52,394 nucleotides of DNA from positions 1-52,394 of the forward strand of contig CAYHYG010000003.1 in assembly GCA_964360835.1 (NCBI GenBank), given 5' to 3'. Both the position numbers and the translations under genes were made by a program. Source of the stretch: an uncultured Gammaproteobacteria bacterium (lineage in GTDB: Bacteria; Patescibacteriota; Patescibacteriia; UBA1558; 2-01-FULL-52-15). Below are positions 1 through 52,394 of the stretch, piece after piece. Within the stretch, counting starts at the first letter, position 1. Each line of letters begins with the position of its first letter. The notes under the pieces are model-generated. The model was not told where the DNA came from. It worked only from the letters and a program-made list of their open reading frames with translations, and ran no database searches.

Positions 1-125
1 AGCCGATGGTGTGTTCGACAACGCTCCGAACTTCAAGTTCAACGACGACAAGGTCAAGTTCAACACCAACCACGTGAGCAATACCAACGACAACTATGGC
101 TCGGTGTCCGGCTTCCTTCCGAAGT
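1..125 (+). repeat. DGR template-repeat-like segment (TR, possibly VR), truncated by the window edge
   Basis: The frame starting at nt 2 reads ADGVFDNAPNFKFNDDKVKFNTNHVSNTNDNYGSVSGF, with 7 AAC and 1 AAT codons in ~37 codons. It ends in the GC-rich tract ggctcggtgtccggcttcc and lies directly beside an Avd gene and a DGR-type RT. I found no cognate copy in this window. Confidence 0.55.
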
Positions 126-142
126 TTCTCTTTCATACTAGG

Positions 143-172
143 AAAGAGCTGCCCTTAAAAAGGCAGCTCTTT
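143..172. terminator. Perfect 11-bp stem hairpin between the DGR repeat and the avd stop (bidirectional terminator or DGR-associated stem-loop)
   Basis: AAAGAGCTGCC (143-153), loop CTTAAAAA, GGCAGCTCTTT (162-172). It sits 3 nt beyond the avd stop (176-178) and about 25 nt after the GC-rich end of the repeat. Confidence 0.6.
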
Positions 173-175
173 GTT

Positions 176-523
176 CTAGGTACGGAGTGATTTTATCCAG
201 CCGCCCAGCATTCTACCAATCTCATCTATCATAGTTTCTAAGAGAATGTATTTTTTTGTGTCGAGTGCCTTCACCTCTTTTAGAAGCCGTAAGAATACTC
301 GCAAGACATTGAGCTTAACACTTACACGTTCTAAGATAGGAAGCTTATCTTGTTTTGTGAGACTACTGGCATAGAGAATGCCTTCGATAATATCGAGGAT
401 AAGATTCTCTGATCGTTCAAAGGTAGTGAAGCGATCTTGCTTAGGAATCAGGCGACGGTAACTGTTATAGGTTTTGAATAGTTCATAACTTTTCTTGAAG
501 ATAGGGATATCAAAGTCATTCAT
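176..523 (-). CDS. avd: DGR accessory variability determinant (Avd; four-helix-bundle / 23S rRNA intervening-sequence protein family)
   Basis: 115 aa and predicted all-helical. The C-terminal ...IDEIGRMLGGWIKSL is typical of the four-helix-bundle family, and the gene is adjacent to a DGR RT. Confidence 0.8.
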   Translation of the reverse strand: MNDFDIPIFKKSYELFKTYNSYRRLIPKQDRFTTFERSENLILDIIEGILYASSLTKQDKLPILERVSVKLNVLRVFLRLLKEVKALDTKKYILLETMIDEIGRMLGGWIKSLRT

Positions 524-532
524 AGGTACATA

Positions 533-1582
533 ATGAAAATATATAATAATCTTTTTGAGCGCATCCTTTCTTTAGATAATTTATTTTTAGCCTGGGAAGA
601 ATTCCGGCAAGGTAAGAAGTATAAGTCAGATATTGCTGAGTTTGATTTTTATTTAGAGAAGAATTTATTTCAATTGCGACGAGAGTTAAAGAGTCAGACC
701 TATAAACATGGACCATACGTCGGTTTCTATATTAGCGACCCGAAGCTGAGACATATCCATAAAGCCAGTGTCCGAGACAGAGTATTACATCATGCAATTT
801 ATAGCGTTTTAAGTCCTGTGTTTGAGCCTACGTTTATTCCTAATTCTTTTTCCTGTCGCATTGGCAAAGGTACACATAAAGGAGTGTTAGCTTTACAGCA
901 GATGATGAGGCAAGAAAGTCTGAACTATACGAGAAAATGCTTTGCGCTGAAGTGCGACGTTAGTCAGTTTTTTGCTTCGGTTGATCATACAATTCTGCTT
1001 CGTATCCTCAAACGTAAGATTCAGGATAAACAGACAATTTGGTTGCTAGAGGACATTATTAGAAGTTTTAATAATGGCCAGACCAATCTCTTTGATCGAC
1101 AAGGATTACCTATCGGTAATTTGACCTCACAGCTTTTCGCTAACATTTATATGAATGAGTTTGATCAATTCATGAAACATAAGCTTCAGGTACGACATTA
1201 TGCCAGATATACCGATGACTTTGTCATCATTTCCAGTGACCGCTCGTATCTAGAAGACTTATTGCCTCTTATTCAAGAGTTCCTAAAAACTGGATTAGCT
1301 TTAAATCTTCATCCTAGTAAAGTAAGTATTCGTCTCTGTAGCCAAGGCGTAGATTTTCTGGGATATGTTCAATTTCCCCATCATAGACTTTTACGAGCTA
1401 AGACAAGACAAAGGATCTTCCGTAAGTTAAAAGAACGAACGGTTCAATATCGGCAGGACATAATTGAGAAGAAAACAGTCAACGGGGCACTTCAGTCCTA
1501 TTTGGGCACTTTACAGCACGCTAATGCCTACAGACTCTCTCAAGAACTACAGAACCAATACTGGTTCTGGATGACCGAATAA
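533..1582 (+). CDS. Diversity-generating retroelement reverse transcriptase
   Basis: 349 aa. RT motifs are present, including RYTDDFVII (YxDD) and the DGR-diagnostic LPIGNLTSQLFANIYMNEFD (I/LGxxxSQ, where group II introns have QGxxxSP). There is no maturase or endonuclease tail. Confidence 0.85.
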   Translation: MKIYNNLFERILSLDNLFLAWEEFRQGKKYKSDIAEFDFYLEKNLFQLRRELKSQTYKHGPYVGFYISDPKLRHIHKASVRDRVLHHAIYSVLSPVFEPTFIPNSFSCRIGKGTHKGVLALQQMMRQESLNYTRKCFALKCDVSQFFASVDHTILLRILKRKIQDKQTIWLLEDIIRSFNNGQTNLFDRQGLPIGNLTSQLFANIYMNEFDQFMKHKLQVRHYARYTDDFVIISSDRSYLEDLLPLIQEFLKTGLALNLHPSKVSIRLCSQGVDFLGYVQFPHHRLLRAKTRQRIFRKLKERTVQYRQDIIEKKTVNGALQSYLGTLQHANAYRLSQELQNQYWFWMTE

Positions 1583-1869
1583 AAAGACCTCTGAAGAATA
1601 TCTAGATGCAACTAACCAGATACCTTATTCGAGGCATTTCCCTTGGACGGTTTTTTATATTTATTTGTATTCGGACAGTTTGTTTCCCGCATCTTAGCAG
1701 AAAAACAGAACTTTAGGCAATATAGTTACCTACAGGTTACCTCCTTAATAGTCAGAAGATTATAGCCAAAATCAGCGCTTAACGCGATTTAGACTATAGG
1801 TATTATTTAGGTTTAAGAGTATCCAATCTGAACAGTCCCAATAACTCCCGATGTATTATAAAGCGAGAA

Positions 1870-4767
1870 CTAAAAGCCCGTCAGTTGTTGCATTCTGTGT
1901 CTCGTCTTGTACCCGACATATCCGGAGACTGGGGTAATTAAGTATTTTTTCTGGAACTTGATGACCGCATTTCGGGTGAGATTACCAAAGTAACCGCTAA
2001 TCAGAGATTCAACGTAACTCCCTTCATAAACAAGGAATTCCTGTAGGTCTTTGATCGCTTCGCCTCTGTCGCCAAGTTTCATATCAGTACTGAACACAAC
2101 GAAATCTCCGGGAACCTGAAGGCGAGTTTCGGCTTGAGAGACAATATTGAGTTTCGTTTGCGTTGCAGTATCTACTACGCCGGTTACCGGCAGGCCATGC
2201 TTGGCTTGAAATTTCTTGAGTGCTTTTTCGGTAAGGGAGCCAAAGTAGCCGGTGATCATTCTTTCGGGGAACGATACATTTTCAAGCGCAAGAATTTCCT
2301 GTAAGTGTTCTACCTCAACGTCTTTATCACCCTTCTTGTGACTGCGAACAAAGTGCATAATGGGCAGAGCGGAAACGAGCGAGCCGCTTTCGTTGAACGT
2401 TATCTGCGTATTTCCGACTTTGGGTGCAAGTGAGACACGGACTGGATCAGAATAGGTTTTTGAGTGATTGTACGAATAGAGCGCGTAGTAATAGGTTGTG
2501 CCGTTTACGACATTGGTGTCGGTAAATGTTTCGCCCCGGCCTTCATAGATCGTTTGCCCGTCAGATGACGAATTCGGATAGCTTCCTTCTTTTCGCACGA
2601 CGATGGTGCGGACAAAGTCTTCTTCTCCAGGATTATTCCATTCAAAAATGATTTGATTGTCAGCCCGCTCGACTTTGACCGTGGTTGGTTCAAAACTGAA
2701 CGTCGCGTTACCACCCGAGCCAGTGCCGTATTCCTGGCGTACATGAAGTGAACCGCCGATCGAAGACCCTGAGCTTGCCTGCGGTGAGCCTGTCGAACCC
2801 GTCGAAGGGCTCCCGCCGCTAGACACATGCGCGCTTTCATTAATAACACTCGCGCCAGTAGTAGTCCTAATGGAAACAATGTTTGAAATCGGCGACCAGT
2901 CTCTTGCCTGATGTTTCGATTTAACTGCGAAATAGTACGTCGTGTTTGGATTAAGGCCGGCCACGATGTAATTACGCTCCATCCCTTCCGGATCGAGGTC
3001 ACTGTGATACACAGGCGTGAGCTGTGCCTCGGTCGTATTTGTGTAATTCTCTGCCGTTATCGGGCTGGTGCTGTAACGGATATCGTACTCGTACGAGATA
3101 TCTGTATTTTCCGAATCTGTACGCCATGTGAGATCAACCGAAAACTGGTCATAGCCACCTATGACAAGCGTGGAAAGAGCTGTCGGTGCTGACAGCGGAG
3201 TACTTGGAGCGGCTGTGGTGAAGGTATGATCATCCGAAAACGTGATATTCCCGACTTCATCTACTGACTTTACCCTGTAATGATATGTTGTCCCCGGCTC
3301 AAGATTGGCAAGCGAAATGGCATGAGAAGTCACAAGCGAAGAATTGAATGAGCTCTCTTCTCCGTAACTTGTACTCAAACCGTATTCAACCTGAGACGTA
3401 GCGCCTTTATCAGTCGTCCAGGAAATAGTCCCGCCGGATGTAGTTATTGAACCGACAGTTACAGACGTAACATTGGCCGCAGGAACTATAGGTACTGAAT
3501 GAGAGAGTGTTGAGAATTCATGATAACCAGAAATAGTGGCGACTACTGCACCGACCGGCTTTGATTTAATGCGATAAACGTAATTGGTATTGGGAGAAAG
3601 ATTGGAAATAGTGACGGAGTGAGAAGTACCCAAAGCACTACTAAGGGTCGTGAGCGAGCCAAGATCAAGACTGTCGCCGTACTCTATCTGGGAATCGGAC
3701 GGAAGATCAGTCAGCCAGGTGATGGTAACTTCTGATGTTGAAATCGAGGCGGTCTCGACGCTGGAAATGAGCAAGGTTGCGTTTTGTGAAGTAGTTGTAT
3801 CTCCTGTCTCTCCGGTTATGGTTGCTTCCGGAGCGATAACGGTAACCTCACTGGAGACAATTGAAGCGGTGGTGAAGGTATTGTCTGGACTGGTGGCGGT
3901 ATTGCCGATCTCGTCGGCGGTACGAATGCGGTAGTGATATTCGGTACCAGGAGTGAGTCCGATAAGGGTGATGCTGTGGTTAAGTGTGAGAGATGTATTA
4001 AGCGGTGTAACTTCACCGTACCCGGCTGTGGCGCCGTATTCAACTTATGAATTGGCCACGCTGTCTGTCGTCCAGTTGATGGTAACGCTATCCGTATTTA
4101 CGGACGTGATCGTCACAAGCGAAATGTCCGGCGGCGTGGTGTCCACGATTACGGATATGCCATCGCTCGTACCTGATTCGACGGCCGTAGTAAATTCATG
4201 GTCACAGGAATTTCTGGTATTACCTAGGAGATCAGTGGCATGAATGCAGTAATAATAGGTTGTGCCGGGAGTGAGTCCGGTGAGAATTGCCGTGTGTACT
4301 AAAAGGGCGCCAGCCTCGAGCGTAGCATTCTGCCCATAGCTTTGCGTTATGCCGTACTCAAGGCGAGAGGTCGCAAGCTCATCGGTCGTCCAGACGATCG
4401 TGGCTTCACTCAAGCCAAGTGAAAGATCAGCCACGCCGGAGATTGTCGGAGCGGTTGTATCCGTCGGCGGTATGCCTGATACGGTTTCTGTCACCGTCTC
4501 TGTGGTGGTCTGTACTTCCGGCTCAAGACCTTCGGCTTCGGCTGGTGAGTCAACAACAGGAGCAGACTCTACAACTGGTTCAGGTGCGACAACCGGCTCA
4601 GATACTGGCGCTGGCTCAGCTGTCGGAGCGGCGATATCGCCAAGCTGGGCGAATGTCGGAGCGACCGGAAGTATTAGAAGAGAGAAAACAAGAACAAATA
4701 ACAAAACTCTAAAGGAACTACGGGCAATTTTCATTTTCATCCCGTTAGATACTACATAGATATTCAT
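1870..4767 (-). pseudogene. Secreted Fn3-repeat / peptidoglycan-binding (PG_binding_1 x2) surface protein interrupted by a single in-frame TAA at 4045-4047
   Basis: ORFs 4045..4767 and 1870..3774 plus the untracked 3775-4044 lie in one frame. The N-terminal signal peptide is MKMKIARSSFRVLLFVLVFSLLILPVAPTFA. Repeated W(T/L)TD...(Q/R)xEYG...Y(H/Y)YR Fn3-like units occur throughout. The C-terminus has two GYFG.LT..A..KFQ..(H)GL motifs. The likely start is 4740 or 4734. Confidence 0.6.
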
Positions 4768-5070
4768 AATATTTTGTTAATTCCTGCCGTTATTCTTGGC
4801 TTCAGGATCCACCTAGGTCTGAAGAAAATATCTAACAGGGGTGAATATTTAAATTAGTTAATAATTTTGTTTCAAAAAACGAGATGATGGATGTGTTAAT
4901 TATAGCAGAGTGTAGCGCTATTTGATATCCATGTCCTCAAGAATCATAATTTTAAATATCTGATGAAAGTTTCAAAAAAGACTAGACACTAAAAACTGAA
5001 CGTTATCGCCCGACCTGGACTTCCTTGACCCAGGCGGTACTGTACTGACTGGATAGAGAAAGTAACCAAC

Positions 5071-6414
5071 TTGCCTTATATGGAAACCTATAGCCTACCT
5101 AATCACGTCCTAGACAGGTCAAAAACTACAAATCTTGAAATTCAGAAGGTGAGGTATTGTCTCTATGCTCGAAAATCGACAGAATCAGAGGAGCGTCAAG
5201 TTCTTTCTATAGATAGCCAGATCAAAGAAATGCTCCAGCTGGCTGAACGAGAGAACCTGGAGGTCGTAGAGATTAAGCGAGAAAGCCACTCAGCTAAAGC
5301 GACTGGCCAACGAGAGATATTTAATGAGCTCATAACGGATATCAAACAAGAGAAATTTAATGGCATTCTAACCTGGGCTCCAGATAGAATCTCTAGAAAC
5401 GCTGGAGACTTAGGAGCTATTGTTGATCTGATGGATGAAAAACTCCTACAAGAGATTCGTACCTTTAGCCAATCTTTCACTAATAACCCGAATGAAAAGT
5501 TTCTTTTAATGATCCTTGGTTCACAAGCCAAGTTGGAAAATGATAATAGAGGCATTAATGTGAAACGAGGTATGAGAGCCAGAGTTGAGATGGGATTATG
5601 GCCAGGCCCGGCTCCAATAGGATATCTCAATCAAAAGAATATAGATAAGAAATGCCAGATCATTCCTGATCCTGATCGAGCTGCTATCGTAAAACGGATA
5701 TTTGAAAAAGTAGCTTATGAGCATTGGAGCGGCCGAAAGCTCTATCACTGGCTTAAGTTCGAGATTAACTTTAAGACTAAGGGCAATAAGAATCTAGCGC
5801 TCAGTACAATATTTAGAATACTAAACAATCCTTTTTATTATGGCGTCCATGAATATCCGAAAGGAAGCGGTAATTGGTATACAGGGAAGCATAGTCCAAT
5901 AATCTCCAAAGACCTGTATGAGAAAGCTCAAAATCAAATGCCTCGTTTTGTAGGAACCAAAGGCACTAAAGAATTTGCCTTCACCAAATTGCTTACCTGT
6001 GGCTTATGTGGATCAGGTATAACTGGAGAGGAAAAACATAAAACCCTAAAGGACGGATCAGGAGTTAAATACATTTATTATGGTTGTACTAGAGCAAGAG
6101 ATCGGAATTGTAAGAATACCTATCTGCGAGAAGAAGAACTTATAAAACAACTGGCTGAGATTATAGATCAATTAGAAATTGATAGGCTCGGAATGAGGCA
6201 CAGGCTTGAAGTAGAGGTTGAAAGATTTAATACATTTCAAACTTCCATTTTGGGTAGTACGAATGCTAAAGAGGTAAAATTAAGAGAAATTGATATTAAA
6301 GCTTATGCTAAATATTTATTGAAGAATGGAACCATTCAGGAAAAAAGGGACTTGCTGATATTACTACGAAGTAAATTAGTTTGTACTAATAAGAGAATAG
6401 AGGTTATTCAGTAG
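5071..6414 (+). CDS. Large serine recombinase (resolvase/invertase catalytic domain + recombinase domain + zinc ribbon)
   Basis: Catalytic motif YARKSTESEERQVLSIDSQ. Cys cluster CGLCGS...YYGC...C and a C-terminal coiled-coil-like tail. The track start is TTG; ATG at 5080 is an alternative. Confidence 0.85.
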   Translation: MPYMETYSLPNHVLDRSKTTNLEIQKVRYCLYARKSTESEERQVLSIDSQIKEMLQLAERENLEVVEIKRESHSAKATGQREIFNELITDIKQEKFNGILTWAPDRISRNAGDLGAIVDLMDEKLLQEIRTFSQSFTNNPNEKFLLMILGSQAKLENDNRGINVKRGMRARVEMGLWPGPAPIGYLNQKNIDKKCQIIPDPDRAAIVKRIFEKVAYEHWSGRKLYHWLKFEINFKTKGNKNLALSTIFRILNNPFYYGVHEYPKGSGNWYTGKHSPIISKDLYEKAQNQMPRFVGTKGTKEFAFTKLLTCGLCGSGITGEEKHKTLKDGSGVKYIYYGCTRARDRNCKNTYLREEELIKQLAEIIDQLEIDRLGMRHRLEVEVERFNTFQTSILGSTNAKEVKLREIDIKAYAKYLLKNGTIQEKRDLLILLRSKLVCTNKRIEVIQ

Positions 6415-6444
6415 AGCGGCCATATTTGACAAACTACTCGTTAT

Positions 6445-7332
6445 ATGGTAATATACCATTATATGAAAAATTTCTTACGATCCCTAGTATTATCTTTAGC
6501 TCTAGTAACTCTACTACTTCCAAATCTTTCTTTTGCGTACGTAAGCGTTAAAGGATATTATCGTTCCAACGGTACGTATGTTCAGCCCTATGTTCGTAGT
6601 AACCCCAATGGACTAAAATATGATAATTATGGTTACACACCAAGTCAGGGGTTTTATAATCCCTCCTACGGTACGAAAGGCTCAACATGGGATACACCAA
6701 CCTGGACGACTGATCCGGATTATTATACAGGTAAGCAACTTTATGAAAATGGACAGTCGGGAGTCGTTAGCCCTTCTTCTCAGACAGGCCAATTTCAAAA
6801 GACTCAAATTATTGTTCCATCGAATGCAACACTGAATTATTTTGGTACTGACTGGAGTTGTAACAAAGGTTATAAAAGGATCGGCACTCAATGTGAGCAA
6901 GTAACTATTCCTAGTAATGCCGTGCTCGATTACTGGGGCAGCGATTGGACATGTAACAAAGGTTATAAGAGGATTGGAAATTACTGCCAACAAGTAATAA
7001 TTCCTCAAAACGCACAACTTGATTACTGGGGATCAGACTGGACATGTAACAAAGGTTATAAACGTGTAGATAATAGTTGTCAGTCAGTAATCATTCCTTC
7101 AAATGCATCCCTTGATTACTGGGGTACTGATTGGACATGTAATCGCGGTTACAAAAGGGTAGGTTACGGCTGTCAGATGGTGCAAATTCCAATGAATGCC
7201 CAGTTAGACTATTGGGGCAGCGATTGGACTTGCAATAGAGGCTATTATAGAACTGCAAATAGCTGTGTTCAGGTAGTCTGTGGAACCAATCAAAAATTAG
7301 ATTATTGGGGAACTGGTTGCGTTAGTTACTAA
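6445..7332 (+). CDS. Secreted Cys-containing repeat protein (31-aa LDYWGxDWTCNxGYKRxxxxCQxVxIPxNAx units)
   Basis: N-terminal signal-like helix LRSLVLSLALVTLLLPNLSFA, then 5 full and 1 partial repeat with two Cys each. An alternative start is at 6463. Confidence 0.6.
   Translation: MVIYHYMKNFLRSLVLSLALVTLLLPNLSFAYVSVKGYYRSNGTYVQPYVRSNPNGLKYDNYGYTPSQGFYNPSYGTKGSTWDTPTWTTDPDYYTGKQLYENGQSGVVSPSSQTGQFQKTQIIVPSNATLNYFGTDWSCNKGYKRIGTQCEQVTIPSNAVLDYWGSDWTCNKGYKRIGNYCQQVIIPQNAQLDYWGSDWTCNKGYKRVDNSCQSVIIPSNASLDYWGTDWTCNRGYKRVGYGCQMVQIPMNAQLDYWGSDWTCNRGYYRTANSCVQVVCGTNQKLDYWGTGCVSY
6835..7332 (+). repeat. 93-bp in-frame tandem repeat, about 5.3 copies
   Basis: The (N/D)Y(F/W)G codon block recurs at 6835, 6928, 7021, 7114, 7207 and 7300, an exact 93-nt spacing. 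Confidence 0.85.
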
Positions 7333-7371
7333 GTTATTGAAAATATCTTTGCTCTAGAGCCAAATAAAAAG

Positions 7372-7395
7372 CATTAGCGAAGGCTAGTGTTTTTT
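7372..7395 (+). terminator. Rho-independent terminator after the repeat-protein gene
   Basis: CATTAGC-GAAG-GCTAGTG stem (one G-U pair) followed by TTTTTT. Confidence 0.55.
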
Positions 7396-7409
7396 GCTAC
7401 TATTGTTCT

Positions 7410-8255
7410 ATGAAAATACTAGCTTATCTCATTAAATCCTTTACAAGTGATAAGGCATTCGGCAATCCGGCTGGTGTTGTGATAGATGCTAATGACTTAA
7501 CTGATCGTCAAATTCTTAAGCTGACTCAAGATTTAGGATTTGGAGAATCTGCCTTTCTTCAGAAGTCTCTTGTCGCTGATTATAAAATCAGATTATTTTC
7601 AGTAATTAAAGAGGTTAATTCCTGCGTCACAGCTACGCTAGCAGCCGCTTTTGTTATTCATCAGCAATCAGGAAAGAATAAAATTAATTTTGAGACGAAA
7701 GTTGGGAATCGGGAAGTTTTCATTGCTTCTGACGGTTTATTACTTATCAAACAACCGCCAGTCGAATTCAGCAATGTTGCAATTGATAAAACTAGAGTAG
7801 CTTCACTTTTAAACATACCTGAAAATAAAATCTCTGATTATCCTTTGGAAGTTGGGTCTGTTGGAACGCCTAAACTATTAATTCCTATAAAAAGCCTGGG
7901 CGATTTATTTTTTATCAAACCTAATCTAGATGCTATTGCTTTCTACTGTCAGAAGATTGGGGCTAGAGGATTTTACCCTTTTACCCTTGAAACAAAAAAT
8001 CAGGGATCTGATTTCCATGCTCGTCAATTCAATCCATTGGACGGTATTGCCGAGGATCCTGTCACCGGTGTTGCAGCTGCCGTTTTGGCAGAGTATCTTA
8101 AAAAATATTCAATTGTATCAAAAAAACGTTTGATCGGTGAACAAGGTTATATTATCAATAAACCCGGAGAAATAATAATTGAAATGAGTCCGGACGGCAT
8201 TTATGTTGGCGGTTATGCTAGAGAGTTTGGTCTGAAAAAGCTAGAGGTAAAATAG
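7410..8255 (+). CDS. PhzF-family (phenazine biosynthesis-like) isomerase
   Basis: 281 aa. N-terminal ...FTSDKAFGNPAGVV... and ...ESAFL... signature spacing typical of the PhzF / DAP-epimerase-like fold. Confidence 0.7.
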   Translation: MKILAYLIKSFTSDKAFGNPAGVVIDANDLTDRQILKLTQDLGFGESAFLQKSLVADYKIRLFSVIKEVNSCVTATLAAAFVIHQQSGKNKINFETKVGNREVFIASDGLLLIKQPPVEFSNVAIDKTRVASLLNIPENKISDYPLEVGSVGTPKLLIPIKSLGDLFFIKPNLDAIAFYCQKIGARGFYPFTLETKNQGSDFHARQFNPLDGIAEDPVTGVAAAVLAEYLKKYSIVSKKRLIGEQGYIINKPGEIIIEMSPDGIYVGGYAREFGLKKLEVK

Positions 8256-8327
8256 ATCTTAGTTCTATCTTAACGAGCTTGAAACCAATAAAAAACAACG
8301 ACGTTTAGCGCTGTGTCTTTGGTGTAT

Positions 8328-8364
8328 TTGACCCGCATGGGTCACCGATACTTTTTAAATGTGG
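8328..8364. repeat. Copy B of a ~38-nt direct repeat (hairpin GACCC-GCAT-GGGTC followed by ACCGATACTTTTTAAATGTGG)
   Basis: Matches 10129-10166 at 35 of 38 aligned columns, including a 20-nt identical run CCGATACTTTTTAAATGTGG. It lies just downstream of the stop of the 8440..9621 gene. Confidence 0.75.
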
Positions 8365-8439
8365 CGGGCCACTAAGGTCTGGTGCCACCAGTTTAGCAGA
8401 CTTTGAGGGGGTTTTAAAGAGCTTTGGCTAGGGGTTGCT

Positions 8440-9621
8440 TTAGGCGGATGGGTCGCGCCTTTTTTTGTCAGTAAAAATATCTTCGTAGACTGGTTTAACT
8501 AATCGATAAAGGCATCCCTCAAATGACTTAGTATACCCAAATAACTCAAAGCCATTTTTTTCGACGAATAAATTATTAATTGCTTCTGTATTATCATCGG
8601 ATATCAAATCTTGCGAATGAACGTCGCATACTATTCTCAAAATTGCATATTCTTTTGCAATATCAGCAATATAATCTAAAAGCTGACTACCTATACCTTT
8701 ATTTCGCCATTCAGATTTTACAAAAACATCTTCTATGGATAATACGTCGCCACAACTATCAAACCTAAAATGTAACCATCCGACAATAAGGTTATCCCTG
8801 TACACATTTATAACATGCTGCTCCCGTCTAGCCGGAATAAGAGAGTTATATACTTTATACTCATAATCAAGTTCACCAACTTTTTTAATTGTGCCCTTTT
8901 CATTTGTACTGAACCTTCGATCTACCCACGCTTCAACCATATATCTATCAACATATTTATAGTGTAAATATCCCCAACCTCTATCTCCCCACTCAATTCC
9001 CCAAGAATTTAAAAATTTAATAATTTTCCTCTTTGGATCGTAACCACCAATCATAACGGAGTGATTTCCTTTCGACTTATGCCATATTTTGGGAAGCGGA
9101 ACTAGTCCACTTGGAGCGGTATACATTCCCTTAAAATATTTAAAGCATAGCACGGTAGGTGAATAGGGGAGAACTCTTATAATATCTTGTACTGAATTAA
9201 GTCTTTCGTAAGTTGAACTTCTAAACCTAAGAGCGTTATCTAAGGCTCCTTGAGGAATTGGCTTTTTTAGAAACTCCTTTATGTGTTCCCTTGAGGCGTC
9301 CTGGAGAGAAAAATCATAGTCCTTCTTTAAAATAGATCCCCATCCCTTACCTACTCGCATAGCCCACCAACTAGTAGAACCTTCTTCAAAATCTAGGGTG
9401 CCATCTATCTGCTTAATCAGGGCGTGACTAGCCGTAGGGGAAAAGATTCTTTCCTCAATACCGTTTGAATCTTCATTTTTAATTGCCGTCTGTTTAGATA
9501 TTTTTTGTATATTACTCGACCGTTGTCTTTTGTTTGGTCCACGGCTTATAGAGTCTCCAAAAACTTTTCGAGCTTTTTTGATGCTAATTCCAATTTTCTT
9601 CTTTTTCTCACGCTTCTTCAT
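8440..9621 (-). CDS. Fusion protein: lysine-rich N-terminus + papain-like (C1) peptidase-like domain + C-terminal GNAT acetyltransferase domain
   Basis: C1-like His/Asn region GNHSVMIGGYD...LNSWGIEWGDRGWGYLHY. GNAT motif A VFVKSEWRNKGIGSQLLDYIADIA. The stretch expected to hold the C1 nucleophile reads EEGSTSWWAM. Confidence 0.55.
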   Translation of the reverse strand: MKKREKKKKIGISIKKARKVFGDSISRGPNKRQRSSNIQKISKQTAIKNEDSNGIEERIFSPTASHALIKQIDGTLDFEEGSTSWWAMRVGKGWGSILKKDYDFSLQDASREHIKEFLKKPIPQGALDNALRFRSSTYERLNSVQDIIRVLPYSPTVLCFKYFKGMYTAPSGLVPLPKIWHKSKGNHSVMIGGYDPKRKIIKFLNSWGIEWGDRGWGYLHYKYVDRYMVEAWVDRRFSTNEKGTIKKVGELDYEYKVYNSLIPARREQHVINVYRDNLIVGWLHFRFDSCGDVLSIEDVFVKSEWRNKGIGSQLLDYIADIAKEYAILRIVCDVHSQDLISDDNTEAINNLFVEKNGFELFGYTKSFEGCLYRLVKPVYEDIFTDKKRRDPSA

Positions 9622-10091
9622 ATCATAAAATAAATAACGATATATAGTAGACCGATGAAGCCAACCGTCGCCGAATAATTGAACAGTCCCCCCTTGCGTT
9701 CATGCACAAATAAATTTTCTGAGTACGCTTCTTTCATATCAGCAATAGTCTGATTCTTTAAATCTACAGTACTTGAGTTTACAGATTTATCGGAGCACAG
9801 CTGATTGATAGCAGGCGGGTCGGAAAAATTTCTAGTGATAATAGAATAGATTGTTAGTGAAAGGGAGATAACAAGAAGTATTACCCCTATTGCAAATGAA
9901 TTAGCGGCTAATGGCCATGCATACAACTCTATTTCGTCTCTAAACCATCCAACTAATGCTGATAGTATTGCTGCCTGAAACCCTAACCATACAGCTATCT
10001 TATTATCCAAAGCATCAGTAGAATCATAAAGACGATCCAGCTTCTTGCTGATCACATCATATATAAAATCTAGGTTCTTTTCGTCATTCAT
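9618..10091 (-). CDS. Small three-TM membrane protein, unknown function, translationally coupled (ATGA) to the peptidase-GNAT gene
   Basis: 157 aa. Cytosolic N-terminal helix, then hydrophobic segments IAVWLGFQAAILSALVGWF, FAIGVILLVISLSLTIYSII and VGFIGLLYIVIYFMI. Confidence 0.5.
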   Translation of the reverse strand: MNDEKNLDFIYDVISKKLDRLYDSTDALDNKIAVWLGFQAAILSALVGWFRDEIELYAWPLAANSFAIGVILLVISLSLTIYSIITRNFSDPPAINQLCSDKSVNSSTVDLKNQTIADMKEAYSENLFVHERKGGLFNYSATVGFIGLLYIVIYFMI

Positions 10092-10128
10092 TTTATAAAA
10101 AAACGCCTACCCGGCGACTCAATGATTA

Positions 10129-10166
10129 TTGACCCCGCAAGGGTCTCCGATACTTTTTAAATGTGG
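10129..10166. repeat. Copy A of the ~38-nt direct repeat
   Basis: TTGACCCCGCAAGGGTCTCCGATACTTTTTAAATGTGG. It lies between tRNA-Asp and the start of the 9618..10091 gene. Confidence 0.75.
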
Positions 10167-10267
10167 TCCTGTCCACCTTCGCTAAAGCTTCGGTGGACTA
10201 TCCTTCCTGATCTTCGATCAATACGGTTGGCCGAAGGCCATCCGTAGCTCGCTCCGCGAGCGAAGGA

Positions 10268-10344
10268 TGGCGGACCGGACGAGACTCGAACTCGCGACCT
10301 CTCCCGTGACAGGGGAGCGTTCTAACCAACTGAACTACCGGTCC
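10268..10344 (-). tRNA. tRNA-Asp: tRNA-Asp (anticodon GUC), CCA encoded
   Basis: The reverse complement is GGACCGGTAGTTCAGTTGGTTAGAACGCTCCCCTGTCACGGGAGAGGTCGCGAGTTCGAGTCTCGTCCGGTCCGCCA. It folds as a cloverleaf with anticodon stem CTCCC/GGGAG and loop CTGTCAC. Confidence 0.95.
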
Positions 10345-10419
10345 AAAAGCTTTATTTAAACGAGCCACGCCAACCAGGCGGGACGGTCCAAATTTGCAGA
10401 CTGCACTATATAATAAATG

Positions 10420-11199
10420 TTACCTCTTGGCAAGGTACTGATCCCGTAAAAATATAACTATTCCTAAAATACCTAGCACCACACTCTCCCACTGCGCAAA
10501 TCTCAATCCAATGAATATATGCTGTTGGTCTATACGCCAAAATTCCACCAAGAAACGAATCAAACCATAACCAATCAGATAAGCCGCGACTAATTTAATC
10601 GGCGACAGTCTGTCGTATAATTTCCAAAGTAATAAGGCTAAAGCAATCAAAGCTAGCGATTCATACAGAAACACTGGGTGAAAGGTTGGGAAAGATTCGT
10701 AACCAGTAACCCGTAACCATGGTTCAATATAAATTCCCCACCAGCCGGTCGTCTGTAAACCATACAGCTCCTGATTAAAATAATTTCCCCAACGGCCAAT
10801 AGCTTGCGCCAAGGCGACCCCGGGGACAATCGCGGCGGCCAATGAAATAAATGATAACCCCCTACGCCGAGCAAACAAGTATAAACCAATGGCGCCGCCG
10901 ATCAGTCCACCGTGAATAGCCAATCCTCCCTGCCAGACCTGAAGTATCTGCTCTGGAGCAGAAACATAATATGACCACTCCAAAGCAACATGCAATAATC
11001 GCGCGCCAATGAAGCCCGAAATCACCACCCAAAGCAAACAATCCTGCCAAATGACAGGATTGAATGTTTTTTTCGAGAGATAACGTGTCAACGTATAAGC
11101 TGCTCCTACGGCGATGGCTACCAACAAACCGTACCAGCGAATCTGCCAGCTACTCAAACTAAGTAGTACAGGGTCCGGAGCCCAAGTCTGCCACCACAT
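10420..11199 (-). CDS. lgt: Prolipoprotein diacylglyceryl transferase
   Basis: 259 aa polytopic membrane protein with IRWYGLLVA, HGGLIGG and GRWGNYFNQELYG motifs. Confidence 0.85.
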   Translation of the reverse strand: MWWQTWAPDPVLLSLSSWQIRWYGLLVAIAVGAAYTLTRYLSKKTFNPVIWQDCLLWVVISGFIGARLLHVALEWSYYVSAPEQILQVWQGGLAIHGGLIGGAIGLYLFARRRGLSFISLAAAIVPGVALAQAIGRWGNYFNQELYGLQTTGWWGIYIEPWLRVTGYESFPTFHPVFLYESLALIALALLLWKLYDRLSPIKLVAAYLIGYGLIRFLVEFWRIDQQHIFIGLRFAQWESVVLGILGIVIFLRDQYLAKR

Positions 11200-11201
11200 A
11201 C

Positions 11202-11792
11202 TTAGTTCGAGGAAGTAGAAGTAGCAAACAGTTGATCCAATCGCGTACCCAGATCAGCCCAGTTTTCTAACTTCACACCGTTCAAGAAAAAAGTTGGAGT
11301 GCTATTGAGACCTAGCTTATCGGCCTCACGCATATCGTTACGAACCGTATCAGCTTTGGCTCGAGAATCGAGACAAGCAGTGAATAATGCGGTATCGAGC
11401 TTCAGTTGGCCTGCGTAATCAATCAAGTCAGCTTTCTTTAACTTGGCCTGATTCTCATACATGATGTCATGGTAGGGCCAGAAGGCATCCTGATCAGCGG
11501 CGCATTCTGATGCTTGTGCTGCCACGAAAGCATAAGGGTGAATTGAAGTCAGGGGGAAATGACGATATTCAACTTTGACTTTGTCGCCATACTTTTCCCA
11601 GACCGGCTTGAGGTTAAAATAAGCTTGGCCGCAAGCTGGACATTGAAAATCACCCCATTCTGTCACCGAGACAGAAGCCAAACTAGGCCCTTTGGTCGGA
11701 TGATAATCAACCTTAGAGGTATAATCTACTTTTTTACAACCCGCCAAAATAACAATCAACAAAACCGCTAGGATGAGAAATCTGCGGTTCAT
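11202..11792 (-). CDS. DsbA-family thioredoxin-fold lipoprotein
   Basis: Lipobox ILAGC. Active site FQCPACGQ. The rest resembles the DsbA/Thioredoxin_4 layout. Confidence 0.75.
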   Translation of the reverse strand: MNRRFLILAVLLIVILAGCKKVDYTSKVDYHPTKGPSLASVSVTEWGDFQCPACGQAYFNLKPVWEKYGDKVKVEYRHFPLTSIHPYAFVAAQASECAADQDAFWPYHDIMYENQAKLKKADLIDYAGQLKLDTALFTACLDSRAKADTVRNDMREADKLGLNSTPTFFLNGVKLENWADLGTRLDQLFATSTSSN

Positions 11793-12514
11793 TAGAGCTG
11801 ACCATCAATGATAGATTTGATCTGAGCGAATGGTAGAGCTCCGGCTACAAACTCTTCATTAATAAAGGTCCCTGGGGTACCATTGATACCAGCAGCTAAA
11901 CCGTCAGAATAATCTTCTTGGACTTTGCTGGCCATCTTACCGCTATCAAGACAGGTGTTGAAGTTACCCGTATTCAGTCCTAGATCGGCCGCGGCTGTCT
12001 TGAAGCTGTCGACGCTCATATTCTTGGCGATATTCAAATCAAACAACTTATCATGCATTTCCCAGAATTTACCCTGCTCAGCCGCGCATTCAGAAGCTTC
12101 GGCCGCTTTTTGCGCCTGCGGGTGGAATGAGAGCGGGAAATGTCGGTAGACGAGGCGAACATCATTCGGGTATTCAGCCAAAACCTGCTCCATAGTCGGT
12201 GCAAACTGAGAACAAAACGGACATTCAAAATCACTATATTCAACTAAAGTAATTTTAGCATTTTTGTTGCCACGGATATGATCATCATTGCCAACTTTCT
12301 TCATCTTGGAAGCGTCAGCTGTCGGACCAGCCGGGGCTGTCGGTGCTGGAGCAGTTGGGTTATTGACGGTCGGATTCTTGGTACCGGAACCAAATGATAA
12401 GCCGCCATTACCGCTAGCGCCGGCCACGTAGACTGCTATTAAAAGGATGACGACACCAGCGCCACTGGCCACACCTTGAAGAAATGTCTTCTTTTTCATT
12501 TCTTGTTCACTCAT
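11792..12514 (-). CDS. DsbA-family thiol:disulfide oxidoreductase, membrane anchored
   Basis: N-terminal TM segment, Pro/Ala linker, active site FECPFCSQ. Confidence 0.75.
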   Translation of the reverse strand: MSEQEMKKKTFLQGVASGAGVVILLIAVYVAGASGNGGLSFGSGTKNPTVNNPTAPAPTAPAGPTADASKMKKVGNDDHIRGNKNAKITLVEYSDFECPFCSQFAPTMEQVLAEYPNDVRLVYRHFPLSFHPQAQKAAEASECAAEQGKFWEMHDKLFDLNIAKNMSVDSFKTAAADLGLNTGNFNTCLDSGKMASKVQEDYSDGLAAGINGTPGTFINEEFVAGALPFAQIKSIIDGQL

Positions 12515-12540
12515 ATATTTCGTACTTACTAATAATAATT

Positions 12541-12984
12541 TTAATTAATAAATTGATTTTTTCGCTTCTGCCACCAGTCATCTATCGACAACCAATTGTC
12601 GCGTGTCACAGCCAGCGCCAAGGAAGCGCCTAACAAAGCCATATTTTTCCAGACCAAATGCCAGTTGATCATCAGGAAAAAAAGAACTATCAACAGGGCT
12701 GAAATGGTGGCCATCCAACGGGTTTTGATGCCCAGAATCAGCATTAACCCCAGGATAATTTCTAGCCATGATTGTACCAAAACGAACTGTTCGGGGTCAA
12801 ATGGGAACCAAGCGTAGGTAGCCACCATGGCCGCTGCCTCTGCTTTGTTACTACATACACCGATCGCATCCTCTCCGGCGAACAATTTGCTATAGCCTGA
12901 GTAGAGATAGACCAATCCCAATCCCAAGCGCAGCCACAGACCAGTCAGCAGATATGGTGCTTCTAATAATACAGTCTTTTTCAT
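12541..12984 (-). CDS. DoxX/MauE-like integral membrane protein
   Basis: 147 aa with four hydrophobic helices. The GLVYLYSGYSKL start is typical of DoxX. It is sandwiched between DsbA-like genes. Confidence 0.6.
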   Translation of the reverse strand: MKKTVLLEAPYLLTGLWLRLGLGLVYLYSGYSKLFAGEDAIGVCSNKAEAAAMVATYAWFPFDPEQFVLVQSWLEIILGLMLILGIKTRWMATISALLIVLFFLMINWHLVWKNMALLGASLALAVTRDNWLSIDDWWQKRKNQFIN

Positions 12985-12988
12985 AGAT

Positions 12989-13723
12989 TTATTTCCCTAT
13001 TAAAATTGTCAGAATTGTTTCCCAGTAGTCGAACGGTAACACGCCTTGATATAGCTGTCCATTGACAAAGAATGTCGGGGTGCCGACCACTCCTAGCTCC
13101 AACCCTGTCTGATAATCCTGCTCTATCTCCACGCGATATTTCTCTGTGGTATAACATTTATTAAAGAGAGTCATATCCAGATTGAGAGACTCAGCAATCA
13201 GACGATAAGCAGTGGGTGACAATTCATCTTGACGAGCATAGAGCTGATCGTGATACTCCCAAAATTTCCCTTGCTCCATGGCACAATTGGCCGCCAGAGC
13301 CGAGGAAAAGGCTTGATCATGAATGCTCTCCAAAGGAAAATCGCGAAATATAAGTTGAACGTCAGTCCCATACGTCTCCAACACTTGCTTGATAATAGGT
13401 ACCGCCTCGCGGCAAAAAGGACACTGAAAATCTTCAAAAGCCACGATGATGACTTTGGGATCGTCACTACCGATTCGCGGGTCGTCGCTGGTTACGAGCT
13501 TGCCGTAGAGCTCATCCTGACGCAGATCATTGACTGTTTTGCCCACATCAAAGTTTCTAATTTTCTGCACGTACTGGACGGTCAAATAAAAATAATAAGC
13601 CACAATGACTAAAAGAACCAAAAGCGCGAATAAAGCCAATCTGCCCCACGGTCTTTGATACCACGGCTTATAATAGGCCTGATGTACAGAATTTAATATT
13701 CGCTCTTCTAAATCTATTTTCAT
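12989..13723 (-). CDS. DsbA-family thiol:disulfide oxidoreductase, membrane anchored
   Basis: N-terminal TM segment LALFALLVLLVIVAYYFYL. Active site FQCPFCRE. Confidence 0.75.
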   Translation of the reverse strand: MKIDLEERILNSVHQAYYKPWYQRPWGRLALFALLVLLVIVAYYFYLTVQYVQKIRNFDVGKTVNDLRQDELYGKLVTSDDPRIGSDDPKVIIVAFEDFQCPFCREAVPIIKQVLETYGTDVQLIFRDFPLESIHDQAFSSALAANCAMEQGKFWEYHDQLYARQDELSPTAYRLIAESLNLDMTLFNKCYTTEKYRVEIEQDYQTGLELGVVGTPTFFVNGQLYQGVLPFDYWETILTILIGK

Positions 13724-13733
13724 AGTTTCTTGA

Positions 13734-15176
13734 TTATAGTACTCCTGCTAATGTTTGCCAGTGATGTGCCAGACGTAATAATCTACTCTCTGACCAATGC
13801 GGACCAAGCAGCTGCATACCTACCGGTAATCCGGCTACCTGTCCGGCTGGCAGACTTAAACCGGGTATCCCACTAATATTGGCCGAAACAGTATAGATAT
13901 CTTCCAGGTACATAGCTAATGGGTCGCTGGTCTTCTCCCCTAGTTTGAAAGCTGTGTTGGGTGTGACTGGTGTCAGTAGGACATCTACTTCTTGGAAAAC
14001 TTTTTCATAGTCCTGCGCCACCATAGTACGTACTTTCTGCGCCTGCAGATAATAAGCATCATAATAACCGGCTGATAAAGCAAAGGTTCCTAATAAAACA
14101 CGACGTCGGACTTCCGCGCCAAAACCGGCCGTGCGACTAGACGCGTATTGTTCCACCAAATTATCGGCTTCAACCCGTAGACCATAACGCCAGCCGTCAT
14201 AGCGCGACAAATTGGAACTGACCTCAGAGGGCATGACGATATAATAGGCCGCCAAAGCATAAGCCGCGTGCGGCAAGGAAACTTTCTTGAAGGTATACCC
14301 CGATTTTCCTAGACGTTGGATGGCCTGTTCAATCACCTTGCGCACGCGCTCATCCAACCCAGCAGCAAAATACTCGTCGGGCAAACCAATAGTTAATTTT
14401 TCCGGCTGGCGGTTGGCCTCCTGGAAATAATTATCAATCGGACGAGATGATGAAGTGGCGTCCAGAGAATCGCTGCCGGCTGTAGTCTGCAGGAGTAAAG
14501 CCGCGTCCAAGGCGTCTCGAGAAAAAAATCCAACAGTATCCAGAGATGAAGCCATGGCAATCAGACCAAAGCGTGAAATACGGCCATAGGTAGGTTTTAG
14601 ACCGACTACACCACAGAAAGCCGCCGGCTGTCGTACTGAACCTCCAGTGTCGCTACCCATAGCCACAGGCGCTAAATCGGCTGCCACAGCCGCCGCAGAG
14701 CCTCCAGATGAGCCTCCTGTCACGCGAGTCGGGTCTAATGGGTGCAAAACAGCACCATAAGCCGAATTTTCGTTGGAAGCACCCATGGCAAATTCATCGC
14801 AGTTGGTCTTGCCCAAGACGACCATACCCGCTTTCTCTAGAGAGCTCACGGCCGTAGCGGTGTATGGTGGGATATAGTTTTGCAGGGCGTTAGATCCGGC
14901 GGTCGAACGTAATCCTTGAGTAACAAAGACATCTTTGACTGCCAAGGGTACGCCGGTCAGAATAGTTCCCTGCCCTTGTGAACGACGGTCGTCCGCCGCT
15001 TGAGCCATTTTGACTGCCGCTTCTTCGTTGACGGTAATAAAAGCATTTGACCTATCGTGTTTAATAGCTCCGAGATAGCCGCGCGTCAATTCTACCGAAC
15101 TGAATTCTTTCTTTTCCAGACCAGCCGCAATTGCACTAATAGTCAGGTGTTTAAGATTCATGACGGTCAAAGACAT
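13734..15176 (-). CDS. gatA: Glutamyl/aspartyl-tRNA amidotransferase subunit A
   Basis: Amidase signature GGSSGGSAAAVAA and GSDTGGSVRQPAAFCG. 480 aa. An alternative start is at 15161. Confidence 0.9.
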   Translation of the reverse strand: MSLTVMNLKHLTISAIAAGLEKKEFSSVELTRGYLGAIKHDRSNAFITVNEEAAVKMAQAADDRRSQGQGTILTGVPLAVKDVFVTQGLRSTAGSNALQNYIPPYTATAVSSLEKAGMVVLGKTNCDEFAMGASNENSAYGAVLHPLDPTRVTGGSSGGSAAAVAADLAPVAMGSDTGGSVRQPAAFCGVVGLKPTYGRISRFGLIAMASSLDTVGFFSRDALDAALLLQTTAGSDSLDATSSSRPIDNYFQEANRQPEKLTIGLPDEYFAAGLDERVRKVIEQAIQRLGKSGYTFKKVSLPHAAYALAAYYIVMPSEVSSNLSRYDGWRYGLRVEADNLVEQYASSRTAGFGAEVRRRVLLGTFALSAGYYDAYYLQAQKVRTMVAQDYEKVFQEVDVLLTPVTPNTAFKLGEKTSDPLAMYLEDIYTVSANISGIPGLSLPAGQVAGLPVGMQLLGPHWSESRLLRLAHHWQTLAGVL

Positions 15177-15450
15177 TTTTTACGACTAGTAACCCCTGCT
15201 CGGTCGGTACATTGGCTAACAAATTATCAGTAGTCCAGACTCTGCTCTGATCCGGACGCAAGAGAGCCTTGTGCGCGTAGTGATCAGAAAAAGCTTTGAC
15301 ACCGCTGATATCTACTTTTTGTAATTGACGCACGTAGTCTAAAATCGACTCCAGTTCTCCTGTCAGACGCTGTCGTTCTACTGAATCAAATTGTAATCTG
15401 GCCAAAGCGGCTAGCCGGCTGATATCGTGTTCTGAAACTATAGTGCTCAT
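15151..15450 (-). CDS. gatC: Glutamyl/aspartyl-tRNA amidotransferase subunit C
   Basis: 99 aa with ...IAALARL...E...L..IL.YV.QL... It lies immediately upstream of, and overlaps, gatA. Confidence 0.8.
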   Translation of the reverse strand: MSTIVSEHDISRLAALARLQFDSVERQRLTGELESILDYVRQLQKVDISGVKAFSDHYAHKALLRPDQSRVWTTDNLLANVPTEQGLLVVKNVFDRHES

Positions 15451-15477
15451 AGTGCTGATTATACCTTAACTTAAGCC

Positions 15478-17472
15478 CTAACCCAATAATTTAGCTAATG
15501 ACGCCTCGTCTAGTATTTTCACGCCTAAATTCTGGGCTTTGATTAATTTCGAGCCAGGATCATCTCCAGCCACCAGATAATCCGTCTGACTACTGACGCT
15601 AGTAGCTACTTTGCCTCCGAGCTGACGAATCTGTGTAGCCATCTCTTCTCTGGGTTGACTTAAAGTGCCGGTGATAACAAACGTTTTGCCGTGCAATTTC
15701 TGATTGGTCACTGGTTTACTTTTCTCAACGATCAAAACCTTTTGCAAAGCTTGTAACGATTCCCGATGCGACGGTGTCTGAAACCAATTCCAGAGCGATT
15801 CCGCCACTACTGGCCCTATGTCAGGTACCGATTGAAATTGTTGCAAACTGCCCTGCTCCAATTTGGCCAGTGAGCCAAAATGATCCGCCAACTGCCTGGC
15901 GGTTTCTTCTCCTACGTGACGAATACCAAGCGCGTAAATCAAACGGGATAATGGCTGTTTCTTGGCCTGAGCAATGGCTTTGATGATATTCTCCGCTGAT
16001 TTACTGCCGAAGCGCGGCAACGATTCCAGATCGGTCTGTCTCAACGAAAAAAAATCAGCCGCTTTAGTCACCAAGCCCGCCTGCATTAATTGTTCGACAA
16101 TTTTATCTCCCAGCCCGTCGATATTCAGAGCTTTCTTGCTGACAAAGTGAATCAAACCTTGTATCTGCCGGGCAAAGCATTGTTTATTGGTACAGTAATA
16201 GGCCACTTCCTTAGCCGGACGGATCACCGACTGACGACAGATCGGGCATTTCTGGGGAAAGACAAAGGCGCGACTCTTGGCTGGACGCAATTTTGGCAAC
16301 ACCTGCACAATATCGGGGATAATATCACCAGCTTTCTGGATGATTACCGTATCACCGACACGAACATCCAGACGTTCAATCTCATCAGCGTTATGTAAGG
16401 TGGCTCGTGAGACTGTGGTGCCCGCAACTAAGACAGGCTCGAGGACAGCGATGGGTGTCAGGGCGCCGGTGCGTCCGACCTGGATAATAATATCTTTAAC
16501 AATAGTCGTGGTTTGCTCGGCCGGAAATTTATAAGCAGCCATCCAGCGTTCACTCTTACCGACGCTTCCCAAAGCACGCTCCTGGACTGTATCGTTCACC
16601 ACAATCACAGCGCCATCGGTGTTGTAATCCCAACTCTTACGTTTCTTTTCCCAACGGGTTAAAAACGTTTTAACTTCTGACAAATTTCCAGCCTTCTCAT
16701 TAAGTTTGGAGGTTTTAAAGCCCAGCCGAGCCAGTATCTCGTGAGTTTCTGCGTGAGTCTTTTGTCCGCAGTCAGTGATTAGTTCAAAAGCGAAACAATC
16801 TAGCCGACGTTCGGTGGTAACTGCAGGATCTAGCTGACGCACCGAGCCGGCCGCCAGATTACGTGGATTGGCAAATTCCGACTGACCATTTTTTTTCTGC
16901 TTCTGATTGATCAGAGCGAAACGCTTCTTACTGATAACCACTTCTCCACGTACTTCTATGACCTTTGGAATATTTTTCCAGCCGGCTATGTTTAATTGTA
17001 AGGGTATACTCTCAACCGTACGCAGATTATTAGTCACATCTTCCCCTACGACGCCATCACCACGGGTAGCGCCTCGCACCAGCATTCCATTTTCATAGGT
17101 CAGGACAACGGTCAAACCATCCAGCTTGAGTTCACAGTAATATCCCTTAATTTTTTGCTTTACTATTTTTTCAATCCGATTTTGCCATTCAGATAGTTCT
17201 GTGGGAGAAAAAAAATCCTGCAAAGAAAACACCGGTTTGCTGTGTTTAACTTTGGAAAATTGTTTCAAGACCTTACCGGCCACTCTTTGAGAAGGAGAAT
17301 CAGACATCAGAAACTGAGGAAACTCTGTTTCCAATCGCACCAATTCGTGCTTCAGACTATCTAAAGCTGCTTCGCTAATCTCTGTCTTATCCAAGACATG
17401 ATAGAGATAGCGATGTCTTTCAATTTCTCTCTTAAGTTTATCAATACGAATTTTAGCTTGCTTTCTATCCAT
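15478..17472 (-). CDS. ligA: NAD-dependent DNA ligase
   Basis: 664 aa. Adenylation site CELKLDG. Zn finger CPICRQ...C..C, then HhH and a C-terminal BRCT (GKTFVITGTL). Confidence 0.92.
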   Translation of the reverse strand: MDRKQAKIRIDKLKREIERHRYLYHVLDKTEISEAALDSLKHELVRLETEFPQFLMSDSPSQRVAGKVLKQFSKVKHSKPVFSLQDFFSPTELSEWQNRIEKIVKQKIKGYYCELKLDGLTVVLTYENGMLVRGATRGDGVVGEDVTNNLRTVESIPLQLNIAGWKNIPKVIEVRGEVVISKKRFALINQKQKKNGQSEFANPRNLAAGSVRQLDPAVTTERRLDCFAFELITDCGQKTHAETHEILARLGFKTSKLNEKAGNLSEVKTFLTRWEKKRKSWDYNTDGAVIVVNDTVQERALGSVGKSERWMAAYKFPAEQTTTIVKDIIIQVGRTGALTPIAVLEPVLVAGTTVSRATLHNADEIERLDVRVGDTVIIQKAGDIIPDIVQVLPKLRPAKSRAFVFPQKCPICRQSVIRPAKEVAYYCTNKQCFARQIQGLIHFVSKKALNIDGLGDKIVEQLMQAGLVTKAADFFSLRQTDLESLPRFGSKSAENIIKAIAQAKKQPLSRLIYALGIRHVGEETARQLADHFGSLAKLEQGSLQQFQSVPDIGPVVAESLWNWFQTPSHRESLQALQKVLIVEKSKPVTNQKLHGKTFVITGTLSQPREEMATQIRQLGGKVATSVSSQTDYLVAGDDPGSKLIKAQNLGVKILDEASLAKLLG

Positions 17473-17493
17473 AGGGAATAATAGAGTATAAAT

Positions 17494-19068
17494 CTAGAGG
17501 TCAAGATCAATGCAAGTTTGGTTCGTCGGTGGCCTACAACTTATATCAGGACTGGGACACGGACTTACCCAACTACCGTTTACTAATTGCTTATTACAGG
17601 TACACACTCGTCTTTGAAACCCATTAGTGCATGGGGTCCAATTAGTGCAGGCCCATTGGTAAATACTACATTGAGGAGGGGTTACCCCTATGACTATACC
17701 GGAACAAGTAAGATTACATGCACCTTCTACAGAATTACTATTAGCCGCACCATCATCACAGACCTCTGTAAATCCTTGAGCGCCATTGGGTCTATTCACA
17801 TATCCATCACCGCATGTAGTCAACCGACATTCGTTGGTGCAGGTATCAAGGTTAGATATATCTCCATCATCACACTGCTCAATGAAGCCAACGCCATTAG
17901 GTGATTGCAGTTGACCATCACCACAAACGGTATATCCAGTACAACGGGCATTACAACGACCGCTATTTGTCTGGGTAATATCAGAGCCATAGGCCTCACT
18001 ACCAACAGTGTCAAAACAAACTGGCTGAACGGTATCTGTGATGGCTCTTTGTTGGCAATTGGCCGTTCCACAATGCTGACTGCATCCCACTCCTGTGTCA
18101 GCGCACACCCCACACAGCGCTCCATAGGGCTCCAGCTGTGGTGAGGTTACATTCTTGATAATGCTGGCTTCGGAGAATATCACGTACTGAAAAATATCAG
18201 ACAAGGCGGGATTAAATGGCGTGGTCACGGTTATCTCTTGGCTGGCGTTTCGGAAGCGTCCACGCGTCTGTATGGAAACCAGCGAGGGTAATCCGGCGCT
18301 ATTGTCTGTGGTGACAGAAAGTCGTTTCAGACCGTCGTCGATCGGGCGGATTGAAACATGGTAGAACTTGCTAGGAGTCAGGGATAATCTGCTGATTGTT
18401 GTATTACACTGGTTTGGAGTAACTCCACTACCGGTACAATCGCAAATAAAATAGTACTTCTGAGGCCGGCCAAACTGCAGACCGCTGGCATTCTGGAAAG
18501 TCACCAGGGAAACCTCCAATCTCTGACTGCCGCCGCAGGCCTTGACCTCCCAGTCAATCTTCAACTGATTGGCTTGTGTATCAATAACTGGATGAATAAC
18601 CGTCGGCGTTTCCTGGGTTGGATCAAAGACATTTAACTGCGCCGAAGAAAAAATTGGTAAATCATAGACAACGTATTCAGGTGAGGTTGTAGAAATTTTG
18701 ATGATATCATAGAGACGGTCTTTATCAGCATATGGACTTGGTGATATATAGGTTCTGTCCAACTGACGATTTAAGGTATTACTACGATTAAAAAACAAAT
18801 AATAAGGATACGGTGTCACCAGCTCGTCCAATCCTTTAGACTCTTTTAAAAACCAGAGCATCTCCTCGGCCGCGCTTTCAGCCGCGTAATGAGCTACTAC
18901 AGAGCTATCGAGATACCGCGCCGAGTTGATCTCTGTGATCAATAGACGACTGAGGGCAATGGTGGCAAACATGGTGATAGTTAATATCACCAGAGACATG
19001 AGCAAAACTGCTCCCCGGCTTGGATCCTGTAAAGACTTTCTTTTGCTACTGAATATTTCTGGGCGCAT
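17494..19068 (-). CDS. PilX-like minor pilus protein with C-terminal Cys-rich CGDG/CDDG repeats
   Basis: PilX_N-like SRGAVLLMSLVILTITMFATIAL. C-terminal CGDGQLQSPNGVGFIEQCDDG...C.NEC..TTCGDGYVNRPNGAQGFTEVCDDG resembles the Myxococcus-type cysteine-rich repeat. Confidence 0.55.
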   Translation of the reverse strand: MRPEIFSSKRKSLQDPSRGAVLLMSLVILTITMFATIALSRLLITEINSARYLDSSVVAHYAAESAAEEMLWFLKESKGLDELVTPYPYYLFFNRSNTLNRQLDRTYISPSPYADKDRLYDIIKISTTSPEYVVYDLPIFSSAQLNVFDPTQETPTVIHPVIDTQANQLKIDWEVKACGGSQRLEVSLVTFQNASGLQFGRPQKYYFICDCTGSGVTPNQCNTTISRLSLTPSKFYHVSIRPIDDGLKRLSVTTDNSAGLPSLVSIQTRGRFRNASQEITVTTPFNPALSDIFQYVIFSEASIIKNVTSPQLEPYGALCGVCADTGVGCSQHCGTANCQQRAITDTVQPVCFDTVGSEAYGSDITQTNSGRCNARCTGYTVCGDGQLQSPNGVGFIEQCDDGDISNLDTCTNECRLTTCGDGYVNRPNGAQGFTEVCDDGAANSNSVEGACNLTCSGIVIGVTPPQCSIYQWACTNWTPCTNGFQRRVCTCNKQLVNGSWVSPCPSPDISCRPPTNQTCIDLDL

Positions 19069-19858
19069 AATAACGTGTAGAAATCATAGTTTGAAAAAGG
19101 AGCGTCCGCTGACGCGCTACGTTAGCATTATTGGTGGCCGTCATCTGGATGGAAGTAAATGGCTGTTCTGTGGGATCGTCATTAGGATAAAATACCAAGG
19201 AGTCAATCCGAATACTGGGATCATTGAGGACTGACCAGCTAGCGCCCGAACATGAGGTACTATGACTAAGCTCGGCATTGAGATTAACGGCATTATGACG
19301 GATAAAAGTTGTCTGACCGCTCAAATCTTTGAGACAGATAAAATTGACATCCGGACAATTGCAGGTCGTCGGATCGGTATCAATAGTATGAGAGCGAATC
19401 TCGCGAGCAATCTGCTCAAATACCAACTGACTCTCGTTCAAAACAGCGACATTGGCTCTAGCATTATTCTGAGCTGTAGTCGTACCGATAAAAATCGAGC
19501 TAATTGCAATGAAAGCCAATGAAAAAATAGCAATCGTGACCAACATTTCTACTAGAGTATACCCAGCACCATTTTCAAGTAAGCTGTATTTAGCTCTTTT
19601 TTTAAACTCTCTTGAAGCATTGCCATGAGCTTTTAGCCTTTGTTCACGCTCTCGTGCATCAGCTTCCGAATTATATGCTTCATAAGCCACTACTTTCCAC
19701 GGCCTATACGGCCTAGTTGAAGTAACAAGCCCTTCATTATGCTCGTTTAACCTTCTATCTAAATTTTTGGTTGAGCCCATATATGTTTTACCTGTTTTTA
19801 CACTTTGTATTAAGTAGACGAAGTACATAAAAAATGGTGCTGGGCATATCCTTTTCAT
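19046..19858 (-). CDS. GIY-YIG nuclease domain fused in frame to a PilW-like type IV pseudopilin
   Basis: MKRICPAPFF-MYFVYLIQSVKTGKTYMGSTKNLDRRLNEHNEG...RPWKVVAYEAY..EADAREREQRLKAHGN...LLENGAG|YTLVEMLVTIAIFSLAF. The track start (19867) is GTG; ATG at 19858 follows the upstream stop by 1 nt. Confidence 0.8.
   Translation of the reverse strand: MKRICPAPFFMYFVYLIQSVKTGKTYMGSTKNLDRRLNEHNEGLVTSTRPYRPWKVVAYEAYNSEADAREREQRLKAHGNASREFKKRAKYSLLENGAGYTLVEMLVTIAIFSLAFIAISSIFIGTTTAQNNARANVAVLNESQLVFEQIAREIRSHTIDTDPTTCNCPDVNFICLKDLSGQTTFIRHNAVNLNAELSHSTSCSGASWSVLNDPSIRIDSLVFYPNDDPTEQPFTSIQMTATNNANVARQRTLLFQTMISTRYYAPRNIQ
19562..19844 (-). mobile_element. GIY-YIG element copy 1 (intact): 283-bp unit bounded by 14-bp perfect inverted repeats
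   Basis: On the plus strand, cccagcaccatttt (19562-19575) and aaaatggtgctggg (19831-19844) are exact reverse complements enclosing the GIY-YIG coding segment. Confidence 0.7.
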
Positions 19859-19859
19859 A

Positions 19860-20585
19860 TTATTCACGCCAGTTATATAATTTCTCTTTGACCGTCACCA
19901 TCTGACTACTGCCATACTTAACAATACCCGTGACCAATACGCCTATCTTGACATCACCAGTTGCACAGGAGAGACCGTACTCTCTGGTGCTCTCTACGTC
20001 ATTCGTGTCATTCCAGCAAATATCCTGAAGCACCACCAGCCGATGGAGCGATTCGTTATAACCATAGCCTACGGGAATACCGAAAGACAGAGCACAAAGG
20101 TCGCCAGCCATTTTTAAACAAGAACACATATAGTCCAATCTCTGACAACCAGATGAAAACGGATCAGGTACATCAACTTTGGTAAAACTATAGGTATCAG
20201 GGGTTCCCTGGCCTACTATGAAGGCCGGCGCCACAGACGCACCACTAACACCGGCAAATCGATCCCACGTGTAGGGTGTCGTTCCGGCTAGTATATTCAG
20301 ATCACTGCGCAGCCAATTGGTGTCACGAGTATTGCGTACGGCTTCGACCGCTGAGCGGGCTAGGTTAGCGGCAAAAACCCGACTGATATTATCTCGCGAA
20401 GCCCGATAATTTGATGTAGCCAGCACCAGAGCTCCGACCAAACCAGTGACAATGACGGCCAAAGCAATGATTACCTCTATCAAGGTGAACCCAGCATCAT
20501 TTTTTTGCCGCTTATTTTCCTCGTGTAACGAAATGCCTAAATTTCCTTTCATCTTTTGATTTTCAAAAAATTGTATCATCTGCAT
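19860..20585 (-). CDS. PilV-like type IV pseudopilin with an atypically long 32-aa leader
   Basis: MQMIQFFENQKMKGNLGISLHEENKRQKNDAG|FTLIEVIIALAVIVTGLVGALVL. The leader is encoded by the miniature element. Confidence 0.75.
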   Translation of the reverse strand: MQMIQFFENQKMKGNLGISLHEENKRQKNDAGFTLIEVIIALAVIVTGLVGALVLATSNYRASRDNISRVFAANLARSAVEAVRNTRDTNWLRSDLNILAGTTPYTWDRFAGVSGASVAPAFIVGQGTPDTYSFTKVDVPDPFSSGCQRLDYMCSCLKMAGDLCALSFGIPVGYGYNESLHRLVVLQDICWNDTNDVESTREYGLSCATGDVKIGVLVTGIVKYGSSQMVTVKEKLYNWRE

Positions 20586-20604
20586 AAAAATAATGCTGGG
20601 TTCA
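20486..20604 (-). mobile_element. GIY-YIG element copy 3: internally deleted miniature derivative (119 bp) with 19-bp inverted repeats (18/19 match)
   Basis: On the plus strand, tgaacccagcatcattttt (20486-20504) versus aaaaataatgctgggttca (20586-20604). The 81 nt between them keep an ORF from the ATG abutting the repeat. Confidence 0.65.
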
Positions 20605-20606
20605 TC

Positions 20607-21194
20607 TCAGCAACCACTTAAACTTTGCTCTATACGCAGAGAAGAATCTTGCGCTGTAGGAGCGAACTTGATTGAAGCAATACAACTATTACCAGTTACC
20701 CGTATCTGAAATATTATATTGCTACTATTCTGAGTCCAGAACTGTAAACAAAGAGGAGCTCCACAATTATTCTGCAGTTTAGGGAAGCTGTCTCCGTCAA
20801 AAATAATAGTCCCCTTGGCAATAGTACCCACACTACCGTTAAGAAAACGAAAATTAACATTGTTGGAAAGAGTATACGTCGCGACTCCTTCATCACTGTC
20901 ATAGATACCGTCATCACTTTTATCCGCGAACAAAATATACTGACGTGGCGTCACGGTGTTATCGAGGTACAAACCCCAACCCCCGGCTGGATAGACACTA
21001 TCAGCAGGGTTGACAATGCCATTGAAAGCTCTGTTCCTAGCCTGACGCAGGACAGCTACGACGCGATCAGCATCGGCTTTGATAATATCTTTGGTACCCA
21101 CTCCGCGCATTGTGACCACAGCAATCCCCATCAAAATACCGAAAATAGCGATGACGACTAAAAGTTCTATCATAGTATAACCATTTACTTTCAT
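20607..21194 (-). CDS. GspH/FimT-like type IV pseudopilin
   Basis: MKVNG|[22 protein letters not shown]...LRQARNRA. The ATG at 21194 overlaps the pilD stop (ATGA). The track's N-terminal extension is unlikely. Confidence 0.75.
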   Translation of the reverse strand: MKVNGYTMIELLVVIAIFGILMGIAVVTMRGVGTKDIIKADADRVVAVLRQARNRAFNGIVNPADSVYPAGGWGLYLDNTVTPRQYILFADKSDDGIYDSDEGVATYTLSNNVNFRFLNGSVGTIAKGTIIFDGDSFPKLQNNCGAPLCLQFWTQNSSNIIFQIRVTGNSCIASIKFAPTAQDSSLRIEQSLSGC

Positions 21195-21958
21195 GGCAGT
21201 AAAACTAAATTCTGATACCAGTCCCATATCTGGCCGCCGTAGAGCATGGCTATGAATGTAGACAAACTAAGAAAGGTACCAAATGGCACTTGGCTGGTCA
21301 TTTTCTTGCGACCGAGAATGATCAAAAAAATTCCAATAATACTGCCGGATAAATAAGCGATCATCAGCGCCACCGTAATCTGCGGCCACCCCAGAAGTAG
21401 TCCCATCGCCAACCCCAGCTTGACATCACCGAAGCCAATCCAGCGACCATGTGAAACCAGATACTGCAACCCAAAGAATCCAGCGCCAACCAGAGAGCCT
21501 ATCAAAAGATCCAGCCAGGATCGGCCTAACAATAAATTGCTCATGGCGCTGATCACGGCTAGTGGCCAGACAATTACATCCGGAATAATGTAATGTTTGA
21601 GGTCATAGACAAAGATGATAGCTAGTAGTGAAGTAACTATTATACCGCTAATAAAACCAATGATTGATAAAGGGTCTGTCAACGAATACATGGTACCAAG
21701 CATGACAAAAGCCAGGCCCATAGCTACCTCCACCAGTGGATATTGCACCGAGATAGACTTGTGGCAGTAGCGGCACTTTCCGACCAATATGATCCAGCTG
21801 ATGAGCGGTACCAAATCAATCCAGCTCAAGGAATGTCTACAGTCTGGGCAACGGGAACGCCCTTTGATAAACGACTCGTCCAAGCGCAGACGGTAAATCA
21901 CGGCATTGAGAAAACTGCCGATAATGAGGCCAAAGACAAAAAGAAAAAATAGTATCAT
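21191..21958 (-). CDS. pilD: Prepilin peptidase / N-methyltransferase (A24 family)
   Basis: 255 aa polytopic protein. CPDC...CRYC zinc motif and GFGDVKL active-site Asp motif. Confidence 0.9.
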   Translation of the reverse strand: MILFFLFVFGLIIGSFLNAVIYRLRLDESFIKGRSRCPDCRHSLSWIDLVPLISWIILVGKCRYCHKSISVQYPLVEVAMGLAFVMLGTMYSLTDPLSIIGFISGIIVTSLLAIIFVYDLKHYIIPDVIVWPLAVISAMSNLLLGRSWLDLLIGSLVGAGFFGLQYLVSHGRWIGFGDVKLGLAMGLLLGWPQITVALMIAYLSGSIIGIFLIILGRKKMTSQVPFGTFLSLSTFIAMLYGGQIWDWYQNLVLLP

Positions 21959-21966
21959 TCGGGTGA

Positions 21967-21972
21967 ATTATA
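21967..21972 (-). promoter_or_regulatory. Extended -10 (TGGTATAAT) 8 nt upstream of the pilD ATG, implying a leaderless or near-leaderless mRNA
   Basis: The minus strand reads AAATTATGGTATAATTCACCCGAATG. Confidence 0.35.
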
Positions 21973-22002
21973 CCATAATTTCAGAGCAAAAACAGTCCAG
22001 TC

Positions 22003-22731
22003 TTATGGAGTTGTACTAGTTACACATCCCGTTTCAGTACATGTAATGGTTTTCCCGCCCGAGAGACAGGTTGTTGGTAACGGGAAAGTGGTTGATGATG
22101 GCTCACAAGCAGAAAAAGTAAAGGTCGCAGAATCTGAATTTGAGTTAGCCAAGAATTTATAAATCCAGGGGTTTCTAGTGTCTTTGGCTAAATCGGGCCA
22201 TGTTCCAACTGCTGGGCTATCATTCAAACAGATAGCCGATGTCGCGTCTGGTTTTCCTAGCGGACCAGAAGCAGCTCCATTACAAGCATCCATACCCGCC
22301 GGCGCCGCGCAATTCAGTTGCACATTGCTCTGCAAACAGACTGAAGCCCCTTTCAGTAGATTATTCATGGTTGACTCCATCTGGGTCAACTTGGCTTTTG
22401 TACGGGTTGAAGATAAATTTACAACCGCCACAGCAGATAGTATGCCTATAATGGCAATGACTACCAAAAGTTCAATTAAAGTAAACCCAGCACCATTTTT
22501 CAAACTTCCCCGAGCTCTTCTCTTTAATTCTTTAATGGCATTTCCATGTGCTTTTAATTTTTGTTCATGCTCTCTTGCATCTGCTTCTGAGCTATAGGCC
22601 TCATAGACAGCGAGCCTCCATGGCCTGTATGGTTTTGTTGAGCTAACTAAACCGTCATTATGCTCCTGGAGCCTTCTCTCTAAATTATTTGTGGAACCCA
22701 TATAAATTCTATTTATTTTTAAACTTTTCAA
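22003..22731 (-). CDS. Type IV pilin carrying a truncated GIY-YIG domain as an N-terminal extension
   Basis: ...IYMGSTNNLERRLQEHNDGLVSSTKPYRPWRLAVYEAYSSEADAREHEQKLKAHGN...SLKNGAG|[24 protein letters not shown], with a Cys-rich C-terminal globular part. The track start is TTG; the first ATG is at 22701. Confidence 0.75.
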   Translation of the reverse strand: MKSLKINRIYMGSTNNLERRLQEHNDGLVSSTKPYRPWRLAVYEAYSSEADAREHEQKLKAHGNAIKELKRRARGSLKNGAGFTLIELLVVIAIIGILSAVAVVNLSSTRTKAKLTQMESTMNNLLKGASVCLQSNVQLNCAAPAGMDACNGAASGPLGKPDATSAICLNDSPAVGTWPDLAKDTRNPWIYKFLANSNSDSATFTFSACEPSSTTFPLPTTCLSGGKTITCTETGCVTSTTP

Positions 22732-22859
22732 GGAGCTTGTCTAGATCTTTAGAGTAGTTCTAAGATTAAGACATGCCCCAGAAGATTCTAAAAGGTAGTC
22801 GGTTAAGTAACCGGACGGTAGGCAATATATAGACAAAATACATAAAAATGGTGCTGGGT
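22485..22859 (-). mobile_element. GIY-YIG element copy 2 (ORF disrupted), bounded by 16-bp perfect inverted repeats
   Basis: On the plus strand, acccagcaccattttt (22485-22500) and aaaaatggtgctgggt (22844-22859) are exact reverse complements. The orphaned prepilin start ATGAAGAAGGGATTTA lies just outside, with its ATG at 22874-22872. Confidence 0.7.
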
Positions 22860-22894
22860 AAATCCCTTCTTCATATTTTATTTTACTATTTATA

Positions 22895-23320
22895 TTAAGT
22901 GCACTGCAATTTGTACATAGGTCGTATCTGACATTTCTTACCTTCCAACCCTTGACCAGACCAACGGTGAGACAAACGGAAAGAAATAGTATAACTCGAA
23001 CCGTCACTGGTATAGGTTCCACCAGAATCTAACCTAGCATAATAATACACCTTTCCGGACGGGTTGCCAAAGCCGCTATCGCTGATCACCATGACTCCTG
23101 CCAATTTTTTGTCCGTCGCTACTGGATAGCTACGATGTTGTCCATAGTAAGCTTCCAAACCATAGCTATAGGCTTTCAATCCAGACAATAGGCGTACGTC
23201 GTTGGCTTTGCCACCGTAATACAAGGACAATCCAAAGACAAACCCCAAAATGATGACCGAAATCGCTAGTGAAACAATATAGAATCGGTATTTGTAGAAA
23301 AATTCCCAAGATAGTAACAT
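22895..23320 (-). CDS. Membrane-anchored hypothetical protein in the pilin block
   Basis: MLLSWEFFYKYRFYIVSLAISVIILGFVFGLSLYY, then a ~100-aa soluble part. No prepilin motif. The track start (23362) is TTG. Confidence 0.45.
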   Translation of the reverse strand: MLLSWEFFYKYRFYIVSLAISVIILGFVFGLSLYYGGKANDVRLLSGLKAYSYGLEAYYGQHRSYPVATDKKLAGVMVISDSGFGNPSGKVYYYARLDSGGTYTSDGSSYTISFRLSHRWSGQGLEGKKCQIRPMYKLQCT

Positions 23321-23398
23321 ATGAAACTCTAAATTCCTGCCTCGACTTGTCGTCTTCGGCAAGGCGGGCTAAATACTAAGCTCAATTTAATAACGTCT

Positions 23399-23486
23399 GC
23401 GACGATGCTACGTCAGACGTAGCGGAGGAAGCAGTCTAACATGCAAATATTAATGCTAGATTGCTTCCCACGTCTGACGTGGTCGC
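23399..23486. other. Long imperfect inverted repeat built from ACGTC-N-GACGT palindromes, downstream of the second pilin gene
   Basis: ACGTCAGACGT (23410-23420) versus ACGTCTGACGT (23470-23480). GGAAGCA (23427-23433) versus TGCTTCC (23462-23468). GCGA/TCGC form an outer clamp. Confidence 0.6.
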
Positions 23487-23498
23487 AAACAGTACAAA

Positions 23499-23960
23499 CT
23501 AACAACTAGCAGCAACACCCTTTATACACCCATTACTCGAATCGCAGACAATACACACATCTTGATCAATATTACGCATAGAAAATTCCCATCTTTGACT
23601 GCTGGCAGTGTATTCGCATGGTAGATAGGTAAAATTATAGGTACCAATATATGGCCAGGTACCGAGATTACCAACCGTGCAAAAAGGATCTCCGTCTCTT
23701 GGCGTATTCTGAATAGGAGTACCATCACCACAGGTAATAGGTCCACTACCGTCGTTACGGCTAGTGATCTGACCACCAGAATCAGTACATAGCATCATAC
23801 CGGCAATCAAATTATTAGCCGAAGCCTGACCAGCTGCGACTTTAGCCTTACCACGAGCGCTATTCAAGTTGACGATAGAGATAGCTGACAAGATACCGAT
23901 AATGGCGATGACGACCAGTAATTCTATCAGCGTAAAACCTTTTGTACTCACTCCTTTCAT
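23499..23960 (-). CDS. Type IV pilin (paralog 2)
   Basis: MKGVSTKG|[32 protein letters not shown], with a Cys-rich C-terminus. The track's upstream extension overlaps the preceding pilin gene and is not credible. Confidence 0.85.
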   Translation of the reverse strand: MKGVSTKGFTLIELLVVIAIIGILSAISIVNLNSARGKAKVAAGQASANNLIAGMMLCTDSGGQITSRNDGSGPITCGDGTPIQNTPRDGDPFCTVGNLGTWPYIGTYNFTYLPCEYTASSQRWEFSMRNIDQDVCIVCDSSNGCIKGVAASC

Positions 23961-24033
23961 ACACATAGTATACCAAACAAAATACAGACTGTCTTGATGA
24001 GATAGTCTGTATTTATCTAATAACAACCGATAA

Positions 24034-24477
24034 CTAACATCCAACGTATGTACATCCTGAAGCAGCGCTACAGGTAATAGTACAGGTACCATTAGATGCC
24101 TGAAAGGAGAAGGTGCTATTCGGCTTGTCCGATATACATCCCGTAGCACCAGCCGCGCCGTAAGTAAATCCGTTACCTAAAATAACTGGCCAATTACCAA
24201 TATTGGCAACGCTACAGAATGATCCACCAGGAGTAATCGCAAGGCCGCTCGCTGCAACTGCTGGGCAGGTTGCTGCGGCTCCGTTTTGAATTACGCCGGT
24301 CGCATCATCCTGACAAATTACTAATCCCGGGATTACACCACTCAATGCAGCCTTGGCGGCAGCAATCTTGGCCTTATCACGAGCTGAGTTCAAGTTGACG
24401 ATGGCGATAGCTGAGAGAATACCGATAATAGCGATAACCACCAACAATTCGATCAAGGTAAAACCTTTTTTATTCAT
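24034..24477 (-). CDS. pilA: Type IV major pilin candidate
   Basis: MNKKG|[33 protein letters not shown] strong SD (GGGAGGTG) precedes the ATG, and the gene has its own promoter. 147 aa. Confidence 0.85.
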
Positions 24478-24582
24478 GAAGTCACCTCCCTTCCTTGTTC
24501 GCCTTATTGATGGCTAGAATCCTGAGCTCAGATACTTCGATTCTAGGCATGTTTGGCGGAATTACTTATTAACAATGTCATT

Positions 24583-24588
24583 ATTATA
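24583..24588 (-). promoter_or_regulatory. Extended -10 promoter (TGCTATAAT) for the major pilin gene
   Basis: The minus strand reads CTGTCAACTAACTGTGCTATAATAATG, about 105 nt upstream of the ATG at 24477. Confidence 0.45.
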
Positions 24589-24681
24589 GCACAGTTAGTT
24601 GACAGTTGTCCCACTTGTAGGTCACGGTCGCCCCGCTTCGCCAAGGCTCTGCGAGGCGAGGACCTGCCCCTACGTTCATTT

Positions 24682-25890
24682 TTATTGAAAACTCCGCGCC
24701 AACTCCATCATCGGCACCATGACCGCGCCGACCATGAAAGCCACACCCACGCCTAAAGTCACTAGAATTATCGGCTCAATCAGTGAGGTCAAGGTCGAGA
24801 CTAAGGTTGTGACTTCACGATCATAAAAATTACCCAAACGTTCCAGGATTTCGTCCAGCTTACCAGTCTGCTCACCCACAGCCATCATCTCCGTGACAAT
24901 CTTTGGTATCAGACGACTCTCGGCCGTAACGGTAGTAATAGAATTACCATCCTGCACTTCCTTGATAGTTTGGACCAGTACTTCACGATAGGCAGCATTA
25001 TCGACTACCTCACTGGTAATCTCCAAAGCCGTACCAATAGGCACGCCGCCTTTGATCAGAGTAGCCAGACTGCGTGTCAGACGCACCAGGATAACCTTAT
25101 TCAGAATCAAGCCGAAAACGGGAACTTTCAAGATGATCCGACTCCAGACATCTCGACCTGATTTGGTCGCTGTATAGGCACGGAGTAGAGCTATGACACC
25201 GACAAATATGACCGGTATTGTCCACCAATAAATAGTCATAAAATCACTGATCTGAATCAGGATACGAGTGGCGATGGGCAACTCTCCTCCGCTTTCTTTC
25301 AATAAATTGGCAATATTGGGGATAACGTAGACCATCATAACGATACCCACGGCAATCATAACTAAAACGATGATAGCCGGATAAATCATAGCACCACGAA
25401 TACGGTTGACCAGATCATAATCTTTTTCCATCTGATCGGCTAGATAATTCAAAACTTCGTCCAGACGTCCGCTAGTCTCTCCGGAATGAATCATAGCTAC
25501 AAAAAACCGACTGAAAACTTTGGGATGACGACCAAACGCCTGAGACATAGGAAGACCGCCATCGACATCATCTGCCATTTGTTTGGCCACATCGCGTATC
25601 TGTGACGAATCTGTCTGCTGAGACAAAACTCTCAGAGCCGGCACGATCGGCACCGTAGCCTGAACCATGACCGCTAGCTGTCGGGCAAAAATTACAATAT
25701 CCTTCATACGCGGGCCACCGATATTGATATTACGAAAATTTCGATGGACGCCTCTGACCTGATGCAGTCGTACCACTACCAAACCACGATCAGACAGGAC
25801 CTCATTGGCCGCAGTTATAGTAGAGGCTTCGACGGTCCCTTGAGAAACTTGTCCAATGGGGCTGACTGCTTTGTAACGATATAACGCCAT
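24682..25890 (-). CDS. pilC: Type IV pilus platform protein (GspF/PilC family)
   Basis: 402 aa with two T2SSF repeats and three TM segments. Confidence 0.9.
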   Translation of the reverse strand: MALYRYKAVSPIGQVSQGTVEASTITAANEVLSDRGLVVVRLHQVRGVHRNFRNINIGGPRMKDIVIFARQLAVMVQATVPIVPALRVLSQQTDSSQIRDVAKQMADDVDGGLPMSQAFGRHPKVFSRFFVAMIHSGETSGRLDEVLNYLADQMEKDYDLVNRIRGAMIYPAIIVLVMIAVGIVMMVYVIPNIANLLKESGGELPIATRILIQISDFMTIYWWTIPVIFVGVIALLRAYTATKSGRDVWSRIILKVPVFGLILNKVILVRLTRSLATLIKGGVPIGTALEITSEVVDNAAYREVLVQTIKEVQDGNSITTVTAESRLIPKIVTEMMAVGEQTGKLDEILERLGNFYDREVTTLVSTLTSLIEPIILVTLGVGVAFMVGAVMVPMMELARSFQ

Positions 25891-25899
25891 GAATCTATC

Positions 25900-26973
25900 T
25901 TATTGCTTAACCATTAGCTGGAGACCGTTAGGGTCTACGGCATATTTGGACGCCTGGTCTAGCGACAGAATACCTGCTTTGACCAGGTCAGCCAAACTAC
26001 GATCCAGAGTAATCATACCATCCTGACGCGAAGTCATCATCACATTGCTCAGTTGGAAAAAATTACCGTCACGCAGAACGTTACGCACCGCGCCATTCAT
26101 AGTCAAAATGCCAGAAACAAGCTGCAAACTGTTATCAGATTTGGGGACTAAGCGCTGATTGGTCATGATCAGGAGATGCTCCGAGATAATATCCTTGGCC
26201 CACTGCTGCTCCGATGGAGGTATCAGACCCATGAATGACTCCAGAGTCGTGGATATAGACAGACCATTCAAAACCACCAACACCAATTTACCACCCTCGA
26301 CCGCCTGCAATATTGCTACTTCCTCAGCCGCTTCATTGACATGAGCTACCACGATGACATCGACATCAGCATCTACCGCTTCATGAAGTCCGTCGATGAA
26401 AGACGGCACATCAGTACCGACCTGACGCTGATGAATGACTGATTTATTATTGACCAACTGATATTCAATTGGTTGTTCTAAAGTTAAAATGTGTCGACTT
26501 TGTGTCTGGTTGACATATTCCACCAGACTAGCCGCAGTGGTCGAACGTCCAGAATTATACGGTCCAGAGATAAAGATCAACCCTTTGGTCTTGGCCATAG
26601 CAGCGATCAACATTGGTGAGATCTGTAGCTCCTTGGGCAAAAGTAATCTTGGCGGTATCACCCGTAAAGATAAAGACATATATCCACGTTGATAAAATAC
26701 CTGGGCTCGGAATCTAGCCCGATCAGCCCAAGTATAGACCGTGGCCACCTCGCGCTGTCGTTGTAAGGCTTCGTTTTCTGCAGGAGACAAAAAAGATTCT
26801 GCCACAGTATTCAGGACATCAGGTGTCAAAATCTGATCCTGGGTGGCTGTCACCAGCTGACCATTGATGCGATAGACCGGATAATTGCCGACGGTCAAGT
26901 GAATATCAGTGGCCTTGCGCTCCAGAGCGTCGTTCAGAATTTTATTCAGCAGTAAGCTGGTGGTGGTGCTCAT
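25900..26973 (-). CDS. pilT: Type IV pilus retraction ATPase
   Basis: 357 aa. Walker A GPYNSGRSTT, TLEQPIEY, and PilT-like length and layout. Confidence 0.85.
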   Translation of the reverse strand: MSTTTSLLLNKILNDALERKATDIHLTVGNYPVYRINGQLVTATQDQILTPDVLNTVAESFLSPAENEALQRQREVATVYTWADRARFRAQVFYQRGYMSLSLRVIPPRLLLPKELQISPMLIAAMAKTKGLIFISGPYNSGRSTTAASLVEYVNQTQSRHILTLEQPIEYQLVNNKSVIHQRQVGTDVPSFIDGLHEAVDADVDVIVVAHVNEAAEEVAILQAVEGGKLVLVVLNGLSISTTLESFMGLIPPSEQQWAKDIISEHLLIMTNQRLVPKSDNSLQLVSGILTMNGAVRNVLRDGNFFQLSNVMMTSRQDGMITLDRSLADLVKAGILSLDQASKYAVDPNGLQLMVKQ

Positions 26974-27362
26974 GATTGACTAATAATCTTTTTGATCCTT
27001 TCCACCACCTCTGACGGTACGAAATGCGCCTTGATCAGATAATCTTCCGCTCCCAGATTGAGGCATCTATCAATGTGTTCCTTTTGACCATAGTTAGTCA
27101 GGACTAATACGGGTATCGACTTGGTCTCAGGATTTTTCTTTAACTCTTCCAAAACCTGGAAGCCGTCCATAATCGGCAAATTTAGATCCAAAAGTATCAG
27201 ATCTGGTCTTTCTTTGGTGGCCATTTTTAGACCCTTAGCGCCGTCCGTGGCCATAAAAACGACATAATTTTCTATCTCCAATTTGGTCGCATACATCTGC
27301 ACCAAAAAGTCGTCGTCTTCGACAATGAGAATTTTTTTTGATTCTGCCATAGTGTTATTCAT
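26970..27362 (-). CDS. CheY-like single-domain response regulator
   Basis: ILIVEDD...DLILLDLNLP..DG...T.. K. 130 aa. ATGA overlap with pilT. Confidence 0.85.
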   Translation of the reverse strand: MNNTMAESKKILIVEDDDFLVQMYATKLEIENYVVFMATDGAKGLKMATKERPDLILLDLNLPIMDGFQVLEELKKNPETKSIPVLVLTNYGQKEHIDRCLNLGAEDYLIKAHFVPSEVVERIKKIISQS

Positions 27363-29099
27363 TTATAATTCACTTTCGCTGGCACGTAACACTTCCTCCA
27401 AAGTGGTGATACCTAGCAATGATTTGATAATGCCGTCTTGCTCCATGCTGATGAAATGCTGATCCTCCAGCTCCTTCTGCACGTCGGACATTTTGAATCC
27501 AGTAGCTATCAGCTCACGCATCTTGCGGGATACATTGATAGCCTCGACAATAGCGATACGCCCGCGATAGCCGACATCACCGCATCTACTACAACCTTTG
27601 CCATGAAAAAATCTCAAAGGATCACTCTTTTTGATGCCGCCATAAAATGAGGCCTCGGGAATACCGACTACTCGATTCTTTATTTTTTGCACAATTTCTG
27701 GCGATATAGCTATTTCCTCTCGGCAATTATCACAGATGCGCCTGACCAGACGTTGCGCGATTATCAGATTCAAAGTCGACGATAAGAGGAACGGCTCAAC
27801 TTTCATGTCAAACAAACGCGGGACAGCGCCTAGAGCACTATTGGTGTGCAATGTTGATAGTAAAAAATGTCCGGTCAAGGCCGCTTGAATAGCTAGACTA
27901 GCTGTCTCACGGTCGCGAATTTCTCCGACCATCATAATATCCGGATCTTGACGTAGGAGTGACCGCAGACCAGTAGCAAAGTTGAAGCCAACCTCCGGAC
28001 GAATCTGTGACTGATTGACGCCTTTAATAAAATACTCGACCGGATCTTCCAGCGTTGTAATATTGATCGCCTCACGGTTAATACGATCCAAGACAGAATA
28101 GAGCGTGGTAGATTTGCCAGAGCCAGTCGGTCCAGTCACCAAAAACATGCCGTTCGGTTTTTCTATGTTTGCCTCTGTTATCTCCCCTTGGATTCCCATA
28201 TAACCCAGATCTGCCAGAGTCGGCGCCTTATCTGGCGTGGCCAGGATACGCATAACGACTTTTTCTGTATTTACCAGTGGAATAGTAGAAATACGAAAAT
28301 CAACATCGCGCTTGTGCACCTGTAGACGGATACGACCGTCTTGCGGAGCTCGCGTCTCGTCAATTTTGAGATTGGCCATAACTTTGATACGAGAGATCAG
28401 GGCGGCGTGAACATAGATAGGCAACACAATGGTGGTATGCAAGATTCCGTCAATACGATAGCGTACTCGACTCTGGTCACCGACCGGTTCTATATGGATA
28501 TCAGAAGCACGACCTTCAATGGCATGACGCAAAATAACAGAAATAATCTTGGTGACTGGCGCACTCTTGATAACTTCATCCACATCTTCACCCTGTTCAT
28601 CACGCGGAGCAAAGATTTCTTCAGCCACGCCCAAGGCCTCGCCTACCTCTTCACCCAAGGATTCATACTGCTTGGTAGAGGCGCGGTAGCTGTCAGCCGA
28701 TATTAAATAATACTTAGCACGCAAACCCAATTTGCGTGCCACAAATTCTACTGCTTCGATGGCTTTCAAGTTTGACGGGTCTATCATACCGACTTCCAGA
28801 TCCTCCCTAGTCTTGGCAAAAACCACCATCTGATAATTTTCAGCCAAATCACGTGGTAGATTGTTCAACACCGTGGAGCCGATAAGCTTACCGACCAAAT
28901 TGATGTAAGAAACATTTAATAGCAATGCCTTATATTCGGTCCACTGTTCCTCGGACATTTTTATCACGCCACGGACAATACGCTCCATCTCTGCCACCGT
29001 GGTCGGTGTCTGGGTGGATAAAAGACGTAATTGGCCCTGATCCAAGAGATGATCAGCGGCCAGTCGTTGTAGTAGCTCTTGATAACGACTATTGGGCAT
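27363..29099 (-). CDS. pilB: Type IV pilus assembly ATPase (GspE/PilB family)
   Basis: 578 aa. Walker A GPTGSGKSTT, tetracysteine motif CDNC...CSRC, and an N-terminal T2SSE_N-like region. Confidence 0.9.
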   Translation of the reverse strand: MPNSRYQELLQRLAADHLLDQGQLRLLSTQTPTTVAEMERIVRGVIKMSEEQWTEYKALLLNVSYINLVGKLIGSTVLNNLPRDLAENYQMVVFAKTREDLEVGMIDPSNLKAIEAVEFVARKLGLRAKYYLISADSYRASTKQYESLGEEVGEALGVAEEIFAPRDEQGEDVDEVIKSAPVTKIISVILRHAIEGRASDIHIEPVGDQSRVRYRIDGILHTTIVLPIYVHAALISRIKVMANLKIDETRAPQDGRIRLQVHKRDVDFRISTIPLVNTEKVVMRILATPDKAPTLADLGYMGIQGEITEANIEKPNGMFLVTGPTGSGKSTTLYSVLDRINREAINITTLEDPVEYFIKGVNQSQIRPEVGFNFATGLRSLLRQDPDIMMVGEIRDRETASLAIQAALTGHFLLSTLHTNSALGAVPRLFDMKVEPFLLSSTLNLIIAQRLVRRICDNCREEIAISPEIVQKIKNRVVGIPEASFYGGIKKSDPLRFFHGKGCSRCGDVGYRGRIAIVEAINVSRKMRELIATGFKMSDVQKELEDQHFISMEQDGIIKSLLGITTLEEVLRASESEL

Positions 29100-29131
29100 G
29101 GTTTTTTAAAATAAAAAATTACCTGACATTA

Positions 29132-29554
29132 TTATTCTAGTTTTTTTAAGTAATCCTCAAAAGTCGTGACTTCACACTCCTCAGCAAATTTTAAAACCTC
29201 ATCACATATATTCTTACTGTAATCGAGCGGCAGAAAAGGGTTTGTCTTTTGACCATACTCATCCGGACGAATATCCACTGGTATCAGCGCCTGCCCCGAC
29301 AAGCTGATAAAACGATTATCCTCCCAGAGCTTTTTCCAAGCTGAATTTTGACTGTCCAGCTTTCGATAGGAACTTTGAGTTTGATTATCAATTACCTGTG
29401 CTTGCGTCAGGCCGGCAGCAGCTTGACTCGGACCAGCCGGAGTGGGCAAAAACGTAACATACTGCGGCGCAAAAAAATTGAAGTATAAAAAGACTCCAGA
29501 GATCAAAAACATCACTATAGAAGCTGACAATAAAATTTTATCTTTATTACTCAT
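29132..29554 (-). CDS. PilP-like small membrane-anchored pilus assembly protein
   Basis: TM segment ILLSASIVMFLISGVFLYF and a KTNPFLP motif reminiscent of the PilP xDPFxP. ATG at 29554; the track start is TTG. Confidence 0.4.
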   Translation of the reverse strand: MSNKDKILLSASIVMFLISGVFLYFNFFAPQYVTFLPTPAGPSQAAAGLTQAQVIDNQTQSSYRKLDSQNSAWKKLWEDNRFISLSGQALIPVDIRPDEYGQKTNPFLPLDYSKNICDEVLKFAEECEVTTFEDYLKKLE

Positions 29555-30338
29555 TTGATCCCGGTCCTGATTGATTAGTCTTATTTTGATTTTGAACTTC
29601 TTCGGCAATTGTATCCTTGATCGCCGTCAGTAATGGTGAGCGATAATAGGTAACCAAAACAATATTGAAACTGCTGATAGTCTCATCCTCTGCATTGAGA
29701 CCACTGAAATTTATACTTTGAATGTTGTATAAACGCAGGTTCTTTTCCAAAGACTCCAGATAGGCTTTAAATTGGTTATAGGTACCACTGCCAAGCTGAA
29801 TATTTACCGTCAAAAGATAGACATCTTTGGGTAATGATCCCAGGGCTATTTCGCTAGCTGATTGCGCTTGCTCAGCTGACGGTTCCTGACGGTTCTCCAA
29901 CGGTCTTTCTGATGATTCCGTGATATCGACGGACTGTAATTCAAAATTGTGCAACTTAGCCAGATATTCGGCCTGGGCAAATAAACCAGGATAATCCGGC
30001 TGATCTGGCAAAGCTTTTTTCAAGAAATCTAGATCCGACTGACGTGTAATTTTTAATTGGGAAAATTTTCTATCCAAATCTTTCAACCGTGTCTCGATTT
30101 TCTCCATAGTTTCCAGAGTGCTGCGTCGCTCCGGTAGAAAACTCTGCTGTTGATCAATGACTTCAGTAAACTTCGGTCCCAAAACTAGGAAATAAGCCAG
30201 TAAAAATACAGTCAAAAATATCATGGTGACAATCCATGGTAAAAATTGATTCAATAACTGCAAAGCTGGTCCGACATTTTCAAGCTGTCGAGCTCGTTGT
30301 TGCAAAACGCTGGTCGGTTTTTGATTATTGGTTGGCAT
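29547..30338 (-). CDS. pilO: PilO-like pilus assembly protein
   Basis: Single TM segment WIVTMIFLTVFLLAYFLVL followed by a coiled coil and an alpha/beta domain. The likely ATG is at 30338. Confidence 0.55.
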   Translation of the reverse strand: MPTNNQKPTSVLQQRARQLENVGPALQLLNQFLPWIVTMIFLTVFLLAYFLVLGPKFTEVIDQQQSFLPERRSTLETMEKIETRLKDLDRKFSQLKITRQSDLDFLKKALPDQPDYPGLFAQAEYLAKLHNFELQSVDITESSERPLENRQEPSAEQAQSASEIALGSLPKDVYLLTVNIQLGSGTYNQFKAYLESLEKNLRLYNIQSINFSGLNAEDETISSFNIVLVTYYRSPLLTAIKDTIAEEVQNQNKTNQSGPGSNE

Positions 30339-31614
30339 TGGAAGTCTTATAGTAAAGAAGCGGATTGATAACCAAATCAATGGTAAAATTGACACCACTC
30401 TCATTGCTACCACTCATCTGATTGACCGAAGCTGACAGCACGAAGCTTAAAGCTTCCGGTTGCTGCAATAATTTCACCTGTTTGGCCGCCGTCAGGTAGT
30501 CAGGTGCATGAGCGCTAAAGCTCATGACTCCATTCAAGCCAGCAGTAACCCCATCAAAGTAAACATCAGCTAAGGTAAATCGCTCCAAAGCGGCAAAAAA
30601 ATTGGTCCAGTAGACATGCTGATTTATCAGCATCTGCATATCTTTGATAGTCGTCTCAGTTTGCGCCAAATCATCACGAAGCACTTCAAATCTGGCAATC
30701 CTTTGCTGGACAGTGGCGATCTGATCGTCTAGGGCGCTGCGTTGATTTTGTAACCTATCTCCCCACCACCAGAGCCCGCCGTAGAGAGCGGCTGAAATAA
30801 TCAAAGCGCCCAAAAATGACCAAATAGCGATCATGGTTACTTGTTGCCAGTTGCGCATTCGGAATGAGGTCGGTATCAGATTTACAGCAAAGCCCCTGCC
30901 ATTATCCTTATGGTTAAATGACATTGGCCAATGGAATGGCTGATGAGATTTATGCTCACCATCAGGTTTCGGCGCTTCGGGAGGAGTCACTATGTTCGGT
31001 TGGCTTAACACAGATTCTGGAGCTGGGGGCGTCAGATCTGCCGGAGCTATGGGTAACGGCTCGGAAACGGGCGGTTCTGGAATCACAGGAGTAGATGGTA
31101 TTGGTGCGCTTGGTCGTTCGATTTTTATCGTCGACTGATCATAGATATCCGGCAGAGCCACTGTAGAGGTGCCACCGATTTTTCCTCGTTGCGCCGCGTT
31201 GACCAGATCATTATCATTGGACGGCAAATTGACCGCTGGTTTCTGTAAGACGTCCTCGATAATAGTTTTTTTCAATATTTCTTCTTTGGCCTGTTCCAGC
31301 TCTTGTTGTTCGCGCCGACGATCCTTGAGAATACGGAAAATCAATCGCGGTTTCTTGGTTTTCACTTCTGATGTCTCAACTGCTTTCTCAGACGCTTTTT
31401 TTTCTCTCTTGAACCAGGAGAACCAAGAAAACCAAGGCACCTTACCTTCATGCTTCTCCAAGACTTCGCGTTTGGGAATACGTAGTTCAGGATCAGCTGA
31501 ACCAGTGTGCTTCAAGAGAGAACTCTCACGCCGACGCAAATCTTCCGGCAAGAGGTTGATACCTTTCCCTTGATCTTTGTCTTTATCTTCTGATGTATTC
31601 CAAGAATCTGCCAT
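30325..31614 (-). CDS. pilN: PilN-like pilus assembly protein with a ~230-aa insertion
   Basis: N-terminal INLLPEDL PilM-binding motif, then a Lys/Glu/Pro-rich region (WFSWFSWF, PxP runs), TM segment VTMIAIWSFLGALIISAALYGGLWWW and a coiled coil. ATG at 31614. Confidence 0.65.
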   Translation of the reverse strand: MADSWNTSEDKDKDQGKGINLLPEDLRRRESSLLKHTGSADPELRIPKREVLEKHEGKVPWFSWFSWFKREKKASEKAVETSEVKTKKPRLIFRILKDRRREQQELEQAKEEILKKTIIEDVLQKPAVNLPSNDNDLVNAAQRGKIGGTSTVALPDIYDQSTIKIERPSAPIPSTPVIPEPPVSEPLPIAPADLTPPAPESVLSQPNIVTPPEAPKPDGEHKSHQPFHWPMSFNHKDNGRGFAVNLIPTSFRMRNWQQVTMIAIWSFLGALIISAALYGGLWWWGDRLQNQRSALDDQIATVQQRIARFEVLRDDLAQTETTIKDMQMLINQHVYWTNFFAALERFTLADVYFDGVTAGLNGVMSFSAHAPDYLTAAKQVKLLQQPEALSFVLSASVNQMSGSNESGVNFTIDLVINPLLYYKTSNANQ

Positions 31615-31615
31615 A

Positions 31616-32794
31616 TTAAACAATATCTTTCATAGCTAAACCAATAGCCGAAGCCATGTGCGGAGCCATACTGTCGAGCACCGGCTTCAAATCTAATGGA
31701 TAAATAACACGATCCCAAGGATTGCCGATAATAGTCTGGATCTTGACATTATTATATATATATTCGGTCAAATGCGGTAGGAAGGCCGAACCACCAGATA
31801 AAATTATTTTTTCTACCTTCAGCGTTCCTTGATTTTGATATAATTCGCTGACGTATTTAATTTCATTCATTATTGGATCCAGACTGGCGGATATTGTCTG
31901 TGGAATGCCTTTACTGGGATCACCGACCATGACACCAAAATCAATTTTAAATTGTTCCGCTCGTTCAAAGGTAACGTTGAGACTGTTCATGATCGACTTA
32001 GTAATGGTATATCCCCCGATATCAATGCCGCGGTTTAAGATTGGCACTCCTTTCTCAATAATGACAATGTCCGTCGACAATGAACCAATATCGACAATCA
32101 TTGAAGTGGTCAGGTCATTACCGATAAGCGAGCGAGACAAAGCGAAAGCTTCTGTCTCCAAGCTCAGAAGTGTCAGGTTGGCCTGTCGAAATATCTCAAT
32201 ATAGCTAGCTACCAGATTCTTGGGCGCAGCAGTCAATAATAAGCGTATAGTATCTTTGGAGCTTTTGCCCGCGGCTTTGGCTAGGGCTTTCTGTTCGGCT
32301 GCCATTTCCTCTTCCTGAGCCTTTTTCAGCTCCTCAGGACTCTTGGCTTGCTCTTTTTTCTTACGAAAAAGTGATCCAAGATCACGACTTAAAGGATTGG
32401 TACTGAGTTGAGCGTCACCGGCTTCCGATAGCACCTCCCAGTCAAGTATCATCTCCTCCAGTGGTAGTGGAATAAATTTTTTGGCTTCCCATCTGACGGC
32501 TGCCGCCAGATCTTTGCGCGACATTTTGGGTAAGCTGATGATGGAATTAAAAACGGCGAAGGTAGGTAAGGCAGCTACGCAGTTGGTGGTGGTGACACGT
32601 GATTTTCGGACAAGCTCAGCCAGAATTCGCGCAGTTTTCTCTTGGTTAACTGCTGAATTACTCTTGATCATATCAGTCTGAACTTCAGCCACACCGTAGG
32701 TTACGAGGGCTGGTTGCTTATTCTGATCAGCTAATTCAACAATTTTTATGGCCGATGTGCCGATATCTACTCCTAAAAAGCTCTTTTTTGCCAT
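31616..32794 (-). CDS. pilM: PilM actin-like pilus assembly ATPase
   Basis: 392 aa. FLGVDIGTSAIKIVEL and DIGSLSTDIVII actin-fold phosphate motifs. Confidence 0.85.
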   Translation of the reverse strand: MAKKSFLGVDIGTSAIKIVELADQNKQPALVTYGVAEVQTDMIKSNSAVNQEKTARILAELVRKSRVTTTNCVAALPTFAVFNSIISLPKMSRKDLAAAVRWEAKKFIPLPLEEMILDWEVLSEAGDAQLSTNPLSRDLGSLFRKKKEQAKSPEELKKAQEEEMAAEQKALAKAAGKSSKDTIRLLLTAAPKNLVASYIEIFRQANLTLLSLETEAFALSRSLIGNDLTTSMIVDIGSLSTDIVIIEKGVPILNRGIDIGGYTITKSIMNSLNVTFERAEQFKIDFGVMVGDPSKGIPQTISASLDPIMNEIKYVSELYQNQGTLKVEKIILSGGSAFLPHLTEYIYNNVKIQTIIGNPWDRVIYPLDLKPVLDSMAPHMASAIGLAMKDIV

Positions 32795-32844
32795 GCAAAA
32801 TGCAGTTGGGTATTAAATAATTTTTCTGCTGTAATGACAACCAA

Positions 32845-32883
32845 AATGTGTTGTTCACATTCCTAGAGAACAGATAAATTATA
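32845..32883 (-). promoter_or_regulatory. pilM promoter (extended -10 TGGTATAAT, 32878-32886) plus downstream 6-5-6 palindrome AATGTG-N5-CACATT (32845-32861)
   Basis: The minus strand reads TTTATGGTATAATTTATCTGTTCTCTAGGAATGTGAACAACACATTTTGG. Confidence 0.4.
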
Positions 32884-32911
32884 CCATAAACTGTCGTAAT
32901 TCGGTAGAGAT

Positions 32912-34978
32912 TTAGAAACCAAATCCAAAGCGCGGCATTCGTTTGCTGAAATCAGACAGGCCTGCCGGCGGATTGGCCTGCAGACGACCATCGGCAACGA
33001 TTTGTTCGGCTGGCTGTGGGTTGGTAATGTCACCAATATGCGTTCTCTGAAAATTAAACTGTCTAGCTACGGCTAACCCATTGACGACTAACGGTCGTCT
33101 ATCGTCAGGATCATTACCAGTTATAAATCGGCCACAACCACCTGAATTCTGAGGACCTAATGGATCTTCAATTTGAGGACACATACGAGGATTGCCATCA
33201 CCCAAAACTATGAAAGTTCCGTCAACTTGCGTCACCTTTTGGTGAATATAGACATCGCCTTTGACAATCCACACTAACGAAGGTATCTGCTTCAAACGGC
33301 TGTAATTCGTAGTCTTATAAATGACATTTGATTCGATCCTTAGATCGCCTTCAACTACAATCACTCCTGCCCCGGATTTGGTTATGCCTGGATTGATAAA
33401 TTTTGGCACAGGAATAGGTATTGATGCATCGCCTACGACTCTATCTGCTGCATCAGTTGGTTTGACATAGAAAACTCGATTATCAAGCGTCACGCTGCTA
33501 TTGCTATCTTCATTCCAGATAGCTGTCGTCATGTTGCTCGGGTTAGTGTCATCGACAACCTTGATGACAGAGCCATATTTATTGACAAGGTTTCCAGATG
33601 TTACATCTGTGATCAAACCCCCAATATCCAAGTATCCTAATGAGCTGGTAGCAAAGTTTGATCCAGGAGCCAAGAGAGAAGGAAACGTAGGGGGGTTAAC
33701 TAAGTTTGGTCTAATTAAAACGTTGGTTGATGAGCTAAATTGCGAAACCAAATATGGAGCAATTGTGCTACCTGCGTCAATTAAATAAGACGCATTATAC
33801 CGACCAGTCGGTAAAGAGCGGAACGTTCTAATGTCATAACGAGAATAAATACTTCCACTGTCTCCCTGAAAAAATGGCGTTGCCTGTCCATAGATAGCCG
33901 GATTCCAAGCAATCCACGTGAGACCAGTATTTTTGGTACCATCAGGCTCGCTGTAAGCATTATACGCCCAACCGCATAGCTCTGCTTTGGAATTTTTGAA
34001 AGTACAGCTTCCTCCAGAAGGGGTGCACTGACTATCTTGGGTACACCAAACGCCGCTCTTTTCACATGATTTATAATAATTGACTACCGTTCCTTTGGAG
34101 CGGTAACAAGCGGCACAACTATTTGGATTGCAGTAACGATCATTGGGATTCCCAGCGCCGGAGCAGGATCCTCCGCGTTGTAATACGGTACAGCTAGAAC
34201 ACTGAGTGCAGACAATGTTTGGATTTGGTGCCTCCACGCTATCCACGTAGCTACCATCGCTGGTCAATACGCAAGCGTCACAGGAACCGGGGAAACTACC
34301 TACGCAACCGATGCAATTCATAATCTTAGAGCCTAAGGCAGCCTTTTCACTGCTATCCAACACAGCTTCCGCGCTGGTAAAGTCTGCTGGAAAACCAATA
34401 AATGATCTAGATTCTTTGCCTGTCTCAGCTAGAGATAAAATTGAAGCCCGAGCGCTAAGGGTAGTATTGGGATCGCTATTATCCAAATAATACAACGGAT
34501 AAGTGCTGTGTTTTTTGATCAAAACGCCGGTATCGCTGAGCTTGGTACAGCCCGGATAATTGCTATTATTAGGACAGTAGCTGGCATCCTGATCAAAACA
34601 AACCCAGCCAAAGGTAGCTGACCAAATACAACCCTGGACATAATCATTGCCATCACCCAAGATAGCGCTGGCGCTCGTGGTGTTATTGGTGCCGTCAACG
34701 TTTATATTTAAACCATAGCTAGAATCCGGACAACGATTTTCATCAATACCATCATAATCAAAATCATTGAGACAATTAAAACTCAACCAACCCAAACCTG
34801 TTAGCTGATAATTGCCGGAGTTAATATTGCTGGTATTGGTAATGGCGTTCCAGCCCCATTTGCGGAATACGTCTAGCGAACCGCTGCGTACTTCTGTCCA
34901 GATTACTAACCAAAGACCGACCGCCAGGAAAGCGATAACGATTAAACTAATGAAGGGTGATAGACGTCTGGTGATCAT
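32912..34978 (-). CDS. Large membrane-anchored Cys-rich surface protein
   Basis: TM segment FISLIVIAFLAVGLWLVIW. Motifs GLGWLSFNC, FGWVCFD and LTWIAWN. Many clustered Cys. The ATG at 34978 overlaps the upstream stop (ATGA). Confidence 0.5.
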   Translation of the reverse strand: MITRRLSPFISLIVIAFLAVGLWLVIWTEVRSGSLDVFRKWGWNAITNTSNINSGNYQLTGLGWLSFNCLNDFDYDGIDENRCPDSSYGLNINVDGTNNTTSASAILGDGNDYVQGCIWSATFGWVCFDQDASYCPNNSNYPGCTKLSDTGVLIKKHSTYPLYYLDNSDPNTTLSARASILSLAETGKESRSFIGFPADFTSAEAVLDSSEKAALGSKIMNCIGCVGSFPGSCDACVLTSDGSYVDSVEAPNPNIVCTQCSSCTVLQRGGSCSGAGNPNDRYCNPNSCAACYRSKGTVVNYYKSCEKSGVWCTQDSQCTPSGGSCTFKNSKAELCGWAYNAYSEPDGTKNTGLTWIAWNPAIYGQATPFFQGDSGSIYSRYDIRTFRSLPTGRYNASYLIDAGSTIAPYLVSQFSSSTNVLIRPNLVNPPTFPSLLAPGSNFATSSLGYLDIGGLITDVTSGNLVNKYGSVIKVVDDTNPSNMTTAIWNEDSNSSVTLDNRVFYVKPTDAADRVVGDASIPIPVPKFINPGITKSGAGVIVVEGDLRIESNVIYKTTNYSRLKQIPSLVWIVKGDVYIHQKVTQVDGTFIVLGDGNPRMCPQIEDPLGPQNSGGCGRFITGNDPDDRRPLVVNGLAVARQFNFQRTHIGDITNPQPAEQIVADGRLQANPPAGLSDFSKRMPRFGFGF

Positions 34979-36534
34979 GGCCAAGTTGGAGTATGGGTAC
35001 AAGGGTTAACTGCTGAATTACGGCAGGCTTGAATTATCGTATTTAATTGTGCTTCGGTCAGAGTAGCGCTACCAATACGCAAAACAATAGCACTCGAAGA
35101 AGTAGCGCTGACACCGCCGGCAACAGCTAGACCTCGACGACTACTGACTGTGGCTGTACCTATGACTCGCGTTTCTCCCATAGCTGTCACGGTATCGCTG
35201 ATGGTAGCACTGCTGGCCTTCAGACTGCCGATACTAGCTCCTGTAGTTCTCATCAAACCGGCTACTTCCAGCTGATACTGGGGCTGGTTTGTCCCGATGC
35301 CGACACGTCCATGGACAGAACTAACTAGTTTATTGTAGAAAATCGAAGGCGGATATGTGCTAGAAGATTCCCAAAAAGCGTCAACCGGAGTTCCCGGTGG
35401 CATCCAACCGCAATTAGCTTGATTGGCTTTGCACAATACATTTGAACCCCAGTACAAATCACTCACTGCCTCTTGTGGCTGCTGAGTCGTGCTGAGAGCA
35501 CTTTCACTATTGCCAAAGACAACTCTCTCCATTTCCAGACCATTACGGGCAATATTGAGTCGCCCAGAGATGACAGCCGAGTTACCGGTCTGTCCCGCCG
35601 CTATCAAACCCGGACCAATGGACTCATGCCAACCAGCTAGACCAGCGTATGAAGAGTTCAGTGAACGTGATTCACCTACTATAGCCGTAGATATTCCAAG
35701 CGCTGTAGAGCCATTATTGCCTACAGCAGCACTGACGCCGCCATTAACAGCTCCCTGTTCGCTGACCAAAGCTGCATCCGATGAAACGCTGCCGATATTT
35801 AGCACCCGGTTACCCATCATGTTTAGATCAAGTTGAGCTGTGTGCGGATCCAGGAAACCCAAATTATCCGGGACATATGCCGAAGAACGAAAACCGCATT
35901 TGCCAGCGGCGTCAGTCGGGTCGCAGAGAAGCGTACTGCCCCAATACAGTCTAGCAGTAGGAGCCACACTCCCGACTGCCACACTGGAGCTGGCATAGAT
36001 ATACTCTGTTCCGGCTAATCCCAGATGGAGTGTAGGCATAAAATCTTTATCACGAGCCAAAAGCGTAGTGCCATAGATACGTCCGCTGATCTCTCCATCG
36101 GATACAGCCGATAACCCCATACTGGAAAGAGAACCACTTCCAAATGGGTTATTATTGAGCGCTATCACCGTAGGGCTCTGACTAGTATTATTGGCAATCA
36201 AACCAGCCTTATTACTACTATGAATCTCCGCTCCCATCGCGCCGCTATAGGCCTGTACCTGCAAAGCCGGCAAATCGTTATTGGATTCAATGTTAAATAT
36301 AGCCCAACCCTCCATATTGAGATCATAGGTAGCCGTATGACTGCCCGGCTGACCGGTCCGTCCCAGGTTATCACCACCCAGACTGGAAATAGTACCGATA
36401 TCATCATTATTTCGAGGAGGTGTGTAATCGGGATTTGCCCAGGTCTGCGCTTCCAACCAAACAACCGCAGTCAAACTACCGACAATGATGACGACTAGGT
36501 ATGGCCAGATAAATTTTGGGATGAAGTTTTGCAT
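34975..36534 (-). CDS. Surface protein, paralog 3 of the DxLG..H.A / LYWG..LC..(N/K)CG module family
   Basis: N-terminal TM segment. Two modules (GDNLGRTGQPGSHTATYDLNMEG...RLYWGSTLLCDPTDAAGKCGF; PDNLGFLDPHTAQLDLNMMG...DLYWGSNVLCKANQANCGW). C-terminal VGIGTNQPQYQLEVAG. Confidence 0.5.
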   Translation of the reverse strand: MQNFIPKFIWPYLVVIIVGSLTAVVWLEAQTWANPDYTPPRNNDDIGTISSLGGDNLGRTGQPGSHTATYDLNMEGWAIFNIESNNDLPALQVQAYSGAMGAEIHSSNKAGLIANNTSQSPTVIALNNNPFGSGSLSSMGLSAVSDGEISGRIYGTTLLARDKDFMPTLHLGLAGTEYIYASSSVAVGSVAPTARLYWGSTLLCDPTDAAGKCGFRSSAYVPDNLGFLDPHTAQLDLNMMGNRVLNIGSVSSDAALVSEQGAVNGGVSAAVGNNGSTALGISTAIVGESRSLNSSYAGLAGWHESIGPGLIAAGQTGNSAVISGRLNIARNGLEMERVVFGNSESALSTTQQPQEAVSDLYWGSNVLCKANQANCGWMPPGTPVDAFWESSSTYPPSIFYNKLVSSVHGRVGIGTNQPQYQLEVAGLMRTTGASIGSLKASSATISDTVTAMGETRVIGTATVSSRRGLAVAGGVSATSSSAIVLRIGSATLTEAQLNTIIQACRNSAVNPCTHTPTWP

Positions 36535-36535
36535 A

Positions 36536-39500
36536 TTAGCTACTCAGCCAGACAAGTAATTGATCTAAAAGTGTTTTATCAAGTATGGTATTGCCGATTT
36601 TTATTTTGCCATTCCCCGAAGCTAGCGGACCGCTGGACAAAGTCAGACCGTTTTGTAGTGATAAACCTGATAAAGAGTAAAAATTATCAGTACTCAAAGC
36701 GCCCAAGATAGAAGCTGATCCGATATCGGCCTTTGAGGCTGAAAGATTGGTCGTGCTCGCACCTAGTCCGGAAAGTACATACAATAAATCAACCGAAGCC
36801 GGAGAACCGTCGTATTGTTGCGTATATAATTCTGTGCCCGAAACTGCCAATCCACGAAAACCGGCAGAGGAAGCAACATCACGGAATCCTAATATACCTA
36901 TACCGCTTTCGGAGATGCGATAGGTAATAAAATCACTACCGCTTGGTGTCGATCGTACGGTGTATAAATATTCACCGAGCCACCCCATCTCTTCTGGAGC
37001 CGAAGGCGGAAAAATACGACTAGATAGCTCTTGTGGGCTGGTTGGCGAGGCAATATCAATCAGCCGTAACTTCATAAAATCCGGCAGCCCCGATCCGGTA
37101 GACAGCAACACTGCCTGATTTCCCTGAAGACGCACTAGATACATGGACTCCCCGGCTGAGGTGTATTGTCCGACAGAAATAGGCGCTGTCGGATTCTGCA
37201 CGTCGTAAATGCGCAAACCCTGTGTACGATTAGCGATGTATAAATACCTACCTTGCATCGCCAGATCATCAATGTAGCTACCTACAGCTGAACTATGCAA
37301 TAATTGCGGCGCAAATGGATTACTGACATCAATGACAAACAGTGTAGGGTCACCTAGCACCGAACCATAACCTCCGAGGAACAAAGTATGATTTCGCAAA
37401 GCCATAGCTCTCCAGACAGTAGTCCCAGGAATAGTCATAACAAAATAATTTGGTGTGCTGGTATTGGGATTTGAAATATCGAGCACCAACAAACGCTGAT
37501 TGGTCAGGGTCAGATAAGCAAAGTTACCAGAAACCTCCAGTGATGGATCGTCAACTTCTCCGATAAAGGGTGTACTGATGGTGCCCAATAGCGTCGGCGC
37601 GGCTGGGTTGGTGATATCTACAACTTTAACTCCCTGATTAGTCACAGCATACAGTCTATTACCTTGTATCTGCATGGCAGAGTATGATCCGACGGAGCTA
37701 TAATTCAGTGTTCTGACTGTCAGACCCTCATTACCGGTCATGCCGATAGCTAATTTTTGTTGCTGATTATCAGTCAGAGCAATACCAGCCAGATGATGCG
37801 TATAGATATCACCTTGGGCATTAGTTTTCCAAATATTTTCGGATGAAGCGGAGTCAGCCCAGCCACAATTCGGCAGAGACCTGTTGCAAAGTAATTTATC
37901 CCCCCAATAGAGATTCGAGGAGGCCGTACTGGTGGCTGACATTATGGACAGACGATTATCATCACTGCCAAAAGTCAGCTGTGGCTCCAAACCAAGATCA
38001 TAGTCATGATCAATACGTACCCCAGAATAGAATCTTGCCCCAGGACCAGCTACGCTCCAGCCGAGAGCTCCGTAACCTGATCCGCTGTTATAGCCAATCG
38101 CGGCTGAAGCTACCCCTGCTACCGTCGCCCCACCGTCAGGAGATAACAACGCTCCACGGTAGGTGGACATCCAAGAATTATGACTATTGTGGGCTTGCCA
38201 AGTAGCCGAGGGGCTCGACAAGTCAAAGCGTAGCGATGGCGTGCCAGTCATTTCCAAAAATAAATTATTCTCATAGACAGCCATAGACCACGCCCCGTCA
38301 TTAGCCGTTGTCGGTGGTGTCATGCCAGCGGATGTGATCGTAGACCACGCGCCGTTCTCATATTTCCAGATTAGATTAGTGATACCAGCTACATACAGAG
38401 AATCATTGTACCAAACCCAGCCGTTTCCCAAGTTCGGATAAGGAAAGGCACCAACGGTACCGATATTCGGCGGCTGTAAACTACTGGCAGTCGTACCATT
38501 ATATTGATAGAGCTGTACAGGATTGGCTCCAAAACGATTTGTCCAAAAATTAAAATACAACTTATCACCGCGGCTCATCATTCTATATGTTGAACGGCAT
38601 TCAGTCATGGGTGAGCTCATAGTCGAAAAAGAAAATTCCTTTGTCCAGCTTGTGCCATTAGTTGAACTCAAAACATCGCAGGTGGCATTGCCGACGCCTA
38701 TATATAGTTTATTTCGATAGACACTCATGGCAGCAATGGAGTTAAAGTCGGCAAACCCACTTGGCAACGTCAAATCAGTTGAGCGATAACATGTTTCAAC
38801 GTTGGTTGCGGCGTCATACGTGTAGAGACGAGTAATGGGATGTCCTGCAACAGAAGGGTCAGAAATCAATATGGCATAAAGCTTGTCACGGTATACCTCG
38901 AGAGCTACAGGGCTCAAGTCTAATCCAGCACAATTGGCATGGGCTATGCTAGCCGTATTCTTTTTGACCCAATCATCCGTAGGATAGAGACCGCCATGCT
39001 GATAGAAGAAATCTGCTAGAAATCCTTCATTCTTGGTACCCCAATATATTTTATCGCGATAAACAGCGGCATCAGGTGAGAACCTGCTGGCTTCAGTAAA
39101 CTCACGATAGGTTGTGAAGCTGGAGTTGTTAGTTAATGAAGTCGTAGCTACAATTCCGTACGTAGCTGGAGAAAAACTACGCCAACCTTCCCCCGTACCA
39201 GAACTTAACGCCTGTAAACTAGTGGTAGCTAATTTTTGAAAAGTAAAAAGTCGATATACTCCGTTGCTAACGTTATGTACCCGCAAACCGCGCATATCCA
39301 GATTATACGTAGCTACATGACTACCAAGATCATCTCCGGTTGTATTCAGCACGCGGCCGCAGTTTGGCTGAGTAATATCACACAACCATTGATTGCCATA
39401 AAGAAGTGACAAATCAGGATTGTTGCCAAGACCAGTAGAAGCTACTGATAAACGGTTATAGGTGCTCGCGCCAACACCAGACCATCGGAGCTGAGGAATT

Positions 39501-39982
39501 TCACTTATTGAACTACTGCTCAGCTGTAATAATCCAGAAAATGATGCCGCTACACCCTGAGTCGAGCTGGCCATCAAGGCATAACCACTACCCAACATGT
39601 TATTCTTAACTATTAAGGCAGGAGTATCAGTAGCAGAACTGCTAACTTGTAACCCTGTGTTATCCTGACTGCGGATGGAAGCCGCCAAGCCGGTTAAATA
39701 CGATGAAGCAGTCAGTCCATAGGGCCGTAAGGTGTTATTGCCGATGCCGTAGAGATGAAAATTATTGAGATTGACATCCTTTGTAGCTACATGGTCGCCC
39801 AAACCGTCGTTACCAGAACCTTCGATTAATTCAACGCCAGAAAAAAGCGGCGGAAAATCACTTGCGCTTGGGGCCACGTACTCATTAACCGCCTGAGCCA
39901 AATGCAAAGCCGTACTAACTGAAATGATAGCCACTGTAATCAGAAGCCGATACCAAATTTTGACAGGTAGCTTCATACTCAT
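36536..39982 (-). CDS. Giant surface protein, paralog 2: module pair + kelch-like repeats + LVIVD beta-propeller repeats
   Basis: Repeats of the form YRDKIYWG, YRDKLYAI, YRNKLYIG and GDKLYFN. LVIVD-type units NRLYAV..GVKVVDITNPAAP, LLVLDISNPN, LFVIDVSNPFAP and GLRIYDVQNPTAP. Confidence 0.55.
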   Translation of the reverse strand: MSMKLPVKIWYRLLITVAIISVSTALHLAQAVNEYVAPSASDFPPLFSGVELIEGSGNDGLGDHVATKDVNLNNFHLYGIGNNTLRPYGLTASSYLTGLAASIRSQDNTGLQVSSSATDTPALIVKNNMLGSGYALMASSTQGVAASFSGLLQLSSSSISEIPQLRWSGVGASTYNRLSVASTGLGNNPDLSLLYGNQWLCDITQPNCGRVLNTTGDDLGSHVATYNLDMRGLRVHNVSNGVYRLFTFQKLATTSLQALSSGTGEGWRSFSPATYGIVATTSLTNNSSFTTYREFTEASRFSPDAAVYRDKIYWGTKNEGFLADFFYQHGGLYPTDDWVKKNTASIAHANCAGLDLSPVALEVYRDKLYAILISDPSVAGHPITRLYTYDAATNVETCYRSTDLTLPSGFADFNSIAAMSVYRNKLYIGVGNATCDVLSSTNGTSWTKEFSFSTMSSPMTECRSTYRMMSRGDKLYFNFWTNRFGANPVQLYQYNGTTASSLQPPNIGTVGAFPYPNLGNGWVWYNDSLYVAGITNLIWKYENGAWSTITSAGMTPPTTANDGAWSMAVYENNLFLEMTGTPSLRFDLSSPSATWQAHNSHNSWMSTYRGALLSPDGGATVAGVASAAIGYNSGSGYGALGWSVAGPGARFYSGVRIDHDYDLGLEPQLTFGSDDNRLSIMSATSTASSNLYWGDKLLCNRSLPNCGWADSASSENIWKTNAQGDIYTHHLAGIALTDNQQQKLAIGMTGNEGLTVRTLNYSSVGSYSAMQIQGNRLYAVTNQGVKVVDITNPAAPTLLGTISTPFIGEVDDPSLEVSGNFAYLTLTNQRLLVLDISNPNTSTPNYFVMTIPGTTVWRAMALRNHTLFLGGYGSVLGDPTLFVIDVSNPFAPQLLHSSAVGSYIDDLAMQGRYLYIANRTQGLRIYDVQNPTAPISVGQYTSAGESMYLVRLQGNQAVLLSTGSGLPDFMKLRLIDIASPTSPQELSSRIFPPSAPEEMGWLGEYLYTVRSTPSGSDFITYRISESGIGILGFRDVASSAGFRGLAVSGTELYTQQYDGSPASVDLLYVLSGLGASTTNLSASKADIGSASILGALSTDNFYSLSGLSLQNGLTLSSGPLASGNGKIKIGNTILDKTLLDQLLVWLSS

Positions 39983-42450
39983 AGGCCGGCTTTAGTCTTT
40001 AAACCGCTTAAGCGAGTCTGATCCAAAACAGTTCCATTTAAGAGTAACCCTTCAGTGGCCGGTAAAGTTATCGTGCCCCAGACAGACATAGACCCTCCTA
40101 GCGCTCCGGCTCCAAACGTCGCATTACCACCTATTCGTAACGTCCGATCAACATTCAGATCATAAGCAGTGAAACTGGCGGTAGAAACTAAACTGGAACG
40201 AAATCCTTGATTGTTTATCAAATACAATCCTTGATCCCCGTAGGAGATAAACATAGTATCACCCTGTATGGTAAAACGATCTGAATTTCCTGGTATGGAT
40301 CCTATAGGTAACGTGTCGCTCCCACTAATTGTCGGTACTTGTGACGTATCATGATAATAAAGCGCATTATACGAAATATGCACATATCCATCTTCCACCA
40401 CAACCCCTCTAACAGAGGGATCAGCATATGTATTAGGAAAGCTACCGTCATCGGTGTCAGCGATGTGAGTCAAACTATTACCCGAAAAACGCCAGATGTT
40501 TAATTCATCAGAGACAAAATAAAGTAAATCTCCATCGACCGCTATGCCCCTTACCGGTTTGACAGATCCTGATGTTAGGGCGTCCTTCAGGAGGAAGCTG
40601 GCGGGATTGCTGATGTCATACCATAAAACCCGACCATTACTAGCATTTGAGACCTCGCCAACAAATAAATTATTACCTGAGATTGCCAAGTCCCTAGGCC
40701 CTGTGACGTTGAGACCGGCAGCTAGAACAGGTGTGCTAGGAGTACTAACATTTATCGATTCCAAACGTGGTTGACCATTACATGGTCCAGAGTTTGTGCG
40801 ATAATAGCTGACATAAGCGTAATTGCCGCTAACAACTACATCTGTAGGATGGCTATTGGGGAATTGAAAGGTTGGGATCATTTCATTGGATTCTGTGCAG
40901 TAAGAATAACCACTGCCTACTTGAGATGGCTGATGAGGCTGACTAATATCTACAATTTTTAGACCTGTCATTGTGGCTATATAGGCATACTTACCCGATA
41001 CTGCCAGACCCCAAGCAGGAGAAGCCAATGCTAGAGTAGAAATAACACGGGGCACACTTAAATTCGTAACGTCAACAACGTGTAAGCTACCGCCTCCACT
41101 CACCCCAGCATTATTTTGAGTACTTGCTACATAAGCATATTTACCCACAACCGACACATCGCGTGCGTGAGCACCGGAAGGTAGCGCTACTATACCCAAT
41201 ATATAATTTGAACTTGACTCCTGTCCGGCTACATAACTATGTCTGACATCCAACTTGGCATCACGACGGACATCGGTACCAAGTAAGACATTTTTGGTAG
41301 CGCTGGGCGGTTCTGGGAAATGTATACCCAGACTATTAGCTGTCCAGGGACTCGTTCCGCCGCCTGGAGCCACAATACCGCAATTTGGCTGTGAGCTGTC
41401 GCAGAGACGCGTGTTACCCCAATATAGTGGACTCTTCGGCACTATGGCTACACCACTTGTATTTAACGTATCACCACTCCGTTGTCCAAAATGTAAAACT
41501 GATTCTTGACCCACCAGCGGATCTATCATAATTTCCAGCGGACTACTAACTTTCAAGCCATAGCCGCGCCAAGAAGACGACCGTAAACCTGGACTATTAG
41601 CCAGACTTCTGGCATAGATACCGGCTGAGGTATCAGACTGGGGACTGCTAGCGCGACTAAAAATGCCATAATTATCTAAAGCCCTGATAGCCACCGAGCT
41701 GGTGGCTGTTTCACCGGAAATTTGCAGGATTGAAGTCTCCACCGTTGAAGCGGCGGAATATAATCTTTTACCCGACATATTCAAAGTCGTGGTAGCTATA
41801 TGATTACCCAGACCATCACCTACACCGGTAGCGTTAGAAACAAAGCCACAATTTGACCTGTCTGGATAACATAAAATTTGGCTGCCCCAGTAGAGCGGAC
41901 TTTTGGCCTGACTATGACTGCTGGTGGCGAGTATATTGGTTATATTATTACCGATAACCAGACCCCTCTCAGCGACCGTATTGCCGTAAAAAAGCGCCCC
42001 TCTGCCACTAACTGAACGGGCATCTAGGGCCAAACTCTTACTTTCATTTATGACTGACAATCCAACGTGAGTCGGCTGATTGGAAAACGTCTCCGTCAAG
42101 ATCGCTGAAGCATCAATACTGGTAATCAAACTGCCTGTCGCCTGCCCTTGATAAACACCAACTCTCAAAGCTGTCTCATTATCGGTGCTGGAGATACCGT
42201 GCAAGCGAAAATGATTCAGATCCAGGTCCTGATAACCTTTATGAGGATTGATAAAAGGATTTCCACGTCCCAAATTATCTCCATTAATAGGATCAAGCGG
42301 CAATAAATTTGGAGTGTTGTCTGGCGGTGGATTTACCGATATCTGCCAGAGCTGCGCCTGTGCCGAATGATGTTGCACAGACAAAAACCAACCCGCAGCC
42401 ACAATCAAAACAAATGTTAAGAAAAAATAATAACCTGAACGAAAATTCAT
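39979..42450 (-). CDS. Giant surface protein, paralog 1: module pair + LVIVD beta-propeller repeats
   Basis: GDNLGRGNPFINPH...LDLNHF and GDGLGNHIATTTLNMSG. SPLYWGSQILCYPDRSNCGF and SPLYWGNTRLCDSSQPNCGI. KYAYVA...LHVVDVTNLSVP and KYAYIATMTGLKIVDISQPHQP. Confidence 0.55.
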   Translation of the reverse strand: MNFRSGYYFFLTFVLIVAAGWFLSVQHHSAQAQLWQISVNPPPDNTPNLLPLDPINGDNLGRGNPFINPHKGYQDLDLNHFRLHGISSTDNETALRVGVYQGQATGSLITSIDASAILTETFSNQPTHVGLSVINESKSLALDARSVSGRGALFYGNTVAERGLVIGNNITNILATSSHSQAKSPLYWGSQILCYPDRSNCGFVSNATGVGDGLGNHIATTTLNMSGKRLYSAASTVETSILQISGETATSSVAIRALDNYGIFSRASSPQSDTSAGIYARSLANSPGLRSSSWRGYGLKVSSPLEIMIDPLVGQESVLHFGQRSGDTLNTSGVAIVPKSPLYWGNTRLCDSSQPNCGIVAPGGGTSPWTANSLGIHFPEPPSATKNVLLGTDVRRDAKLDVRHSYVAGQESSSNYILGIVALPSGAHARDVSVVGKYAYVASTQNNAGVSGGGSLHVVDVTNLSVPRVISTLALASPAWGLAVSGKYAYIATMTGLKIVDISQPHQPSQVGSGYSYCTESNEMIPTFQFPNSHPTDVVVSGNYAYVSYYRTNSGPCNGQPRLESINVSTPSTPVLAAGLNVTGPRDLAISGNNLFVGEVSNASNGRVLWYDISNPASFLLKDALTSGSVKPVRGIAVDGDLLYFVSDELNIWRFSGNSLTHIADTDDGSFPNTYADPSVRGVVVEDGYVHISYNALYYHDTSQVPTISGSDTLPIGSIPGNSDRFTIQGDTMFISYGDQGLYLINNQGFRSSLVSTASFTAYDLNVDRTLRIGGNATFGAGALGGSMSVWGTITLPATEGLLLNGTVLDQTRLSGLKTKAGL

Positions 42451-42480
42451 AGCTAAATTCCGTTATATTGTACCACAGAA

Positions 42481-42510
42481 TTGACGTCAACGACAACAAT
42501 TAGCTATACT
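42481..42510 (+). promoter_or_regulatory. Sigma-70-like promoter (TTGACG-18-TATACT) 8 nt upstream of the ATG at 42519, suggesting a leaderless transcript
   Basis: TTGACG (42481-42486), 18-nt spacer, TATACT (42505-42510), then TAATACTA and ATG. Confidence 0.4.
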
Positions 42511-42518
42511 TAATACTA

Positions 42519-43007
42519 ATGCAAACACCATCTAACTCCGACCGATTCCGACAAATCCTGATACTAGCGATGCTATTACTGGCTATAGCAGTTGTTATCT
42601 TTGCTTATTTGTCATATCGGTCGCGTCAGACAGCCAGTCCGGCTCAAGAATTTGAAGCCAAGATCAAAGATACGCCAGCTATACCGAGCGAGCCGGAGAT
42701 AGTGACAACCTACTTTGGACAGATAAAAAGATTGGATCAAGAAAATAAACTACTGACACTGGTCACTCTCTATGGAGAAAAACAAGCTCAGTTCGATCAG
42801 GGCACGATCGTGCGACAGCTCTCTCGCTCCACAGAAAATCTAGGCCCCCCGCCTCTGGAACCCAAAGAAGAAGATTTATTCTTAAAAAATGTCATTCAGC
42901 TATCTTTGGCTGATTTAACAGAAGGACAAATGGTCCAAGTCTCTAGCTTGACTAATATCAGAGGTATCAGTAAGTTTAGAGTCGACGGAATAACAATTAT
43001 TAAATAA
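42519..43007 (+). CDS. Membrane-anchored hypothetical protein
   Basis: TM segment ILILAMLLLAIAVVIFAYL, then a ~120-aa soluble domain. No recognisable motif. Confidence 0.45.
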   Translation: MQTPSNSDRFRQILILAMLLLAIAVVIFAYLSYRSRQTASPAQEFEAKIKDTPAIPSEPEIVTTYFGQIKRLDQENKLLTLVTLYGEKQAQFDQGTIVRQLSRSTENLGPPPLEPKEEDLFLKNVIQLSLADLTEGQMVQVSSLTNIRGISKFRVDGITIIK

Positions 43008-43010
43008 CCT

Positions 43011-43568
43011 ATGAATACGACGCTATATGTCATTATTGTAGTCATTGCCTTGATCGTTCTTTGGCTGGTGTCTATCTATAATAAATTAGTAACCCTGAAA
43101 AATCGGGTTCAAGAAGCCTGGTCAGATATCGATGTCCAACTCAAACGCCGCTATGACCTAATACCGAATCTGATGGAAACGGTGAAAGGCTACATGCAAC
43201 ACGAGGAAAAAGTCCTGACCGCCGTGACCGAAGCTCGTAGTGCGGCTATGCAGGCTGGCTCTCCTGATCAGCGTTCTCAAGCAGAAAATGCTCTGACTGG
43301 TGCCCTGAAGTCACTCTTCGCGGTGGCAGAACAATATCCCGATCTCAAAGCTTCAGCCAATTTTGCCAAACTCCAAGATGAGTTATCAGATACTGAGAAT
43401 AAAATTCAAGCCGCCAGACGCTTCTACAATGGTCAAGTACGCGACTTTAATACTGTTATTCAATCAGTACCGACAAATTTTGTAGCTGGTTTCCTAGGTA
43501 TGAAACAGTTCAGCTTCTTTGAATTAGAAAACGAAGCCGAGCGTCAGAACGTTGAAGTCAAATTTTAA
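43011..43568 (+). CDS. lemA: LemA family protein
   Basis: N-terminal TM segment plus YNKLVTLKNRVQEAWSDIDVQLKRRYDLIPNL...AENALTGALKSLFAVAEQYPDLKA, matching the LemA consensus layout. Confidence 0.85.
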   Translation: MNTTLYVIIVVIALIVLWLVSIYNKLVTLKNRVQEAWSDIDVQLKRRYDLIPNLMETVKGYMQHEEKVLTAVTEARSAAMQAGSPDQRSQAENALTGALKSLFAVAEQYPDLKASANFAKLQDELSDTENKIQAARRFYNGQVRDFNTVIQSVPTNFVAGFLGMKQFSFFELENEAERQNVEVKF

Positions 43569-43576
43569 CTTTACCC

Positions 43577-43615
43577 CTCCCTTTGGAAAACCCTTCCAAG
43601 GGGAGATTGGTTTTA
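43577..43615 (+). terminator. 12-bp stem hairpin plus short T-run between lemA and htpX (attenuator or terminator)
   Basis: CTCCCTTTGGAA (43577-43588), loop AACCC, TTCCAAGGGGAG (43594-43605), with one G-U pair, followed by ATTGGTTTT. Confidence 0.4.
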
Positions 43616-43619
43616 AACT

Positions 43620-44522
43620 ATGTACCAAGAAATAGCCGCCAACAAACGTAAAACCTGGCTTATGATCATACTATTTATTGGTCTGATCTCAGGATTGACC
43701 TATCTCGCAGCAAGTCTCTATGACTGGGGATTGTCTCCGGTGATTCTGGCTGTCTTTATCTCGCTGATAATGAGTTTGACCAGCTTCTATGCTGGCGACA
43801 GTCTAGCTCTATCAATGGCCGGCGCCAAAAAAATTGAACCGACGGATAACCCTTATGTCTATCGCCTAGTCGAAAACCTTGCCATAACAGCTGGGACACC
43901 AGTGCCCAAGGTTTATATCATCCCTGATACTGGTCTCAATGCTTTTGCTACCGGACGCGATCCCCAACATGCCTCTATTGCAATGACTACGGGAATTATT
44001 GAGTCTCTCAATAATGAGGAGCTGGAAGGCGTCATTGCTCATGAGCTATCACATATCAAAAACTATGACATACGACTCATGATGGTCACTATCATTTGCG
44101 TTAGCATTATCACTCTTTTGGCTGACTGGATTGTAAGGATGGGTGGCCTTGGCCGTCAAAGATCACGAGAGGGATCAGCCAATACTATCTTATTAATCGT
44201 TGGTTTGGTCATTGCTCTTTTGACCCCCCTTTTCGCTCAGTTACTGAAGCTTGCCGTTTCTCGCAAGAGAGAATTTCTAGCTGATGCTTCTGGTGCGCTG
44301 CTGACGAGATATCCTGAAGGATTAGCATCCGCTCTGGAGAAAATTTCTCGCAGTCAGCCACTGAGACGAGCCAACCATGCTACGGCTCATCTCTATATCT
44401 CTGACCCGACCAAAGAAGCCTCCGAAGCTATAGAACAAAAACAGTCATTCTGGAATTCACTTTTTTCGACACATCCTCCCATTGCAGAACGCGTCGCGCG
44501 TTTACGCCAAATGGGTCATTAA
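43620..44522 (+). CDS. htpX: M48-family zinc metalloprotease HtpX
   Basis: HELSHIKNYD (HExxH), four TM segments, 300 aa. Confidence 0.88.
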   Translation: MYQEIAANKRKTWLMIILFIGLISGLTYLAASLYDWGLSPVILAVFISLIMSLTSFYAGDSLALSMAGAKKIEPTDNPYVYRLVENLAITAGTPVPKVYIIPDTGLNAFATGRDPQHASIAMTTGIIESLNNEELEGVIAHELSHIKNYDIRLMMVTIICVSIITLLADWIVRMGGLGRQRSREGSANTILLIVGLVIALLTPLFAQLLKLAVSRKREFLADASGALLTRYPEGLASALEKISRSQPLRRANHATAHLYISDPTKEASEAIEQKQSFWNSLFSTHPPIAERVARLRQMGH

Positions 44523-44540
44523 TCAAATTAAATAAAGACT

Positions 44541-45800
44541 ATGAAAAAAATACTAAGCTTATTTCTCCTGACCGTTCTGACGCTTGGTTCGCTGACGCTA
44601 CCAGTCATGGCCAGAGAAAATGAAATCGAAGACCGAGAAGATGACAGAAGAATCAATGAAGCTACTTTTGAAGCTTCATCTATTGTCAATTCTAACGGTA
44701 CATTGATTGAGATTGGTAATACCACCGCCGCACAAACAACTATCGTGCTACGTATCAATCAGAAAGACGGTAGCAAAAAAGACGTCACTGTGGAGATAAA
44801 TGAAGCCACTAACATTCAATCTGAGACAGGCCGTTCCGCTAATCTGAGCGACTGGATAGCTGGAGATGAGATTTCTCTGACAGCACAATACTTCGCTAAC
44901 AGTGATACTTGGGTGGCCAAACGCATCCGTAATTTATCTTTTCATCTGCGAAACCGAGGTCTCAATGGCTGGGTTACTGCTCTACGCTCAGATCAGAAAC
45001 AGATGGATATTACTTGGCAGAATATCGTTTATACCTTGGACATAAGCTCGGCTAAGCTAGTAGCTGGTAAATCAAATCCGGCCTCGACTACTGACTTCAA
45101 AATTGGCGATCGTGTCCGTGCCCGTGTGATAGAAGATAATGATGGCAAAACTACTACCTGGAAAGCAGAGATTGTCGTTGCTCTGAGACGAGATAAAGAT
45201 TTATTTATGCGGGTCACCCGTTGGGTAGTACCAGCAACTATAATCTCTCTGCCGGCTTCTTCGACACCACCTACTACTATTGAAGTAAAAATTCTGCCAT
45301 CAAAATTCTATCAAGAAGGCGATGTCAATAACCTGATTGGTCAACCGCGAGCCAACCTGACAGTCGATGTCACTACCCAAACTAAATTGACCAGACAATA
45401 TCTAGGCACAGCTACCTTAGCCGAATATAGTGAGGGTGATGAAGTACGCATCATTGGACGACTCGATGAGAATACTGGACATCTGGTAGCCGAGGTTATA
45501 AAAAATAATAACTTGCAGAAACTTGATGCTGTCCATCAACTAGCCAGAGTTACGACTATAAACCTTAGTAATAATTCTCTACAAGTAGTGACTATTGATG
45601 GAAAAACTTGGACCGTGATGATAAATGATCGCACTCATATCACTATGTACCGAAATACTTTGAAACTAGATCAAATAAAAATCGGTGATATCCTGCGCAT
45701 ACGCGGTATAGTCAATCTCAACCAAAGTACGATTGCAGCTAGTTCTATCGGCGTCATCACCATCAAAGGTGAAAAGATACAGGCTTTGCCTGCATTCTAA
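44541..45800 (+). CDS. Secreted protein with repeated small beta-barrel (DUF5666-like) units
   Basis: Signal peptide LLTVLTLGSLTLPVMA. Repeated GD.VR..G.........A..I units (GDRVRARVIED, GDEVRIIGRLD, GDILRIRGIVN). Confidence 0.45.
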   Translation: MKKILSLFLLTVLTLGSLTLPVMARENEIEDREDDRRINEATFEASSIVNSNGTLIEIGNTTAAQTTIVLRINQKDGSKKDVTVEINEATNIQSETGRSANLSDWIAGDEISLTAQYFANSDTWVAKRIRNLSFHLRNRGLNGWVTALRSDQKQMDITWQNIVYTLDISSAKLVAGKSNPASTTDFKIGDRVRARVIEDNDGKTTTWKAEIVVALRRDKDLFMRVTRWVVPATIISLPASSTPPTTIEVKILPSKFYQEGDVNNLIGQPRANLTVDVTTQTKLTRQYLGTATLAEYSEGDEVRIIGRLDENTGHLVAEVIKNNNLQKLDAVHQLARVTTINLSNNSLQVVTIDGKTWTVMINDRTHITMYRNTLKLDQIKIGDILRIRGIVNLNQSTIAASSIGVITIKGEKIQALPAF

Positions 45801-45873
45801 AAAACATTCAATTGTCAAAATCAGGGATCCCGTCTCGTTTGATTGTGCCTAGCGCGATCACTCGGCGGGATTC

Positions 45874-45903
45874 TTGACAATCAGAGATAAAAAATTCTAT
45901 AGT
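45874..45903 (+). promoter_or_regulatory. Sigma-70-like promoter (TTGACA-18-TATAGT) upstream of clpC
   Basis: TTGACA at 45874-45879 and TATAGT at 45898-45903. Confidence 0.45.
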
Positions 45904-45948
45904 ATCATTTCTACTTGAAACCTTAATTGTGTTACACTAACTATACCT

Positions 45949-48435
45949 ATGGATAATCTTTTGGACCGTTTTACCTCACATTTCAAGCAAATTTTGATCC
46001 ATGCTCAAAATGTTGCCTGGCAAAAAGGGGCTGACAGTATTCAGCCTATACATTTATTGTATGCGCTTCTAGTACAACAAGGCAGTATTGCGACCGAAAT
46101 CTTACAGAAACAAAACCTGCGAGCCGACCATTTACAGCTAGACATTAGTGGTCCCCTCTCGACAGATAAGCTAATGCAACATAACCCCTGGGATCTACCA
46201 CAACCAAATGATGCCAGTCAAAAAATTATTGAGCAGGCGGTCAAGACAGCTTATGAATTTGGTCATAAGTATGTCGGTTCAGAGCACCTGCTCGTCAGTC
46301 TGATCAACAATTACGACCATGAGATCCAGGCTGTCTTGGTACGATACACCATAGACGCCAAAAAAATCTCCCAACAGCTTGACCTGATTTTACGCGGTAC
46401 GGCCAAATTTACTCATTGGCAAGAGGATCAAGCAGAGTCTCGTGAAGGTGAACGCAGTATGCAAAATCAAGGTAAAGAATCAATACTAGAACAATATACA
46501 GTTGATCTGACCAGCAAAGAAGCGCAGGCGAAGATTGATCCGGTCATCGGCCGTAGTCCGGAGATTGAGCGTTTAATTCAAATACTTTCACGTCGGACTA
46601 AAAATAATCCGATTTTGCTAGGCGACGCCGGCGTGGGTAAGACAGCTATCATAGAAGGGCTAGCCAAGAAAATCGCCCACGGTGATGTACCCGATGTTCT
46701 GCTTGATAAGCACATTCTCAATCTTGATCTCTCCTCTGTCATCGCCGGCACCATGTATCGCGGAGAATTTGAAGCTCGACTGAGACAGATCATTGACGAA
46801 GTCAGTGCTAATCCAAAGATTATTCTCTTTATTGATGAGATACACAACCTCATAGGAGCCGGATCAACGAGTGGTTCTCTTGACGCTGCTAACATATTGA
46901 AGCCAGCTCTAGCACGAGGACAACTACGTTGCATCGGTGCCACCACCAGAGAAGAGTACAAACGCTTCATTGAATCTGACAAAGCATTGGAACGACGCTT
47001 CCAAGCCATTATGATAGAAGAAGCTTCAGAGATCGAGACCTTAGAAATTCTCAATGGCATCAAGAACAATTATGAAAGCTATCATCACGTCGAGTTTACC
47101 CCAGAGGCGCTAGCCAGCTCCATTGAGCTCAGTCAACGATACATGCCTGATAAAAAACTGCCGGACAAAGCTATTGACCTTCTTGATGAAGCCGCTTCAT
47201 CTCTACGTGTAGCTAAAGAGAAAAATAAACACGTCAAAACTATACGTGATCTTGAGAGACAGCTCGATGGCATACGGAAAAATAAGCGCCAAGCCATTAT
47301 CGAAGAAAATTTTGCTACTGCCCTCAGTCTCAAGGATCAAGAAGAAATAATTTCGCAGGAATTAGAAATATTGAAACGTTCTCAGAGTAAAGATCAGACC
47401 AATATACTAGGGATTATCACCGCCGAACGTATTGCTGAGATCGTGGCGCGAGCCACTGGTATTCCTGTGTCGGAAATTTTGAAATCAGAGAAGAAAAAAG
47501 TTTTGCATCTGGAGAAATATTTGTCGAGAGAGGTGTACGGTCAAGATGATGCAATGAGCATTATTGCCGACGCTATCCGACGCTCACGAGCTGGACTAGC
47601 AGATCCCCACAGACCACTAGCCTCATTTATCTTCCTCGGACCTACTGGTGTAGGCAAAACTGAAACAGCCAAATTATTAGCTCGATTAATGTTTGATAAC
47701 CCCAATGCTTTGATTCGTATTGACATGTCAGAATATGCAGAAGGTTTCAATGTTTCCAAGCTTATAGGCGCGCCTGCTGGCTATGTTGGTTACAAAGATG
47801 GAAATGTTCTGACTGATAGTATCAAAGCTCGTCCTTACAGTGTCATTCTCTTTGATGAAATTGAGAAAGCTCATCCTGAAGTCTTCAATCTACTTCTACC
47901 AGTATTAGAAGACGGCCATCTGACAGATGCTAGTGGTCGTGTAGTCAACTTTCGAAACGCTATCATTATCATGACTTCAAATATTGGCCTGGAGCAGTTT
48001 AATGCTCAAGCAGGGCTAGGTTTTGAAGATAGCGACGGCGAAGGACACAGACAGCAACAAAGTTTTGAAACTGTTTCTGCTAATATCAAGGAGTCTATGC
48101 ATGACTACTTTCGACCTGAATTTCTCAATCGTATTGATAAAATAATTGTCTTTAAACCTTTGACAATTCAAGTAGCCAAAAAAATAATTCAGACAGAGCT
48201 AACAAAATTGCAGCAGCGTCTAGAAGCCAAAGGAGCTCATCTACAGCTTTCTGGCGAAGTCATCTCTTATCTGGCACGACAGGGGTTCCGAGTCGAAGAG
48301 GGGGCCAGATCTTTGAAGCGGTATTTCCAGGAGCAAGTAACCAATCGGCTGGCTCAGACAATGTTGGAGCAAGACAGCGCCAGAGATTTCAGTATCGAAA
48401 TAAAGGGCAAAGAACTAGCGCTCAAAGCGTCATAA
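45949..48435 (+). CDS. clpC: Class III AAA+ chaperone, ClpC-type
   Basis: Clp_N repeats and two Walker A sites (GDAGVGKTA, GPTGVGKTE). The short middle region has a UVR-like ENFATALSLKDQEE. An LGF loop is present. 828 aa. Confidence 0.85.
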   Translation: MDNLLDRFTSHFKQILIHAQNVAWQKGADSIQPIHLLYALLVQQGSIATEILQKQNLRADHLQLDISGPLSTDKLMQHNPWDLPQPNDASQKIIEQAVKTAYEFGHKYVGSEHLLVSLINNYDHEIQAVLVRYTIDAKKISQQLDLILRGTAKFTHWQEDQAESREGERSMQNQGKESILEQYTVDLTSKEAQAKIDPVIGRSPEIERLIQILSRRTKNNPILLGDAGVGKTAIIEGLAKKIAHGDVPDVLLDKHILNLDLSSVIAGTMYRGEFEARLRQIIDEVSANPKIILFIDEIHNLIGAGSTSGSLDAANILKPALARGQLRCIGATTREEYKRFIESDKALERRFQAIMIEEASEIETLEILNGIKNNYESYHHVEFTPEALASSIELSQRYMPDKKLPDKAIDLLDEAASSLRVAKEKNKHVKTIRDLERQLDGIRKNKRQAIIEENFATALSLKDQEEIISQELEILKRSQSKDQTNILGIITAERIAEIVARATGIPVSEILKSEKKKVLHLEKYLSREVYGQDDAMSIIADAIRRSRAGLADPHRPLASFIFLGPTGVGKTETAKLLARLMFDNPNALIRIDMSEYAEGFNVSKLIGAPAGYVGYKDGNVLTDSIKARPYSVILFDEIEKAHPEVFNLLLPVLEDGHLTDASGRVVNFRNAIIIMTSNIGLEQFNAQAGLGFEDSDGEGHRQQQSFETVSANIKESMHDYFRPEFLNRIDKIIVFKPLTIQVAKKIIQTELTKLQQRLEAKGAHLQLSGEVISYLARQGFRVEEGARSLKRYFQEQVTNRLAQTMLEQDSARDFSIEIKGKELALKAS

Positions 48436-48454
48436 TTAATAATCGAAAAAAAAT

Positions 48455-48477
48455 AAAACAGGGTTGATCCCTGTTTT
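48455..48477 (+). terminator. Rho-independent terminator after clpC, abutting the comFC ATG
   Basis: AAAACAGGG-TTGAT-CCCTGTTTT, immediately followed by ATG at 48478. Confidence 0.6.
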
Positions 48478-49125
48478 ATGTTCAAAAAAACTCTAGGACT
48501 TATCCTAAACTTTCTTTACCCTCAATCATGCTTGATCTGCCACCAAGCGGCCTATTGGCTCTGTCCTGCTTGTCTGCTAAATATTGAAGTCCGCTCTGAC
48601 AATATCTCTATTGAAGGACTAGACATGGCATACATAGCTTGCGACTATAGCTCCCAAATCCGCAGCATTATCTGGTCGTTTAAATATGCTAACCAGCCGC
48701 AAGCGGCTGAACTTTTGACCGAGCTACTGAGCCGACGATTACATTCCTTAACGCTTCCCTCGCCGCTCTATCTCGTACCGATACCACTTTCAAAGAATAA
48801 GCTAAAATTTCGAGGCTACAATCAAGCTGAATTACTAGCACAACACTTAGGAGAAAAAATCGACAAAACGACTTTTAACCCATTGCAAAGAGTCAGAAAG
48901 ATTCGCCAACAAGCGCATCTGGGGAAAAACGAGCGATTCAAAAATACAGCTAACTCCTTTCTCTCTGAGAAACTTAACTCTGCGGCTACCTATATCATTA
49001 TTGATGACGTCTTGACTACTGGAGCTACTATGTCGGCTGCCGCTCTGGCTCTGCGCCAAGCAGGCGCCAAAAATGTCTGGGGTCTAGCCGTAGCCAGAAA
49101 TGACAGGAAAAAATTGCTTAAATAA
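48478..49125 (+). CDS. comFC: ComF-family competence protein (phosphoribosyltransferase fold)
   Basis: N-terminal CLIC...CPAC zinc motif and PRTase motif YIIIDDVLTTGATM. Confidence 0.8.
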   Translation: MFKKTLGLILNFLYPQSCLICHQAAYWLCPACLLNIEVRSDNISIEGLDMAYIACDYSSQIRSIIWSFKYANQPQAAELLTELLSRRLHSLTLPSPLYLVPIPLSKNKLKFRGYNQAELLAQHLGEKIDKTTFNPLQRVRKIRQQAHLGKNERFKNTANSFLSEKLNSAATYIIIDDVLTTGATMSAAALALRQAGAKNVWGLAVARNDRKKLLK

Positions 49126-50335
49126 TTTTGTGATAGATTGCCATCAGCCGCTGACCCATTCTATCGGTCGTATAATTCTCGGCCTCATGTCGCGCAGCTA
49201 GACGCAGCGCTTGTTGCTTGCTTTGACTTAAAGCCGACCATTCTGCCAGAGCTTTGAGATACTTTTCTGCTCTGTATGGCAATAACCAAGCAAAATCAGG
49301 AGTAATAAAACTGCTCAAACCGCCACGATTTGGCGCTAGTAAAGGTAAGCCAGTCGCCATCATTTCCAAACCTACCAGTCCAAATGGCTCTATGTCATTA
49401 ACCAAAATACCCAGATCAGCGCTGGCTAGATATGGTATTATGTTATCATGTTGCAGATAACCTATAGCTTTGACCGCCGGAAATAATTCTAGCGTTTTTT
49501 TAAATTTACCGTCTCCAATAATTATTAAACTGTATCTTTTGGCATCTAAGCCCCTGGCAAAATCTATTAATAAATCTATTTTTTTGTCTTGCTCTAATCT
49601 GCCAACATGGATTATGACCCTCCTTTTTCCTCCATCACTCAATTGCTGATAGAGTTTGTCATCACGTTGGGCATGTAAATAAGGGTCTACTTGGATACCG
49701 AGAGCCAAGACGTATACGGGTTTACTGCTATGTCTTTTTGCCTCCTCAGCGGAAAAATCAGAATTAGCTATGACCGCGTCAGCCGTAGCTAGAAACCTGC
49801 GGCGTAATAAAGCTGTCAGAAAAGCTGCAGTAATCTGACGAAATGGTCTAGTCAGCAACCAACCACCTGTGACATGAAACACCTGACGGTAGAAATTATC
49901 CAAACGCTCGTGCACAAAAACTACTACTCTCCCGCCCTGACTGGAGACCAATTTCTTCAAGCGTCGGCCGTAAAAAAAAGTGCTAAAGGAATCTCCAATC
50001 TCCAAAATATTCGGTTTCTCCTCTTTGATAATTTTCTCAATATCATCATAACTGCGAAAAAAATAATATTTGAGGGAGTCAACCATGACGATCCGTGACG
50101 GTAGGCGATAAATGACTCGTTTACCGTGATCTTCTTTAATTATCCCATCTTTATTGTCTTGCCTAGGCGTGATGATAATTTGACGAATATCATGTCGAAA
50201 AAAATATTGTCCCTTAGCGTCAATATAGGTCGTGATACCGCCTCCACGTGAATAGGCGTAGGTCAAATCACAGAGCGTCAATTGCTTCTTGGAACTACCG
50301 TGGTTTGAATTATTATTGTTTGTTATTGTCATCAA
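49118..50335 (-). CDS. GT4-family (GT-B) glycosyltransferase
   Basis: EPFGLVGLEMMATGLPLLAPNRGG (E-x7-E region). 405 aa. Confidence 0.75.
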   Translation of the reverse strand: MMTITNNNNSNHGSSKKQLTLCDLTYAYSRGGGITTYIDAKGQYFFRHDIRQIIITPRQDNKDGIIKEDHGKRVIYRLPSRIVMVDSLKYYFFRSYDDIEKIIKEEKPNILEIGDSFSTFFYGRRLKKLVSSQGGRVVVFVHERLDNFYRQVFHVTGGWLLTRPFRQITAAFLTALLRRRFLATADAVIANSDFSAEEAKRHSSKPVYVLALGIQVDPYLHAQRDDKLYQQLSDGGKRRVIIHVGRLEQDKKIDLLIDFARGLDAKRYSLIIIGDGKFKKTLELFPAVKAIGYLQHDNIIPYLASADLGILVNDIEPFGLVGLEMMATGLPLLAPNRGGLSSFITPDFAWLLPYRAEKYLKALAEWSALSQSKQQALRLAARHEAENYTTDRMGQRLMAIYHKII

Positions 50336-50347
50336 ATAAATCTATGT

Positions 50348-51346
50348 CTAGAGCAGGGAACTACACGTGCTAACCTGACCATGGATATGATCAACCGAAC
50401 CCATATTACAATCAACTTTCACTTTATCTTTTTCACACTGAACAAAATTAAAGCCGCTGTCATACATTAATGTATAAAGAGTTGGATATCCTGCTTGAGT
50501 ACCAGAAGATAAATCGACGGCACATGAAACCGGTGGGTGGTCACGATCAAATAAACATCGATTCTGCGATCCACCATAGTGCCATGAATCTCCGTGTTGA
50601 CAATCGCTGGTCAGAGTCCCGTCATCATTTCTTTTACAATTACCTAAGAAAACATTGCCATCAGAGATACTATTTAAATTAGCGATTATGTGAGCTTTAT
50701 CGGGAGCTGCTAATCTGTCGTCCAATTTTTTGAGAGCTTTGATGATATCAGGATGAGCAGTAAGTTTCTGCTTGCTGGCCGCTCCCATAGCAGAAGTTTC
50801 ACCGATTTTGTATAACTGCTCCCATGGTGCTGGAGAAAAAGCGCATGAACCAACCCTACCTGGTATAGCCGGCGTACTGGTGGCAGTTGGTTGTAAATCT
50901 AAGACCGGAATATTCAAAACTCCCCTGTCGGTAATCCTGGGGTTAATAAGATTAAATAGTAAATAGGAAGTCAGGGCTAAAACCAAACCAATAATAGCCA
51001 CTTGAATAGTTTCTTTGGCATCGCTTAACTTACCTTGATTACCGAGAGCAAATAAATACTTAAAGCCGCCGATGACTATCATCAACACTGCCAAAATAAT
51101 GGCTGCTTGAACCAAAAAAGTATACAGCGAAGAAATATAACAACCCAAAAAATTTCCAGCATCGGTCACGGAATTACAACCGGTCAAATCAAGGCCAGCT
51201 ACCGCCGGCTGATAATCTATTGGTTTTGGCGGATTGACATCGGTCGGCACAGCCAATGCTCCCGATATAGAAAAAAATACGCTCATGGCAAAGGCCATGA
51301 CGAAGAATAGAAGATAAGTTGTTCTTTTTCTTGAACCTATTATCAT
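50348..51346 (-). CDS. T4SS-pilin-like (TrbC/VirB2-type, CPR style) N-terminal module fused to a Cys/His-containing C-terminal domain
   Basis: Signal/TM segment, then AIILAVLMIVIGGFKYLFALGNQGKLSDAKETIQVAIIGLVLALTSYLLFNLINP. The C-terminal ~190 aa carry several Cys and SWHYGG...CAVDL. The ATG at 51346 gives an ATGA overlap with the upstream stop. Confidence 0.45.
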   Translation of the reverse strand: MIIGSRKRTTYLLFFVMAFAMSVFFSISGALAVPTDVNPPKPIDYQPAVAGLDLTGCNSVTDAGNFLGCYISSLYTFLVQAAIILAVLMIVIGGFKYLFALGNQGKLSDAKETIQVAIIGLVLALTSYLLFNLINPRITDRGVLNIPVLDLQPTATSTPAIPGRVGSCAFSPAPWEQLYKIGETSAMGAASKQKLTAHPDIIKALKKLDDRLAAPDKAHIIANLNSISDGNVFLGNCKRNDDGTLTSDCQHGDSWHYGGSQNRCLFDRDHPPVSCAVDLSSGTQAGYPTLYTLMYDSGFNFVQCEKDKVKVDCNMGSVDHIHGQVSTCSSLL

Positions 51347-51972
51347 TTTAAGTCGGAAATTATTGTCTGCCATTGAGCCAGATCGACGTGACCGCTGGCA
51401 CGAACCTTATTGTTTACATCGAAGTACGGCAGTGAATCAATTTTTAAAAAAGCAGCATCAGCAATATCCTGCTCTATCGCTGGAACAGTCTCATTTTCCG
51501 TCAGACATTTCTGAAAAACATCCTGCCGCAAACCTAAACGCTCGGCATAATCAAGGAGAACACCCTGACTGGAACCTCGGCCTTGGTTGGCGAAAAGTAA
51601 ATCATGATACGGCCAAAATCTTCCTTGCAACTGAGCACATCGTCCTGCTTGTGCTAGTAGTCGAGCTTCATCAGTGTCAAAGGGGTAATCCCGATGTACA
51701 ACGGCGACTTCTGTGGGATACAAAGCGCGAATCTGTGCCAACGTATCTGCTGTCTCTTTGCAAGCGGGGCAGGTATAACTACTAAATACTTGGATAATGA
51801 CCGGTGCCTGACGCGAGCCAGTGATAGGACTTTCAGTTCTAACAGCTAATGACGGCCCGTTTGATGATGATTCTCGAGTAGGCTCATTGGGTCTGACAAA
51901 CCAGAGACTAAGGGCAAAAAAAAGCAGGACACCCAAAACAATGAAGCTAAAAAAATAAATAAGTCGTTGCAT
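51343..51972 (-). CDS. DsbA-family thioredoxin-fold protein, membrane anchored
   Basis: TM segment IYFFSFIVLGVLLFFALSLWF. Active site YTCPACKE. Confidence 0.75.
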   Translation of the reverse strand: MQRLIYFFSFIVLGVLLFFALSLWFVRPNEPTRESSSNGPSLAVRTESPITGSRQAPVIIQVFSSYTCPACKETADTLAQIRALYPTEVAVVHRDYPFDTDEARLLAQAGRCAQLQGRFWPYHDLLFANQGRGSSQGVLLDYAERLGLRQDVFQKCLTENETVPAIEQDIADAAFLKIDSLPYFDVNNKVRASGHVDLAQWQTIISDLK

Positions 51973-51974
51973 AA

Positions 51975-52394
51975 TTATTTCAGGCGTATGCTGTGAAGTC
52001 TCTGCGTGGTCTGATCGACAAAATAAAGCTGACTTTCATCGGGCGACAAAAATAAATTGCCGGCAGTATAAGAGCTCTGACTGCCCACCGGCAGAGCTAA
52101 TGGCACTCGTACGCCGCTAGTAATATCTACCCGATAAAAAATATCAGCAGAATCTTTGGCTAATTCAGGAAACAAACCAGCTCCCTCTGGTAAAGTTGTA
52201 GGCACGGCGCAATATAATGAGGAGCCCGAACTGTCAAAGGTGCACTTATCAGCCCAAGTTCGTAATCCCAGATCAGTATGGCTGTAACCCAGAGAATCGG
52301 TAGCCCCTTCCGTCAACCATAAACGCGGCTCATAGCTATCTTTGGCACTGGAGGCGTTATACAATAGATAATTACCGGAAGGAGAATATTTTGA
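51975..52394 (-). CDS. PD40/TolB-like beta-propeller protein, 5' end outside the window
   Basis: The frame stays open to the window edge (...SKYSPSGNYLLYNASS...). The motif LFLSPDESQLYFVD is PD40-like. Confidence 0.5.
   Translation of the reverse strand, partial: SKYSPSGNYLLYNASSAKDSYEPRLWLTEGATDSLGYSHTDLGLRTWADKCTFDSSGSSLYCAVPTTLPEGAGLFPELAKDSADIFYRVDITSGVRVPLALPVGSQSSYTAGNLFLSPDESQLYFVDQTTQRLHSIRLK

Follow-up and report, generated by a model that had tools for sequence, protein, structure and literature searches.

The window analysed here, a single stretch of 52,394 nt, carries a minor-prepilin gene that opens with the domain of a GIY-YIG nuclease. Known prepilin leaders are unstructured and about 5-30 aa long, and the locus raises the question of why an enzyme should stand in the place of such a leader.

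A nuclease domain in the leader position of a minor prepilin

The gene and the parts of the element in it (copy 1) are located in the window as follows.

19046..19867, minus strand: copy 1 (intact), the longest ORF, 273 aa with a GTG start; GIY-YIG nuclease, linker and prepilin
19616..19828, minus strand: GIY-YIG catalytic domain, aa 14-84 of the copy 1 ORF (Pfam PF01541)
19845..19858, minus strand: ATGAAAAGGATATG, stranded upstream of the left arm, possibly what is left of the original leader with the first mature codons
19831..19844, minus strand: left terminal inverted repeat, CCCAGCACCATTTT, ending 2 nt before the nuclease ATG
19562..19575, minus strand: right terminal inverted repeat, coding strand AAAATGGTGCTGGG, encoding (E)NGAG
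19049..19561, minus strand: mature minor-pilin part, YTLVEM..., 171 aa

That a GIY-YIG domain occupies the leader position had been proposed in a first-pass annotation made from the sequence, and the HMM match in Pfam is strong (PF01541, aa 14-84, E 1e-15, 58.2 bits against a cut-off of 22.6). Further downstream the ORF matches the N_methyl family in Pfam (PF07963, aa 101-122, E 8e-5) as well as NCBIfam IV_pilin_GFxxxE and TIGR02532, and the mature part shows weak, sub-threshold similarity to GspJ, ComGF and PpdB. Sequence and frame are as that annotation gave them: no stop codon separates the GIY-YIG domain from G↓YTLVEM (the arrow marks the cleavage site), and the frame reads through the junction ENGAG↓YTLVEM, a canonical prepilin site with Glu at +5. 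Read by eye, the last ~30 codons before the cleavage site contain no in-frame ATG, GTG or TTG, so that the pilin has no independent start. Translation likely begins at the ATG at 19826-19828, inside the longest ORF. Depending on the choice of start codon the leader comprises 72-102 aa, which lies outside the usual range of short hydrophilic prepilin leaders. Gene callers place the start at M30, whereby the first strand of the nuclease would be lost.

In an AF2 model of copy 1 (mean pLDDT 87), the GIY-YIG domain forms model residues 1-78 (block pLDDT ~84-98) and helix alpha1 residues 92-146, together with a beta domain; the cleavage site falls within residues 79-91, a linker modelled with low confidence (block mean 59) that leads into the helix. 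The best Foldseek match is the UPF0213 protein 1zg2 (prob 1.00, E 2.7e-3), with a minor pilin also among the top matches, and the nearest PDB sequences are 1zg2 (E 6e-5) and SLX1. By sequence and fold, UPF0213/YhbQ and Slx1 (PDB 1zg2, 1ywl, 4xlg) are the closest solved relatives; unlike copy 1, they are free-standing or RING-fused repair proteins without repeats or pilin. Residues Y5, Y16, G18, R26, H30, N31, P43, W44, Y49, E50, R61 and E62 are at least 90% conserved in 47 aligned sequences and are all present in copy 1. We take the conserved columns to hold the catalytic residues (the Tyr of GIY, the Tyr of YIG, Arg, Glu and His/Asn). The nuclease module spans ~85-95 aa with no extra DNA-binding domain, and its core residues are kept in at least 95% of the fusions described below. 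Fused to a pilin in the window, it also occurs among relatives as a separate ORF, free-standing or bicistronic (L001:687-986, L130 and L012).

Inverted repeats, further copies and empty sites in the window

The perfect 14-nt inverted repeats reported for copy 1 are present at both places: CCCAGCACCATTTT occurs exactly at 19831-19844 on the minus strand and at 19562-19575 on the plus strand, and the repeat can be extended to 18 nt with one mismatch. Allowing up to two mismatches, the window contains seven matches where 0.35 are expected, a number reached in none of 100 shuffles. The element between the outer ends of the arms measures 283 bp. Its sole ORF is the GIY-YIG domain, and no DDE, HUH, serine or tyrosine recombinase was found in it. 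The final triplet of the right arm, GGG (19562-19564), is the Gly-1 codon of the pilin. By analogy with copy 2 and with metagenome loci, ATGAAAAGGATATG is possibly the relic leader of copy 1, less clean than that of copy 2; its last four bases are TATG, and TATA follows the right arm.

Further features of the pilus cluster in the window are as follows.

22486..22858, minus strand: copy 2 (degenerate), with the same exact arms at 22845-22858 and 22486-22499
22859..22874, minus strand: relic original leader of copy 2, ATG AAG AAG GGA TTT A, MKKGF(T)
20490..20600, minus strand: nuclease-less mini element of 111 nt with arms CCCAGCATTATTTT and AAAATGATGCTGGG
20607..21227, minus strand: uninvaded prepilin, MKVNG↓YTMIE, Gly codon start 21182, empty site AAT GGT TAT ACT
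23499..24477, minus strand: two uninvaded major-type prepilins, MKGVSTKG↓F (Gly codon start 23939) and MNKKG↓F (24465), paralogues of the copy 2 host gene
21191..21958, minus strand: prepilin peptidase of the PilD type (Pfam A24_N_bact E 3e-32, Peptidase_A24 E 2e-14)

Three prepilin genes thus each carry a copy of the element, with arms, at the same codon; copy 2 and the mini element are not listed in the first-pass finding on copy 1. In copy 2, ~91 nt of inserted sequence with stop codons interrupt the GIY-YIG gene, which is joined to a major-type pilin (ORF 22003-22731); both domains are recognised (GIY-YIG E 6.5e-12, PF07963 E 4.5e-8). The GIY-YIG parts of copies 1 and 2 are 67% identical, whereas their pilin parts have no more than the first 15 aa in common. 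At the DNA level the two copies are 73-76% identical, and the analysis turned up no near-identical copies of recent origin. Upstream of the left arm of copy 2, ATGAAGAAGGGATTTA encodes MKKGF, and TTTA recurs after the right arm. The arms of the mini element (20587-20600 and 20490-20503) are a diverged pair with 83 nt between them, which form an extended inverted repeat of 33 nt at 82% and fold as ssDNA with z = -5.5; its ATG (20583-20585) provides a 39-aa leader ending in KNDAG↓FTLIE, within the pilin ORF 19860-20585. Three other prepilins of the window are uninvaded, and the short leaders quoted for them are all present in the cluster, which also encodes the peptidase and, upstream, PilC, PilT-like, PilB and PilM proteins.

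Filled and empty sites in other genomes

Among close relatives of the copy 1 pilin, P0152 has a 6-aa leader (MRQQSG↓YTLVEM) and P0151/L125 lacks arms, so that relatives without the insert, for which the first-pass annotation had proposed to look, do exist. Another close relative, P0002/L001, carries two nuclease-less repeat units, and each L001 pilin is preceded by a conserved unit of 99-166 nt with arms and a start codon. The pilin at 20607-21227, empty in the window, has a filled syntenic counterpart at L001:1116-1940 (relatedness judged by eye).

In public data, the same fusion of a GIY-YIG domain with ...KSGAG↓FTLIE is found on unrelated pilins in ~90 protein clusters (50% identity). The prepilin cleavage motif was present in 91 of the best 150 cluster representatives, 90 of which were analysed as fusions. 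Leader parts are similar in all 4005 pairs, globular pilin parts in only 187. The leaders have a median length of 94.5 aa, and 66 of 90 have no Met in their last 25 residues. Moreover, prepilin 5′ ends carry the arm pair in many genomes of the ultra-small Patescibacteria; together with the three window copies, this is the kind of recurrence for which the first-pass annotation had proposed a search. The consensus of the terminal repeats is CCC(A/C)GCACCAYTTT ... AAARTGGTGC(T/G)GGG, and the right arm encodes K/E-S/N-G-A-G. The arms, 14-19 nt long, are conserved and covary, with the A/C at position 4 correctly paired in 89 of 93 cases; the inner stems vary yet stay complementary. As ssDNA, the arms fold far better than shuffles (z -5.5 to -8.2).

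A genome scan seeded only on the left arm and the start of the nuclease (GIY) yielded 33 loci with 26 distinct elements. A prepilin site follows 276-409 nt downstream at 28 of the 33 loci (one short copy has it at 85 nt), three more loci (two distinct sequences) are fused to pilin-like proteins, and two are cut by contig ends. The distinct elements measure 279-412 bp in 25 cases, with one outlier of 88 bp. Identical 4-nt flanks (TTTA, TTCA, TACA) border 17 of the 26, including the rare pairs TACA/TACA and TTCA/TTCA; since the same conserved codons are always involved and GGGTWTACCC is near-palindromic, a true target-site duplication is not cleanly separable here from repeat extension or co-conversion. 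GGN precedes 19 of the distinct elements, and 14 have an in-frame relic short leader (MKKGF...) upstream. Arms on both sides of the nuclease are present in the window and at seven genome-scan loci; in copies found from the right-arm side, the nuclease starts ~0-10 nt inside the left arm. Across copies the arms are spaced ~11 to 390 nt apart. Hairpin-only derivatives, measured between the initial C of the left arm and the final G of the right one, are ~33-120 nt long, and stand-alone hairpins of the same motif are found at several loci within the same MAGs, e.g. CAYQQI01 and MFLV01. At the bicistronic loci L130 and L012, a stop codon ends the nuclease ORF and the pilin has a new start within the element, so that fusion is not obligatory. 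Recurrence, presence/absence polymorphism and stranded leaders support the original proposal that the domain is an insertion and not a fixed fusion.

A probable selfish element within the prepilin leader

We consider it probable that the locus holds a very small, mobile-looking element with terminal inverted repeats (TIRs) and a GIY-YIG nuclease, sited at the prepilin cleavage codon, with the nuclease made as an outsized leader. A full element carries a single gene, for a single-domain GIY-YIG nuclease of 85-95 aa, and sits exactly between the codons for Gly(-1) and Phe/Tyr(+1), flanked by 4-nt direct repeats (TTTA, TTCA, TACA or TATA). Its terminal GGG rebuilds Gly-1 and the duplicated TTYA rebuilds Phe+1. 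The host gene would stay usable because an ATG lies inside the left arm, the frame is open through the right arm, and Gly-1 and Phe+1 are rebuilt. From this layout, the product should be a prepilin with a folded nuclease (65-178 aa) as its cytoplasmic leader. The junction shares with the class III signal peptides of type IV pilins Gly-1, Phe/Tyr+1, Glu+5, the hydrophobic alpha1 helix and a PilD-type peptidase gene nearby, but differs from them in leaders of 65-178 residues that contain a folded enzyme. The prepilin peptidase of the same cluster would cut at G↓F/Y, leaving a mature pilin in the membrane and a free, putatively active nuclease in the cytoplasm. This nuclease may act on the hairpin or the arms to move the element, as Ssn nucleases cut ssDNA beside their cognate hairpin repeats. 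If so, selfish DNA would live inside a host gene without breaking it, by means of the host prepilin peptidase. We found no paper in the literature on selfish DNA persisting in a gene as a removable prepilin leader.

The fusion could instead benefit the host: an Ssn-like ssDNA nuclease tethered at the cytoplasmic face of the membrane, beside the pilus and DNA-uptake machinery, would process or police incoming ssDNA with the hairpin motif, and the pilin would mainly be a targeting anchor. The conservation of the nuclease core in ~90 fusion clusters could have this alternative meaning, and the fusions are located in pilus gene clusters. Moreover, Ssn/NTS modulates natural transformation in Neisseria (PMC11893778), and DNA uptake by Patescibacteria is thought to use pili and ComEC (PMC12455944). 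However, the host pilins are mutually unrelated, related pilins lack the domain, bicistronic versions exist, old leaders are stranded upstream, and otherwise intact pilins in the window carry broken and nuclease-less copies. Taken together, these features suggest that the element invaded and decayed several times, and not that a single architecture was selected. The two readings may both hold; we regard a domesticated fusion as rather unlikely. Less plausible is a palindrome that primarily regulates downstream genes in cis, as a promoter or operator or through mRNA or ssDNA structure, with the GIY-YIG ORF as a passenger in its loop. Such a role would suit the start-codon-bearing units ahead of the L001 pilins and the perfect or near-perfect intergenic palindromes elsewhere, six of which (L031, L044, L056, L074, L090 and L119) place TATACT 6-7 nt ahead of the ATG that opens a long ORF; the same spacing recurs at L022, where the ORF is not a long one by our test. 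In the pilin genes, though, the right arm belongs to the coding sequence, with its end at the scissile codon and not in a 5′ UTR, the TTTAC flanks do not resemble a -10 element, and no Rfam family matches. The position of the nuclease start, ~0-10 nt past the left arm in the copies found from the right-arm side, argues for one unit, and stranded leaders and flanking duplications would be left unexplained.

Inverted repeats within a surface-protein gene might also suggest a phase-variation switch, in which programmed inversion between the repeats turns the pilin on or off, and pilins are over-represented among the genes predicted to undergo inversion (PMC9881135). We consider this highly improbable: no recombinase gene was noticed in or beside the cluster among the ORFs scanned, the inverted orientation of 19576-19830 has no ORF of at least 40 aa, many copies are hairpins too short to invert, and the segment lies in the opposite orientation at no scanned locus. 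Equally hard to believe is removal of the insert before the protein stage, by an intron-like or bypass mechanism, or an artefact of assembly or gene calling. The arms could pair in RNA and unite the ends (z = -3.8), but there was no match to a group I or II intron or any other Rfam family (E up to 1), the 283 nt are nearly filled by the ORF and leave no space for a ribozyme, and the frame is open through the element in ~90 clusters. An artefact is at odds with the identical copy 1 protein on four independently assembled contigs. The mobile-looking element thus remains the reading that we favour.

Relation to known systems

The element has the traits of TIR transposons and MITEs, namely TIRs, multiple copies, short non-autonomous derivatives and empty sites. 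Like Rickettsia palindromic elements (RPEs) and in-frame MITEs, it is a small palindromic repeat that is kept in ORFs by an open frame, with TIRs and an apparent short target duplication, and its non-autonomous copies outnumber the autonomous ones. RPEs, however, are found at many positions, where the peptide that they add stays in the protein, whereas the present element lies at one codon boundary in a segment that is normally clipped off, and, in contrast to both RPEs and MITEs, it carries its cognate enzyme inside. Homing endonuclease genes in introns and inteins, as well as free-standing GIY-YIG endonucleases such as I-TevI and the Seg proteins, offer a second parallel: a selfish nuclease at a conserved site of a host gene, an insert that is (or here would be) removed on expression, spread among paralogues and species followed by decay, and GIY-YIG chemistry. 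Here, the insert is always found between the Gly-1 and Phe+1 codons, and empty sites exist. The differences are that removal would be by the host leader peptidase and not by RNA or protein self-splicing, that there is no separate DNA-binding domain, and that TIRs and a flanking duplication are transposon-like. An intein-borne homing endonuclease was rejected, as Pfam searches gave no intein domains. With REP/REPIN sequences and RAYTs and with IS200/IS605, the element shares multiplying palindromic repeats, a single enzyme gene flanked by them in inverted orientation, and, putatively, hairpin recognition; but those systems use HUH/Y1 transposases and not GIY-YIG enzymes, REPs are extragenic, and they produce no flanking 4-nt duplication. 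Both are also discussed in the study of Ssn (PMC11893778).

Judged by architecture, the closest known system appears to be Ssn, an ssDNA nuclease of the GIY-YIG type with hairpin repeats on either side of its gene. The Ssn nucleases (cd10448), whose repeats are known as NTS/SRM, cleave ssDNA adjacent to the hairpin (Chenal et al. 2025, PMC11893778), and the authors liken this nuclease-repeat architecture to an insertion sequence. Proteins >150 aa were dropped from their family phylogeny, and fusions and candidate phyla are not mentioned (PMC11893778). Both systems have a GIY-YIG nuclease of ~90 aa (a single-domain protein in Ssn, a module fused to a pilin in the window), a gene bracketed by inverted or hairpin repeats that recur in the genome, and a link to pili and natural transformation. 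The published SRM consensus (HGTCWY...) has no match in the window (0.32 expected); the arms have no GTC tag and form a longer stem. Whereas Ssn has a complete short hairpin on each side, the flanks described here pair with each other into a single long stem (14-19 bp), and the element is set in frame within a coding gene, as a fusion to a prepilin.

Results

The pilus cluster of the window comprises six prepilin genes together with genes for PilC, PilT-like, PilB and PilM proteins and a PilD-type peptidase. Three of the six prepilin genes have a pair of inverted-repeat arms in an identical position, immediately 5′ of the G|F/Y codon (the bar marks the prepilin cleavage site).

Features of the window
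19046-19867, minus strand: copy 1, nuclease-prepilin ORF of 273 aa; arms at 19831-19844 and 19562-19575
22486-22858, minus strand: copy 2, degenerate; arms at 22845-22858 and 22486-22499, 14-mers identical to those of copy 1
22732-22822, minus strand: insert of ~91 nt with stop codons, interrupting copy 2 between MYFVYIL and KSLKINRIYMGST
20490-20600, minus strand: nuclease-less mini copy; diverged arms CCCAGCATTATTTT and AAAATGATGCTGGG, 83 nt between arms
21191-21958: PilD-type peptidase gene of the pilus cluster

For copy 1, the coding strand reads GTG AAT AAT ATG AAA AGG ATA TG[ CCCAGCACCATTTT ]TT ATG TAC TTC GTC TAC ... CTT G[ AAAATGGTGCTGGG ] TAT ACT CTA GTA GAA, which confirms the reading in the first-pass annotation, and the two 14-mers are exact reverse complements, as it had claimed; the repeat can be extended to 18 nt with one mismatch. 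With up to two mismatches, the window contains seven matches to the 14-mer where 0.35 would be expected, and seven matches did not arise in any of 100 shuffles. One arm-like 14-mer (41104-41117, plus strand, two mismatches), partnerless and located within the large ORF 39979-42450, probably matches by chance. The proposed nuclease domain was recovered as a Pfam GIY-YIG match at amino acids 14-84 of the copy 1 ORF (E 1e-15), which also carries the Pfam N_methyl prepilin motif at amino acids 101-122 and matches NCBIfam IV_pilin_GFxxxE. The read-through claimed for this gene holds as well, with zero stops from the nuclease domain to G|YTLVEM. An in-frame start codon was not found by eye in that stretch either, and the pilin part is therefore not translatable alone. 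Public gene calls begin the copy 1 protein at M30 (database protein P0001, 244 aa, window 19046-19780) and the copy 2 protein at MGST (232 aa), so that the first strand of the nuclease is cut off and the architecture is hidden in protein databases.

The GIY-YIG gene of copy 2 is interrupted after MYFVYIL by the ~91-nt insert, of which no further copy was found in the window or the fetched loci except in L002, a locus overlapping the window region. Upstream of the left arm, ATG AAG AAG GGA TTT A encodes MKKGF(T), a normal short prepilin leader that agrees with the two uninvaded paralogues (ATG AAT AAA AAA GGT TTT ACC and ...AAA GGT TTT ACG), and TTTA is repeated immediately 3′ of the right arm (GCTGGG TTT ACT). 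All uninvaded leaders listed in the first-pass annotation (MNKKG|F, MKGVSTKG|F, MKVNG|Y) are present in the window. The nucleases of copies 1 and 2 are 67% identical and their pilins match over the first 15 residues only; hence, the same cassette sits on two unrelated genes of one genome. The mini copy has its own ATG one base past the left arm and encodes a 39-aa leader ending in KNDAG|FTLIE; one of its arm changes is compensatory (C:G to U:A) and one leads to a G:T pair.

Comparison with relatives revealed both empty and filled sites, the presence/absence polymorphism that had been proposed as a check on the insertion reading. An empty prepilin site has the sequence AAAGGTTTTACCTTGATCGAA. 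Among the closest relatives recovered for the copy 1 pilin, database protein P0152 has a 6-aa leader (MRQQSG|YTLVEM) and P0151 (locus L125) is without arms, whereas copy 1 itself is filled and P0002 (locus L001, syntenic with the window) carries two nuclease-less units. The window pilin 20607-21227 is empty (AAT GGT TAT ACT), whereas the L001 pilin in syntenic position is occupied (GGGGGTTTA[CCCCGC...GCGGGG]TATACG); the relatedness of these two was judged by eye on translations.

At the protein level, word-indexed searches recovered relatives of the copy 1 pilin and gave two matches for the fusion N-terminus and three for the mature pilin, a sensitivity too low for a census. When the nuclease together with the pilin N-terminus served as the query of an exhaustive HMMER search, 5337 cluster representatives were retrieved at E ≤1e-3. 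A prepilin cleavage motif is present in 91 of the best 150 of these, and 90 of the 91 were analysed as GIY-YIG-prepilin fusions (105-612 aa). In these 90, nuclease core residues are at least 95% conserved, the junction is strongly conserved (...ELKKRIGL..K(S/N)GAG|FTLIE), the leader has a median length of 94.5 aa (range 65-178), and Met is absent from its last 25 residues in 66. Leader parts are similar in all 4005 of 4005 pairs, the globular parts of the pilins in 187 pairs only. An AF2 model built from an alignment of fusions (mean pLDDT 87; residue 1 is the ATG at 19828) predicts a compact GIY-YIG domain (residues 1-78), a low-confidence linker containing the cleavage site (79-91), and the long pilin alpha1 helix (92-146) followed by a beta domain; its top structural matches are UPF0213 BH0048 and a Streptococcus sanguinis minor pilin. 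Some partners are very large pilin-like proteins, such as P0023 (612 aa), P0139 (600 aa) and P0085 (514 aa), and from L136:3587 onward a fusion ORF extends to as much as 1040 aa. Giant ‘modular’ pilins also host the element.

The insertion site was defined from metagenome contigs scanned with the left arm and nuclease ORF start only, a pattern unbiased at the 3′ side, which yielded 33 loci. In 28 of them a prepilin site (mostly KSGAG|FTLIE) follows 276-409 nt downstream (85 nt in the short copy L149), in three further loci, which represent two distinct sequences, the fusion partner is a pilin-like membrane protein and the junction is a variant one, and two loci end at the contig edge. The 26 distinct elements measure 279-412 nt (median 310), plus one copy of 88 nt. 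Identical 4-nt flanks occur in 17 of the 26, including the rare pairs TACA/TACA and TTCA/TTCA; a Gly codon precedes the element in 19; and in 14 a complete in-frame old leader abuts the left arm, stranded leaders including MKGF, MKKGF, MSTKKGF, MKGY and MRTQRGF. Prepilin sites, flanks, Gly codons and old leaders therefore place the element between the codons for Gly-1, the residue before cleavage, and Phe/Tyr+1. TWYA is duplicated, and the terminal GGG of the element is the new Gly-1 codon. At some loci the arrangement is bicistronic, as in L130, where the nuclease ORF ends and the pilin starts anew with MNIKGLKSGAG|F, and in L012, where a whole hairpin lies within the new leader, MKMRKRSVGLPSTTFPSSKSGAG|F. 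No near-identical element copies were found among the copies examined.

Scanning species-representative genomes for the right junction gave at least 119 stretches, against ~140 matches expected by chance from our own arithmetic. Matches in Pseudomonas, Streptomyces, Bacteroidota and similar taxa are without partner arm and without pilin and were dismissed as chance. Among the matches listed, those in Patescibacteria MAGs have the partner arm CCC(A/C)GCACCAYTTT ~11-390 nt upstream (labels include Saccharibacteria, Kaiser-, Wolfe-, Jorgensen-, Kerfeld-, Magasanik-, Komeili-, Doudna-, Zambryski- and Falkowbacteria). The listed matches also include seven loci with the layout left arm, short gap, ATG, GIY-YIG, right arm, pilin (L009, L012, L030, L076, L084, L100, L110), the left arm beginning 6-11 nt before the HMM-defined domain start in six of them and 60 nt before it in L100; three with GIY-YIG, complete hairpin and pilin in succession (L069, L076, L084); and many with hairpin-only units of 33-119 nt end to end within pilin leaders. 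In L001, a GIY-YIG gene stands on its own and three pilins each contain one 105-nt unit or two; the reading frame passes through all of these. An arm pair also occurs in MAGs labelled ‘uncultured Gammaproteobacteria’ (L008, L012, L019, L029, L111, L118; L012 also with a GIY-YIG gene); either these labels are wrong or the element is present outside Patescibacteria.

The arms covary, the A/C at position 4 being correctly paired in 89 of 93 pairs among the matches listed, and the inner stem is locus-specific yet complementary, with perfect palindromes of 34-48 nt as the extreme. Their predicted folds as single-stranded DNA are much more stable than those of shuffled sequences (z -5.5 to -8.2). 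Few G:T or A:C mismatches occur, and the two kinds are about equally frequent. Each pilin gene in L001 is also preceded by another repeat of 99 nt, whose copies (459-557, 1067-1165, 1965-2063) are 91-94% identical; it starts like a left arm, CC(C/A)GCACCACTTTC, ends with the ATG of long leaders and may be a portable promoter/start cassette.

Discussion

Our comparative analysis showed that unrelated prepilin genes are repeatedly occupied at the same codon boundary by an element that has terminal inverted repeats and exists also as short hairpin derivatives. The element strands the former leader upstream and brings its own start codon and a replacement leader, the last residues of which (xS/NGAG) are encoded by the right arm. 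Translation of the fusion would begin at the nuclease ATG. The leader of type IV prepilins remains cytoplasmic, so that a folded leader domain need not cross the membrane, and a PilD-type peptidase would then cut at G|F/Y to release a normal pilin and a free nuclease. By analogy with Ssn, a family of small GIY-YIG ssDNA nucleases, the freed enzyme may act on its own arms or hairpin, paired as DNA or as RNA, and insertion could follow a transposon-like staggered cut at TWYA or a homing-like repair event. Tentatively, and with slightly more doubt than confidence, we propose a third route, beside self-splicing introns and inteins, by which a selfish nuclease gene can sit harmlessly in an essential-type gene: it would occupy the leader of a secreted or membrane protein and be excised after translation by the leader peptidase of the host. 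It would also be the smallest autonomous DNA element known to us (~280-400 bp, encoding a single GIY-YIG protein of ~90 aa that would act on the hairpin ends of the element), with the most conserved type IV pilin sequence as its specialised target and a distribution across Patescibacteria.

The fusion could instead be a membrane-tethered nuclease that benefits the host during DNA uptake, a role that could coexist with a selfish origin. That Ssn modulates transformation is in line with such a role, but the role accords poorly with copies that are broken or lack the nuclease, with the stranding of old leaders and with host genes that are unrelated, and we consider it rather improbable. A purely regulatory palindrome is suggested by near-perfect to perfect intergenic palindromes with the element motif, GTATACCC(C/A)GCACCACTTT...AAAGTGGTGC(G/T)GGGTATAC, in other Patescibacteria genomes (L031:7325-7370, L044:5149-5192, L056:181-224, L074:4153-4196, L090, L119), since TATACT at six hairpins is followed, 6-7 nt later, by the ATG of a long ORF; L022 has the same spacing without a qualifying ORF. 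The TATACT looks like the -10 box of a leaderless transcript, or like a target preference, and the hairpin is multi-copy in CAYQQI01 and MFLV01, as several intergenic palindromes share those MAGs. Regulation would, however, leave the coding position and the duplications unexplained. We regard an inversion switch, an intron or an artefact as unlikely. Programmed inversion was prompted by a paper mentioning both GIY-YIG and prepilin, a co-mention that proved incidental; a search for known RNA families (group I/II introns, riboswitches) found none, and a sub-threshold miRNA match on the mini copy reflects hairpin shape only.

The domain is nearest to UPF0213/YhbQ and Slx1 by sequence and fold, and nearest to Ssn with its SRM repeats by architecture; the repeat does not match the published SRM consensus. 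Ssn proteins are ~94-aa GIY-YIG nucleases whose genes are flanked by hairpin repeats and which cut ssDNA adjacent to the hairpin; their authors remarked on the IS-like architecture in 2025 and left mobility open, and proteins >150 aa were excluded from the family phylogeny (PMC11893778). Other systems share features with the element: in REP/RAYT systems inverted palindromes likewise flank the gene of the enzyme, Rickettsia palindromic elements are palindromes that lie in frame within genes, and homing endonucleases carried by introns or inteins also occupy a conserved site silently. Its novelty is the niche, an insert in place of a leader peptide that the host removes anyway, and our literature search found no description of a GIY-YIG-prepilin fusion. 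Some CPR rRNA genes are reported to contain insertions that belong to neither group I nor group II introns and carry GIY-YIG ORFs (PMC11270868); these may be related to the element. If such insertions share the arms, removal of a long stem by an RNase III-type activity would parallel the proposed removal by the peptidase.

If the peptidase does remove the nuclease, mobile DNA could be phenotypically silent through post-translational host processing, a new principle, and prepilin peptidases would be able to process leaders bearing a whole folded domain. The element offers a natural system for the question whether Ssn-type nucleases and their hairpin repeats are mobile, and would yield new pairs of small ssDNA/hairpin nuclease and target sequence. 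Many pilin calls in Patescibacteria have truncated or odd N-termini, as in the window protein called from M30, and an xSGAG or xNGAG ending of a leader may be a footprint of the element. Pili have a central role when these episymbionts take up DNA and attach to their hosts, so that an element with every pilin gene as a target could influence how pilins are expressed and how they diversify.

Two further genes of the pilus region deserve mention. A stand-alone response-regulator receiver gene (26970-27362, minus strand) lies between the PilT-like and PilB ATPase genes. Moreover, the end of the copy 1 pilin gene is overlapped by a gene (17494-19068, minus strand) for a Cys-rich protein of 524 aa, which has a hydrophobic segment near its N-terminus and no Pfam match. 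A counterpart of 505 aa is conserved in the syntenic region (L001:3627-5144), and the protein may belong to the pilus tip or to an adhesin.

Follow-up and report, generated by a model that had tools for sequence, protein, structure and literature searches.

A putative selfish GIY-YIG nuclease element in prepilin genes, probably tolerated through leader-peptidase cleavage

Analysis of a 52,394-nucleotide contig of a patescibacterial genome (hereafter the window) pointed to a selfish element lodged in the leaders of prepilin genes, which would be tolerable to the host through leader-peptidase cleavage and would move via hairpins in single-stranded DNA, an explanation that we regard as probable. 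Its core idea, a selfish element tolerated via predicted leader-peptidase cleavage, is supported at the sequence level.

As originally predicted, the block contains six prepilin genes and pilD, all on the minus strand, with Pfam N_methyl matches on six ORFs and prepilin peptidase domains on pilD (Table 1). Three of the six prepilin genes hold an insert between the inverted repeats CCCAGCACCATTTT and AAAATGGTGCTGGG. At up to 2 mismatches, CCCAGCACCATTTT had seven matches in the window against 0.35 expected, a number reached in 0 of 100 shuffles; six of them form three inverted pairs, and the seventh (41104), within a large ORF, is a chance match. The inserts lie at the same codon, as had been claimed, the 3' arm closing on the GGG codon of Gly(-1) in all three copies, and the junctions (ENGAG/YTLVEM, KNGAG/FTLIEL and KNDAG/FTLIEV; slash, predicted cleavage site) agree with the proposed element end (E/K)N(G/D)AG. 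Beside the intact copy 1, three pilin genes that share the target core are still uninvaded. The one at 24034..24477, with a strong Shine-Dalgarno sequence, is probably the major pilin; it shares the target core GGTTTTAC with the one at 23499..23966, and the start of the GspH-like gene overlaps the pilD stop.

The three copies are three decay stages of a mobile element of ~283 nt. Of the nuclease genes in the window, only that of copy 1 looks intact, since all family-invariant residues are present; it forms part of a fusion that runs from MKRICPAPFF through the GIY-YIG domain and ENGAG/YTLVEM to a GspJ/ComGF-like minor pilin (NCBIfam). The nuclease genes originally reported were therefore confirmed for copy 1 but not for the others: copy 2 is broken by 94 nt with stop codons and has a His at R61, an Arg invariant across family alignments, while that of copy 3 is deleted, leaving the ATG and LDRRLNEHN-coding remnants in the alignment to copies 1 and 2. 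The 94-nt insert (fold -22.7 kcal/mol, z = -2.5) was found nowhere else in the window and at none of 88 loci. The original start codon of the copy 2 pilin is no longer in frame with the nuclease ORF, and removal of the element and one TTTA reconstructs an empty site, ATGAAGAAGGGATTTACTTTAATTGAACTT, that is a perfect prepilin start. In copy 3 the element ATG (20585) is in frame and gives a 32-aa leader ending KNDAG/FTLIEV. Present-day activity in this genome is doubtful, because three target-core pilins are empty beside the apparently intact copy 1 and because a pS of about 0.7 marks copies 1 and 2 as old.

Table 1. Features of the pilin block (positions in the window)
Feature	Position	Strand	Basis or remark
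Prepilin-type ORFs (n = 6)	24034-24477, 23499-23966, 22003-22731, 20607-21194, 19860-20585, 19046-19867	minus	Pfam N_methyl
Prepilin peptidase PilD	21191-21958	minus	Pfam A24_N_bact 2.6e-32, Peptidase_A24 1.6e-14
GIY-YIG (PF01541) upstream of prepilin motif	19046-19867		E 1e-15
GIY-YIG (PF01541) upstream of prepilin motif	22003-22731		E 6.5e-12, without N-terminal 12 profile positions
Uninvaded pilin, MNKKG/FTLIELL	24034..24477	minus	Pfam, NCBIfam
Uninvaded pilin, ..MKGVSTKG/FTLIELL	23499..23966	minus	Pfam, NCBIfam
Uninvaded GspH-like minor pilin, MKVNG/YTMIELL	20607..21194	minus	Pfam, NCBIfam
Copy 1 inverted pair	19558-19575 / 19831-19848		18 nt, 94% complementary, 255 nt apart
Copy 1 element, 283 nt	19562..19844	minus	repeats, alignment to other copies
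Copy 1 5' arm CCCAGCACCATTTT	19831-19844	minus	
Copy 1 nuclease ORF MYFVY...NGAG, apparently intact, 89 aa	19562-19828	minus	
Copy 1 3' arm AAAATGGTGCTGGG	19562-19575	minus	
Copy 1 flanking 4-mers	TATG 19845-19848; TATA 19558-19561		
Copy 1 fusion ORF, 270 aa	19046..19858	minus	ORF list, Pfam GIY-YIG 1e-15 and N_methyl
Copy 2 inverted pair	22485-22500 / 22844-22859		16 nt, 100% complementary, 343 nt apart
Copy 2 element	22486..22858	minus	repeats, alignment
Copy 2 arms	5' 22845-22858; 3' 22486-22499	minus	
Copy 2 nuclease ORF, two pieces	MYFVYIL 22823-22843; KSLKINRIYMGST...KNGAG 22486-22728	minus	
94-nt insert with stop codons, between GIY and YIG motifs of copy 2	22729..22822	minus	alignment
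TTTA on either side of copy 2	22859-22862 and 22482-22485		
Original start codon of copy 2 pilin (ATG AAG AAG GGA TTT A = MKKGF..)	22872..22874	minus	direct reading
Mature part of copy 2 pilin	22003..22485	minus	ORF list, Pfam, NCBIfam
Copy 3 inverted pair	20483-20515 / 20575-20607		33 nt, 82% complementary, 59 nt apart
Copy 3 element, 111 nt, internally deleted	20490..20600	minus	inverted repeat, alignment
Copy 3 arms	5' CCCAGCATTATTTT 20587-20600; 3' AAAATGATGCTGGG 20490-20503	minus	
Copy 3 host, PilV-like minor pilin starting at element ATG	19860..20585	minus	Pfam, NCBIfam

The catalytic residues, a check named in the original prediction, proved conserved on family alignment, with Y5, Y16, R26, H30 and E62 invariant, and N70 also among the fusions. 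Between intragenomic copies the nuclease module is 68-76% identical, compared with 27-28% for the host pilins, and the nuclease ORF is under strong purifying selection, with a dN/dS of about 0.1. Its closest PDB matches in sequence and fold were UPF0213 and Slx1, not I-TevI, and hhalign paired it with an Azospirillum GIY-YIG protein flanked by NTS-type hairpins (98.5% probability, E 2e-15); the nuclease is thus predicted to be a single-domain Slx1/UPF0213/Ssn-like GIY-YIG enzyme of ~85-90 aa without a DNA-binding domain. An AF2 model of the copy 1 fusion showed a GIY domain (pLDDT 96-98), a low-confidence linker, in which the predicted cleavage site lies, and the long alpha1 helix of the pilin. 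Characterised Ssn enzymes cut single-stranded DNA a few nt 5' of their own hairpin stem, tolerate any loop, including a split one, and do not cut double-stranded DNA (PMC11893778).

Among 1.84 billion representatives, phmmer found 5830 matches, and about 90 of the best 150 clusters, which were inspected, were GIY-YIG–prepilin fusions (strict fusion pattern in at least 78, about 13 further ones by length), with the junction K(S/N)GAG/FTLIE and with Gly(-1) and Glu(+5) retained. A profile search gave 464 matches at E<=1e-10, the top ~40 being mostly 220-250 aa long and carrying PF01541, most also PF07963. A frame-independent scan of DNA gave 45 distinct junctions, made up of 5 full in-frame ORFs and about 40 minis or remnants. 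Consistently with the original expectation that copies would sit in pilin genes with their reading frame conserved, 9 of 10 full-length copies, found regardless of frame, were in frame, and of the 30 ORF-less remnants whose 5' arm could be recognised, 23 preserved the host frame (10 expected), a bias that is expected if the pilin must be translated via the element and then released by PilD. C-terminal nuclease fragments persist in two remnants (L045, L077), the pilin of a decayed out-of-frame copy (L047) gained a new in-frame ATG, and ORF-less hairpins persist as 10-30-aa leader extensions after in-frame internal deletions; several tandem pilins per locus have hairpins. When loci were sought by the nuclease alone, 21 of the 24 recovered had the ORF flanked by a perfect 12-20-nt inverted repeat, and the arms (14-16 nt, consensus CCC(A/C)GCACC.. 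and ..GGTGC(T/G)GGG) covary between lineages. Related elements occupy other targets, namely integrase box II, a response-regulator start and tRNA genes.

The target of the pilin-site lineage is the DNA coding for the prepilin cleavage site, GG(N)/TTTA/C, of which ~4 bp are duplicated. One locus (L029) holds two tandem elements, in the order TTTAC, full element, TTTAC, 27-nt solo hairpin, TTTAC. The 5-bp duplication suggested at the outset is present but best read as 4 bp (5 with the adjoining C); in copies 1 and 3, both old, it is imperfect. Part of the duplication could come from microhomology-mediated joining rather than a staggered cut. Two near-identical contig pairs had an occupied and an empty allele of the same pilin. 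In one (L054, with the other allele in L063, L037, L070 and L073) the mature pilin was 100% identical; in the other (L029, P0152, and L088, P0257) 2829 bp upstream were 100% and 3439 bp downstream 99.5% identical, the breakpoint falling exactly at GGR/TTTAC. Both pairs are segment replacements with diverged flanks, not clean insertions, and we take the exchange of alleles, with its breakpoint at the edge of the element, as the sign of a recombination route. The original notion of a selfish mobile element gained weight from the inverted repeats, target duplication, nested or tandem insertions and decay series, as well as from identical pilins that have both an occupied and an empty allele and from related copies in unrelated target genes.

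In the explanation that we favour, the element's only gene, for the ~89-aa GIY-YIG nuclease, lies inside a split hairpin. With the 3' arm read in frame as ..(N/S)-G-A-G and no stop codon closing the nuclease ORF, the element gives a new Gly(-1) and forms one protein with the pilin. The nuclease would become a cytoplasmic 'leader' of ~90-100 aa with a folded domain, against which it counts that natural prepilin leaders are, to our knowledge, no longer than about 30 aa; the hydrophobic helix of the pilin would serve as signal anchor. As the conserved frame and motif suggest, PilD would cut after Gly(-1) on the cytoplasmic face, yielding normal mature pilin and free nuclease, so that the nearly harmless insertion would persist and then decay to ORF-less hairpins. 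By homology to Ssn enzymes, the arms would pair in single-stranded DNA, where the nuclease would bind the stem and nick a few nt 5', at the element/host boundary. Spread may occur by insertion at TTTA-type sites or by recombination carrying flanking pilin sequence along. Against this route of insertion, GIY-YIG enzymes are not known to perform strand transfer. We found no earlier description in the literature of mobile DNA hidden in a gene by leader trimming.

The original prediction had envisaged a classical homing endonuclease that breaks double-stranded DNA at uninvaded GFTLIELL-coding sites, homologous repair then copying the element in by way of the homology offered by the conserved pilin 5' sequence. 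This is unlikely, even though the target is the most conserved DNA among pilin paralogs, flank replacement is one-sided in both allele pairs, as in co-conversion, intragenomic copies are mutually closest yet lie in non-orthologous pilins, and invasion, degeneration and remnants match the dynamics of homing-endonuclease genes. Homing yields neither inverted repeats nor target duplications, and both are present, with three TTTAC repeats in L029. The protein consists solely of a catalytic domain of ~85 aa and most resembles, by sequence as well as by fold, Slx1/UPF0213 and a hairpin-flanked Ssn-type protein, not I-TevI; double-stranded DNA is left uncut by the characterised Ssn enzymes (PMC11893778). 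Because the nuclease is single-domain and Ssn-like and three target-core pilins are uninvaded, homing is not the best-supported model of mobility and needs revision toward a hairpin/single-stranded DNA mechanism.

Decidedly unlikely is a domesticated fusion in which the nuclease leader would serve the host at the pilus or competence machine. It might act there as an ssDNase, tethered to the membrane or released locally, that screens transforming DNA on entry, or the hairpins, lying where the constant and variable parts of tandem pilin genes meet, might favour pilin cassette exchange. Such a role would fit the modulation of natural transformation by Ssn/NTS, which limits it in Neisseria (PMC11893778), the DNA uptake by pili and ComEC thought to operate in CPR bacteria (PMC12455944), the strong purifying selection, the breakpoints at the element boundary and the hairpins in several tandem pilins per locus. 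It is at odds with loss of the nuclease at about 40 of 45 junctions, with two dead copies out of three in the window, with the disruption of unrelated genes (integrase, response regulator, tRNA) by the same family, with presence that is polymorphic among near-identical strains, and with the liability of any pilin paralog to invasion. The alternative of an RNA-level role, in which arm pairing within the mRNA would loop the nuclease ORF out so as to control translation, to permit shunting or reinitiation, or to form an RNase III site, found no specific support and is very improbable. The arms covary with complementarity preserved, but terminal inverted repeats or ssDNA hairpins explain this equally well; the 5' arm immediately precedes the nuclease ATG, and in one locus (L001) a host mini-ORF, MNKGFTQHHF, ends 4 nt upstream of it, compatible with coupling. 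GIY-YIG-containing, non-intron insertions in CPR rRNA genes make stem processing plausible there (PMC11270868). However, SsnA does not bind RNA (PMC11893778), a cut stem would deprive the pilin part of its start codon, and the strong in-frame bias shows translation through the element, not around it. An Rfam search found no known RNA here.

Comparison of sequence and hairpins likens the pilin element to the Ssn system with its NTS/SRM hairpins (Chenal et al. 2025, PMC11893778; CDD cd10448), which likewise has a single-domain GIY-YIG protein (about 85-95 aa), C-rich hairpin repeats (ATCCCCGCG..CGCGGGGAT, compared with element arms (T)ACCCCGCAC..GTGCGGGGT(A)) and many ORF-less hairpin copies, and whose architecture its authors found insertion-sequence-like. 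The nuclease gene of the pilin element lies inside one split hairpin, whereas the Ssn gene lies between complete hairpins, and the C-terminal halves differ (..LKxHGNAxRELKKR.. versus ..LKKWNRDWK.. in the Azospirillum member). Unlike Ssn, the pilin element duplicates its target, is translated in frame with a host protein and is intragenic at one precise codon, compared with only 2% of NTS intragenic; that paper reports neither pilin nor CPR examples (PMC11893778). With homing genes (I-TevI, I-BmoI, phage Seg/Mob) it shares a selfish nuclease gene aimed at highly conserved coding DNA, co-travelling flanks and an invasion-decay cycle, but it has no DNA-binding domain or intron, is not free-standing, has inverted repeats and a target duplication, and is nearer Slx1/UPF0213 in fold and sequence. 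Inteins, often with homing endonucleases, are likewise in-frame insertions removed after translation to restore the host protein; the pilin element lacks a Hint splicing domain and a ligation step, and its proposed removal by the host prepilin peptidase is feasible only with an upstream 'extein' that, being a leader, is dispensable. IS200/IS605, REP/RAYT and MITEs resemble the pilin element in their hairpin-forming ends, in numerous miniature derivatives that are non-autonomous, in a short AT-rich target (TTAC for IS608) and in a mechanism that probably involves single-stranded DNA. The pilin element differs in targeting a protein-coding motif, in encoding a GIY-YIG nuclease instead of a HUH/Y1 transposase, and in its duplication, which IS200/IS605 does not make. 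Rickettsia palindromic elements, reportedly described by Ogata and colleagues in 2000 as in-frame palindromic insertions in protein genes, are also short palindromic repeats translated within host proteins, but they are scattered over many proteins and retained in the mature product, whereas the pilin insert targets one site and is predicted to be cleaved off. Rickettsia is among the SRM-rich genera of the Ssn study (PMC11893778).

Thus, if PilD trims the fusion as proposed, the protein of the parasite would be removed by the host's own enzyme, leaving a normal pilin subunit.

The pilin genes of the window form part of a complete type IV pilus cluster, all of whose genes lie on the minus strand (Table). 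All six prepilin genes matched N_methyl and TIGR02532 and encode Gly(-1), Phe/Tyr(+1), Glu(+5) and a hydrophobic alpha1 helix, and the G and E of this motif are invariant in the fusion alignments. Type IV prepilin leaders are short and basic, of about 5-30 aa; here three are extended, to about 100 aa in copy 1, to at least 72-82 aa in copy 2 and to 32 aa in copy 3, which is in frame and ends KNDAG↓FTLIEV (↓, cleavage or insertion point). A 14-mer, CCCAGCACCATTTT, occurred seven times in the window at no more than two mismatches (0.35 expected), and six of these sites form three inverted pairs; the remaining one (41104) falls within a large ORF and was dismissed as a chance match. The downstream arm of every pair, AAAATG(G/A)TGCTGGG, finishes with the Gly(-1) codon, which the Phe/Tyr(+1) codon follows directly, and removal in silico of copy 2 together with one TTTA restored ATGAAGAAGGGATTTACTTTAATTGAACTT, whose translation is a perfect start of a prepilin. 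The inverted pairs ending on Gly(-1) and the restored empty site therefore confirm the original prediction that three of the six prepilin genes carry the element at one codon position. The Gly(-1)/Phe(+1) codons are a specific insertion site, marked by inverted repeats and a short duplication, and we regard a mobile element at the cleavage codon as almost certain.

Coordinates of pilus genes, element copies and neighbouring features in the window
Feature	Position	Strand	Remarks
pilM	31616-32794	minus	
pilB	27363-29099	minus	
Receiver-domain protein	26970-27362	minus	
pilT	25900-26973	minus	
pilC	24682-25890	minus	Pilins and pilD come after
Inverted repeat	23980-24014		15-nt arms, 5-nt loop, then a T run; directly 3' of pilin gene 24034-24477
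Palindrome	23385-23505	minus	Imperfect, ~110 nt, GCGACCACGTCAGACGTGGGAAGCA ... TGCTTCC..ACGTCTGACGT..GTCGC; intergenic, between pilin 23499-23966 and ORF 22895-23362
Copy 2 element	22486-22858	minus	ORF split; His replaces R61 (Arg invariant in family alignments)
Copy 2 insert	22729-22822	minus	Unique, 94 nt, with stop codons, exactly between GIY and YIG motifs
Pilin ORF opened by GIY-YIG domain	22003-22731	minus	E 6.5e-12
PilD	21191-21958	minus	
Copy 3 element	20490-20600	minus	111-nt remnant; both arms, element ATG, traces coding for LDRRLNEHN
Copy 1 element	19562-19844	minus	Uninterrupted ORF MYFVY...ENGAG; every family-invariant residue present
Pilin ORF opened by GIY-YIG domain	19046-19867	minus	E 1e-15
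524-aa protein	17494-19068	minus	Directly downstream of last pilin

The insert of copy 2 has TTG at both junctions and folds moderately well (-22.7 kcal/mol, z = -2.5); because no second copy was found in the window or in the 88 fetched loci, it was rejected as a recognisable repeat element. Further GIY-YIG copies were absent from the whole 52 kb by tblastn, and three target-bearing pilin genes of the window are empty beside the apparently intact copy 1. Presence/absence variants of the window locus, sought via PilD, yielded only two contigs, which were identical (Hainich groundwater, Logan run). A CPR origin of the window is suggested by its groundwater source, a 0.1-um fraction, and by the named relatives (Levybacteria, Staskawiczbacteria). 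Rfam matched nothing in the window but a tRNA; the block thus contains neither a known RNA nor an intron.

The cluster holds other features besides. The palindrome is very stable as RNA (-51.4 kcal/mol, z = -6.6) and single-copy in the window, and could be a long terminator, a small RNA or another hairpin element. Pilin gene 24034-24477, which a strong SD precedes, is probably that of the major pilin, with the 23980-24014 repeat as its intrinsic terminator. The 524-aa protein combines an N-terminal hydrophobic segment with Cys-rich repeats (myxo_disulf_rpt) and a weakly tapirin-like N-terminus, and may be a pilus-tip adhesin.

PF01541 matched copy 1 at 58.2 bits and copy 2 at 46 bits (cut-off 22.6), and the nuclease domain was modelled by AF2 as a GIY-YIG alpha/beta fold with a pLDDT of 96-98. 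Y5, Y16, R26, H30 and E62 are invariant in 30-sequence alignments and N70 is invariant among fusions; copy 1 has all six, and the catalytic residues expected by the original prediction were thus found in place on proper alignment. We take them to be equivalent to I-TevI Y6/Y17/R27/E75/N90. By structure, Foldseek ranked UPF0213 1zg2 and Slx1 (~73 residues aligned at rmsd 1.7-2.2 A) ahead of I-TevI and UvrC, whose matches were far weaker, and the best PDB sequence matches were likewise UPF0213 (6e-5) and Slx1 (2e-3). The module spans 85-89 aa without an extra domain and is pilin-fused in this lineage, its free-standing relatives having 83-110 aa. Enzymes of the I-TevI type, in contrast, join a catalytic domain through a linker to a C-terminal DNA-binding domain, where the element nuclease is followed by a prepilin or, in the free-standing relatives, by a stop codon; they are intron-borne or free-standing and intergenic, without terminal repeats or duplication, whereas the element has inverted repeats and a TTTA(C) duplication. 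Inteins differ as well, having a Hint domain, self-catalysed splicing and extein ligation, whereas Pfam shows only GIY-YIG and N_methyl in the fusions.

A closer likeness was found to the Ssn proteins, ~94-aa single-domain GIY-YIG enzymes that cut only ssDNA, excluding dsDNA and RNA, and do so a few nucleotides 5' of a hairpin, the NTS/SRM repeat, by which their gene is usually flanked (Chenal et al. 2025, PMC11893778). The loop of their substrate is irrelevant and may be extended or split, and the authors likened the NTS-ssnA-NTS arrangement to an insertion sequence; the paper makes no mention of CPR bacteria or of fusions to pilins (PMC11893778). A tblastn search of plasmids with the window nuclease gave two weak matches, one of them an Azospirillum homologue flanked by textbook NTS hairpins (CCGTCATCCCCGCGAAGGCGGGGATCCAGG), whose stem resembles the element arms. 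By hhalign, the element nuclease family matched this homologue with 98.5% probability (E 2e-15, 38% identity), a result that speaks of homology and not of membership in the Ssn clade, cd10448. On this homology and the likeness of the stem, the nuclease family is classed as Ssn-like, with putative ssDNA activity. The element arms nonetheless do not match the SRM pattern HGTCWY..YYVSBRH..WNVSBRG..RNCYNB, the conserved GTC upstream box being missing, and where Ssn hairpin repeats flank the gene, the element carries its gene inside one split hairpin whose two halves are the arms. Solo hairpins such as CCCGCACCGTCAAGAATGGTGCGGGG are analogous, and not identical, to SRM repeats.

The fusion proved to be widespread. 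An exhaustive phmmer search of 1.84 billion representatives with the nuclease plus pilin N-terminus gave 5830 matches (a word-indexed homology search with a 132-aa fragment gave none). Among the best 150 clusters, formed at 50% identity, at least 78 showed the strict pattern of GIY-YIG followed by G↓FTLIE and about 13 more were fusions by length; the nuclease was N-terminal in all fusions of this set, with the junction consensus K(S/N)GAG↓FTLIE. A profile search of a 5.8-billion-cluster collection returned 464 matches at E<=1e-10, the top ~40 of which were mostly 220-250 aa long and carried PF01541, most of them also PF07963; the sole member named at NCBI is 'GIY-YIG nuclease family protein [Candidatus Levybacteria]'. 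In some fusions (for example MKNKGFT-PHHFF-MHYVY or MERGFT-PYHFS-YVY) the N-terminus runs from the host's original short leader through the 5' arm to the nuclease in a single frame. Within the whole database copy 2 is the closest relative of copy 1 (64% versus at most 60% for others). The two differ at pN 0.17 and pS 0.71, with 68% identity in the nuclease and 28% in the host pilin, and two adjacent fusions on another contig (L027) gave pN 0.14, pS 0.63 and identities of 76% and 27%, respectively. The pN/pS values of these two intragenomic pairs indicate that the nuclease has been under purifying selection; similar nucleases in dissimilar pilins, with copies mutually closest, are signs that the element has spread from one pilin gene to another, non-orthologous one of the same genome.

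Two pairs of near-identical strains were informative for presence and absence. The pilin of L054 has the leader MIKKFSIFNFQFLKKIGAGLPSTVKNGAG↓, and the same pilin in L063, L037, L070 and L073, 100% identical in its mature part, has MIKKG↓; upstream DNA of L054 and L063 is identical up to ATGATTAAAAAA, several substitutions follow in the first ~45 nt past the junction, and identity then resumes. Pilins P0152 (on L029, with full nuclease and solo hairpin) and P0257 (on L088, leader MKTNCPKKLSPICG↓, no element) are identical when mature. Upstream, their contigs share 2829 bp at 100% identity; downstream, they share 3439 bp at 99.5% identity, in a block that starts precisely at GGR↓TTTACATTAATTGAA. 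The stretch separating the two blocks measures 508 nt in the occupied allele and 207 nt in the empty one, and takes in the 3' end (~170 nt, diverged) of the adjacent pilin gene. Both pairs thus reflect gain or loss of the element between near-identical strains, which on these alignments took the form of segment replacement with a breakpoint coinciding with the element boundary. Because empty alleles exist, an ancient vertical domain fusion was rejected. The L054 pilin leaders (minus strand, ~694-760 and ~1227-1300) also contain 7-nt tandem repeats, AAGTTCA x4 and TTTTCAA x3; since 7 is not a multiple of 3, slipped-strand changes would switch the pilin on or off, and these repeats may serve phase variation.

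Scanning GTDB genomes with the nuclease alone (an 8-sequence GIY alignment as query) gave 24 loci in Patescibacteria, Omnitrophota, WOR-3, Thermodesulfovibrionia and others, in 21 of which a perfect 12-20-nt inverted repeat brackets an ~85-aa ORF. Arm sequence varies by lineage and both arms always covary (e.g. ACCCCGCACTTT, CCCCCACTTTC, CACCGAGCACTCAAAT, ACCCCGCCCCCATTTT). Pilins accounted for just 2 of the 24; the other targets included tyrosine-recombinase genes interrupted between ..DLRY and IQELLGH (L003, L004, L016, the last reading through in frame), where insertion separates the catalytic Tyr from the rest of the protein; a response regulator entered after codon 3 (L005, MTK↓KILIVDDE), where the host ATG drives the nuclease and shares its frame; sites in or near tRNA genes, with the 5' part duplicated (L011, L014); and two recurrent conserved flanks, TGCTCAAT.TTGTAGC.AAATTT (L015, L020, L023, L024) and GAATT..↓..TTAATTCGC (L017, L019, L021). 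L006 and L008 also group with the tyrosine-recombinase loci. The direct repeats beside the arms change with the target, being TTTA(C) in pilins, TTCA in L001, TATA in the L016 integrase and TAA(A/G) in L005. Terminal inverted repeats and a target-site duplication that varies with the target, imperfect in old copies, are features of insertion sequences and MITEs; a duplication of 2 bp, which would correspond to the 2-nt overhangs that GIY-YIG enzymes leave, was considered and dropped, as a 4-bp reading fits all loci better. No recognised transposase (DDE, HUH, Ser/Tyr recombinase) was found, the GIY-YIG domain being the element's only ORF. In L029 two tandem elements occupy one site with the duplication present three times, in the order ..ggcTTTAC, full element, TTTAC, 27-nt solo hairpin, TTTAC, ATTAATTGAA.., which explains the odd linker peptides of many fusions; a second 5' arm, read in its three frames, gives LPST(T/I)F, YPAPF and FTQHHF. 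CPR rRNA genes are reported to contain GIY-YIG-encoding insertions unlike introns of either group I or group II (PMC11270868), and these may be members of the same hairpin-bracketed family.

A DNA search blind to the upstream frame, for the 3' arm followed by pilin codons (AATGGTGCKGGGTTYACNYTNRTNGA), gave 59 sites on 56 metagenome contigs, representing 45 distinct junctions. Five of these carry a full nuclease ORF, always in frame with the pilin; about 40 are ORF-less, with arms 4-90 nt apart (e.g. MLNKKGFT-QHH-KNGAG↓FTLIELL) or the 3' arm alone left, and some remnants retain C-terminal nuclease fragments, such as ..LKKHGNAVRELKKRIERSFKNGAG↓ in L045. The mini-leader form MLNKKGFTQHHKNGAG↓F.. 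contains two G↓FT sites. Among the 30 minis with a recognisable 5' arm, the host-leader (M..KKGFT) frame is continued in 23 and the other frames in 3 and 4 (expected 10/10/10; chi-square about 25). Full-length copies found irrespective of frame (window copies 1 and 2, L001, L013, L041, L053, L064, L065, L068 and L047) were in frame in nine cases out of ten; L047 has a nuclease pseudogene in another frame, and its pilin has a new in-frame ATG. From this bias, selection on translation through the element into the pilin is very probable. In L001 (~2965-3003), the host leader becomes a mini-ORF, MNKGFTQHHF, whose stop lies 4 nt before the nuclease ATG, which suggests that nuclease translation is coupled to the host ribosome-binding site by termination-reinitiation.

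At pilin sites, the frame, Gly(-1) and Glu(+5) are conserved, decay leads to in-frame hairpin remnants and presence is polymorphic; the 3' arm encodes ..G-A-G, and a single uninterrupted ORF starts at the ATG of the element (or of the host) and extends across the pilin. Translation would yield the nuclease as an N-terminal extension in the cytoplasm, the helix of the pilin would insert as a signal anchor, and PilD would cut after Gly(-1), freeing both nuclease and pilin. The AF2 model agrees with these steps, placing the junction in a predicted low-confidence linker (pLDDT about 57) with the confidently modelled GIY-YIG domain on one side and the pilin alpha1 helix on the other. Release of the pilin by PilD is fairly likely. 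By homology with Ssn, the arms may pair in ssDNA, the nuclease may nick at the element boundary, and the element may spread via insertion at TTTA-like sites together with recombination; for this ssDNA-hairpin mobility we find the case evenly balanced. The explanation as a whole is likely.

Other readings were weighed against the same data. Classical homing on dsDNA fits the one-sided replacement of flanks, but is unlikely, since the domain architecture, repeats, duplication and empty sites all speak against it. A domesticated role at a competence pilus, or in the exchange of pilin cassettes, is quite improbable, being undercut by how widely the nuclease has been lost, by the element's presence in unrelated genes and by its variation from strain to strain. 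An mRNA-level role for the arm stem, which had been proposed as an alternative in which the arms loop out the nuclease ORF, found no specific support and is opposed by the in-frame bias; we judge it very improbable. Going beyond the mobile element relieved by PilD cleavage, a tentative extension is an autonomous transposon whose sole ~85-aa GIY-YIG protein acts on a split ssDNA hairpin, with a pilin-specialised lineage made phenotypically silent by excision of its protein through the host leader peptidase.

Each component was known before: GIY-YIG nucleases of the Ssn type with their hairpins, the prepilin peptidase, and palindromic insertions that keep the frame. In the literature searched, we found no description of a GIY-YIG/hairpin element with target duplication and empty alleles, of its specialisation on the prepilin cleavage site, or of a host leader peptidase restoring the invaded host protein. 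If true, the autonomous-transposon reading would add a transposition enzyme class absent from current insertion-sequence classifications. Hairpin-associated GIY-YIG nucleases of the Ssn type, described only in 2025 as single-strand DNases of unclear role, would include true mobile elements, with target duplications, empty and occupied alleles and target switching among pilins, integrases, response regulators and tRNAs; sequence-specific ssDNA nucleases of small size, whose hairpin sites are defined and covary, could become tools. The finding explains the odd long or 'FTQHH..KNGAG' leaders of many predicted pilins in CPR and other uncultured bacteria, and the annotation as 'GIY-YIG nuclease family protein' of what are really pilins. 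It also predicts that prepilin peptidases tolerate large N-terminal cargo, processing leaders with a folded 90-aa domain, which might be used for co-translational release of cytoplasmic proteins. If PilD releases the pilin, this would be a new way for gene-invading elements not to kill the host gene, the element occupying the one protein position whose upstream part the host already discards; and besides RNA splicing of introns and protein self-splicing of inteins, it would constitute a third kind of 'splicing', in which a parasite protein is excised by a host leader peptidase.

Follow-up and report, generated by a model that had tools for sequence, protein, structure and literature searches.

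The locus raises the question of what separates the orphan prepilin start of a pilin gene from the rest of that gene. The window (the whole 52,394-nt stretch of contig CAYHYG010000003.1, assembly GCA_964360835.1, not the element alone) contains three copies of an interrupting unit in one pilin operon, two with a nuclease gene and one reduced to a 111-nt deletion derivative (Table 1). The unit described in the initial annotation, here copy 2, is probably one copy, broken by a nested 94-nt insert, of a selfish element with hairpin ends that is widely distributed among the ultra-small Patescibacteria (CPR).

Table 1. Coordinates of the features discussed in the text (a slash marks the prepilin cleavage junction)
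Feature	Sequence	Position	Strand	Description
Copy 1, intact	Window	19562..19858	-	Orphan ATG 19856-19858; 5' arm 19830-19844; 3' arm 19562-19576
GIY-YIG ORF of copy 1	Window	From ATG 19826-19828	-	GIY-YIG (PF01541) E=1e-15 plus N_methyl
Copy 3, miniature derivative	Window	20490..20605	-	Orphan ATG 20603-20605; 5' arm 20586-20600; 3' arm 20490-20504
Prepilin peptidase PilD (peptidase A24)	Window	21191..21958	-	Pfam A24_N_bact E=2.6e-32, Peptidase_A24 E=1.6e-14
Copy 2, mature pilin through stop	Window	22003..22485	-	N_methyl PF07963 E=4.5e-8
Copy 2, 3' arm	Window	22486..22500	-	AAAAATGGTGCTGGG, translated K-N-G-A-G
Copy 2, rest of GIY-YIG ORF	Window	22501..22728	-	KSLKINRIYMGSTNNLERRLQEHN...KELKRRARGSL; Pfam PF01541 E=6.5e-12
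Copy 2, nested 94-nt insertion	Window	22729..22822	-	Has stop codons; TTG at either side; interrupts the nuclease ORF
Copy 2, first 7 GIY-YIG ORF codons	Window	22823..22843	-	MYFVYIL; ATG immediately after the arm
Copy 2, 5' arm	Window	22844..22858	-	CCCAGCACCATTTTT; 16 nt counting A22859
Copy 2, orphan prepilin start	Window	22859..22874	-	ATG AAG AAG GGA TTT A (M-K-K-G-F-)
Copy 2, predicted empty junction				ATGAAGAAGGGATTTACTTTAATTGAACTT
Empty site sequence				GGATTTACTTTAATTGAA
Two uninvaded pilin genes	Window	23499..24477	-	Usual short leaders: MNKKG/F from 24477, MKGVSTKG/F from 23960
PilC-like gene	Window	24682-25890		
ATPase gene	Window	25900-26973		
23S rRNA insert	Locus L022	878-929		Near model position 275
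23S rRNA insert	Locus L022	1232-1285		Helix 25
23S rRNA insert	Locus L022	2463-2776		Near model position 1750

Structure of the pilin operon

Copy 2 is closed by an inverted repeat (ACCCAGCACCATTTTT, 22485-22500 and 22844-22859; 16 nt, 100% complementary, 343 nt between). The minus strand reads TAAAAT ATG AAG AAG GGA TTT A/CCCAGCACCATTTTT ATG TAT TTT GTC TAT ATA TTG at the 5' end and AGT TTG AAAAATGGTGCTGGG/ TTT ACT TTA ATT GAA CTT at the 3' junction, and TTTAC flanks the unit on either side as a direct repeat. Deletion of the unit plus one TTTAC gives, as had been proposed, ATG AAG AAG GGA TTT ACT TTA ATT GAA CTT, which encodes MKKG/FTLIEL. The orphan ATG (22872-22874) lies 20 nt past the stop (22895-22897) of ORF 22895-23362, and the uninvaded pilin starts cited for comparison (24477 and 23960) are present among the ORFs of the window. 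Copy 1 has its own pair of arms, with the flanks TATG and TATA. The miniature copy (20490-20600), the GIY-YIG nuclease in the interior, its in-frame run into the pilin and the nested 94-nt insert had been overlooked.

In copy 2, Gly(-1) of the prepilin-peptidase site is provided by the 3' arm, and in silico removal of the 94-nt insert regains an 88-codon nuclease ORF. The insert itself matched no Rfam family, lacks terminal inverted repeats and was not found in a second copy anywhere. The 3' arm of copy 1 is translated E-N-G-A-G and followed by the pilin at 19046-19561 (YTLVEML...); its arms match those of copy 2 at 29 of 30 positions (the 3' arm starts with GAA in copy 1 and AAA in copy 2). 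Copy 3 has an 81-nt loop with its own ATG (20583-20585), which encodes MQMIQFFENQKMKGNLGISLHEENKRQ and is similar to the 3' end of the nuclease ORF; its 3' arm is translated K-N-D-A-G, and the pilin at 19860-20489 is next.

The arm occurrences in the window exceed chance: the 15-mer (up to 3 mismatches) was found seven times against 1.8 expected, and none of 100 shuffles reached seven. Three inverted pairs account for six of these occurrences, and each pair terminates exactly at a pilin Gly(-1) codon. The uninvaded pilins have no inverted-repeat partner, the nearest match having 6 mismatches.

All three invaded genes matched N_methyl PF07963 (copy 1, E=8e-5; copy 2, E=4.5e-8; copy 3, E=4e-7) and have class III signal peptide features (Gly at -1, a hydrophobic N-terminal helix and Glu at +5), with the junctions GAG/FTLIEL, GAG/YTLVEM and DAG/FTLIEV. 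Known prepilin leaders have about 5-30 residues. The ORF-encoded leaders (89-102 aa in copy 1, about 72-82 aa as called in copy 2, and 32 aa in copy 3) lie outside the short basic leaders (about 5-30 aa) of type IV prepilins. Pilus assembly genes and their cognate A24 peptidase are both present at the locus, and PilD, encoded in the same operon, is the enzyme expected to cut past the arm-encoded Gly.

The sequence comes from a metagenome assembly, which would favour a chimera or other junction artefact, an alternative considered in the initial annotation. Its probability is negligible, because the structure recurs in two independent ENA assemblies from Hainich groundwater well H52 (100% and 99.97% identity) and in more than 100 unrelated loci of equal architecture from many projects.

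Arms, target site and flanking repeats

A full element consists of two 15-nt arms, CCCAGCACCAYTTTT and AAAARTGGTGCTGGG, enclosing a nuclease gene of about 88 codons, and the arms (CCCAGCACCAYTTTT) recur in more than 100 Patescibacteria loci. The arms are nucleic-acid signals and not protein motifs, because the 5' arm is translated in all three frames (PAPFF, TQHHF or PSTTF in different proteins), loop lengths are spread evenly over the three phases, and compensatory changes were found in 9 of 15 stem pairs (equalled by 0 of 500 shuffles). Where a pilin leader ends in GAG or DAG, an arm partner (up to 2 mismatches) was present in 45 of 56 cases, versus 0 of 44 for other leaders; the association with pilin leaders is thus specific.

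The motif GG[AG]TT[TC]A precedes the 5' arm in about 57 of 72 arm hits, and intact orphan leaders (MNKGFT, MKKGFT, MPKKGFT) are often found ahead of it in many lineages. The insertion site in pilin genes is after TTYA of the Gly-Phe-Thr codons. The proposal of an insertion at these codons with a short direct repeat was supported by additional pilin-borne copies in 40-odd Patescibacteria genomes, 45 of 49 having TTYA on either side; the left flank was equal in 27 of 28 pilin-borne hairpins of a context-blind metagenome scan. When the flanks of further copies were tabulated, both the flank repeat and the association with pilin leaders held. As for the target duplication that had been claimed, a short flanking repeat stands, but it is TTYA (4 nt) or an imperfect 8 nt (GGNTTYAC), not a clean 5-nt duplication. 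The wobble bases of the left and right flanks (TTT/TTC) were not significantly correlated (Fisher p=0.19). Among 102 context-blind sites, 31 are flanked by a direct repeat of 4 nt, roughly 13 of these outside pilins, whereas the displaced control gave 1 of 102. Because most copies in rRNA and RNase P RNA lack a duplication, one single insertion chemistry does not fit every copy.

The nuclease and its fusion to pilins

The only ORF in the unit encodes a GIY-YIG nuclease of about 88 aa; no transposase is encoded. Its ATG lies 0-5 nt past the 5' arm, and the ORF, having no stop, continues across the 3' arm, translated K-[NS]-G-A-G, in the pilin frame to Phe(+1). The nuclease part (84-89 aa) is single-domain, with no other domain ahead of the pilin junction. 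Among 40 fusion proteins, Y5, G18, R26 and N31 are invariant and Y16, H30, E50 and N70 at least 90% conserved; copy 1 has all the conserved GIY-YIG residues, as does copy 2 minus the 94-nt insert. The nearest solved relatives are UPF0213 BH0048 (6e-5) and the structure-specific nuclease SLX1 (2e-3).

The fusion of nuclease and pilin is widespread. Exhaustive searching with HMMER yielded 5580 matches, and about 90 of the best 150 cluster representatives were proteins of 190-612 aa with the nuclease from residue 1 and a K[NS]GAG/FTLIE junction; a word-indexed protein search with the nuclease-junction query gave no matches. Such proteins might belong to an old pilin family with a fused N-terminal nuclease domain, passed on by vertical descent, in which the orphan leader is coincidental, and the fusion is indeed common and conserved as a protein. 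The downstream pilin bodies are, however, mutually unrelated, orphan leaders recur across many lineages, and the arm-nuclease-arm unit also lies within a 23S rRNA gene. An empty allele that joins the orphan leader exactly to the pilin (see below) already contradicts the old-family reading, which is extremely improbable.

Between copies 1 and 2, the nuclease ORFs have a dS of 2.1 (saturated) and a dN/dS of 0.096. The low ratio shows that the nuclease evolves under purifying selection, and with dS saturated the two nuclease copies of the operon are old, not recent transpositions. The arms differ at a single position of 30 despite the divergence of the ORFs that they enclose, which again marks them as nucleic-acid signals. 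Long-term purifying selection on the nuclease is also expected of a domesticated function.

Derivatives and copies in RNA genes

Non-autonomous derivatives are commoner than full copies and comprise internal deletions (L024 and copy 3 of the window), units of about 105 nt with their own ATG and leader, and bare hairpins of 35-45 nt. Tandem or nested units were found at L030, L017 and L011, and a hairpin-nuclease-hairpin layout at L011, L090 and L141. Many small units, those of L046 and L025 among them, are translated in frame. In about two-thirds of the small units, however, the orphan start lies out of frame, and at a few loci (L011, L018) no obvious pilin start codon was seen; both observations count against the mechanism proposed below.

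The hairpin also caps helices in 23S rRNA, RNase P RNA and group I introns. Locus L022, a relative of the window copy, has an arm-GIY-YIG-arm unit at a 23S helix tip, and two bare hairpins, one at helix 25 and the other near model position 275; an extended stem-loop thus stands in place of a variable helix tip, as in 23S rRNA intervening sequences. Judging from the shared arms, the bare hairpins probably belong with the nuclease element. The scan of viral contigs gave no hits to the hairpin.

Pairing of the arms could also mean that the unit is spliced or processed from the RNA, or that ribosomes skip it, as happens in T4 gene 60 and the mitochondrial 'byp' elements, so that the orphan GGA-UUU meets GGG-UUU and the pilin is made from the orphan start. 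Predicted RNA folds are closed by the arms in copy 1 (z=-4.3) and copy 3 (-40.6 kcal/mol, z=-5.65), the matching Gly-Phe codons at either side vary at synonymous positions only, and the orphan ATG is at the normal operon position. We nevertheless consider removal or bypass at the RNA level very improbable. No intron or ribozyme family (Rfam) matched the unit, and the gap of 250-345 nt far exceeds known bypass distances. In about 90 protein clusters the ORF stays open and keeps its frame across the 3' arm, which would be needless if the unit were skipped, and many small units (such as those named above) are simply translated in frame. If RNase III cleaved the stem, the mRNA would be severed and not re-ligated.

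Filled and empty alleles

In a Candidatus Tagabacteria population, filled and empty alleles of one pilin gene were found with flanks of 98.9-99.9% identity. The filled allele reads MKNKGFT...KNGAG-FTLLF (95 codons inserted) and the empty allele MKNKG/FTLLF; the latter is the form predicted by the in silico deletion, here for a sister copy of the element in the window. The left flank of the filled allele is TTCA and the empty site is TTTA, and given this difference a staggered-cut duplication is only one possible origin. Two further cases bear on the transfer. At L045, two paralogues that are unrelated elsewhere share a 50-nt unit and the next 27 nt of 3' flank without a difference; conversion by a donor gene explains this at least as readily as staggered-cut duplication. 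At L089, an identical 40-nt hairpin lies in unrelated flanks with no shared flank tract.

For the window's own locus, no empty allele was seen, the two other contigs that carry it being identical to the window. The 90% clusters of the window's own three proteins contained no shorter alleles, and the metagenome scan for orthologues of the copy-2 pilin body gave no relatives.

Proposed mechanism

We read the unit as a mobile hairpin/GIY-YIG element that is harmless through leader-peptide processing. The pilin would be translated with the nuclease as an oversized cytoplasmic leader peptide, and the prepilin peptidase of the operon would cleave past the arm-encoded Gly, giving a normal mature pilin and a free nuclease. 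The insertion would be phenotypically silent because the proposed cut releases normal pilin. The nuclease may recognise the arm hairpin or cruciform, or the adjoining TTYA junction, and the resulting break or nick may be repaired by copying out of an occupied gene, with the conserved FTLIELLV codons as 3' homology and GGNTT as 5' microhomology. Loss would be possible via slippage between the flanking direct repeats. Helices of rRNA, RNase P RNA and introns are further sites that tolerate an added stem-loop. The substrate of the nuclease, the chemistry of transfer and the cleavage by PilD are what we infer here. The full reading, of a selfish element parked in the leader peptide of an essential-type gene as a CPR-wide mobile repeat, whose terminal repeat rebuilds Gly(-1) and which the host peptidase removes while freeing an SLX1/Ssn-like nuclease, seems to us somewhat more probable than its negation. 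Literature searches turned up no account of pilin leaders that contain a nuclease or hairpin element.

Alternatively, the hairpin and nuclease may be a domesticated module that serves the host. An Ssn-like nuclease could cut hairpin-bearing ssDNA entering by a competence pilus and so tune transformation, the stem could control pilin translation, or the nuclease could be purposely made as a leader that PilD frees at the pilus base. DNA uptake is a proposed role of CPR pili (PMC12455944), the layout of the three hairpin-nuclease-hairpin loci parallels NTS-ssnA-NTS (PMC11893778), and the arms are kept across CPR phyla. The 5' arm adjoins the ATG, so the stem could gate initiation, and the strong purifying selection on the nuclease reported above agrees with such a role. 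Domestication is nonetheless unlikely: the hairpin in rRNA, RNase P RNA and intron helices has no apparent pilus-linked role, half of the pilin genes in the operon lack the unit, presence and absence alleles occur together in one population, and decay products are common (the broken ORF of copy 2, internal deletions elsewhere). The SRM motif that defines Ssn targets is also absent.

Known routes by which inserts are silenced inside genes are RNA splicing, protein splicing and translational bypass. If the selfish-element reading is true, removal by a host leader peptidase may be a fourth route to silence within a gene. It would also unify pilin-fused GIY-YIG 'hypothetical proteins', non-intron GIY-YIG inserts and short CPR rRNA inserts as one hairpin family, and may reveal the role of Ssn-like nucleases, whose nuclease/hairpin pairs could be mobile elements, the filled/empty polymorphism being a natural starting point for study. 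In annotation, CPR pilin genes with 'leaders' of 90-130 residues should not be labelled as pseudogenes or nucleases. The 15-nt arms and the small nuclease may offer a compact sequence- or structure-specific tool.

Comparison with known systems

The element shares several features with MITEs and other transposons with terminal inverted repeats (e.g. Correia) and with hairpin-ended IS200/IS605 with REP/RAYT: terminal inverted repeats, here conserved among copies, a preference for a single short target, and abundant deletion derivatives beside a rarer protein-coding form. About 30% of sites also have a flanking repeat of 4 nt (TTTA, TCAA or TTCA). Unlike in these groups, the sole encoded protein is a hydrolytic GIY-YIG nuclease, and a recombinase of the DDE, HUH or serine/tyrosine type is missing; many sites have an imperfect duplication or none, and at least one copy event (L045) carried flanking host sequence. 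IS200/IS605-type peel-and-paste, suggested by hairpin ends and a TTAC-like target, was rejected given this enzyme and the flank taken along at L045. Two other identities were also rejected: integron attC sites have a GTTRRRY core, which the flanks do not match, and in place of the lineage specificity of a DNA-uptake sequence the arms are conserved across phyla.

Homing endonuclease genes resemble the element in placing a nuclease gene at a highly conserved target in a host gene, here one defined site after TTYA, in being neutralised by post-transcriptional or post-translational removal, as proposed here, and in having filled and empty alleles, as in Tagabacteria. The 27 nt of 3' flank at L045 would correspond to a one-sided co-conversion tract, which L089 lacks. 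In contrast to homing systems, there is no intron or intein, and removal would fall to the host leader peptidase and not to self-splicing; no self-splicing intron (Rfam) or splicing element was found, and the nuclease ORF is continuous with the host ORF. The nuclease also lacks the DNA-binding domain of I-TevI-type GIY-YIG homing enzymes, and further differences are the terminal inverted repeats of the element and the short direct repeats at its flanks.

Rickettsia palindromic elements (RPE; Ogata et al. 2000, also mentioned in PMC1779305) are reportedly short palindromic selfish repeats that persist inside protein genes by being read in frame and that also occur in RNA genes, all of which is shared here. 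RPEs are said to insert at many positions and to stay permanently in the mature protein; the present insert is set apart, by description, as confined to the leader and expected to be cleaved off. We know of no RPE-encoded nuclease.

Single-domain GIY-YIG Ssn enzymes of Neisseria and others cut ssDNA beside the hairpin repeats (NTS/SRM) that flank their own genes (PMC11893778). The likeness extends to the size of the nuclease (about 90 aa), to a gene flanked by a conserved hairpin-forming repeat with many scattered nuclease-free repeat copies, and to the IS-like hairpin-gene-hairpin layout. However, the repeat sequence is unrelated, a different conserved hairpin flanking the gene here; the arms usually bracket the gene itself, with no separate hairpins; the ORF is fused to a pilin; and the copies are intragenic, located either at a single defined codon position or at the tips of RNA helices. 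Mobility of Ssn is not demonstrated, whereas filled/empty polymorphism was found here. The element was not assigned to the Ssn/SRM systems because the SRM/NTS motif (HGTCWY...RNCYNB) had 0 matches in the window, the units and 28 nuclease loci.

In CPR rRNA genes, non-intron insertions with GIY-YIG ORFs and short ORF-less insertions have been described; no inverted repeats or link to pilin genes were reported, and the GIY-YIG inserts were viewed as outside homing (PMC11270868). The arm-GIY-YIG-arm unit and bare hairpins of L022 are like these insertions and the classical 23S rRNA intervening sequences, and the shared arms place the inserts of rRNA genes and of pilin genes in one repeat family.

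Copies of the element in the type IV pilus operon

The type IV pilus operon of the window comprises genes for an ATPase, a PilC-like protein, six pilin-like proteins and the prepilin peptidase PilD on the minus strand, and all element features of the window lie within it on that strand. Three of the six pilin genes are occupied, as copies 1 and 2 and a miniature copy 3, absent from the initial annotation, are present. The 15-mer of the arms (the inverted repeats bounding the element) occurred seven times in 52 kb at ≤3 mismatches (1.8 expected; 0 of 100 shuffles reached seven), and six occurrences formed three inverted pairs, each ending exactly at the pilin codon for Gly(-1) of the prepilin-peptidase site.

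Copy 2 is preceded by ATG AAG AAG GGA TTT A, located 20 nt past the preceding stop codon, and followed by TTT ACT TTA ATT GAA CTT. When the unit and one TTTA(C) were removed in silico, MKKG/FTLIEL was obtained (slash, junction), and the claim of the initial annotation that a prepilin start had been interrupted was thus borne out. Chimeric joins, considered there as a possible source of these junctions, were excluded, since the same sequence was found in contigs of two separate assemblies from Hainich groundwater well H52 (100% and 99.97% identity).

The interior of the unit is a gene, a GIY-YIG nuclease ORF. In copy 1 the ORF has no stop: the 3′ arm is read as E-N-G-A-G and followed by YTLVEML..., the pilin N-methylation motif. 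Copy 2 follows the same plan (junction ...KNGAG/FTLIEL) and carries a 94-nt insert. Deleting the insert in silico gave an 88-codon ORF with every catalytic residue present, and the ORF is otherwise undamaged on either side. TTG borders the insert on each side, and its fold is more stable than those of shuffled sequences (z=-3.5). It matches no Rfam family, lacks terminal inverted repeats, and was not found a second time in the window or among 170 loci. A strong hairpin fold was obtained for copy 3 (z=-5.65); its loop, which resembles the nuclease ORF at its 3′ end, brings an ATG of its own and encodes a leader of 32 residues with the junction KNDAG/FTLIEV.

The nuclease ORFs of copies 1 and 2 share 72% identity (dS=2.1, dN/dS=0.096), yet their arms are identical except at one of 30 positions, the 3′ arm opening with GAA in copy 1 and AAA in copy 2. 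These values demonstrate that the window copies are old, that selection has kept the nuclease functional, and that the arms are under constraint as nucleotide sequence. Because the window copies are ancient residents, a domesticated role for the element is a live, if improbable, reading.

In copy 2 and many other loci, a TTG codon abuts the 3′ arm (TTG AAA ART GGT GCT GGG). Initiation at this codon would yield M-K-[NS]-G-A-G/F, a short leader of canonical type, and might offer the pilin a second route to expression; the codon is not universal and is missing from copy 1. The last gene of the operon encodes a Cys-rich protein that matches the myxococcal cysteine-rich repeat weakly and, at its N terminus, tapirin faintly; it may be a pilus-associated adhesin.

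Location of element features in the window and in related loci (L-numbers)
Feature	Sequence	Position	Strand	Remarks
Copy 2, repeat pair ACCCAGCACCATTTTT	Window	22485-22500 and 22844-22859	Minus	Perfect over 16 nt; 343 nt between arms
94-nt insert of copy 2	Window	22729-22822	Minus	Contains stop codons; splits ORF past MYFVYIL
TTG codon of copy 2	Window	22501-22509	Minus	AGT TTG AAA
Copy 1	Window	19562-19844	Minus	ATG 1 nt past 5′ arm; 89-codon ORF; PF01541 GIY-YIG, E=1e-15
Copy 3, miniature	Window	20490-20605	Minus	Arms 20586-20600 and 20490-20504, 81 nt apart; pilin 19860-20585
Cys-rich protein gene	Window	17494-19068	Minus	524 aa
23S rRNA gene	L022	608-4595		Patescibacteria
Insert 1	L022	878-929		23S helix tip; element arms
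Insert 2	L022	1232-1285		23S helix 25, classical intervening-sequence site; element arms
Insert 3	L022	2463-2776		23S helix tip; arm-nuclease-arm, GIY-YIG ORF
Group I introns	L022	3424-3663 and 4057-4293		
Hairpin in RNase P RNA gene	L091	1912-1962		
Hairpin in RNase P RNA gene	L097	1334-1389		
Hairpin in RNase P RNA gene	L111	720-772		
Hairpin in 23S rRNA group I intron	L056	5156-5192		
Hairpin in 23S rRNA group I intron	L095	161-210		
Hairpin directly upstream of tmRNA gene	L140	5497-5538		
~105-nt unit, 75-nt loop	L011	4217		
~105-nt unit, 75-nt loop	L034	3092		
~105-nt unit, 75-nt loop	L013	216		
~105-nt unit, 75-nt loop	L037	2417		
Nuclease as separate ORF	L011	2373-2866		Own stop; also in L090, L141

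The element family

When 1.84 billion cluster representatives were searched exhaustively with HMMER, 5580 matches were obtained. Among the best 150, about 90 were proteins of 190-612 residues in which the nuclease starts at residue 1 and a K[NS]GAG/FTLIE junction is present; in public records such fusions are named "hypothetical", "GIY-YIG domain-containing" or "putative endonuclease". The 5′ arm was translated in all three frames (PAPFF, TQHHF and PSTTF/PSTIF), either ahead of the nuclease or between nuclease and pilin. In two proteins (P0007 and P0037), GIY-YIG domains of another subfamily are duplicated in tandem, and the same ~25-residue peptide (e.g., VPTSRDYGNGFWSRDPRFESLHPS) stands before each domain; this arrangement may represent another repeat-flanked nuclease unit.

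All 49 GTDB loci with the element belonged to Patescibacteria; this set was gathered by a pilin-junction pattern and is therefore biased to pilins. An upstream reverse-complement partner of the arm (≤2 mismatches in 15) was found for 45 of 56 distinct starts of GAG/DAG-ending pilin leaders, 24 being perfect, vs 0 of 44 ordinary leaders. The arms were 5 to ~345 nt apart, with no phase preference. Compensatory double changes were observed at 9 of 15 stem positions (0 of 500 shuffles reached that), e.g., CCCCGC with GCGGGG, TCCAGC with GCTGGA, and CCAAATCT with AGATTTGG; as stem units were selected at ≤2 mismatches, the selection itself accounts for part of the pairing percentage but not for the double changes.

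Insertion site and mobility

The motif GG[AG]TT[TC]A preceded the 5′ arm in ~57 of 72 arm matches, very often as part of a complete short leader (MNKGFT, MKKGFT, MPKKGFT or MKNKQTGFT). TTYA flanked both ends in 45 of 49 pilin copies, its left and right wobble bases being uncorrelated (p=0.19).

An empty-site allele, sought in the initial annotation, was found for a sister copy in Candidatus Tagabacteria, where one 90% protein cluster contained a filled form (MKNKGFT-PHHFF-MHYVY…SLKNGAG-FTLLFSV…, 236 aa) and an empty one (MKNKGFTLLFSV…, 141 aa). Both alleles have the same neighbours, pilin genes on one side and a DNA ligase gene on the other, with flanks 98.9-99.9% identical over 1-2 kb and a sole difference of 285 nt. 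The empty site reads GGA TTT ACT and the filled one GGA TTC A/CCCCGCACCATTTTT…AAAAATGGTGCGGGG/TTT ACT, demonstrating gain or loss in a natural population.

At L045, two neighbouring pilin paralogues, unrelated elsewhere, have in common TTTA, an identical 50-nt unit and a 27-nt 3′ flank, beyond which they diverge, and at L089 an identical 40-nt hairpin stands within unrelated flanks; we read both as recent within-genome copies. Judged by sequence, an internally deleted nuclease (L024, MHY…EAYPIEKLARMREKRLKYNGNAIRELKKR), a ~105-nt subfamily found across lineages with its own ATG and leader (MNF/MDF…LLKSGAG/F), and bare hairpins with 5-11-nt loops, the commonest form, are a decay series, the bare hairpins apparently being tied to the nuclease through common arms. 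Tandem or nested units (L030, L017, L008), where the 3′ arm regenerates GGG TTY A, are read as re-insertion.

The ~105-nt units recur in conserved form in distant CPR lineages (identities, where determined, of 74-85%; flanks at random level), and their 75-nt loop supplies the new start and leader MNF/MDFxxKK...LLKSGAG/F. In three loci (L011, L090, L141), the nuclease is a separate ORF with a complete ~105-nt hairpin on each side, the downstream one being that in the pilin leader. No obvious start codon was found for the L011 and L018 pilins, L011 having no obvious in-frame ATG.

Occurrence in RNA genes

The perfect hairpin was also sought in a context-blind scan of metagenomes, which is biased to short loops and gave at least 120 loci. 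Among the matches listed, 28 of 123 hairpins were pilin-borne; the others were in 23S rRNA, group I introns, RNase P RNA, beside a tmRNA gene, or in unassigned sequence. One 23S rRNA gene (L022) carried three same-arm inserts at helix tips. Among the matches listed, an identical 4-nt flanking repeat was present at 31 of 102 unique sites vs 1 in the displaced control (21 TTTA, 4 TCAA, 3 TTCA; ~13 of the 31 outside pilins), and flanks were complementary at nine of the 102, as expected of helix tips. Four non-pilin sites (L071, L116, L142, L147) had common flanks, GTCAA before and TCAA after the hairpin, pointing to a second preferred target other than TTYA.

Proposed mechanism

With the anatomy, in-frame fusion, regenerated Gly(-1) and operon-encoded PilD observed, the fusion protein would carry the nuclease as its cytoplasmic leader, and PilD would cut after the arm-encoded Gly, releasing normal pilin and free nuclease. 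Such release would explain persistence in pilin genes at this codon position only. We know of no precedent for the processing of a ~90-residue prepilin leader.

The nuclease has no DNA-binding domain; among solved structures it is nearest to UPF0213 and to the structure-specific nuclease SLX1. Ssn enzymes, which are GIY-YIG nucleases of a single domain, cut ssDNA next to the hairpins that flank their genes (PMC11893778). On these grounds, the expected substrate of the element's nuclease would be the arm hairpin or cruciform, or else the TTYA junction. As to transfer, the apparent 3′ co-conversion tract at L045, TTCA on the left of the filled site vs TTTA in the empty one, and the uncorrelated wobble bases favour break-stimulated copying from an occupied gene; given the 4-nt repeats at non-pilin sites, a cut-and-duplicate step is also possible. 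The element may be lost simply through slippage from one flanking direct repeat to the other across the hairpin, as happens in the precise excision of Tn5 and Tn10.

Comparison with known systems

A full-text literature search found no description of this hairpin/nuclease arrangement in pilin leaders; the systems nearest to it are the following. GIY-YIG-bearing non-intron insertions in CPR rRNA genes have been described and placed "outside homing" (PMC11270868), with no mention of repeats or pilins. Ssn/NTS likewise combines a small GIY-YIG nuclease with a hairpin repeat but has the SRM motif, for which 0 matches were obtained here, and it is not known to be mobile. MITEs and IS200/IS605 have similar inverted or hairpin ends, whereas the element has no transposase. 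Rickettsia palindromic elements are in-frame palindromes kept inside proteins. Homing endonucleases borne by introns or inteins follow the same logic, except that here removal would be performed by a host peptidase.
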